From an uncultured Bdellovibrionales bacterium (GTDB lineage Bacteria > Bdellovibrionota > Bdellovibrionia > Bdellovibrionales > UBA1609), in assembly GCA_937958795.1 (NCBI GenBank), contig CALGNA010000002.1:1-32666 (forward strand): 32,666 nucleotides of DNA. Reading direction: 5' to 3'. A program made the translations under genes and the position numbers. Below the pieces are notes generated by a model, which saw nothing but the letters and a program-made list of their open reading frames with translations, did no database searches and was not told where the DNA came from. Below, piece by piece: positions 1-32,666 of this stretch. Position 1 is the stretch's first letter. Every line of letters begins with the position of its first letter.

Positions 1-2
1 TG

Positions 3-860
3 GGTATCATTAGTTACAAACCAGATAGTTATTTTGATTATTTTAAACCAGGTGGGCCGTTGGTTCTGATCAAATCATTGCCTGATCTTAATCTTCTTGG
101 TCCTGAACAGTTAGAATCAATTCGAATTCTTCTTAAAAATCAACACTATGAGCAAGGTGAAAAAGTTCGCTATAGCGAGTCTATTTTGAATTCATTCAAT
201 AATGGAATTCTCTTTTTGACTTCTAGTTGGCAGTCTTGTGGTGTTTATGCTGCGATGCTTTCAAAAATTTACTTTACTGGTATTTCTGGGAATTTGATTA
301 GGGGTTCAAATACTTATTTAGAATACTCACAGAATCTTAAGGAGCTTGTTTGGGATGTTAACCTTATGGCTTTTGGCTTAAGTTCTGGGGAAGATGCTGG
401 TATGGATTTGAGGTCAGTTTTGGTGTTAACAGCCTTTTCTAACACAGATTCAATTGTTCATGAAAATCAGCATTTAAAAGACGAAGAATTTTTACGACTA
501 TTAACTACAGAATTATTTTACCTATTAAAAAGCTACAATTTAGAAGGTTCTAGTTTTGCTCATGATTATCTCATTAATTTACATTCTGTAATTGCTGAAT
601 TTAGAGCATACTTTTCTGTAATAAATAATGATGAGGCTCTAGTTTCTTCCATCCTAGATTCTAAGTATTCAAAATATATTTCATCTTTTGAAAAATTATC
701 TACTTATCTTGAGCACTTGGTAAATTTTGCTCATTCATCTGAGTTAGAAAGTTTTATGGAGGATGTTTGTGGGTTTTTAAATATGGAGAACCTTCTTATT
801 GAATCTGAAGAGGTTTTAAACATTTTCCTTTCTCAGGTTACTTCCTGCCCTTCAATATAG
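3..860 (+). CDS. hypothetical protein, probably 5'-truncated by the window edge
   Basis: The frame of the 60..860 ORF stays open back to nt 3 (GIISYKPDSYFDYFKPGGP precedes the TTG at 60), so the real start is probably upstream of the window. No family motif recognised. Confidence 0.5.
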   Translation, partial: GIISYKPDSYFDYFKPGGPLVLIKSLPDLNLLGPEQLESIRILLKNQHYEQGEKVRYSESILNSFNNGILFLTSSWQSCGVYAAMLSKIYFTGISGNLIRGSNTYLEYSQNLKELVWDVNLMAFGLSSGEDAGMDLRSVLVLTAFSNTDSIVHENQHLKDEEFLRLLTTELFYLLKSYNLEGSSFAHDYLINLHSVIAEFRAYFSVINNDEALVSSILDSKYSKYISSFEKLSTYLEHLVNFAHSSELESFMEDVCGFLNMENLLIESEEVLNIFLSQVTSCPSI

Positions 861-1045
861 AAAACTGAATAAATCATGTAGAGGGTCTAATGGCTCAAAA
901 TATCTATTTTCAAGCTTAAAGCTAGTAAAATAGCTGAATTAGGGCTTGATTTGAGTTGAGACTCCAAGTACTTATAAGGCTCTCGTTTCGGGCCAAAAAG
1001 AGCTAAAAACCTATTTTTAGCCGCCTTGTTGCGAAGGAGTTTAAA

Positions 1046-1237
1046 ATGAAAGTAAAAACCCATAGTGGTGCTAAGAAGAGGTTTCGCGTTAAACCTTCTG
1101 GTAAGATCAAGCGTAAGAAAAAGGGCCTTCGCCACATTCTTTCGAACAAATCATCAAAGCGTAAAAGACAACTTGGAATGGCTACGTATACAGATCCAGC
1201 TAATAAGCCAGCCTTGAAGAAGTTGTTAAATATATAA
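1046..1237 (+). CDS. rpmI: 50S ribosomal protein L35
   Basis: 63-aa highly basic protein starting [15 protein letters not shown], the typical L35 N-terminus. AGGAG lies about 7 nt upstream of the ATG and rplT follows immediately. Confidence 0.95.
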
Positions 1238-1264
1238 AATAATTGATTATTTGGGAGAATTAAA

Positions 1265-1618
1265 ATGAGAGTTAAGCGCGGTACCGTTGCAAAAAAACGT
1301 CGTCAAAAAGTATTAAAAAGAGCAAAAGGTTTCTATTCATCTGGAAGTCGTAACTTCACAGTTGCAAAAGAGATGAGTGATAGAGCTCTTTGTTATGCCT
1401 ATAGAGATAGAAAAAACAGAAAAAGAGAGTTTAGAAGACTTTGGAACCAAAGAATTAATGCTGCTGCAAGAATCAATGGCATATCTTATTCTAAGTTTAT
1501 GGGTGGTCTTAAAAAGGCTGGAATCGAGTTAGATCGTAAGGTTTTAGCTGATATGGCTATTTTTAACCCAGCTTCTTTTGCTGAGCTAACAAATCACGCT
1601 AAACAGCACTGGGCATAA
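1265..1618 (+). CDS. rplT: 50S ribosomal protein L20
   Basis: MRVKRGTVAKKRRQKVLKRAKGF... and YAYRDRKNRKREFRRLW are classic L20 signatures. GGGAG Shine-Dalgarno upstream. Confidence 0.95.
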   Translation: MRVKRGTVAKKRRQKVLKRAKGFYSSGSRNFTVAKEMSDRALCYAYRDRKNRKREFRRLWNQRINAAARINGISYSKFMGGLKKAGIELDRKVLADMAIFNPASFAELTNHAKQHWA

Positions 1619-1694
1619 CTTGTTTTAAGGGTGAAGTTGTTTGGTTTTGCCCTTACCCAGTTTTAGTTGAGCATTAAATTGAGGAGCATAAAGA

Positions 1695-2774
1695 TTGCCT
1701 CAAACAATTACAGGTCAAAACGACAGCTTATTTGATTCAAAAAAATTTGATTCAAGAAAAAAAGATCATATTTTGTATTCTACATCAAAAGAGTCGCAAT
1801 TTGACTCTTTTAAGTCAGCATCTGAGCAGATTCAGTTGTTGCCTACGGCCTTTCCTGAAATAAATTTAAATCAAGTTAAGTTAAATCAAATACTACTAGG
1901 TGAAAGCTTTTCATCTCCACACTTTATTAGCTCCATGACTGGAGGCCACGAGTCCGGTTTTAAGACCAATGATGTATTAGCATCATGTGCTGCTGAGAAA
2001 AACTGGCTAATGGGAGTTGGGTCACAGCGCAAAGAACTAGCTGATTCTAGTTATGCCAAAGAGTGGACTGATATTAAGAAAAAATATCCAAAATTAAAGT
2101 TAATGGCTAATATTGGTTTGTCTCAACTTATAGAGGTTGGTTCTGAACAGATTGAGAGGCTTATTGATTCATGTCAGGCGATAGGGGTTTTTGTTCATTC
2201 AAACCCTTTGCAAGAAGCTGTTCAAAAAGAAGGGACACCAAATTTTGAAGGTGGACTCAAGGCGCTAGAGGCATTATGTGCCAAATCTTCTGTTCCAGTT
2301 GTTCTCAAAGAAGTTGGCTTTGGTATTACGAAGCGTGATTTATTAAGAGTAAATAATTTTGGATTAGCTGCGGTAGATATTTCAGGTGCCGGTGGGACAC
2401 ATTGGTCGAAAGTTGAAGCTTTAAGAGATTCTACAAAGAGTTTTCACTACGATTTAGGAATGTCTTTTAATAGATGGGGGCAAACAAGTGCTCAGATACT
2501 AAATGATGTGAGTTCTGAGGGTTTAAAGTTAAATTTTGATTTATGGGCCAGTGGTGGAGTAAGGTCAGGAGTTGATTCTTGTGCTTTACTTGCTGCTGGT
2601 GCTCAAGCAGTAGGGGTTGCATCGCCATTAATGAAGGCGGCACTTGCAGGGCCTGAGAATTTATTACAATTAATGAAGTTATATGATGAGCAGTTAAGAG
2701 TATCTATGTTTAATCTGGGTGTATGCAATGTTAAGTCTTTGAAGGATAAAAGCTTATGGAAGTGGAAGGGATAG
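1695..2774 (+). CDS. fni: isopentenyl-diphosphate delta-isomerase, type 2 (FMN-dependent)
   Basis: SSMTGG and GAGGTHW motifs and a TIM-barrel-like glycine pattern typical of IDI-2. TTG start preceded by GAGGAG. It sits first in a mevalonate gene set. Confidence 0.85.
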   Translation: MPQTITGQNDSLFDSKKFDSRKKDHILYSTSKESQFDSFKSASEQIQLLPTAFPEINLNQVKLNQILLGESFSSPHFISSMTGGHESGFKTNDVLASCAAEKNWLMGVGSQRKELADSSYAKEWTDIKKKYPKLKLMANIGLSQLIEVGSEQIERLIDSCQAIGVFVHSNPLQEAVQKEGTPNFEGGLKALEALCAKSSVPVVLKEVGFGITKRDLLRVNNFGLAAVDISGAGGTHWSKVEALRDSTKSFHYDLGMSFNRWGQTSAQILNDVSSEGLKLNFDLWASGGVRSGVDSCALLAAGAQAVGVASPLMKAALAGPENLLQLMKLYDEQLRVSMFNLGVCNVKSLKDKSLWKWKG

Positions 2775-4102
2775 ATTACGAAGAGTACTTTAAGGGCTTT
2801 TCTAAGTTAACTCGTAAAGAGCGTTTTACTCGTCTTATTATGATGGGTGTTCTGAAAAAAGAAGACGTTGCTGCAATTCAGAAAACGAATTGTATTTTTG
2901 AGAATGATTTGGCAGAAAAATTTATCGAGAACTCACTAGGTTATTTTATGTTACCTATCGGGGTAGCGACTAATTTTAATATTAATGGTAAAGATGTAGT
3001 CATTCCAATGGCTGTAGAAGAAACTTCTATTATTGCAGCTGCAAGTAAGACGGCACGCTGGGTTCGAAAGCACGGTTCCATTAAGACTGAAATGGTCGGT
3101 AATGAAATTATTGGCCAAATGCAGTTTTCGGATATTAAAAATGAAGAGACCTTTATAGATTTAATAGAAAAAAATAAATTAAGTTTAATAGAAAAAGCAA
3201 ACAAAAAGGTCGCTTTTGGCCTTGTGAATCGAGGTGGTGGTGTTCGTGATATTCAATGTAGAAAAATTGTTCCGGATTCTACTTTAGAGGGTGGAGATCC
3301 TCATTCTAGTTTTGTTGTTCTTCATGTTTTGATGAATGCATGTGATGCCATGGGAGCTAACATTGTAAATCAAGTGTGTGAGTTTTTAAAGACTCCCATT
3401 TTTGAACTTACAAACCAAGAAGCTTCAATGTGCATTCTATCAAATTTAACAGATACAAGGCTTACTAAGGCTACAATTGAGCTTGATGGTTTAGATGAAG
3501 AGTTAGTTGAAAAAATTGAAAAAGCTTCTTACTTTGCAGAAAGAGATCCTTACAGAGCGGCTACACATAACAAAGGAGTTATGAACGGAGTTGATCCGAT
3601 TATAATTGCTACCGGTAATGATTGGCGTGCAGTAGAGGCTGCAGTTCATGCGTATGCAGCGCAATCAGATCAGTACAGAGTTGTGACGAGATGGCGAAAG
3701 GTAGGTAAAAATGGGCTTAGGGGAGAATTTTTAGCTCCTATTCCAGTAGGCACGGTAGGTGGAGTTACGAACTTACACCCTTATGCACAGACCGCATTAC
3801 GAATGATGGGTATCAAAAAAGCAGATGAATTATCTCAGATCTGTGCAGCTGTTGGGTTAGTTCAAAACTTAGGTGCTTTAAAGGCCTTAACGACTGTGGG
3901 TATTATTGAAGGGCATATGAAGCTTCATATCAAAAACTTAACATTAAGTGCTGGGGCCAGTGAGGAAGAGGTTCCAGCCGTTCAAAAAAAATTAGAAGAA
4001 ATCTTGAGATTAACAAAAAGAATCTCTTTATCTAATGCTAAAGACGTTTTAAGTGAAATCAGAGGGTCCAATAGAGTTAGACCTATAGAAAATAGAATTT
4101 AG
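2756..4102 (+). CDS. mvaA: hydroxymethylglutaryl-CoA reductase, class II
   Basis: PMAVEETSIIAAAS, DAMGANIVNQ and GTVGGVT blocks are characteristic of class-II HMGR. Overlaps the fni 3' end by 19 nt. Confidence 0.9.
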   Translation: MEVEGIDYEEYFKGFSKLTRKERFTRLIMMGVLKKEDVAAIQKTNCIFENDLAEKFIENSLGYFMLPIGVATNFNINGKDVVIPMAVEETSIIAAASKTARWVRKHGSIKTEMVGNEIIGQMQFSDIKNEETFIDLIEKNKLSLIEKANKKVAFGLVNRGGGVRDIQCRKIVPDSTLEGGDPHSSFVVLHVLMNACDAMGANIVNQVCEFLKTPIFELTNQEASMCILSNLTDTRLTKATIELDGLDEELVEKIEKASYFAERDPYRAATHNKGVMNGVDPIIIATGNDWRAVEAAVHAYAAQSDQYRVVTRWRKVGKNGLRGEFLAPIPVGTVGGVTNLHPYAQTALRMMGIKKADELSQICAAVGLVQNLGALKALTTVGIIEGHMKLHIKNLTLSAGASEEEVPAVQKKLEEILRLTKRISLSNAKDVLSEIRGSNRVRPIENRI

Positions 4103-4109
4103 ATTTAGT

Positions 4110-4952
4110 ATGTCTGAAGCTATATTAAAAACAAAAGTATGCAGTAAGACATTTTTTTTAGGTGAGTACGGTGTTTTGACCCATGGAAGGGCTATTGTTT
4201 ATGCCCACGATCCCTTTTTTTTAAATGAAAACATACAGCTAAAATCAAAAGAGACAGAGCTAGCCTTTACTCAGTTTCATCCAAAAAGTCCTGCTGGTCT
4301 GTTGTTGGAAAAGTACAAAAAAAAATCTGGGATTGTTTTTAAAGACCCTCATGATGGGGTCGGTGGTTTTGGAGGTTCAACAGCAGAGTTTTTGTTAGTT
4401 GCAGAAAGTTTGGGTTTTTTAGGGACTGGGACAGATGAAAATATTCATTCTATTTGGAAAAAATATTTAAGCCTCCATCTTGGTGTAAAACCAAGTGGTG
4501 CAGATGTAGCAGTTCAGGCTAAATCAATATTTATGGGTAAGGGTTTATATCTATTTTGTAGTACTCCCTTTAAGGTTGAAAAGTTAGATTGGCCATTTAA
4601 AGAGCTTACAATAAGTGTTTCACATACAGGGCATAAGCTTAAGACACATGAGCATCTAAATAAATTAAGCAGTAAACTAAACCCAGGTGCGTTTAAGCAG
4701 GTTGGAGAACATGTGGATAAGGCTGTGGAAAGTGCTTTACAGGCGCTTAAAACAGCAGATTTGGGCTTGTTAAAAGAGGCTTTTTTGATGCAAGAAAATG
4801 TATTGGTAGATAATGGGCTTATTTGTAAAAACTCAATCAGTCTTCTGGAGGAACTTAGGATAAACCTAGCTCATAATAATGAGGTCGTTAAAGCCTGTGG
4901 GGCTATGGGGAGTGATACAATTCTGTCATTCCACAACATTAAGAGCTGTTAA
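4110..4952 (+). CDS. mvaK2: GHMP-family kinase, probable phosphomevalonate kinase (short form, 280 aa)
   Basis: N-terminal KTFFLGEYGVL (PMK-like GEY motif rather than the GEHAV of mevalonate kinase), GHMP phosphate-binding loop GGFGGSTAEF, and pathway context. The assignment PMK versus another GHMP kinase is by motif only. Confidence 0.6.
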   Translation: MSEAILKTKVCSKTFFLGEYGVLTHGRAIVYAHDPFFLNENIQLKSKETELAFTQFHPKSPAGLLLEKYKKKSGIVFKDPHDGVGGFGGSTAEFLLVAESLGFLGTGTDENIHSIWKKYLSLHLGVKPSGADVAVQAKSIFMGKGLYLFCSTPFKVEKLDWPFKELTISVSHTGHKLKTHEHLNKLSSKLNPGAFKQVGEHVDKAVESALQALKTADLGLLKEAFLMQENVLVDNGLICKNSISLLEELRINLAHNNEVVKACGAMGSDTILSFHNIKSC

Positions 4953-5062
4953 GTAACTATCGCTAAGTAGTAGTTATGCCTATCGTATTGCCAAGATTGA
5001 ATTAAGAAAAACTTATTATTCAAGGTCTATTTGTCAAAAAGAAAGGTCTTAAATTCAAATTT

Positions 5063-6349
5063 TTACTTTTTTGCCAAGCAGGTGTTTCCTATATCAGATG
5101 ACGAACTTGTAATAGTAATATTAAATTCACCATCAACATTGCTATGCTTCCAGGGTTTTTCCCCTCCAGCATTTAAATAAATATCTGTTCCATTTCCTTT
5201 AATTGAGCAAGAAGTATAGGGCTTAAAGTACTTTCCAATATAATGGTTGTATTTAGGGAAAAGATTATCGTAAAAATAAAGACCAACATGAAAATTTTCT
5301 TCTTGTAAGTCTCTAAGTCCATTAATTTGGACATTATACCACGTTTCTTTTTCTGCAAAAAAAATACCCGTAATCAAGAAGGTCCAAAGCAGTGGAAACA
5401 TGAGTGGGAAGATTAACTTTTTTTGATCCCACAACAGATTTAGAAATATTTATATCTATTTCTCCCGTACCGACGTATGTTACTTTCAAACTATTTGTAT
5501 CAAAAAAATAATTAAAAAATCTGTTGCTAATATAAATTGAATTTGATTCTGATAGATCTAAAAATGCAATTTGAGTAGTTGGGAATGTATCTTCAAGAGA
5601 GTCTTCATTGTAAGAGTATTCAGAAACTTCAATTAATATGTAGCCAGACTCAGAACCATGAACTGTAAGACTTGTCTTTGTTTCTTCAGCAGGGCCAGAA
5701 ATCTTATTTGTAAAGTTAATAACTTTAGGCTTGTTACTCATGACAGCAGTAATTTTAGACTCCTTTGTCTCGTCTAAAGAGAGAAATTCAATATTTTCTT
5801 TTAAATGCTTCTCTCTCACTAGAAAGAAAACATTAAAACCCTTATCTTTCGAATATTCATTAAAGAAATAATCTGAAAAATAACTACTATCAAATATGGA
5901 ATAACTATAGACGTTTAAAGGAAGATTATCTGGTGCATTTATAAAAAACTTATTTCTATACAATGCTTGTGTGCGCCAAAGTTCGTATTTTTCATTAAAA
6001 GAACCACTAGAGTTATAAACGCTTAATTGAGATGGATTAAGATGATAATTACTTTGTCCGTTTTCATCAAGAATGTTCAAGAAGCCTTCGTATATTTTAC
6101 CATCAATAAAATTATTTACTTCAAATCTAGGTGTTCTGATGTCAGAGCGATCATATGGAGGTTTAAAAGATAATAAAGAAGGTTGATTAACGGAAGTGAC
6201 AATCTTAGAGCTAGTGCTACTACTTGAAAGTATATCAGATTTATATAAAATATCGCTTTTGATTGGGCTTAAATCACCATCTATTGATGAAGCTAAATTT
6301 CCTAATAAACTATAGATACAAATGTAGGTAAGATTTTTATAAACTTCAT
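5063..6349 (-). pseudogene. secreted protein of unknown family, reading frame broken twice (true pseudogene or homopolymer assembly errors)
   Basis: AAGGAG sits 6 nt upstream of the ATG at 6349, but that frame stops after 15 codons (TAG at 6304-6302). A different frame is open from 6371 to 5334 with no canonical start before the TTG at 6080. The ATG frame resumes as ORF 5434..5063. The shift points coincide with a 5-nt run (6334-6338) and an 8-nt run (5357-5364; a 7-nt run lies at 5418-5424). The repaired product would begin MKFIKNLTYICIYSLLGNLASS, which is signal-peptide-like. Confidence 0.5.
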
Positions 6350-6604
6350 TAGATCTCCTTAGTATGGTATTCTATGTTCATGCTAAATTTAAACTATAAG
6401 TAAAGGTCTGGGATCGACAAGATCTCTCTTTCTAATATACTTAAGTTTTACCTCTTTTTTGTGATTTTAGAGTTTGAGTTTTAGGTGGAACCCTTATTTT
6501 GAATATTACTATAGTCAGCCGGGTGGATTCTAGTTAAGTCTGTGATGAAGTCCTTTGACTTCGATTCTAATATCTACAATTCTTTTTGAAAAAATGGAGA
6601 TATT

Positions 6605-7576
6605 ATGAGGACTTGGTCGGCTGAGGCTCCTTCAAATTTGGCTCTTATTAAATATATGGGAAAATCAGATGTTTCCCAAAACCAGGCAGACAACCCTAGT
6701 TTGTCTTGGACCATGAATCACTTGAAAACTCGAGTGGAAATACGCCCTCAAAAGGTGCCTTTGGATTCGTGGGGACCTTTGGTCGGTTCACCAGAGTATT
6801 CTATTAAGTTATCAGGAAAAGCCGAGTTGAAGTTCTTGGATCATTTTCGATTTTTGAAGGAAAAATGGGGGCTTACAGGGTTTTATAAAATATCTTCTGG
6901 AAACAATTTCCCATCTGACTGTGGTCTAGCAAGTTCTGCCTCAAGCTTTGCAGCACTTACAAAGGCAAGCTTTGAAGTTGCTAAAGAGACGAGGCCTGAT
7001 GTTGAATTGAGTCCTTCAGACTTACCTTATCTTAGTCAGGCGGGGTCAGGTTCATCATGTCGATCTTTTGTAAAGGACTGGTGTTTGTGGAATGGAGATT
7101 CGATAGGTCCAGTTGAGCTTCCAAATAAAGACCTCATTCATCAAGTTATAGTGGTTTCCTCTGGCTTTAAAAGAGTCTCTTCAAGCCAGGCCCACTTAAA
7201 AGTTAAATCCAGTCTGTTGTATGAGGGTCGAAACCATAGGGCAAGGCTAAGGCTGGATAAGTTAAATACTGCGTTTAAAAATCATGATTGGGAGCAGGCT
7301 TATCAAATCTGTTGGGCCGAGTTTATGGACATGCATATGCTGTTTGAAACTGCTCAGCCGCATTTTAGCTATTTTACCCCTGATACATGGGTCGTTCTTA
7401 ATGAAGTACGTGAGTATTGGAGGAAAATATCAGATGGTCCTATTGTAACTATGGATGCTGGTCCTAATGTGCATTTGCTCTATAAAAAAAATCAAAAGCC
7501 TATGGCCAATCAATTTAGAAAAAAGTTTGAATCCAAGTTTCAAGTCCTGGGTACAGATCAAGCTGTTGGCTTATAG
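6605..7576 (+). CDS. mvaD: diphosphomevalonate decarboxylase
   Basis: APSNLALIKYMGK N-terminus, GLASSASSFAAL GHMP loop and GSGSSCRS motif typical of MVD. GGAGA Shine-Dalgarno upstream. Confidence 0.9.
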   Translation: MRTWSAEAPSNLALIKYMGKSDVSQNQADNPSLSWTMNHLKTRVEIRPQKVPLDSWGPLVGSPEYSIKLSGKAELKFLDHFRFLKEKWGLTGFYKISSGNNFPSDCGLASSASSFAALTKASFEVAKETRPDVELSPSDLPYLSQAGSGSSCRSFVKDWCLWNGDSIGPVELPNKDLIHQVIVVSSGFKRVSSSQAHLKVKSSLLYEGRNHRARLRLDKLNTAFKNHDWEQAYQICWAEFMDMHMLFETAQPHFSYFTPDTWVVLNEVREYWRKISDGPIVTMDAGPNVHLLYKKNQKPMANQFRKKFESKFQVLGTDQAVGL

Positions 7577-7578
7577 TT

Positions 7579-8493
7579 ATGGGGTTTGAAAAATCAATTT
7601 ATGGAAAATGGGTTTTAACTGGAGAACATGCTGTATTAAGAGGAGCCGGAGCTCTTGTTTTTCCTTATAAAAAAAAGAAAATAAGAATTCAGTATGAAAA
7701 AACATCAAAGTCTCTTTGTGCAAACTTTTCAGGTCCATACGGTCAGTCTTATGAAAATTTATTCTGGGGCGTTGTAGAAAGAGCTTTGCATAAAATAAAT
7801 TTAAATACAGAAGATCTAACGGGTCATTTAAATTTTGAAGCTGATTTAACATTAGGTGGAGGACTTGGTGGTTCTGCCGCTCTTTGTGTTTCTATTTCCG
7901 AGGTTTTTGTTGAACTTGGGTTTATTGAAAAAAATACTCAGTTTGAATTCTGTAAAAATCTTGAGGATGGGTTTCATGGAAAAAGCAGTGGGGTTGATAT
8001 TGCTGTGGCGTTAAGCTCAGGGTCCCCATTGTATTATAAAATGGACATGGAAAAAACTCGACCATTAGAGATTGAATGGTTTCCTCCCATTACTTTAGAA
8101 AATACAGGTCTAAAAGGTTTTACTTCAGAGTGTGTTAAAAAAGTACAAGAGTTAATAATTAAAGACCCAAAATATTACTCTAACATTGATACTCAAATGA
8201 ATGAGGCTACTGAGTGTGCTTATAAATCTTTATCAAGCTTAGGTGAGAATGTTGATCAAAGATGGGATTTTATGAAAGAAGCATTTGATTTAGGGCAGGT
8301 TTGTTTTAAAGAATGGGGTTTAATTCCGGAGAGTCTTCAGGAAAAGATAAATGAAATTTATGATAAAGGTGCTTCAGCAGTAAAGATAACAGGTTCAGGG
8401 ATGGGTGGTAATCTTTTGGCATTATGGCCAATTGAATCACGAACGAGTCGCAATAGTTTGAGTTCTAATACAAGCAAAAATTGGGTGTTATAG
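7579..8493 (+). CDS. mvk: mevalonate kinase
   Basis: GKWVLTGEHAVLRG (MVK GEHAV motif), GGGLGGSAALCVS GHMP loop and C-terminal TGSGMGGN. The ATG is 2 nt after the mvaD stop. Confidence 0.8.
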   Translation: MGFEKSIYGKWVLTGEHAVLRGAGALVFPYKKKKIRIQYEKTSKSLCANFSGPYGQSYENLFWGVVERALHKINLNTEDLTGHLNFEADLTLGGGLGGSAALCVSISEVFVELGFIEKNTQFEFCKNLEDGFHGKSSGVDIAVALSSGSPLYYKMDMEKTRPLEIEWFPPITLENTGLKGFTSECVKKVQELIIKDPKYYSNIDTQMNEATECAYKSLSSLGENVDQRWDFMKEAFDLGQVCFKEWGLIPESLQEKINEIYDKGASAVKITGSGMGGNLLALWPIESRTSRNSLSSNTSKNWVL

Positions 8494-8495
8494 TT

Positions 8496-10373
8496 ATGAT
8501 TGAAAAACTTAAGCCAGAAGTTATAAATAAAATTGCAGCAGGAGAGGTTGTTGAAAGACCTGCTCATCTCATAAAAGAGCTTGTTGAAAACAGTATTGAT
8601 GCTGGAGCAACAGAAGTATTTATTTCGGTTGATAAAGAACTTACATCCCTTAAAATAGAAGATAATGGTCATGGGATGTCTGTAGGAGATCTAAATATTT
8701 GTTTAGAGCCTCATTCAACAAGTAAATTAAAAGAATTTAAAGATGTTTGGAACTTAAGTAGTTTTGGGTTTAGAGGGGAGGCTTTGTCTAGTATAGGAAG
8801 TGTTTGTAATTTAACAATAACCAGTTGTGAAAAAGACTCTTCCCAAGCTTACTGTCTTAAGTCCGAATATGGTCTAACATCCAAGCCTCAAAAAGCCTCA
8901 AGACGTGAGGGAACGACAATTTTAGTCGAAAAATTATTTGAAAATACACCAGCAAGGAAGAAGTTTTTAAAAACATCACAAACTGAACGTCAAAAATTAG
9001 TCAGTGTTTTGGAAAAGATGGCTATCAGTCATCCTGAGGTAGAATTTAAGTATAGTGTAGATGCTAAGTTAGTAAAATACTGGCCTCAATCTGATATTAA
9101 AAAGAGAATTGAAAATGTATTAGGTTTAAGGGACTTATACGAGGTTTCTGATGAGGTTGAGGGTTATAGTATAAAAGCTTATTTATGTCCTCCTCATAAA
9201 ACTGCTAAAAGAAAAAATAAGTTATTAACGTACGTACAGAACAGGTGGGTTGAGAACAGCACTCTTTATGGTGCTTTGTATGAAAGTTACAGAAGTCTGT
9301 TGATGCATGGAGAGCATCCACAGGGGGTTTTATTTGTCGATGCTGAGCCCCATTTTGTTGATGTAAATGTTCATCCACAAAAATCTCAAGTTAGATTTAC
9401 CCATGAATCAGTCTTATTTAAGTTAATTAAACGAACAATTAAGGAGTTGTGGATAACAGCGCCCTGGATTCCTGAAGCCGATGTTTCTTCTGACAGAGCA
9501 GAGTATACAAAACCTCAGGCGTCACAAAGATTTTTAGAGTTAAAAAATCAGATACAGCATTTAGGTGAGTCTAGTAGTCAGTTATCTGGAGAGCAAAAAA
9601 GTTCTTTTGGTCGCTTAAGTGACGGTATAACAGAAGAGGTCAGAAAAGACTTCGGCAGTAAGGAAACACAATCTCATTTGTTTCAAAAGACAGAAGCTCT
9701 TCAATTTAAAAAATTAAATGAAATGTATGCTTCCGGAGGAGCTGCAAAATCTGATTTAAAGCAAGAGGGCTTAGAAAAAACTCCGAGCAGTAAGTGGGCT
9801 CAGCTTTATGTTCTTGGGCAATTACACAATACCTATCTTATTTGTCAGTCTAAGGAGTCCATGGTTTTGGTTGACCAACATGCTGCCCAAGAGCGTGTGT
9901 TGTTTGAAAAGCTATGGAAGCAGTGGCGTGCGGGCCAATTTAGCATCCAGAAGCTTTTGATTCCTATAAGTTTAAATTTTTCTGAGAGTGATACTCTTGT
10001 TCTTGTTGAATCATCAGATGTTATTCAGTCGATGGGCATAGAGATAGAGCAGGTAGGACCTAATTCTTTACAAATTTTAAGTTTACCTTCGGTTATAAAG
10101 GATGCAGCAGTCGAACCTCTTTTGATTCAGTTTGTTCAACAGAAAAAAGAGCAAAGTGTTTCCTTTAAGCTAGAGCAACATTTAGATGATTTGTTTGCGA
10201 GTATGGCTTGTCATAGTTCTGTTCGTGCTGGACAAACACTGTCTCTTCAGCAAATGAAAGACCTTCTTGCTCAGATGGATGAAGATAAAAGTTCATTTTG
10301 TCCCCATGGTAGACCTGTTTTTGTTGAGTATGAGCTTTCGTCTATAGAAAAAAGTTTTGGGAGAATTGTTTGA
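8496..10373 (+). CDS. mutL: DNA mismatch repair protein MutL (endonuclease-type)
   Basis: GHKL ATPase motifs (IAAGEVVERP, ENSIDAGA, DNGHGM). The C-terminal domain carries DQHAAQERVLFE, matching DQHA(X)2E(X)4E, plus CPHGRP. I prefer the ATG at 8496 (MIEKLKPEV) over the TTG at 8481, which overlaps mvk. Confidence 0.95.
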   Translation: MIEKLKPEVINKIAAGEVVERPAHLIKELVENSIDAGATEVFISVDKELTSLKIEDNGHGMSVGDLNICLEPHSTSKLKEFKDVWNLSSFGFRGEALSSIGSVCNLTITSCEKDSSQAYCLKSEYGLTSKPQKASRREGTTILVEKLFENTPARKKFLKTSQTERQKLVSVLEKMAISHPEVEFKYSVDAKLVKYWPQSDIKKRIENVLGLRDLYEVSDEVEGYSIKAYLCPPHKTAKRKNKLLTYVQNRWVENSTLYGALYESYRSLLMHGEHPQGVLFVDAEPHFVDVNVHPQKSQVRFTHESVLFKLIKRTIKELWITAPWIPEADVSSDRAEYTKPQASQRFLELKNQIQHLGESSSQLSGEQKSSFGRLSDGITEEVRKDFGSKETQSHLFQKTEALQFKKLNEMYASGGAAKSDLKQEGLEKTPSSKWAQLYVLGQLHNTYLICQSKESMVLVDQHAAQERVLFEKLWKQWRAGQFSIQKLLIPISLNFSESDTLVLVESSDVIQSMGIEIEQVGPNSLQILSLPSVIKDAAVEPLLIQFVQQKKEQSVSFKLEQHLDDLFASMACHSSVRAGQTLSLQQMKDLLAQMDEDKSSFCPHGRPVFVEYELSSIEKSFGRIV

Positions 10374-11305
10374 AGGCTTCTCTTTGGGATAAGGACTTTA
10401 ATTGTTCAATTGTGGGTTCCACAGGAACGGGAAAAAGCTCTTTAGCTTTGAGTCTCTCTCGTGAGTATTCTGTTGATGTTTGGAATATGGACAGTGTTCA
10501 GGTTTTTAAAGAGCTCAATATCGGCTCAGCTAAGCCAACTCAAGAAGAACTCTCGGTGTGTCCACATTATTTATATGGATATATGAATGTAATTGAAGAG
10601 AATACGGTTGGATTGCACCTTAAAGCATTAGAGAATTTAAAGTTAGAATTCATGCCACAGGGTTCTTCATTTAATCTATTTGTAGGTGGGAGCGGTTTTT
10701 ATCAGAGGGCTTTTGAGCGTGGTTTGTCTGATGTGCCAAAAAGCGACCCTTTAGTGATTGAGGGTTTAGAGAAGTTAAAAGATGAAAAAGGCTTAGATTT
10801 TCTTTATAGTGAATTAGATAAACTAGATCATGATGCGGCAGTAAAAATTTACCCTCAAGATGCATATAGAATAATAAGAGCTTTGGCAGTTATAAAACAA
10901 ACTGGGAAGAAGTGGTCAATTCTAAATAAAAAGAGGCCTGTTGAAATTAATCTTTGTAAGGTCGGTTTACATTGTTCTAGGGATCATTTAGCTGAAAGGT
11001 TATCAAGACGTTTAGATCAAATGATAGATCGAGGTCTTATAGACGAGGTTTTTGATTTGAAAGATTATTGGCATACAAAGCCTTTGCAGTCTGTTGGCTA
11101 TAAAGAGACGGTTGCTTTTTTAAAGAGTAATATTGCTTCGATGGATATTCTGAAATATGAGATTTTAAAAAACACTTTATATTTAGCTAAAAGACAAAAA
11201 ACTTGGTTGAAAAGAGAAGAAAATATTGAATGGTTTGATATAGAGAATAAAAGTGCTATGAATCAAGCTCTGAGCTATATAAAATCTAGTCATTCTAAGT
11301 TTTAG
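10370..11305 (+). CDS. miaA: tRNA dimethylallyltransferase
   Basis: P-loop GSTGTGKSSLA, MDSVQVFKELNIGSAKPT and GGSGFY blocks typical of MiaA, with the conserved mutL-miaA adjacency. TTG start overlaps the mutL stop (TTGA). Confidence 0.9.
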   Translation: MKASLWDKDFNCSIVGSTGTGKSSLALSLSREYSVDVWNMDSVQVFKELNIGSAKPTQEELSVCPHYLYGYMNVIEENTVGLHLKALENLKLEFMPQGSSFNLFVGGSGFYQRAFERGLSDVPKSDPLVIEGLEKLKDEKGLDFLYSELDKLDHDAAVKIYPQDAYRIIRALAVIKQTGKKWSILNKKRPVEINLCKVGLHCSRDHLAERLSRRLDQMIDRGLIDEVFDLKDYWHTKPLQSVGYKETVAFLKSNIASMDILKYEILKNTLYLAKRQKTWLKREENIEWFDIENKSAMNQALSYIKSSHSKF

Positions 11306-11338
11306 AATAACTAATTGAACAAAGAAAAGGACTATTGA

Positions 11339-12223
11339 ATGAAAAGTATGACAGCTTTCATTGAAAATATAGATGCAAATCTAGGTTATGGAGTTCGAGT
11401 TAAGACTTTAAATGGAAGGTATTTAGATATAAAAAATCTATATTTACCCACTGAGCTTCAGTTTTTAGAAAAAGACTTAAGAAATTTAGTTAAGTCTAAT
11501 TTTAGAAGAGGAACTGTTGATGTTTCATTTTTCAGATCTGGTTCAAAGGAAGATGTTATTTTTTCTGGAGATAATCTTAAAAAATTTAAAAAGTCCTATG
11601 TACAAATTCAGAGTTTTTCAAAGGGAGTTGGGGTTGAGCCTCCACGAAATCTAAATCAATTTATTCAGCTAAGATCTCAATTAGGTTTAGATAAAGAAAA
11701 AAACTCTATTTCAAGTGAACAAAAGACGGCTATGTTGAGATGGTTTGAGCAGTCTCTTGTTAAGGTTCAAGAAGAAAGGATTCGAGAGGGTAAAAGCCTT
11801 AAAAAACATTTAATGTCTTTGATTAAAGGTATTCAGGATCACTTAAGGGACTTGGTGAAAGAAAAAGAAAATTTATTAAAGTATAAAAAAGACAAGCTAA
11901 CTAAAAAGTTAAAAAGTTTAAAGTTAGATCAGGGGTCATTAAAGGATTCTGGCCGTTATGAACAAGAAGTCACCATATTGGTGGAAAAATCAGATATCAC
12001 AGAAGAAATTATAAGACTTAAGGAGCACCTTAAGCACTTTAAGACTTTGGCGCAGAAAAAAGAGAATGTAGAAGGTGCAAAGCTATACTTTTATACACAA
12101 GAGCTCTTAAGAGAGGTTAATACTATGGGATCTAAGCTCCAGGGGTCTGAATTTACTTTACTTGTCGTGAATATGAAGTCTTTGATAGAACAAATAAGAG
12201 AACAGGTTCAAAACGTGGAGTAA
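11339..12223 (+). CDS. yicC: YicC/YloC-family stress-induced protein
   Basis: MKSMTAF N-terminus, long coiled-coil middle and C-terminal EVNTMGSK motif. Conserved position directly upstream of gmk. Confidence 0.8.
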   Translation: MKSMTAFIENIDANLGYGVRVKTLNGRYLDIKNLYLPTELQFLEKDLRNLVKSNFRRGTVDVSFFRSGSKEDVIFSGDNLKKFKKSYVQIQSFSKGVGVEPPRNLNQFIQLRSQLGLDKEKNSISSEQKTAMLRWFEQSLVKVQEERIREGKSLKKHLMSLIKGIQDHLRDLVKEKENLLKYKKDKLTKKLKSLKLDQGSLKDSGRYEQEVTILVEKSDITEEIIRLKEHLKHFKTLAQKKENVEGAKLYFYTQELLREVNTMGSKLQGSEFTLLVVNMKSLIEQIREQVQNVE

Positions 12224-12822
12224 TGTCTGTTATGTCTAATACTCAAAATAAGAGGCCAAGAGGCCCACTCATTGTTATAGCTGCGCCAAGTGGTGCAGGG
12301 AAGTCTACTTTTCTTGATAAAATTTTATCAGAGTCAGATAAACTGGTAGACCTTGTGACCTATACCACTCGAGAGATGAGAGTTGGTGAGTCTGAGGGTC
12401 ATCCTTATCACTTTGTTAATCAGGAGAGGTTTTTCGAGCTTGAGAAAAAAGGCTTTTTTGTTGAGTGGGCTAAAGTTCATACCCGTTTTTATGGAACTCC
12501 CTGGGACCAGCTGATTGAAATTTGGGATGCTGGGAAAGTTCCTATCATGGATGTGGATGTCCAGGGAGCTGAGAAGTTCAGGGAGTATTTTGGAAATACA
12601 GGCTTATTTGTCTTTATTTTACCACCAAGTATGGAAGAATTGAAAAAAAGACTTATTTTAAGACATGGCGGTGAGCCCGAGGATCTCAGTGTTAGGCTAG
12701 AGAGCGCTGAGAAAGAGATGAGAAGAAAGGGTGAGTTTGAGGTTCATGTAGTAAACGATGATTTTGACCTTGCGTATGCAGAGTTTAAAAAAGAGGTTGA
12801 AGCTTACCTAAAGCGAAGCTAA
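12223..12822 (+). CDS. gmk: guanylate kinase
   Basis: APSGAGKST P-loop and TTREMRVGESEGHPYHFV, the typical Gmk TTR..R.GE..G..Y.F block. TAATG overlap with yicC. Confidence 0.95.
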   Translation: MSVMSNTQNKRPRGPLIVIAAPSGAGKSTFLDKILSESDKLVDLVTYTTREMRVGESEGHPYHFVNQERFFELEKKGFFVEWAKVHTRFYGTPWDQLIEIWDAGKVPIMDVDVQGAEKFREYFGNTGLFVFILPPSMEELKKRLILRHGGEPEDLSVRLESAEKEMRRKGEFEVHVVNDDFDLAYAEFKKEVEAYLKRS

Positions 12823-12861
12823 GTATATAGTGTATACGTATAACGTTTGGAGGGTCTAAAT

Positions 12862-13104
12862 ATGGCTCGCGTAACAGTAGAAGATTGTTTAGATAAAGTT
12901 CATAATAGGTTTTCCCTAGTTTTGCTTGTTGCTAAAAGAGGCAAACAGCTACTTAGAGGTGCAACGCCTACGGTTAGCCGTAAAAATAATAAATATGTGG
13001 TTTCTGCCTTAAGGGAAGTTGCAGCAGGAAAGGTCCAGTTTGATTCTTCATTATGGGAAAAGTCTGCTGAAAGACAAGTAGAGGAAGAGCTTCTTTCTAG
13101 GTAA
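12862..13104 (+). CDS. rpoZ: DNA-directed RNA polymerase subunit omega
   Basis: [30 protein letters not shown] is the canonical omega N-terminus. GGAGGG lies 7 nt upstream of the ATG at 12862, so the TTG at 12847 is probably not the start. Confidence 0.9.
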
Positions 13105-13125
13105 GCTAAGTAGGGAGGCTAAGTA
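13105..13125 (+). repeat. tandem GCTAAGTA motif immediately after the rpoZ stop codon
   Basis: GCTAAGTA at 13105-13112 and 13118-13125. Exact copies also lie at the gmk stop (12818-12825) and after the pmk stop (4962-4969). Confidence 0.4.
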
Positions 13126-13160
13126 TTAGGGGCTGAAGTCCTAAATACTTTAGTTTTATT
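13121..13160 (+). terminator. possible intrinsic terminator/attenuator hairpin between rpoZ and rel
   Basis: AAGTATTAGG (13121-13130) pairs with CCTAAATACTT (13140-13150): 10 bp with one bulged A and a loop of about 9 nt. It is followed by the T-rich TAGTTTTATT. The stem is AT-rich, so strength is uncertain. Confidence 0.35.
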
Positions 13161-13184
13161 AGTAACTTGTCGAAATAATACTAG

Positions 13185-15419
13185 TTGGAAAAATCAGTAA
13201 AAAACCCTTCTTTAGAAAACTCACCAGATATGTCTAATCAGACAATTGAAGGTCTGTGCGAGAAGGTTTTGGCATATTATCCAGAAGCTGATGTGGCTCT
13301 TATCAAAGAAGCCTATGAATATGCAAAAGAAGCTCATGAAGGTCAGTTTAGAAAAAGTGGTGAGCCTTATATCACTCATCCGCTAGGTGTTAGTTATATT
13401 TTAGCTGATCTTAAATTAGATATTGAGAGCATCTTAACGGGTCTTTTACATGACACTGTTGAAGATACGGAAGTTACATCAGCAGATATTAATCAAAAAT
13501 TTGGCAATGAAGTCGAGCACCTTGTAGATGGTGTAACTAAAATTACCCAGATGAGTTTTAAGCATACCCACGAAAAGCAGGGCGAGAACATCAGAAAGAT
13601 GATTGTTGCTATGGGTAAAGACGTTAGGGTTGTTTTAGTTAAATTAGCCGATCGTTTACACAATATGAGAACTATGACTCATATGAAGTTTGAAAAACAG
13701 GAAAAAAAATCTAGAGAAACTTTAGATATCTATGCTCCATTAGCTTCTAGATTGGGGATTAACTGGTTAAAAATTGAATTAGAAGATTTAAGTTTTAGGT
13801 ATGCAAAGCCGGATGTATATTATGCTTTGGCCGAAAAAGTACAAAGAAAAAGAAGCGAACGTGATCAGTATATTTTAGATGTTATTGGCGTATTAGAAAA
13901 AGAGATTAAGTTAAGAACACAGGTTGATCCGTCTATTCATGGAAGGTCTAAACATCTTTATTCTATTTGTAAAAAAATGGAAGCAAGGGATTTAGACTAT
14001 GATCAAATATATGATGTTTTAGCCTTTAGAGTCTTAGTGGATAATATATCTCAGTGTTATGAGGTGTTGGGTTTAGTACATTCATTGTGGAAGCCCATAC
14101 CTGGAAGGTTTAAAGATTTTATTGCTATGCCAAAAGCTAATAACTATAGAAGTTTACATACGACAGTTATTGGGCCAGGTGGTGATAGAATTGAGATTCA
14201 AATTAGAACAAAAGAAATGCATTTAATTGCTGAGCAGGGGATTGCAGCACATTGGAAGTATAAAGAGGTAGGTCGAGGTCATCAAATAGATCCAGCTGCA
14301 ATGGGGCAGTTTTCTTGGTTGCGAGATATGGTGGCCATTCATCAACAAACATCAAGTTCTGATGAGTTTTTAGAAAATGTCAAAACAGAGCTCTTTGATT
14401 CAGAAATTTATGTGTTTACACCAAAGGGTGATGTCATTGAGTTTCCTGATGGTGCAACAGCAATCGATTTTGCTTATTCTGTTCACACAGAAGTGGGCAA
14501 CAAATGTACGGGTGCTAAGTTTAATGGGAAAATTGTTCCGTTAAGAGAAGAGATGAAAAATGGTGATTCAGTAGAGATCATAACCTCAAATCACCAAACA
14601 CCGTCTAAGGATTGGTTAAAGTTTTGTGTGACTTCTCGGGCTAAGTCTAAGATTAGAAACTATGTCAGGCAGGAAGAACGTAAACGTGCTTATGAAATTG
14701 GTAAAGGCTACACTGAAAAAGCCTTTAGAAAGTTTGGAAAAGCCACATCAAAATATTTGAAAGGCCCAATTTTTGAGGGCTACTTGCAGGAAAACTCATG
14801 TAAAAATCTAGAAGAGTATTATATTCTTGTTGGTTATGGGAAGATAAACCCGAAAAATACGCTTGAATTTTTATCTCCAGATGTGTTGGCTAAAGAGAAA
14901 AAGGAAATTGTTCAGACTGATAATTACTTTAAAAAAGCTCTCCAGGGAGCTTTTAATAAGAGCAAAAAATCATCATCACTTATTCAAGTGGACGGTATGG
15001 ATGATATTCTCGTTCATTTTGCAAAGTGTTGTATGCCAATCCCTGGGGATTCCATTTCAGGACTTGTAACAAGAGGCCGTGGTATTGTAGTTCATAGGGC
15101 TGATTGTGAAAAACTTTTCTCTACAGATCAAGACAGGCGCGTGGATGTTACTTGGAGTGTAAACCAGAATTTAGTGGATAGAATCGTTCGTATTAGAATT
15201 TTGAGTTTAGATACTCCAGGTCTATTAGTTTCTATGAGTGAGATCTTTACTTCCAAGGGTGCAAATATTTACAATGCACAAATTCGTACCAACAGAGACA
15301 ATAAAGCCATTTGTACTTTTGATGTTTCAGTTAAAAATACAAGTCAGCTGAGTGATATCTTAAAAGAGCTACAAAAAATTAAAGATGTTCTTAATGTTTC
15401 GCGGATTACTCAAGTTTAA
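13185..15419 (+). CDS. spoT: bifunctional (p)ppGpp synthetase/hydrolase, RelA/SpoT family
   Basis: HD hydrolase motifs (HPLGVSYILADL, LLHDTVEDT), synthetase block (YRSLHTTV, EIQIRTKEMH), TGS (IYVFTPKGDVIEFPDGATAIDFAY) and a C-terminal ACT-like region. Conserved gmk-rpoZ-spoT order. Start is either the TTG at 13185 or the ATG at 13230. Confidence 0.95.
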   Translation: MEKSVKNPSLENSPDMSNQTIEGLCEKVLAYYPEADVALIKEAYEYAKEAHEGQFRKSGEPYITHPLGVSYILADLKLDIESILTGLLHDTVEDTEVTSADINQKFGNEVEHLVDGVTKITQMSFKHTHEKQGENIRKMIVAMGKDVRVVLVKLADRLHNMRTMTHMKFEKQEKKSRETLDIYAPLASRLGINWLKIELEDLSFRYAKPDVYYALAEKVQRKRSERDQYILDVIGVLEKEIKLRTQVDPSIHGRSKHLYSICKKMEARDLDYDQIYDVLAFRVLVDNISQCYEVLGLVHSLWKPIPGRFKDFIAMPKANNYRSLHTTVIGPGGDRIEIQIRTKEMHLIAEQGIAAHWKYKEVGRGHQIDPAAMGQFSWLRDMVAIHQQTSSSDEFLENVKTELFDSEIYVFTPKGDVIEFPDGATAIDFAYSVHTEVGNKCTGAKFNGKIVPLREEMKNGDSVEIITSNHQTPSKDWLKFCVTSRAKSKIRNYVRQEERKRAYEIGKGYTEKAFRKFGKATSKYLKGPIFEGYLQENSCKNLEEYYILVGYGKINPKNTLEFLSPDVLAKEKKEIVQTDNYFKKALQGAFNKSKKSSSLIQVDGMDDILVHFAKCCMPIPGDSISGLVTRGRGIVVHRADCEKLFSTDQDRRVDVTWSVNQNLVDRIVRIRILSLDTPGLLVSMSEIFTSKGANIYNAQIRTNRDNKAICTFDVSVKNTSQLSDILKELQKIKDVLNVSRITQV

Positions 15420-15493
15420 ACAAGAGACGCTAAGCATTTGGATTGATATTTAAGCTACTGTTCTATAGCTTCAAGCACAATAGAGGAGTTGGG

Positions 15494-15853
15494 ATGAAAG
15501 TATCGGTGCTTGTGGTTCTGTTATTGTCTGTTTTTATTTTTGGTTGCACTAAAAAGAGTAAGCCAAAAGCAGTAGCTGCATTTACTGAGGTTACAAACCC
15601 TAGTGATCCTTGCCAGGATATAGTAAAGGCTTTTCTTAAAAATATGGCAGTAGCTGGTCAGATTGGAGATCCTTCATTTTCCGATGCTTTTTTTACTGAA
15701 ACTCAAAAAGATATCTTCGATGTAACTCTGACAGGTTTTGAAGGAGAGATTTTAACTAATTTTTCTTATTTAGTTAAAATTAGTCGAAATGAAGAAACTA
15801 AAGACTGCAAGGTTGTTTCCTCTGAACTAAAGGGAAAAACTGAGCATCAGTAG
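15494..15853 (+). CDS. small lipoprotein of unknown function
   Basis: The internal ATG at 15494 is preceded by GAGGAG and gives MKVSVLVVLLLSVFIFGC with lipobox FGC. The TTG at 15443 in the ORF track adds an implausible N-terminal extension. Confidence 0.6.
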   Translation: MKVSVLVVLLLSVFIFGCTKKSKPKAVAAFTEVTNPSDPCQDIVKAFLKNMAVAGQIGDPSFSDAFFTETQKDIFDVTLTGFEGEILTNFSYLVKISRNEETKDCKVVSSELKGKTEHQ

Positions 15854-15897
15854 TTTTAAGTTAGTAATATAAATTTTGCTGTATTTATGAGAGGTCC

Positions 15898-18450
15898 CTA
15901 CAGGGTTGATTCTTCAATAAGCTGGAGAAGACCAGTTTGTCTGTTTTTGTTATCGGTTTTTTTAATAGCCATGTTAAAGGCTTTTCTACTGCCAACAAAA
16001 ATAGCTAGTTTTTTAGCTCTAGTTAAGCCTGTATAAATGAGATTTTTATAAAGCATATTAAAATGCTGACCTAGTATCGGGATGATGACAACGTCAAACT
16101 CACTTCCTTGGGATTTATGGATAGTAATACTATAGCCAAGCATTAGATCGTTAAGATCTTCTTTTGAGAAGAGAATTGGCTTTTCTCTAGATCCAAAAAA
16201 CTGAACACTTACGGAAAGTTCAGAAACATTAATGTCTACAATTCTTCCAATATCACCGTTAAAGACTTCAAGGTTATAGTTGTTTCTTGTTTGAATAACT
16301 TTATCGCCAACGCGAAAAATTTTCTCCCCCATTATAATTTGCTTTTTTGAGGGAGACTCTGGGTTGCTTGCGTTTTGAAGAGTATGATTTAAATTTCTAG
16401 TTCCTAGGCTTCCTCTTATTTGAGGGGAAAGAATTTGAATTTCTACGTTATCCCCCATCCATTTTTTTATAGTGTTAAGGTAAAGGTGAGTAACCGTATC
16501 AATAGCAGTCATTCCATATTTAAGAGAAGACCAGGGGTGTACTGTTTTGAGTGTTGAAAGTAAATTTTCAACCTCTGTTTTTGACTCAAACAACTTTTTT
16601 AGATCAACATGTTTATATTGACTTGGAATGGAAAATGAGTGTCTCAATAATTCATTTATATCGCAGATGTCTGGTAAAGAACTATCATCTGGCTTTAATT
16701 TCGAATCAGTACTGTGTGTTGGTTTCTCCCAAGAGTTTTTAGCATTTTGTAAGTGTTCAAGGCTCTGAGAATCTACGCTTTTAAATAAACTATGAATTTT
16801 TGAAACAAACTGTAACTGATCTTGTGTGGCTTCGTCTGAATCTATAAATAAACAGTCGACACCATTTTCGTAAGCACTAGGGTCTTGAATAGGAGAAGTA
16901 AGCTTTGGTGTACTTCCTGAATTTATTTCATGAGCATGTTTTATAATATATGAAGACTGCGCTTGTCTAAAAATTTGAGTAAGCCTAAACCTAGGTACAT
17001 TTTTAGATTTTAGAAGATCAGATAAAACATTTCCTGCGCCAACGGCAGGGAGTTGATCAGGATCTCCTATGAAAAGTATTTGAGCATGTTCGGGAATTGC
17101 TTTTAGCATACTAGCTGCTAAAGATATATCAAGCATAGAGGTTTCATCGACAATGAGAAAGTCCGTTATAATTTTGTTATCTTCATCATATTTAAAGCTA
17201 TTTTTTTCGGGTGCCCACTCTAAAAGTCTGTGAATTGTTTTAGCTTCAAGCCCTATGACTTCACTCATTCTTTGTGAAGCTCTGCCCGTTGGAGCAACAA
17301 GGGTGATTTTTTTCTTCAAGGATAACAAGAGGAGGACCAAAGCTTTAGTGCAGGTGGTTTTTCCGCACCCAGGTCCTCCTGTTAGTATCGAAAAGGACTC
17401 TTTAGGTATATTGCAAACTGCCTGATATTGCTCAGGGCTAAGCTTCATGCCTTTTTCAGAACAATATTCAGTGATCCATTTTTCAATTTTTGAACTATCT
17501 ATTGCCTTTTCATATAAAAGAAAAGATTTAATAATTTTAGAAGTTGTAAGTTCGTCGTAATATAAACGTTTTGAATAAAAACACTCTTGCTGAGTCTCAT
17601 TAATATTTAAGATTCTAGATTTAATCTCGTTCTCAAGAATGAGGGAGTTTAAGATTTCAGTCATATTTTCAGAGGGCAATGTTTCTTTTAACAACTCAGG
17701 GACTTTACTCAAGATCTGAGTTTTTGTTAAGAAACAGTGACCATTGTTTCTGCTAGTTGCTAGCACATGCATTATTCCGGCTGAAATTCTGAAGGAGCCT
17801 TTTCTCTCAAAGCCCATTGAGAGAGCAATTTTATCAGATGAAAAAAAACCAATTCCAGAAATATCATTTGCAAGCCGATAAGGGTTGTCTGAAACTATCT
17901 CAATAGACTTATCACCATAAGTTTTATAAATTTTTGTGGAAAATAAAGTGCTGATTTCATAGCTTTGAAGAAAGATCATAACTTCTCTGATGGCTTTGTG
18001 TTCATTCCATGAGTTTTTTATCTTCACTAGTTTTTTGCTTGAAATACCAGGGATAGCTGAGAGTTCGTTTATAGATTCTTCAAAGACATCAAGTGTGCGA
18101 TCTTTAAAGTGATTCACAATTTTTTTAGCAGTAGCAGGGCCAACACCGACGATCAGACCAGATCCTAGGTACTTTTCAAGTGCAGCCGTTGTGGCTGGTT
18201 TAATTTCTAAGCACTTAGTGGCTTTAAACTGCTCTCCATACTTTGAGTGTTGAGTCCAGTCTCCCCAAAACTCAAGAGTTGCCCCTGGAAAAACTTTTGC
18301 TTGATGAATTACTACAGTTGTAAGTTTTGACGGGTCACTAAGGGGCTCGACTTTTATGACAGACCAACCACTTTCTTCATCGTGATAAGTTATTTTTTGC
18401 ACGACGCCTGATATTTTTTCAAGGTTTTTGGCTTGTATAGAAGTATTCAT
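15898..18450 (-). CDS. recD2: ATP-dependent RecD-like DNA helicase (SF1B, RecD2/RecD-TraA family)
   Basis: Walker A LTGGPGCGKTT, Walker B FLIVDETSMLD, GDPDQLPAVGAGN, FRQA and HKSQGSEF motifs in RecD2 order. The N-terminal OB/HhH-like region (GVGPATAKKIV) is typical of the family. Confidence 0.9.
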   Translation of the reverse strand: MNTSIQAKNLEKISGVVQKITYHDEESGWSVIKVEPLSDPSKLTTVVIHQAKVFPGATLEFWGDWTQHSKYGEQFKATKCLEIKPATTAALEKYLGSGLIVGVGPATAKKIVNHFKDRTLDVFEESINELSAIPGISSKKLVKIKNSWNEHKAIREVMIFLQSYEISTLFSTKIYKTYGDKSIEIVSDNPYRLANDISGIGFFSSDKIALSMGFERKGSFRISAGIMHVLATSRNNGHCFLTKTQILSKVPELLKETLPSENMTEILNSLILENEIKSRILNINETQQECFYSKRLYYDELTTSKIIKSFLLYEKAIDSSKIEKWITEYCSEKGMKLSPEQYQAVCNIPKESFSILTGGPGCGKTTCTKALVLLLLSLKKKITLVAPTGRASQRMSEVIGLEAKTIHRLLEWAPEKNSFKYDEDNKIITDFLIVDETSMLDISLAASMLKAIPEHAQILFIGDPDQLPAVGAGNVLSDLLKSKNVPRFRLTQIFRQAQSSYIIKHAHEINSGSTPKLTSPIQDPSAYENGVDCLFIDSDEATQDQLQFVSKIHSLFKSVDSQSLEHLQNAKNSWEKPTHSTDSKLKPDDSSLPDICDINELLRHSFSIPSQYKHVDLKKLFESKTEVENLLSTLKTVHPWSSLKYGMTAIDTVTHLYLNTIKKWMGDNVEIQILSPQIRGSLGTRNLNHTLQNASNPESPSKKQIIMGEKIFRVGDKVIQTRNNYNLEVFNGDIGRIVDINVSELSVSVQFFGSREKPILFSKEDLNDLMLGYSITIHKSQGSEFDVVIIPILGQHFNMLYKNLIYTGLTRAKKLAIFVGSRKAFNMAIKKTDNKNRQTGLLQLIEESTL

Positions 18451-18559
18451 TTTAAATTGACCTGAAAAAAATATTGACCAACTCGTTCATCGATTCAACT
18501 TTACTTGGAATCGTATTTTGTTCAAGTTTCATCTCTTTAATATTGTAAGAATGTGATAT

Positions 18560-19372
18560 TTAGATCAGAGCCTTTTTAAACCCAATACGCTTAATTTGAC
18601 TATCTCTTAAGGCTTCAGTCCCTCTCAGCACAATGTCGGATTGAAAGGCTTTTTCATAACGAACATCTAAAACGTAAGCTTTCGCTAGTATTTCTATCCA
18701 AAAGGATCTGTTATTGCTTTTTTCCGTCATAACGATACTGATTGGTTTTCTAAGGTAAGTATAGCGGCTCGTAGCTACGACCTCTTTTATGATGCGCTTT
18801 GCTTCCCTAAGGTCGGCATCTAGATCAACGTGGAAGGGAATGGTGATCATCATGTCTAAGGCGCCTGCGTTTCCACTTGCAACTGCTTCAGTAATGAATT
18901 TTGAGTTAGGGATTGTGACTAAGTTATCATCAAGAGTATTAAGTCGGACGGCTCGAAGGCCAATGCTTACGATTTCTCCGTAGATGTCACCAAAGCTGAC
19001 CCTGTCGCCAACTTGAAAAGGTCTATCAAAAAGCAAAGTCAAACCAGCAACAACGGATGCTACTAGATCTTTAAGAGCAAAGCCGACAGCAACAGCTGAA
19101 CTCCCTCCAATGGCAATCAAAAGCTCTTTAGGCGGCTGTAGGACCGAGTAAACAAGGACCATTGTTCCAAAAATATAAAGACAAAAGCTCATAACAGTTG
19201 TTATCTGCAATATAATAAGTCTTTTGGTTGGAAACTGACTTTGTATATTTTTAGAAAAATGATTTAGTATTTTTACTAAAAAGCTTAAAGCGACTATCCC
19301 AATGATGAGTCCTAGGATTTTTTCGATTTTAAAAAGTTGAGCGATTTGAGAGAGCTGATTTAATTCATCCAT
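18560..19372 (-). CDS. MscS-family small-conductance mechanosensitive channel
   Basis: Three N-terminal hydrophobic helices, then GGSSAVAVGFALKDLVASVVAGLTLLFDRPFQVGDRV...LRAVRLNTLDDNLVTIPNS, the canonical MscS TM3/beta-domain signature. The start overlaps the upstream gene by 8 nt (ATGGATGA). Confidence 0.9.
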   Translation of the reverse strand: MDELNQLSQIAQLFKIEKILGLIIGIVALSFLVKILNHFSKNIQSQFPTKRLIILQITTVMSFCLYIFGTMVLVYSVLQPPKELLIAIGGSSAVAVGFALKDLVASVVAGLTLLFDRPFQVGDRVSFGDIYGEIVSIGLRAVRLNTLDDNLVTIPNSKFITEAVASGNAGALDMMITIPFHVDLDADLREAKRIIKEVVATSRYTYLRKPISIVMTEKSNNRSFWIEILAKAYVLDVRYEKAFQSDIVLRGTEALRDSQIKRIGFKKALI

Positions 19373-21980
19373 AAATAAAATTCTTCCGTTTTAGTGTTGA
19401 GGTCACGCTATGTTGCCATAGAGGAGAGACTGAATAGTAGGCACCTTTTTTTTCAAGGTAGTTTTTTTCAGTACATACTTTAAGTGCATTTCGTATAAGA
19501 TCTTTATTTAGGTCTGTTGATATGAGTATTTCTTCCATAGTTAAAATTTTATGTCTTTCAATGTTAGAAAGAACAAAATAAAAATCATCGGGAAGGCCTT
19601 GGATGATTTCGACTCGGTCTCTTGGAAGTCCTGCTGCAACTTTTTTAGATCCCTTGTATTTTAAACTTGATAGCCAAACGGGGATTGCAACTTTTGGGTT
19701 GCCATTTGATTCTTCCCATAAAATTCTAAAGTATTTATTTTCTACAAATAAATTGGTTTCAGGATTTTTCTTATGTCCTGAGGGGTAGAGACTGTGATCA
19801 AAACTTAATGTGTATTCAGATAACTGATGGGAATGTAGGATATAGCTTTTGAGCTCTTCTTCGGACCAGTGCTTGAGGTTGTAAACATGATGAAAGTGTT
19901 CCGTGTTTTTATAGACGGACTGTAAAAATTCCCATGAATTATTATGAAAAGATAAGACCCAGAAAAATTGATTTCCAGATTCTTCAATTTTTTGAATCAT
20001 GCTTTGTAAGACATTAAATCCACCTACCTTAGATAGGAAAAGATTTTCAGCGTTATCTAGTAGTATAATTTTTTTCTTAGAAGATTCTGCTAGACTTAGT
20101 ATGTCATGAGAAGTTAACTCCTGTTCAAGATCTTCAACGGTATCTATTCGAGTTCGAATAGAGTGGTAAATACAATCAAGGTTTTCATTTTCAGTTGAGA
20201 GTAGTTTTTTTAATAAGTGGGTTTTTCCTATGCCTCTTTCGCCTTTTAGAGCAATAACATGATCGTCTGAGTTGCTATTAGACCAAGACTTTACATGATC
20301 TTTAATGCTGCTAAAGATTTCTTTTTGTTGTTGTGAAAATTTGTCATAGGGTTTTTCTAAGCTATCGGAATTTGTAAAGAGTTTGGTGTACTCTTTTGGT
20401 AGAGCTTGATTTTTAGGAGTTTGGGTAGGGTCTTCTTTTTGTAGTCCTTCAATTTTTTTTCTAAATATTTCAGCCGATATTTTTTTAAACCACTCGAACT
20501 GTTCTAGCCAGCCAAAGCATTTGGAGAATAAAAAGTGAAAACTAACAATTCCTAGTGCAGGAAAGCAAAAGATCCAAGCAAGAAAACCTGAAAGGAGTCT
20601 GTTGATGATAGGGTGAGTATTTGGTGGGAAAATGCTAAGAAGAGATTGTTTAAGTTCCTGCCTCCATCTAAAGCCCATCCACAATAGAGTCACTATGAAC
20701 ATAAATGAAAGGAGCTTAGATGCCCAAAAATAGAGAAGTCCTTTTCCGGCTGCTGTCTGGAGTGTGTAGAGGAGAAGGGTTGTTAAAAAGAAAAAGCCAC
20801 TTATAAAGTGAGCTGTCCATTTGATCTTTTTTGCGTCTACATTTTGTAAATTTCTTCGAAACAATTGTCCTGATAAAATTTGATTAACTAAAATACGAAC
20901 AATTCGATAGCAGGCATAAAAGATAAGATAAGGAAAAAGTAAACTGAGTTCTTTTGCATGAGACTGCTTTATGAGTTCTTGTACGATATAAAAGTAAACG
21001 CCAAATGATACCCATGGGATATGTGGGGAGAGCCTGTTAATCCATAAGGCTTTTTTTCTGGACTTGGGATCACGGTAGGCTTTTCTCTGATAAGAGGCTC
21101 TTTTATTATTAAGCCAAGTGGAAATATGAGAGAATTTTCTAAAAAATAAAAAACCTAGGTAAATAATAAATATGAAGATAAGGATATCAAAAGAAATAAA
21201 GAGAATCCCCTTAAATCCTTTTTGGAATTCAGCTTTGTAGGACTGAAACCTCGATTTAAAAAGACTGATCCATCTAAAAGGTATTGAGAAGAATTCTAAA
21301 ATAAGGTCTTGAGGGTAGGACTGAGAAATCCCCAAAAGAGTTGCCTCTTTAGAGTTGATTAAGTTGGCAATAGTTTTAGATCTTAGCTCTGAAGAGCCAA
21401 TAAAAAGTTGGCTTCTTAAGACACTTATTTTTTCAGATTCAGTTTCTCTATCTAGATAGTAAGTGTTCAGAGTGTTTTCAAAGTTTTTTAATGTTTCATT
21501 TTGGATTTGAGATAGCCCTGATTTTTTATGTTTATTTTTTTGAGTCAGGATTTTTTGGAATACAGGCGACAAAGAAATATCATCTAGGTTTTGAGAATCT
21601 AATTTTTGTAAAATTCTCCAAGGCTTTGAATAGGTATTGTAGGGGGTACTGTCGTTTTCAGTGTTTTGATTGTGGGTCGCTTGATTTTTATTATCATAAT
21701 CTTCAGTCTGTAAGTTTTCGATTTCTGAGTTGAGGTTCTGATACCTATCTTCTAGAGATTTCCATTTTAATTGCGATTCTTGAATAAGTGAATCGAGTTG
21801 AGAAAGTAAATTTTGTGAGATGGAGTTATGTTCAGTTTGAGGAGCGGTCTGTTCTGTTGGGTTTACATATTCTGTTTCAGGAGGTGCATATTCATGGTAA
21901 GAATCCTCAGAATAAGCATGAGTCAACGAAGGAAAGAGCATGTTTAATAAAAGACATAATAAGATGTAGAGTGCTTGCAT
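19365..21980 (-). CDS. membrane-anchored P-loop NTPase: signal peptide, periplasmic coiled-coil/low-complexity region, polytopic membrane domain, cytoplasmic AAA/STAND-like ATPase, C-terminal winged-helix-like module
   Basis: Signal peptide MQALYILLCLLLNMLFPSLTHA. Q/N/E-rich heptad-like segment at aa ~55-95. At least 5 hydrophobic helices at aa ~257-485. Walker A GERGIGKT (aa 580-587, nt ~20220-20243), Walker B KIILLDNAE (aa ~637-645), SNGNP motif, and C-terminal LKVCTEKNYLEKKGAYYSVSPLW reminiscent of Arch_ATPase/DUF234 wHTH. Family assignment is by eye only. Confidence 0.7.
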   Translation of the reverse strand: MQALYILLCLLLNMLFPSLTHAYSEDSYHEYAPPETEYVNPTEQTAPQTEHNSISQNLLSQLDSLIQESQLKWKSLEDRYQNLNSEIENLQTEDYDNKNQATHNQNTENDSTPYNTYSKPWRILQKLDSQNLDDISLSPVFQKILTQKNKHKKSGLSQIQNETLKNFENTLNTYYLDRETESEKISVLRSQLFIGSSELRSKTIANLINSKEATLLGISQSYPQDLILEFFSIPFRWISLFKSRFQSYKAEFQKGFKGILFISFDILIFIFIIYLGFLFFRKFSHISTWLNNKRASYQRKAYRDPKSRKKALWINRLSPHIPWVSFGVYFYIVQELIKQSHAKELSLLFPYLIFYACYRIVRILVNQILSGQLFRRNLQNVDAKKIKWTAHFISGFFFLTTLLLYTLQTAAGKGLLYFWASKLLSFMFIVTLLWMGFRWRQELKQSLLSIFPPNTHPIINRLLSGFLAWIFCFPALGIVSFHFLFSKCFGWLEQFEWFKKISAEIFRKKIEGLQKEDPTQTPKNQALPKEYTKLFTNSDSLEKPYDKFSQQQKEIFSSIKDHVKSWSNSNSDDHVIALKGERGIGKTHLLKKLLSTENENLDCIYHSIRTRIDTVEDLEQELTSHDILSLAESSKKKIILLDNAENLFLSKVGGFNVLQSMIQKIEESGNQFFWVLSFHNNSWEFLQSVYKNTEHFHHVYNLKHWSEEELKSYILHSHQLSEYTLSFDHSLYPSGHKKNPETNLFVENKYFRILWEESNGNPKVAIPVWLSSLKYKGSKKVAAGLPRDRVEIIQGLPDDFYFVLSNIERHKILTMEEILISTDLNKDLIRNALKVCTEKNYLEKKGAYYSVSPLWQHSVTSTLKRKNFIYG

Positions 21981-21990
21981 GTATCCGTCC

Positions 21991-22057
21991 TGGTCTAAAG
22001 GTCTATTTTAACTCGCTTACTAGGCAACAGGCTAGGTTTTGATCCGCAAAAGGTCTA
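21991..22057. repeat. three direct copies of (A/T)GGTCTA upstream of the membrane-ATPase gene
   Basis: TGGTCTAA at 21991-21998, AAGGTCTA at 21998-22005 and AAGGTCTA at 22050-22057. The same 8-mer or 7-mer recurs in other intergenic gaps (5022-5029, 5043-5050, 6403-6410). Confidence 0.4.
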
Positions 22058-22099
22058 GTTCAATCGCAAGTGGCGCCTAAGTTACAATAGAATCCCTGA

Positions 22100-22711
22100 T
22101 TAAGTATCAAGTATAGGCTGATTTACGAGTTCTGTGGGCAAGTTGAGTGGGTTTGTTATGGGTTCTTTTGTACCAATATGATGGTTTAACTCATTGCTTA
22201 GCGTATTTAAAAAGCTAAAAACTTGGTCTTGAAAACTGAGGTCTTTGTTTTTAGTAATGGATTTAAACTTTAAGACTTGCTGGTCCCAAAAATTTTCAGG
22301 AAGATTTTGTAAAAGCCAAATATCAGGTAGTAAGCAAAGGAACTTATCTTTTGGAGCAAAATAGATAAGAAGACCATTCCTAAATTGAGTGGCTGTCATC
22401 TCATGTGTGTAAAAAAGAGACCTTGCCTCGTTGTTGAGTCTTGTGAATTTTAGTTTGCTTTCTTTTTGACTAAAGAAATGTTGAATCGTTTGTATTAGTA
22501 TAAATAAAATAACTATAATTGTAAGAATAAAGGGAGTTTTCCAAGAGATAAGAAGTAAGAGGAGTAGAAGAAAAGCTTCATACTTATAGATTTGCAAAAT
22601 AGAAGAGTGAGAGTTGTTTTTAGAAATAGCAACTCTGATTTGAGTTGGAATATTCTTTTCAATTTCAGCTATAAGGCCTTCTAGTTTCTTTGAGTCTACA
22701 TTGTGTTTCAT
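22100..22711 (-). CDS. membrane protein, probable second TPM-like partner of the lemA-TPM operon
   Basis: N-terminal LEGLIAEIEKNIPTQIRVAI resembles the start of the third gene of lemA-TPM-TPM clusters. Hydrophobic helices follow (FLLLLLLLISW..ILTIIVILFILI). TAATG overlap with the upstream TPM gene. Confidence 0.5.
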   Translation of the reverse strand: MKHNVDSKKLEGLIAEIEKNIPTQIRVAISKNNSHSSILQIYKYEAFLLLLLLLISWKTPFILTIIVILFILIQTIQHFFSQKESKLKFTRLNNEARSLFYTHEMTATQFRNGLLIYFAPKDKFLCLLPDIWLLQNLPENFWDQQVLKFKSITKNKDLSFQDQVFSFLNTLSNELNHHIGTKEPITNPLNLPTELVNQPILDT

Positions 22712-23499
22712 TACCAGCCTCCGGAGGCGCCGCCTCCACCAAAACCACCACCCCGACCAAAGCCGCCAAATCCACCACCACCAGATGGTCTGTGTGTTGG
22801 AAAGTTTCTGTCTTGATAAGAAGAGTTAGGGTTGTATGTTCCAGAAGAGTTAGGGCCGTGCCATTGGTAGGAACTGCCAGATTGTTTCTGGCTCATATAA
22901 AACTGGTAGAGCATCATAGCTAAGAAAAGCAAAAGAATGAGCAGTTCAATTTTGGACATGCCCATGTTTTCATTTTGAGGAAGAGCTCCGGACAGTCCGC
23001 TTAGTTCTTCGGGTGTTATTCCCAGTTGATCCGTAACTTTAACAAGCCCAACAGAGATGCCATCAGTATAGTTCCCTGATTTAAAGTAGGGCTTAAGACT
23101 TTCAATAAGGCTGTAGCTAAAGTAATCCGTTAGTTGGCCTTCTAAACCGTATCCAACTTCAAGTCTCATTTTTCTATCGTTAAGTGCAACAAGAAGTATG
23201 GCCCCTTGATCTTCTTTTTCTGATCCAATTTTCCACTTTTCAGCCGCTTCAATACCAAGGTTCTCAATGGGGTAATCTTCAAGACTTGGCAGGGTCCAAA
23301 TAACTAACGTTACTTTATTAGAGTTAAAGAGTTTTATCAGAATAGTATTGAGTTCGGCTTCTCGCTGATCATCAATAATATTGGCAGTATCTAAAATAAG
23401 CTTTTGACCTAAATCAGGAATTATTGGTTGTGCAAAAAGACTTCCTGATACAAGGAGAAGAAAGCCTATTGCAAATATAAGTTTTAGTGTATTTTTCAA
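22711..23499 (-). CDS. TPM-domain protein (YgcG-like) with C-terminal TM helix and Gly-rich tail
   Basis: Signal peptide, then the TPM pattern: ILDTANIIDDQ..., WKIGSEKEDQGAILLVALNDRKMRLEVGYGLEGQLTD. TM helix ELLILLLFLAMMLY. The tail ends GGGGFGGFGRGGGFGGGGASGGW. Confidence 0.75.
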   Translation of the reverse strand: MKNTLKLIFAIGFLLLVSGSLFAQPIIPDLGQKLILDTANIIDDQREAELNTILIKLFNSNKVTLVIWTLPSLEDYPIENLGIEAAEKWKIGSEKEDQGAILLVALNDRKMRLEVGYGLEGQLTDYFSYSLIESLKPYFKSGNYTDGISVGLVKVTDQLGITPEELSGLSGALPQNENMGMSKIELLILLLFLAMMLYQFYMSQKQSGSSYQWHGPNSSGTYNPNSSYQDRNFPTHRPSGGGGFGGFGRGGGFGGGGASGGW

Positions 23500-23535
23500 T
23501 GTTGTAATGTTTAAATTGAGTTTAGTGTTATATTT

Positions 23536-24129
23536 TTAAAGATCTAAATCAATTTTTGGAACTTCTCTTTTCTCAGGTAAGGCCGTGAAGTTTTCTTTTG
23601 GCTCTAACTTCAGAATATACTTGGCTGTTAAGTTAGTAGGGAAGAAGCGAACCTGTTTGTTGTATTTTCCTACGCTCTCAATGTAACGGTTTCTAGCTGT
23701 TGAGATTCTGTTTTCAGTTCCTTCGAGTTGAGCTTGTAGAGCTTGAAAGTTTTGTAAGGCTTTTAACTCAGGGTATTTTTCAACCGTTAATAAAAGTCTT
23801 GAGAGACTACCACTTAATTTGTCCTGCGCTGCTTGAAACTTCTTCATCATAGCTGGATTTGAAAGGTCATCTGTTGAGAGTTTAATAGAAGTTGCATTGG
23901 CTCTAGCGTTGATCACAGATTCAAGAGTTTCTTTTTCGTATTTTGAAGCACCTTTTACGGTCTGTACCAGCTGAGGTACCATGTCGGCTCTTCTTTGATA
24001 CTGGTTTTCTAATTCTGACCAGGCTGATTTTACGTTTTCATCTAAGCCCTGCAGGCTGTTATATCCGCAGCTCGTTAAATTAAGAGTAAAACCAATCCAC
24101 ACTAGAAACATAAAGGCCATTTTATTCAT
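23536..24129 (-). CDS. lemA: LemA-family protein
   Basis: N-terminal anchor/lipobox-like LTSCGYNSLQGLDENVKSAWSELENQYQRRADMVPQLV plus YPELKALQNFQALQAQLEGTENRI, the typical LemA signature. Confidence 0.85.
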   Translation of the reverse strand: MNKMAFMFLVWIGFTLNLTSCGYNSLQGLDENVKSAWSELENQYQRRADMVPQLVQTVKGASKYEKETLESVINARANATSIKLSTDDLSNPAMMKKFQAAQDKLSGSLSRLLLTVEKYPELKALQNFQALQAQLEGTENRISTARNRYIESVGKYNKQVRFFPTNLTAKYILKLEPKENFTALPEKREVPKIDLDL

Positions 24130-24366
24130 GCTAAATTCCTTATAAATATTAATAGACTGAAGTAAGTAAGCCTAATCTAGGACAAATAAGCACATTTTTA
24201 AAGCATAATCTTGATGCAGAGACAGGAAAGCTTGTGTTGTTTGATTAAAATTTATTTTAGCGATGTTCTATGTCTTGAAAAATGGCCTATAGATAGTGAT
24301 AACAGCTGCAGGTAAGGTTTTTAAAGCGTTAATCGTGTAAAATTTATAAAATCCATGGAGGGGTTA

Positions 24367-25368
24367 ATGAGTTCATCAGGGAAGAGAATACTGTCTGGAG
24401 TGCAAAACTCATGTTTTTTTGGAATATTAGGATTCATAGCTTCTTTCCATATTATGAGCTTTCATGCTTTTGGGGAGACACATGAGGGGGCTGTTTTAGG
24501 GGAAAATATTCAAGTTTCTGTTATGGAGATTTCAGAAGCTGAGGCTTTGGCAGAGATTAAAACTGTAAGAATAGTTCAGCATGGTGTGGCTTCTGCATTA
24601 GAAGATAAAACAACAGTATTTGAAACTCCAGATTTAACAGAGCAAGTCGGGTGTGGATTGCAACAAGATATCAAAGAGAGTGAGATATTAGAAGGCCAGG
24701 CATCTGAAAACGAAACTGAAAGTAGGAGCTCTGAGCCTGAAACTAACCAAGAAGATGTATCAAGCCAAGAAGGCCCGTCTTCCGTATCGGATTCGTCATC
24801 AGCTTCAAAAAAACCAAATCTAGTGACTTACTCATCCATTGAAGGTTTGGGTGATATCGATGAGATTATAACTGTTGGTGAAAAAGTCATCAATGTTATT
24901 TCTAAATCTAAATCGACAGTTGAGTTTGAGAAGTCACCTGTAGCACATGTGATTCCAAAGCAGGCAAAATGTTGGACTGAGTTTTCGAATTGGTTGGGTC
25001 CAAAATTTTATCGAGTTCAATTTGATTTTTCTAAAAGAGGAATTTTTGGCAACAGGCTCAATATTGTCAATGCCACGCTTATTTTAAGTTTTATGTATGG
25101 AGGTCAATATAATGGTAAGGGGCAGTATTTACAAAATGTTATGGTTTATCCCCGAATCAATCGTGTCGCTCCCTTTTGGAGTTTAAAGTCTAATGTCGAG
25201 TTATTTTTACCAAGTAACTACGGATCTAAAAGTGATCCAATTGCAGGTTTACAGTTAAAAGTCACAAATCAATACTCTACTTTTTTGAGACGAGTCGTAG
25301 CGGCAAGGACACTCGCCATTAAGGGTAACGGGGATGTGGTAGATGATTATATTGAAATTGAGCCATAA
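24367..25368 (+). CDS. hypothetical membrane-anchored/secreted protein with acidic Ser/Glu-rich linker
   Basis: GGAGGGG lies about 4 nt upstream of the second ATG (24367), so I prefer it to 24355. Hydrophobic N-terminus FFGILGFIASFHIMSFHAFG, an E/S/D-rich stretch (ESRSSEPETNQEDVSSQEGPSSVSDSSSAS), and a C-terminal ~190 aa with no motif I recognise. Confidence 0.55.
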   Translation: MSSSGKRILSGVQNSCFFGILGFIASFHIMSFHAFGETHEGAVLGENIQVSVMEISEAEALAEIKTVRIVQHGVASALEDKTTVFETPDLTEQVGCGLQQDIKESEILEGQASENETESRSSEPETNQEDVSSQEGPSSVSDSSSASKKPNLVTYSSIEGLGDIDEIITVGEKVINVISKSKSTVEFEKSPVAHVIPKQAKCWTEFSNWLGPKFYRVQFDFSKRGIFGNRLNIVNATLILSFMYGGQYNGKGQYLQNVMVYPRINRVAPFWSLKSNVELFLPSNYGSKSDPIAGLQLKVTNQYSTFLRRVVAARTLAIKGNGDVVDDYIEIEP

Positions 25369-25538
25369 TAAAAAAGCATAAAGTATTCAACAGGACTTAT
25401 GAGCTTAGATAGCATAATGAGTTGACTAAAGAGTCGGAGTCTCATTACCTCAAGTTTTGGTTATTAAGTGCTTGATCTGATTGTTTTTCCTGTCTGTGAT
25501 TCACTTATGATTTTATTAAATAAGGATTCACATATATT

Positions 25539-27140
25539 ATGGATGCAAAACCTAACTTAGTCGCTGCTGTTGAGCCAAGTGCTCAAAAAGATATATTTTC
25601 AGGTATAACTGTTGCTCTTGCCTTAGTGCCTGAGGCAGTAGCTTTTGCTTTTGTTGCAGGTGTAGCTCCCATGGTTGGTCTCTATGGGGCTTTTATCATG
25701 TGCATAGTAACGGCGGTTTTTGGGGGTCGACCTGGGATGATTTCTGGAGCCACAGGAGCCATGGCTGTGGTTATGGTTCATTTGGTTCTAGAAGGAAACG
25801 CAATGGGAGCAGAGGGCGCTCTTGCAGGTGTACAGTATCTCTTTTTAACTTTGTTATTAGTGGGAGTGTTGCAAGTATTAGCAGGGGTATTTAAATTAGG
25901 TAAACTCATAAGGCTTGTTCCTCGTCCAGTTATGATGGGTTTTGTAAACGGCTTGGCTATAGTGATCTTTTTATCTCAATTGCATATGTTTAAATCTCCA
26001 GATCATGGTTGGATACAGGGACAAGAGCTTTGGCTCATGTTGGGTTTAGTTGGTTTAACTTTAGCTCTTATGTTTGGTTTACCAAAGCTTCACGAAAAAA
26101 TCCCGGGTGGATTGGTGTCGATTATTATAGTGAGTTTAATAGTAGTTTTCTTTAAGTTAGATACATCAACGGTGCTTTCGTTTATTCAAGAAAACGGTGG
26201 GACAGGTATCAAGGGAGCTTTGCCAAGTTTTGCATGGCCTCAAGTTCCTTTAAACTTTGAAACTTTAGGTTTTATATTCCCGTATGCATTTATCTTAGCA
26301 GCTATTGGCTTGATTGAATCCCTTATGACTTTAAACCTTATAGATGAGATTACACGAACAAGAGGAAATGGGAATCGTGAGTGTATTGCTCAGGGTGCAG
26401 GTAATTTTTTGAGTGGAATTTTTGGTGGTATGGGTGGTTGTGCCATGATTGGTCAGAGTATTATCAATGTGAGCTCTGGTGGAAGAGGACGATTGTCGGG
26501 TATCGTTGCTTCATTGGCATTGCTGTTTTTCATTTTATTTGCTTCACGATATATTGAAGCGGTCCCGATTGCAGCTCTAGTGGGTGTCATGTTTTTTGTG
26601 GTCATCAAAACTTTTGCATGGAGTACTTTTAGTATTTTAAACAAAGCGCCTAAATGGGACATCGCAGTTATAATTATAGTAACCGCTTTAACTGTTAAGT
26701 TTGATTTAGCTATTGCAGTGTTTGTGGGTGTGATAATTTCAGCTCTTATATTTTCGTGGGAAAATGCTCTTCGTATTAGAGCCAGAGTCTCTATTGATGA
26801 GCACGGTATTACTCATTATGAAATTTATGGTCCCTTGTTTTTTGCATCAACAACATTGTTTTTAACTAAGTTTAAACCAGAAGAAGACCCACGTGAAGTG
26901 ATCATTGATTTTAAAGACTCTCGTATTATGGATCTATCCGCTATTGAAGCCATTAATAAAGTGGTGAGTCTTTATCAAGAACAAGGTAAGCAGGTCCACT
27001 TAAGGCATTTAAGTGCAGATTGCAGGCGTATGATTAAAAAAGCAGAAAAGATCTGTGACGTAAACGTCTTAGAAGACCCTGACTACTTTGTAAGTATCGA
27101 TAGCTTTAGGAAGTTGGAAGCTCAGTCACCTTCCTTGTAA
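25539..27140 (+). CDS. SulP-family inorganic anion transporter with C-terminal STAS domain
   Basis: Polytopic Gly/Ala-rich helices (GITVALALVPEAVAFAFVAGV, AQGAGNFLSGIFGGMGGCAMIGQS) typical of SulP/SLC26. C-terminal STAS-like YEIYGPLFFAST...VIIDFKDSRIMDLSAIEAI. Confidence 0.9.
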   Translation: MDAKPNLVAAVEPSAQKDIFSGITVALALVPEAVAFAFVAGVAPMVGLYGAFIMCIVTAVFGGRPGMISGATGAMAVVMVHLVLEGNAMGAEGALAGVQYLFLTLLLVGVLQVLAGVFKLGKLIRLVPRPVMMGFVNGLAIVIFLSQLHMFKSPDHGWIQGQELWLMLGLVGLTLALMFGLPKLHEKIPGGLVSIIIVSLIVVFFKLDTSTVLSFIQENGGTGIKGALPSFAWPQVPLNFETLGFIFPYAFILAAIGLIESLMTLNLIDEITRTRGNGNRECIAQGAGNFLSGIFGGMGGCAMIGQSIINVSSGGRGRLSGIVASLALLFFILFASRYIEAVPIAALVGVMFFVVIKTFAWSTFSILNKAPKWDIAVIIIVTALTVKFDLAIAVFVGVIISALIFSWENALRIRARVSIDEHGITHYEIYGPLFFASTTLFLTKFKPEEDPREVIIDFKDSRIMDLSAIEAINKVVSLYQEQGKQVHLRHLSADCRRMIKKAEKICDVNVLEDPDYFVSIDSFRKLEAQSPSL

Positions 27141-27157
27141 AAACAGCGTTTTGCCTT

Positions 27158-27838
27158 TTATTCAAAAATAAGCATATATTCGTTAGCTATAAATTTTATA
27201 AAATCATCTTGAATAGACTGTGAGTTAACTTCAAAAGTTAAACTAGTCCACGCATGTATTTTTCCAAATACAGAAGGGTCTGTGGTCGATACAAACTCAA
27301 TATCCGGATTGATGCTAGCGTGTTCATGAGACTTTATCAATATTAAGCTTGTTTTGCGTTGAAGGCTTTCGAGGCTAATGAGGGCATTAGAGTCTTCTTT
27401 AAATACAGGGAAAAAGTTTTTTTTTGGGGTCTGCACTATAATATCTATAAAGCGTTTTGAGCCAGGGGCCCGTGGAGTGTCTAAGTTAATAAAGATACTT
27501 AAAAAACTGCCTCTGCTATCTTCTTTAGAAATGATATTTGTTTCAGCTAAGTAAATGACTCTATCTAATGTGGTATCAAAGTTTTTTAATAATGGGTCAA
27601 TGATTTTCGATCGCTTTCCAAATGCAAAGTAAAAACTTGCTGATTCTGTGTTTTTAGTATGAGCCATAAGTTTTGCAAAAGAGAATGGATGAAAATCTAT
27701 GCTATTGTTTCTTTTTGATGCAAGCATAAGATCTTGAAAGTACTTAGCTGATTCTAAAATTATGGAGTTAGCATGTGCATAAAGGCTAATAAATAGTAGA
27801 GTTAAAGCTGATAGTTTAGAGAGCTTATGTAGTTTCAA
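27158..27838 (-). CDS. hypothetical secreted protein
   Basis: TTG start preceded by GGAGGA. Signal peptide MKLHKLSKLSALTLLFISLYAHA. No recognised family. Confidence 0.5.
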   Translation of the reverse strand: MKLHKLSKLSALTLLFISLYAHANSIILESAKYFQDLMLASKRNNSIDFHPFSFAKLMAHTKNTESASFYFAFGKRSKIIDPLLKNFDTTLDRVIYLAETNIISKEDSRGSFLSIFINLDTPRAPGSKRFIDIIVQTPKKNFFPVFKEDSNALISLESLQRKTSLILIKSHEHASINPDIEFVSTTDPSVFGKIHAWTSLTFEVNSQSIQDDFIKFIANEYMLIFE

Positions 27839-27945
27839 TTTTCCTCCAAAATTTAGACAGAGACTATAAGGACGTATAGCTTATTTAACTGAAGAGAATA
27901 AATAGGTAAGCTTGCTTTGAAATCTTTACATCAAAAGAATTTTAT

Positions 27946-29787
27946 TTAATAGTAGACAATTTCATATTCTTTCTCAATTTCAGATGAGGCTGATTTAGCC
28001 AAAGGGTGTTCACTCGTATGTGAGCGGGTACCAAAGATGAGTTTGTCAAAATCCATTGTTTTTTTAAGTGTTTGAAGGCCTTCCATGAGGCTTCCTGGTA
28101 GGATTTTAACAGTAATGATAAAGTCTCTTCTGTTAGTTGGAACAATCTGTTGTGAGACAACTCTTTGCAAGAGTTCATAGAAAAAGCCTTCAGGGTCTTT
28201 GTTGTTCTCTGCATGAAAAACAACGAGTTCAAAAGGAGATTTTGGGTTTTGTTTATGTATGTGTCTGATACTTGCATTAATAAGTCGTCTTGCATTTGTA
28301 CCACCTGTACATAAAACATATTTAGGGAGATCACTTGGCAAAGAGCTTTGGCTTGCAAATCGACCAGCTCCAAGGCGTAGATCAGTTCGAGTTTCTAGAC
28401 GCTTTTCTAAAACCCCCCACCTATAAAAAGCCATCAATAAAAGACTCATTGAAATCAGCTGCATGAGCATGTTTCTGGCACTACCCGAAGAGTGAGCAAA
28501 TAATGTTGCTTGAGCAATAAAAAGAACAAAACCTGATAAAAGGGGAATGAGAGGGATGTTCATTTTTTTTGTGACGAGCATTAAGCTACTCAAATACTCG
28601 CTAGGTATCCCTTTGCGAAGTTCACGGTTCCGCATAAGAACAACACCAATACAAAAACTAACCATGACTCCTAAGAAGGCAATTTCATAAACTTTGGCTA
28701 AGATTTTAACTTCACCCGTAACAAAGGCACACATTGCCATTGCAATGAACATAAAAGGGATAGCAATAAAGGGGTAACCTTGGATGCTAGGGTATTTATG
28801 AGCTAGGCGGTAAAGTAAAATACGGGGTAGGTTTCCTTGTTTAGCCATAGTTGTGGCTAAACCAATGAAGCCAACAAAGGCTGTATTAGTCGCTGCAAAT
28901 AAAGTCAGAGTTGCATCAACAACAATAATATAAAGCAGAACTTTACCGCCTAGTTTATAGCTTAAGCCTGAAAGCAATGAGTCTAGCTGGTTGTTAATTT
29001 CGCCTTCACTCAGGAGGACGAGACATAAAAATGAGATAGTTGGAGCTGTTAAGGAAACCAATATAATAACGGTCTTATACAGTTTTCGAACTGTCTTTAG
29101 GACAGGTTCCTCAAGCTCTTCTACTATTTGAGCGGCTGATTCAAAACCAGTGATACCTAAAAAGGCTGCGCCAAAACCATACAGCAGCATACTCATTGAG
29201 ATTTCCCCGCTGGGAGTAAGGCGCTGAAATTTTGTCCAATCCACTTCATCTAAATTAAAAGCAAGATAACCAAATCCCCATATGGTGATAATAATAAGTA
29301 AGAAAAAGTGAAACCCAGCAATACCAGTCACTATTTTGGCAGGTTCTTTAATTCCTCGTGAGTTTAAAAGTGCAAAGAGGATTATGGGTATAAACGATAA
29401 TAAAACCAATGTGGTTGTTGATGTACCGCCTTCTGAAAGAGAGCTAAGGTAAAAGGCACCACTCAATGAGCTTACAGCAGCTGTTGCGAGGTAAGAGACC
29501 ACTGTGAGAGCACCAGCTAATACAGCTGCCTGTCTTCCGAGTGTTCTCAAAATCATGGAGTAAGCACCACCATTATAAGGAGAGAGAGCAAGCCCTTCTT
29601 CATAGGTGCGTTTAAAAACCCACATCATAAGACAGCAGATAAGAACAAATACAGGTGCTAGGTAACCTACGATAGGGAACAAGATTCCCGTGCCATAAAA
29701 AACAGAGGTTCCAATATCGGCGCCAACGATTCCAGCCGCAACGATCCAATTGAGTTCGTGTTTATTTGTATTCAAACTTAACCTCAT
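27946..29787 (-). CDS. APC-superfamily permease with ~140-aa C-terminal cytoplasmic domain (KimA-like architecture)
   Basis: About 12 hydrophobic helices. The NGGAYSMILRTLGRQAAVLAGALTVVSYLATAAVS block is typical of APC transporters. The soluble tail KYVLCTGGTNARRLINASIRHI...ELVVFHAEN resembles, by eye, the C-terminal domain of the K+ transporter KimA. Substrate not assignable. Confidence 0.8.
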   Translation of the reverse strand: MRLSLNTNKHELNWIVAAGIVGADIGTSVFYGTGILFPIVGYLAPVFVLICCLMMWVFKRTYEEGLALSPYNGGAYSMILRTLGRQAAVLAGALTVVSYLATAAVSSLSGAFYLSSLSEGGTSTTTLVLLSFIPIILFALLNSRGIKEPAKIVTGIAGFHFFLLIIITIWGFGYLAFNLDEVDWTKFQRLTPSGEISMSMLLYGFGAAFLGITGFESAAQIVEELEEPVLKTVRKLYKTVIILVSLTAPTISFLCLVLLSEGEINNQLDSLLSGLSYKLGGKVLLYIIVVDATLTLFAATNTAFVGFIGLATTMAKQGNLPRILLYRLAHKYPSIQGYPFIAIPFMFIAMAMCAFVTGEVKILAKVYEIAFLGVMVSFCIGVVLMRNRELRKGIPSEYLSSLMLVTKKMNIPLIPLLSGFVLFIAQATLFAHSSGSARNMLMQLISMSLLLMAFYRWGVLEKRLETRTDLRLGAGRFASQSSLPSDLPKYVLCTGGTNARRLINASIRHIHKQNPKSPFELVVFHAENNKDPEGFFYELLQRVVSQQIVPTNRRDFIITVKILPGSLMEGLQTLKKTMDFDKLIFGTRSHTSEHPLAKSASSEIEKEYEIVYY

Positions 29788-29918
29788 ATCCTAGGAAAAT
29801 ATCTTAGCAAATATTTTAACCAAATATCTACAATACTATAGAATTTTAGCTTTATTATGAGGCCTCACTTTACGGCTGTCTATTGATAAGTTAGTCGTTG
29901 AGGGATTGAGGTAAGATT

Positions 29919-30521
29919 TTGAAACAAATTTTAAAAGAAATTCTATTCTGGAAAAACTTGGCGCACCAAAAGCTAGATCTGGCTCTGGGCTTATTAGATG
30001 AAGATGTTAACTTAGATCCTAAGACCCGTTTTAGGGTTCATCTCCATTGGGATGAGGAAAAAGAGTGGATTTTGGGTTTTTGGGGCCCTGAAAGTCAATC
30101 TGCTTGCCATAGCCATGGACCAAGCAATTGCGTTTTTGTCTCAATGTCAGGTGAATTTCAGGAAACTCAGTGGTTATCGCACTCTGATCAAAAAAATAAG
30201 GGTCAGCTGATAGGTTCTCATGTCCTGACTCCAACTTCTATGCCTCGGCAAATGTATGGCTATAATGTTTTAAGCGAAGAAGAGTATTTTGATACACATC
30301 AATTGCAACCTAAAAAACTATCAAATAGCAAGGATTGGACTGCATCTTTGCATTGTTACTCTCATCCGTTGACTGAAACTGATGTTTTTGATGAAACAAA
30401 GGATCTATGGATCAAGAAAACAGCAGAACCACCTCTAGAGAGCATGAAGAAAAACCCGTCTTATCTGAACAACTTGTGGACCAACTTTGGAGAAATGTCT
30501 CCGACTGGCTTAGAGTCTTAA
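29919..30521 (+). CDS. cysteine dioxygenase type I-like cupin
   Basis: WGPESQSACHSHGPSNCVFVSMSGEFQETQW matches the CDO cupin motif (HxH....C, with Cys in place of the cupin Glu). Downstream FDTHQL (third His) and SLHCYSHP (Tyr) align by eye with mammalian CDO1 GLHRVEN / SLHLYSPP. TTG start with GAGG upstream. Confidence 0.7.
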   Translation: MKQILKEILFWKNLAHQKLDLALGLLDEDVNLDPKTRFRVHLHWDEEKEWILGFWGPESQSACHSHGPSNCVFVSMSGEFQETQWLSHSDQKNKGQLIGSHVLTPTSMPRQMYGYNVLSEEEYFDTHQLQPKKLSNSKDWTASLHCYSHPLTETDVFDETKDLWIKKTAEPPLESMKKNPSYLNNLWTNFGEMSPTGLES

Positions 30522-31879
30522 AAGGCCAAGCTATTGGAGATCATATATCACCAAATAGGTTGCGAGACATATACTCCTTAGATCTAGGTGATAAGACATC
30601 GCAATCAGAATTAAATCAGCTGGTTTATGAGTACACACAAAAAAGTGTAAATACGCAAAGTCCTTACTTTGTAAATCAACTCTATGGTGGGATTGATCCA
30701 ATTGCTGCTTTTGGCGAATGGATTACGACCTTATTAAATACTTCTATGGCAACTTTTGAAATTGCACCTTTAGCCACCTTAATGGAACGAGAGATGATCC
30801 AAAAAATTGGTGGGTTTTTGCATGGTTCATCAGATAAGACCTGTGGTCTTATGACCCCTGGTGGGAGTCAGTCCAACTTAATGGCTTTGCTTTGTGCCAA
30901 GCAAAAACTTTATCCTGACTCAAAAGAAAAGGGCTGGTTACCAAACCAACATGTTATTTTAGTTTCAAAAGAATCACATTACTCATTTAAAAAAGCAGCT
31001 CTTGTCATGGGCATGGGGACAGATCAGGTATGGGGCGTAGAAGTTGATGAGTACCATCAGATGGACATTGAGGATTTAAAGCTAAAAATTAAAAAAGCTA
31101 AAACAGAAAACAAAAAAGTTCTTCTAGTAGGAGCAACCGTAGGTACGACTGTGTGGGGGGCCTTTGACCCAGTTTCTGAGATGTCTGAAGTTTGCAAAGT
31201 AGATAATACTTGGCTTCATATTGATGGATCTTGGGGTGGTGTCAGAGTTTTTGATTCAGAATCATACAAAAAAGAATGGTCTTTAGGGAATTCTTTTACA
31301 ATGGATTTTCACAAGTACTTTAATGCTGGTTTGTTAAGTGCTTTTTTTATCACTCAAGAAAAAGAGACCTTCGAACTTGCAGCACAAACAGGTGGACAGG
31401 CATATATTTTTCATACTCAAGAAGAGAACTTAGATCTTGGGCCATATTCATTGCAGTGTGGTCGGCGTGTCGACTCTTTTAAAACCTGGTTGTATTGGAA
31501 GAGCTATGGGGATGAAGGTTTAAGGCAAAAAGTTCAAGATGGATTAGGAGTTATAGCACAAATCAAGGCTGAGCTTTTACAAAATAAGAACTTTAAATTA
31601 TTGCATGACCCCTCTTTTTTAAATGTGTGTTTTCAAGTTATTGATAGTGATGGTGAAAATGACCAGAAAGATAATAATCAAAAAAGAAAAGATAATTTAC
31701 ATAAATCAATTCGTGAAGATTTAATGAAAAGTGGAGCTTGTTATATTAATTTTTCTGAAAACAAAAAAGACGGTACTTTTTTTAGATTTGTCTTGAGTCA
31801 GAATCATTTTAACTTAGATCACTTTAAAGTCATATTAGACAGCATCTTAAAATCAAAAAAAACTTTGGAGAATTTTTAG
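30407..31879 (+). CDS. group II PLP-dependent decarboxylase, animal GAD/CSAD-like (probable cysteine sulfinate decarboxylase)
   Basis: FVNQLYGGIDP, LNTSMATFEIAP, GTTVWGAFDP, WLHIDGSWGG, PLP-lysine motif MDFHKY, LQCGRRVDSFKTWLYWKSYGDEGL and FLNVCFQV align block-for-block with my recollection of human CSAD/GAD. The start is uncertain: the ATG at 30407 overlaps the CDO gene by 115 nt, and the alternative GTG at 30476 overlaps by 46 nt. Confidence 0.85.
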   Translation: MDQENSRTTSREHEEKPVLSEQLVDQLWRNVSDWLRVLKGQAIGDHISPNRLRDIYSLDLGDKTSQSELNQLVYEYTQKSVNTQSPYFVNQLYGGIDPIAAFGEWITTLLNTSMATFEIAPLATLMEREMIQKIGGFLHGSSDKTCGLMTPGGSQSNLMALLCAKQKLYPDSKEKGWLPNQHVILVSKESHYSFKKAALVMGMGTDQVWGVEVDEYHQMDIEDLKLKIKKAKTENKKVLLVGATVGTTVWGAFDPVSEMSEVCKVDNTWLHIDGSWGGVRVFDSESYKKEWSLGNSFTMDFHKYFNAGLLSAFFITQEKETFELAAQTGGQAYIFHTQEENLDLGPYSLQCGRRVDSFKTWLYWKSYGDEGLRQKVQDGLGVIAQIKAELLQNKNFKLLHDPSFLNVCFQVIDSDGENDQKDNNQKRKDNLHKSIREDLMKSGACYINFSENKKDGTFFRFVLSQNHFNLDHFKVILDSILKSKKTLENF

Positions 31880-32028
31880 TTCATTATTATCGAGGCGCAG
31901 CAGTTTGCGTAAAATACAATTTCTGAATCAAAATTTATTTATTTTAAATTTCAGAGAGAAAATCTTGTTTATCTACTGATGTTTTTTATGAAGATCCATG
32001 ATCTTTCTAAAATAAAGGAGGTAGATCA

Positions 32029-32666
32029 TGTTTATAGTAAAAACTAACAGGGTCCATAATCGTAGGGCTAGTATTTTGTTCTATTTTGCATCTGTTTTAT
32101 TGCTCGGACTAAGTCCATCAAGTGCGCAAAGTGGTATAGGTCCTGTAACTCATTATGAAAGTGGTCAGCTCTCATCAATTGACGGAAAAGAAGCTGTCTA
32201 TATTCAGGGACCAATAGGTCAGGCATCACTTCCAAATTTTGATATTCGAACGATGCCGTTACCTCCTGTAAATCAGGGAGGAGTTCCAACTCAGTTAGAT
32301 GCAGTATTAAGTCAGCCACTTAATAGAATTTTTTTTAATGATTGGGAAGACTTGGTATTCGATTTAAGGTCTTTGGAGTTAGGTGATTTAGAATCATATG
32401 TTATACAAGAAGATGGAAGCATCATAAAGCTTGATCCATCTACTCGAGGAGGACATGATTTTACTCATCAGGTTATATATTCTGTGCCTGATTATTATGT
32501 TAAAAGAGAAGGCTATTTACGAACTCTTATGTACAGTCCGACATCAGGTCAAAATCAAAAAACAGATCAAGCTTTGTTGTCGTGCAGGCAAGACTTAAGC
32601 CAGGATACGGCCATGTGCTTTATGTTTACAGACAGTCAGCCGATGTCTGAAATTGTTAGGCATCTA
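32029..32666 (+). CDS. hypothetical secreted protein, 3'-truncated by the window edge
   Basis: Not in the ORF track because it has no stop inside the window. AAGGAGG lies 7 nt upstream of the ATG at 32029, and the frame is open for 212 codons to the window end. N-terminus MFIVKTNRVHNRRASILFYFASVLLLGLSPSSAQS is a signal peptide. The listed minus-strand ORF 32068..32319 is its antisense shadow. Confidence 0.65.

What the first reader, a model, noticed from the sequence alone, without database searches (positions are those of the whole stretch)
18560..21980. Translationally coupled pair: a membrane-anchored P-loop ATPase/winged-helix protein and an MscS-family channel
Seen in the sequence:
- The 871-aa ORF ends inside the start of the 270-aa MscS gene, with an 8-nt ATGGATGA overlap at 19365-19372. 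The two are almost certainly co-translated.
- The large protein has a cleavable-looking signal peptide and a ~230-aa hydrophilic Q/N/E-rich, heptad-like region that should be periplasmic.
- It then has at least 5 hydrophobic helices (aa ~257-485).
- Its cytoplasmic part carries Walker A GERGIGKT, Walker B IILLD, an SNGNP motif and a C-terminal segment that looks like a winged helix (YLEKKGAYYSVSPLW).

Established knowledge: large MscS paralogues such as MscK and MscM carry a periplasmic helical domain and extra TM helices N-terminal to the MscS core.

Inference: that front end appears here as a separate polypeptide fused to an ORC/Cdc6- or STAND-like NTPase. This suggests a nucleotide- or ligand-controlled gate on a mechanosensitive-type pore. 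I cannot place this pairing in any characterised system. It could be osmoregulatory, envelope-stress related, or a membrane-permeabilising effector module.
Basis: partly seen in the sequence, partly recalled or inferred. Interest (0 to 1): 0.7.

Follow-up and report, generated by a model that had tools for sequence, protein, structure and literature searches.

The report
Membrane ATPase paired with MscS channel
A gene for a membrane-anchored ATPase-like protein ends inside the start of a gene for a small pressure-release (MscS-type) channel, and this exact pairing recurs in well over a hundred bacterial species without ever having been studied, which suggests a new kind of regulated channel.

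Summary
An 871-aa ORF (19365-21980, minus strand) overlaps a 270-aa MscS-family gene (18560-19372) by the 8 nt ATGGATGA.

The large protein has a signal peptide, a helical periplasmic domain, about six hydrophobic helices and a cytoplasmic module. That module is an ORC/Cdc6-like AAA+ core, a lid carrying a GNP motif, and a winged helix. A confident AlphaFold model finds Cdc6/Orc1 as its best structural match.

The pairing is not chance. Loci were sampled with a DNA pattern taken from the ATPase gene alone, across one genome per species. MscS follows directly on the same strand in 116 of 118 evaluable loci, and the other two are cut off by a locus edge. The commonest overlaps are 8 nt (52 loci) and 11 nt (23 loci).

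The ATPase module alone keeps similar company elsewhere. It is soluble next to the same MscS subfamily in a haloarchaeon, and it is fused to SLC12-like transporters in Bacteroidota.

No homology to the MscK/MscM front end was detectable. The window's own clade has lost the catalytic residues but keeps Walker A.

Best reading: a dedicated two-subunit channel in which the nucleotide-binding partner regulates an MscS pore. I found no paper, Pfam, NCBIfam or PADLOC entry for it.

The parts
19365..21980 (-). Gene for the 871-aa membrane AAA+-like partner (called BIG in this report)
   Evidence: ORF. The family holds 429 clusters at E<=1e-30. AF2 model has pLDDT 87.5.
21915..21980 (-). Signal peptide, aa 1-22
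   Evidence: Hydrophobic N-terminal segment. Sec-type signal peptides are seen in 106 of 125 family members.
21207..21914 (-). Periplasmic helical domain, aa 23-258. The distal part is variable. The juxtamembrane part is conserved (R200, D225, E229, P234, G255, G258).
   Evidence: Long helices in the AF2 model. Domain length varies from 77 to 459 aa across the family. Conserved columns. No Pfam hit in 17 members.
20505..21206 (-). Membrane domain, aa 259-492. Six hydrophobic segments at family level (261-280, 319-335, 343-370, 393-410, 415-434, 468-486). The topology parity is unresolved.
   Evidence: pLDDT is 90-97 here. No similarity to any PDB chain, to MscK, or to the partner MscS.
19866..20315 (-). 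AAA+ P-loop core, aa ~556-705. Walker A GERGIGKT (580-587); Walker B IILLD-N (638-643); sensor-1 region around 679-680.
   Evidence: Pfam AAA_14, AAA_22 and nSTAND3 hits, all just under the cut-offs. Foldseek matches Cdc6/Orc1 and others. Residue statistics.
19626..19865 (-). Helical lid, aa ~706-785, with H718 and the motif S-x-G-N-P-[RK]-x-A-x-x-L-W (758-769; P762 and W769 are invariant)
19368..19625 (-). C-terminal winged helix, aa ~786-871, with invariant H810 and the conserved tail K-N-F-I-Y-G
   Evidence: Secondary-structure order H-E-H-H-E-E-H in the AF2 model. Members hit MarR_2, HTH_DeoR and HTH_11. Residue statistics.
19365..19372 (-). 8-nt overlap ATGGATGA: stop codon of the ATPase gene inside the first codons of the MscS gene
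   Evidence: Among family loci, 52 have an 8-nt overlap and 23 an 11-nt overlap. ATGAATGA is the commonest form, in 33 loci.
18560..19372 (-). Gene for the 270-aa MscS-family channel. Three TM helices (aa ~18-117), beta domain (118-175), C-terminal alpha/beta domain (176-262).
   Evidence: PF00924 at 75.9 bits. PDB matches to MscS, MscK, MscM and YnaI. The E. coli gate residues L105 and L109 correspond to V94 and F98. Mean identity to the partner channels of 101 other loci is 51%.

Best explanation
The two genes encode the two subunits of one dedicated membrane machine.

**The proposed complex**
- One subunit is a small MscS-type pore-forming channel.
- The other is a partner protein that spans the envelope side of the inner membrane. 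It has a secreted periplasmic helical domain, a novel multi-helix membrane domain, and a cytoplasmic ORC/Cdc6-like AAA+ core, lid and winged helix.

**Shown**
- The genes are co-transcribed and translationally coupled.
- The pairing is kept across phyla.
- The channel has an intact hydrophobic gate.
- The partner has an AAA+ fold.

**Inferred**
- The proteins are made in matched amounts and assemble, plausibly as seven partners around the MscS heptamer.
- The nucleotide state of the AAA+ module, set by a cue received through the periplasmic or membrane domain or from the cytoplasm, controls whether the pore opens. Solute or ion release would then be regulated rather than purely tension-driven.
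- In most family members the module looks hydrolysis-competent.
- In the window's clade the catalytic acid, Arg-finger candidate and sensor-2 Arg are lost while Walker A and the Walker B Asp remain. Here it would act as an ATP-binding switch.
- The physiological role is most likely osmotic, ionic or envelope homeostasis.
For: **Linkage**
- Homologues at 23-36% identity all have MscS directly downstream.
- In loci found with a pattern inside the ATPase gene only, MscS follows in 116 of 118 evaluable cases, with no counter-example.
- The taxa are Bdellovibrionota, Myxococcota and Alpha-, Beta- and Gammaproteobacteria. The three alphaproteobacterial plasmid or chromid copies behave the same way.
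- No third gene is conserved.

**Reciprocity**
- The three best matches to the window MscS among 72,556 plasmids are exactly the three ATPase-linked ones.
- The fourth, from a haloarchaeon, is preceded with a 4-nt overlap by a soluble homologue of the ATPase-lid-wH module (hhalign probability 96.4%).
- So the cytoplasmic module is the constant partner.

**Same module on other transporters**
- It is fused or adjacent to SLC12-like permeases, beside Na+/H+ exchanger genes.

**Fold**
-.

**Channel competence**
-.
- The channel is far more conserved than its partner (62% against 35%). Its most conserved parts are TM3 and the cytoplasmic beta domain.

**Housekeeping context**
- The window neighbourhood is core chromosome.
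- 16 Alcanivoracaceae species carry the pair, and subsets of up to ten share the same neighbouring genes.
- The pair is almost absent from plasmids and absent from phages.
- PADLOC gives only generic P-loop hits.
Against: - No direct evidence of physical contact. A multimer prediction could not be run.
- The topology does not yet add up. A signal peptide plus six hydrophobic segments would put the ATPase outside the cell, so one segment must not span the membrane.
- ATP hydrolysis cannot be essential to the partnership. Catalytic residues are missing in the window clade and Walker A is degenerate in the archaeal homologue.
- The winged helix could be a DNA-binding output rather than part of a gating module.
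- The osmotic or ionic role rests on the known biology of MscS and on the company the module keeps, not on any phenotype.
Confidence: 0.5

Rival explanations
1. Conflict or abortive-infection module. A STAND-like NTPase senses an invader and opens an MscS-like pore to depolarise or kill the cell.
For: - Pfam hits to NACHT, nSTAND3, NB-ARC and NPHP3_N in family members.
- Foldseek hits to Avs4 and plant and animal NLRs.
- The N-terminal domain varies in length.
- A BrnT toxin gene lies nearby in one locus.
Against: - The variable domain is secreted to the periplasm, not placed where phage proteins appear.
- There are no C-terminal repeat sensors.
- PADLOC gives only weak generic P-loop hits.
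- No defence genes recur nearby, and synteny is stable within lineages, for example the 16 Alcanivoracaceae species.
- Only 3 of 72,556 plasmids and no phage carry the pair.
- The window context is core housekeeping.
- The effector is highly conserved.
Confidence: 0.1
2. Mechanotransduction to DNA. The MscS-like protein senses membrane tension, and the ORC/Cdc6-like ATPase with its winged helix is the output, tethering or regulating DNA at the membrane.
For: - The best structural matches are the DNA-binding initiators Cdc6/Orc1.
- The C-terminal wHTH hits MarR_2 and HTH_DeoR models in some members.
- Basic residues are conserved in the putative recognition helix (V-R-x-A-L-K).
Against: - No conserved target gene or operator context was found.
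- The same module is fused to SLC12 transporters, where a transport-regulating role is simpler.
- Winged helices in STAND and ORC-type NTPases often serve nucleotide-state sensing and oligomerisation rather than DNA binding (established knowledge).
- A gate-competent pore is conserved.
Confidence: 0.1
3. Assembly or quality-control factor. The AAA+ protein inserts, oligomerises or turns over this particular MscS channel, as ExeA/GspA helps assemble the secretin, and is not part of the working channel.
For: - AAA_22, the Pfam family I recall as containing ExeA/GspA, is the commonest Pfam hit (15 of 17 members).
- The G-x-P-R-x-A/I motif resembles what I recall of that clade (own knowledge).
- The layout, a membrane anchor plus a periplasmic domain, is similar.
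Against: - Translational coupling with conserved overlaps suggests stoichiometric rather than catalytic amounts.
- Canonical small MscS channels assemble unaided (established knowledge).
- Hydrolysis residues are lost in whole clades and Walker A in the archaeal form, which fits poorly with a working chaperone.
Confidence: 0.1
4. The two genes are only neighbours, with no functional link. The overlap is incidental gene packing.
For: Short overlaps between adjacent genes are common in compact bacterial genomes (established knowledge).
Against: - 116 of 118 loci across several phyla keep the same order, strand and overlap while all other neighbours change.
- An archaeal pair is also found.
Confidence: 0.01

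Closest known systems
MscK (KefA) and MscM, large MscS paralogues of E. coli
   Same: An MscS pore core combined with an N-terminal signal peptide, a large helical periplasmic domain and extra membrane helices. Gating is modulated by something other than tension alone (K+ for MscK; established knowledge).
   Different: - Here the extra parts are on a separate polypeptide and carry a cytoplasmic AAA+ module.
- No sequence or profile similarity to the MscK front end was found.
- The channel itself is a minimal three-TM MscS.
ORC/Cdc6 (Orc1) AAA+ initiators, and the related archaeal PF01637 ATPases such as PDB 2qen
   Same: - Domain order: AAA+ core, helical lid, C-terminal winged helix.
- These are the best Foldseek matches (1fnn 1.4e-7, 2qby, ORC4; 2qen at rank 19).
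- The lid motif G-N-P-R-x-A-x-x-L-W sits where, as I recall it, the ORC/Cdc6 sensor-2 motif G-D-A-R-x-A-x-x-L-L lies.
   Different: - Membrane-embedded with a periplasmic domain, and paired with a channel.
- No Pfam model reaches its cut-off on the window protein.
- Catalytic residues are absent in the window clade.
STAND NTPases (NACHT, NB-ARC, Avs)
   Same: A P-loop core with a G-x-P-type lid motif and a winged helix carrying an invariant His (H810). Weak Pfam and Foldseek matches.
   Different: - No C-terminal repeat sensor and no known effector domain.
- The input domain is periplasmic, and the module ends at the winged helix.
- I did not confirm that H810 corresponds to the STAND nucleotide-sensing His.
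ExeA/GspA, the membrane AAA_22 ATPase of type II secretion
   Same: An inner-membrane-anchored P-loop ATPase of the AAA_22 type with a periplasmic domain, working with a partner membrane protein (own knowledge). AAA_22 is the most frequent Pfam hit in the family.
   Different: - Opposite orientation: the ExeA ATPase is N-terminal, with one TM helix and a C-terminal peptidoglycan-binding domain.
- The partner is a secretin-assembly factor, not a channel.
Ligand- or nucleotide-regulated channels: bCNG (MscS with a fused cNMP-binding domain), RCK/KTN-gated K+ channels, eukaryotic K-ATP (Kir6 with the SUR ABC protein)
   Same: A pore whose opening is set by a nucleotide-binding regulatory part. 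K-ATP is the nearest functional analogy: a separate membrane NTPase subunit surrounds and regulates a pore-forming subunit (established knowledge).
   Different: - Unrelated folds.
- To my knowledge and in my searches, no AAA+ partner has been described for any MscS-family channel.

Membership tests
MscS family (the 270-aa protein) | MscS beta domain (Pfam PF00924) above the curated cut-off | tested here: met
   75.9 bits against a cut-off of 20.2.
MscS family (the 270-aa protein) | Pore-lining TM3 with a Gly/Ala-rich face and hydrophobic gate residues, preceded by two TM helices | tested here: met
   BLASTP aligns aa 85-161 to E. coli MscS 96-172. L105 and L109 correspond to V94 and F98. Three hydrophobic helices are present.
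MscS family (the 270-aa protein) | C-terminal alpha/beta vestibule domain | tested here: inconclusive
   PF21082 scores 16.2 bits, below its cut-off of 21. However, phmmer aligns aa 9-231 to the T. tengcongensis MscS chain 3t9n.
MscS family (the 270-aa protein) | Heptameric, tension-gated conductance | not testable with these tools
   Needs structure determination or patch clamp.
Specific NCBIfam equivalogs MscS, MscK, MscM | Score above the curated equivalog cut-off | tested here: not met
   Best scores are 64.9 bits against 991 (MscK model) and 61.5 against 500 (MscS model). This is a distinct subfamily.
AAA+ ATPases of the ORC/Cdc6 type (aa ~556-871 of the 871-aa protein) | Walker A GxxxxGK[ST] | tested here: met
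   GERGIGKT at aa 580-587. K586 is present in 127 of 130 family members.
AAA+ ATPases of the ORC/Cdc6 type | Walker B hhhhD[DE] with a catalytic acid | tested here: not met
   D642 is conserved (127 of 130). The next residue is D or E in 95 of 130, but N in the window protein, and non-acidic in nine of the ten best-scoring family members.
AAA+ ATPases of the ORC/Cdc6 type | Arg finger and sensor-2 Arg | tested here: not met
   Candidate R697 is R in 70 of 130 and H in the window. R763 in the GNP-R motif is R in 79 and K in 14 of 130, and K in the window. Assignment of these positions is by motif and secondary structure, not by inspecting a structure.
AAA+ ATPases of the ORC/Cdc6 type | Fold order: alpha/beta core, helical lid, C-terminal winged helix | tested here: met
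   AF2 pLDDT is mostly above 90 in this part. Top Foldseek hits are 1fnn and 2qby (Cdc6/Orc1) over about 390 columns.
AAA+ ATPases of the ORC/Cdc6 type | Any curated Pfam or NCBIfam model above its cut-off | tested here: not met
   Best is AAA_14 at 25.7 bits against 27. NCBIfam hits are all far below their cut-offs.
STAND NTPases | NOD module followed by C-terminal repeat sensor (TPR, WD40 or LRR) and an N-terminal effector | tested here: not met
   The protein ends at the winged helix. The N-terminus is a signal peptide plus periplasmic and TM domains.
STAND NTPases | GxP lid motif and conserved His in the winged helix | tested here: inconclusive
   G760-N761-P762 are 129, 122 and 130 of 130, and H810 is 130 of 130. 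Structural equivalence to the STAND motifs was not verified.
MscK/MscM N-terminal region (Pfam MscS_porin PF12795 and MscS_TM PF12794) | Detectable homology of aa 1-520 to the large-MscS front end | tested here: not met
   - No hit to either model in 17 members at E<=0.01.
- hhalign against E. coli MscK gives probability 1.1% and 0.15%.
- The TM-region profile (aa 190-544) against the PDB finds no MscK, MscM or YnaI chain.
- A fold-level comparison of the N-terminal half alone could not be run.
Known anti-phage defence systems (PADLOC-DB) | Match to a defence-system protein model | tested here: not met
   Only generic P-loop hits. The best among 17 members is mad8 at E 5e-06. There is no hit for the MscS.

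The most novel reading that the evidence does not exclude
A previously unrecognised class of prokaryotic ion channel: an MscS heptamer encircled by an equal number of membrane-embedded ORC/Cdc6-like AAA+ subunits. Their nucleotide-dependent ring assembly under the cytoplasmic vestibule opens or locks the pore in response to a periplasmic signal. This would be a bacterial counterpart of K-ATP-type 'NTPase subunit plus pore subunit' channels. The same AAA+/winged-helix module would then be a general, portable regulator of ion transporters (MscS in bacteria and archaea, SLC12-type carriers in Bacteroidota).
Probability: 0.3. Interest if true: 0.85.

Novelty: new variant of a known kind. Interest (0 to 1): 0.72.

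Why it matters
MscS channels are textbook examples of proteins gated directly by membrane tension. Extra regulation is known only through domains fused to the channel itself.

An obligate, separately encoded AAA+-type partner would add a new way of controlling these channels. The pair is conserved from Bdellovibrionota and Myxococcota to Alcanivorax, Halopseudomonas, Novosphingobium and, in soluble form, a haloarchaeon. It would also give the ORC/Cdc6-like ATPase fold a new job.

The family is large: 429 clusters at 50% identity score E<=1e-30 against the profile, and more than 119 species carry the pair. It is annotated only as 'AAA family ATPase', 'ATP-binding protein' or 'hypothetical protein'.

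It occurs in cultured organisms, including Alcanivorax spp., Marinobacterium stanieri, Halopseudomonas pachastrellae, Mangrovimicrobium sediminis, Novosphingobium pentaromativorans and Bacteriovorax isolates. The hypothesis is therefore directly testable.

Tried and rejected
1. **Word-index protein searches.**
   - The single protein found only one homologue.
   - The 130-sequence alignment found nothing new, probably because hydrophobic words swamped the candidates.
   - The exhaustive HMMER search was what revealed the family.

2. **The search for related loci.**
   - With the two-sequence alignment it found nothing in genome contigs.
   - A hand-made degenerate DNA pattern for [FY]F..LW....GNP..A...W worked.

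3. **First AF2 run.** With two sequences it was useless (pLDDT 42). The 75-sequence run was good.

4. **Homology of the N-terminal half to MscK/MscM.** Rejected at sequence and profile level.

5. **Other homology tests on the membrane domain.** Similarity to the partner MscS and internal repeats were both rejected.

6. **A conserved third gene.** None found. The upstream LemA/TPM operon in the window is not conserved elsewhere.

7. **Riboswitch or other RNA element, and tRNA.** None. The promoter and terminator scan was uninformative.

8. **Defence system or mobile element.** Rejected as the main reading.

9. **Literature.** Seven searches found no description of the pair.

Full report
**1. 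What is in the window**

- On the minus strand an 871-aa ORF (19365-21980) is followed by a 270-aa ORF (18560-19372).
- The sequence ...TTT ATT TAT GGA TGA overlaps ATG GAT GAA... Stop and start therefore share the 8 nt ATGGATGA at 19365-19372.
  - GERGIGKT, aa 580-587
  - IILLD, aa 638-642
  - SNGNP, aa 758-762
  - YLEKKGAYYSVSPLW, aa 841-855
- The 270-aa protein is an MscS-family member.
  - Pfam PF00924 scores 75.9 bits against a cut-off of 20.2.
  - phmmer matches solved MscS, MSL1, MscK, MscM and YnaI chains.
  - BLASTP against E. coli MscS, whose sequence I entered from memory, aligns TM3 and the beta domain.
  - That alignment puts V94 and F98 at the gate positions L105 and L109.
  - It reaches no NCBIfam equivalog cut-off, so it belongs to a distinct subfamily.
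- The surrounding genes are ordinary chromosomal housekeeping genes:
  - mevalonate-pathway genes, MutL, MiaA and RelA/SpoT
  - RecD2 and a LemA/TPM operon
  - a SulP-STAS transporter
- G+C content is about 36%.
- Both this context and the closest relatives point to a Bacteriovoracia-like member of the Bdellovibrionota.
- No Rfam family or tRNA lies in the window.

**2. Anatomy of the 871-aa protein**

- Curated libraries give only sub-threshold P-loop hits:
  - AAA_14, 25.7 bits against a cut-off of 27
  - AAA_22
  - nSTAND3
- An AlphaFold2 model built on 75 family sequences is confident (mean pLDDT 87.5, pTM 0.75). The model built on two sequences was not.
- The model shows, in order:
  - the signal peptide
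  - a disordered stretch (aa 23-48)
  - long periplasmic helices up to aa ~253
  - a block of membrane helices (aa 256-492)
  - an amphipathic helix
  - a Rossmann-like alpha/beta core (strands at 575-580, 602-607, 637-642, 672-679 and 698-701)
  - a helical lid
  - a C-terminal winged helix (H-E-H-H-E-E-H)
- Foldseek against the PDB gave these best matches:
  - Cdc6/Orc1 (1fnn 1.4e-7; 2qby) and ORC4
  - RuvB
  - Avs4 and NLRs
  - RFC
  - the archaeal PF01637 ATPase 2qen
- Seventeen diverse family members hit the following models:
  - P-loop models AAA_22 (15 of 17), NPHP3_N, NACHT, AAA_16, nSTAND3 and ATPase_2
  - wHTH models at the C-terminus

**3. The front half is not a detached MscK front end**

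- None of the 17 members hits the Pfam models for the MscK/MscM N-terminal regions.
- hhalign of the family profile against E. coli MscK gives probability 1.1%. The TM-region profile alone gives 0.15%.
- The TM-region profile finds nothing in the PDB, although MscK, MscM and YnaI are present there.
- The membrane domain is not related to the partner MscS and has no internal repeat.
- The resemblance to large MscS paralogues is one of layout only.
- A fold search restricted to the N-terminal half could not be run.

**4. Topology**

- Sec-type signal peptides are present in 106 of 125 members. The periplasmic domain varies from 77 to 459 aa, with a median of 327.
- The juxtamembrane part is conserved: R200, D225, E229, P234, G255 and G258.
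- At family level there are six hydrophobic segments. K/R-rich loops lie on both sides of the last one.
- A periplasmic N-domain and a cytoplasmic ATPase require an odd number of spans. One segment must therefore be re-entrant or interfacial.
- The candidates are 319-335 and the Pro-containing 468-486.
- This remains unresolved.

**5. The family and its linkage to MscS**

- The word-index search found a single homologue, P0002, at 35% identity. Its gene is also followed by an MscS gene with an 8-nt overlap.
- The exhaustive profile search found many more:
  - 2,380 clusters at E<=1e-3
  - 429 clusters at E<=1e-30
  - nearly all of the top 150 are 750-1,080 aa and match from the juxtamembrane periplasmic region through the membrane domain to the C-terminus
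- Three further members looked up individually are each followed by MscS.
- I then scanned one genome per species (GTDB representatives) with a degenerate DNA pattern for the lid motif [FY]F..LW....GNP..A...W. This pattern lies in the ATPase gene only.
- One locus, from a Pirellula MAG, contained no homologue of the large protein. I treat it as a chance match to the pattern.
- In my ORF and HMM analysis, 118 loci contain the 3' end of the ATPase gene. These include the window and the four loci fetched earlier.
- In 110 of the 118, an MscS gene follows on the same strand. The gap ranges from 131 nt of overlap to 24 nt of spacing. The phmmer E-value against the window MscS is below 1e-20.
- The remaining eight are accounted for as follows:

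  | Loci | Reason |
  |---|---|
  | L043, L049, L111 | The MscS gene is cut by the locus edge but is visible |
  | L059, L082 | No room is left in the locus |
  | L061 | A frameshifted pair |
  | L084, L106 | High-GC loci where the MscS ORF was artificially extended upstream |

- So 116 of 118 are positive and there is no counter-example.
- Overlap lengths, counted among the 110 strictly adjacent loci:

  | Overlap | Loci |
  |---|---|
  | 8 nt | 52 |
  | 11 nt | 23 |
  | 14 nt | 6 |
  | 4 nt | 5 |

- ATGAATGA is the commonest overlap sequence, in 33 loci.
- Taxa, counted by hand from the record titles:

  | Group | Species (about) |
  |---|---|
  | Bdellovibrionota | 50 |
  | Alcanivoracaceae | 16 |
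  | other Gammaproteobacteria | 17 |
  | Betaproteobacteria | 5 |
  | Myxococcota / 'Deltaproteobacteria' | 15 |
  | Alphaproteobacteria MAGs | 5 |
  | others | a few |

- No third gene is conserved, and neighbours are shared only within lineages. Where annotated, the neighbours are miscellaneous housekeeping or regulatory genes.
- Public names for the large protein are 'AAA family ATPase', 'ATP-binding protein' or 'hypothetical protein'.

**6. Reciprocal and out-group evidence**

- tblastn of the large protein finds only 3 of 72,556 plasmid records and no phage.
- In the two I opened, Novosphingobium pLA3 and a Caulobacter plasmid, the ATPase gene is again followed by one or two MscS genes.
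- tblastn of the window MscS against plasmids ranks exactly these three records first, at 36-46% identity.
- The fourth hit, at 34% identity, is from the haloarchaeon Salinirubellus.
  - Its MscS is preceded, with a 4-nt overlap, by a 331-aa soluble protein.
  - hhalign matches that protein to positions 573-826 of the family profile, which are the AAA+ core, the lid and the start of the wH (probability 96.4%, E 1.1e-9).
  - It keeps the GGFE, W..YL and S-R-G-N-L-G-V-A-x-x-V-W motifs.
  - Its Walker A is degenerate (GDPFSGRES).
- Separately, a distant relative of the module is the C-terminus of a 1,692-aa SLC12-like permease.
  - Its close relatives in Bacteroidota are again fused to or adjacent to AA_permease genes.
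  - They sit beside Na+/H+ exchanger genes.
- The constant element is thus the cytoplasmic AAA+-like/wH module, and its company is ion or solute transport proteins.

**7. Is the ATPase active?**

Residue counts across 130 members:

| Position | Role | Family (of 130) | Window protein |
|---|---|---|---|
| K586 | Walker A | 127 | K |
| D642 | Walker B | 127 | D |
| 643 | catalytic acid | D or E in 95 | N |
| 697 | Arg-finger candidate | R in 70 | H |
| 717 | conserved Arg | R in 100 | S |
| 763 | sensor-2-like, in GNP-R | R in 79, K in 14 | K |
| H718 | lid | 124 | H |
| H810 | winged helix | 130 | H |

- The ten best-scoring family members were inspected. Nine of them, including the window protein and its closest relatives, lack an acidic residue at position 643. 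These nine also mostly lack Arg at positions 697 and 763.
- The window protein therefore probably binds nucleotide but hydrolyses it poorly.
- Hydrolysis cannot be essential to the partnership, which fits a switch better than a motor.

**8. The channel partner**

- The MscS partners of the window and of P0002 are 62% identical. The large proteins are only 35-36% identical.
- Across 102 partner channels, mean identity to the window copy is 51%.
- Conservation varies along the protein:
  - TM1 is variable.
  - The cytoplasmic start of TM2 (R51, I54, Q56, T59) is conserved.
  - TM3, the beta domain and two C-terminal motifs (TSRY.YLRKP and KAYVLDVRYEKAF) are strongly conserved.
- This is compatible with a conserved cytoplasmic interface, but it does not prove one.

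**9. Interpretation**

- The best-supported reading is a dedicated two-subunit channel. An MscS pore is made in fixed proportion with a membrane-embedded, nucleotide-binding partner that regulates it.
- The partner's periplasmic and membrane domains would act as input.
- The physiological role is most likely osmotic, ionic or envelope homeostasis.
- Shown:
  - the coupling and its conservation
  - the folds
  - the intact gate
  - the portable nature of the cytoplasmic module
- Inferred:
  - physical assembly
  - stoichiometry
  - direction of control
  - physiological role
- The rival readings are:
  - a conflict system
  - a tension-to-DNA signalling device that uses the winged helix
  - an assembly factor
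- None of the three is excluded, but each fits the data less well. Details are in the rival-explanations section.

**10. Novelty**

- Seven full-text literature searches found nothing on this pairing.
- A comparative study of marine Bdellovibrionota mentions mscS only as a marine-enriched gene (PMC8067016).
- No Pfam, NCBIfam or PADLOC model names the large protein.
- Both components belong to known superfamilies. The combination, and the idea of an AAA+-type subunit for an MscS channel, appear undescribed.
- I therefore rate it a new variant of a known kind, with a substantial chance that it is a new class of regulated channel.

Noticed in passing
L003 3951-9029; L127 2974-8038; L128 3886-8593: In Bacteroidota-type contigs the same AAA+-like/winged-helix module forms the C-terminus of a roughly 1,700-aa SLC12-like amino-acid/cation permease. 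In some contigs it sits just after the permease gene, which may be split by frameshifts. Na+/H+ exchanger genes lie next door. This is a second, independent transporter partnership for the module.
   Followed up: partly
L131 4937-6738 (Salinirubellus sp. SYNS196 plasmid NZ_CP147842.1): A haloarchaeon has a soluble 331-aa homologue of the module, with a degenerate Walker A and no TM or periplasmic part. It overlaps by 4 nt an MscS of the same subfamily. The module-MscS pairing therefore reaches Archaea.
   Followed up: partly
L019, L028, L029, L054, L073, L078, L130 (downstream of the paired MscS); L063 (separated by a ~480-nt gap): Several loci carry a second MscS paralogue just after the paired one. 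In most it is much more divergent (phmmer E 1e-8 to 1e-19 against the window MscS). In L054 it is nearly as similar as the first (E 4e-64).
   Followed up: no
window 19365-21980, aa 643, 697, 717, 763: The window protein and eight of the nine next-best-scoring family members (all ten inspected except P0010) lack the Walker B catalytic acid. Most also lack the Arg-finger candidate and the sensor-2-like Arg, although the rest of the family keeps them. This looks like a pseudo-ATPase or binding-only subclade.
   Followed up: yes
window 20505-21206 (aa 259-492): Topology parity problem. A signal peptide plus six hydrophobic segments would place the ATPase outside the cell. K/R-rich loops flank the last segment on both sides. 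One segment must be re-entrant or interfacial.
   Followed up: partly
family members of about 1,000-1,040 aa (e.g. P0014, P0025, P0058, P0113): Long-form periplasmic domains carry a recurring Cys-Pro motif a few residues after the predicted signal-peptide cleavage site. Its significance is unknown.
   Followed up: no
window 22100-24129 (-): A LemA (23536-24129), TPM-domain (22711-23499) and 203-aa membrane protein (22100-22711) operon lies directly upstream on the same strand, 119 nt from the ATPase gene. It is not conserved next to the pair in other loci.
   Followed up: partly
window 1695-8493 (+): A mevalonate-pathway gene cluster: FMN-dependent IDI-like gene, HMG-CoA reductase, diphosphomevalonate decarboxylase and GHMP kinases. 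To my recollection this pathway is unusual for bacteria but is reported in Bacteriovorax and its relatives.
   Followed up: no
window 24355-25368 (+) and 4110-4952 (+): Two sizeable ORFs (337 aa and 280 aa) have no Pfam match. The 337-aa one has an N-terminal hydrophobic segment and a Ser/Glu-rich region.
   Followed up: no
L041, L050 (Gallionella), L062 (Chromatiaceae), L088 (Methylomonas), L116 (Thiobacillus), L031 (Flavobacteriaceae MAG): Some non-Bdellovibrionota MAGs carry copies that score as highly against the Bdellovibrionota-dominated profile as Bdellovibrionota copies do. This could reflect horizontal transfer or mis-binned contigs.
   Followed up: no
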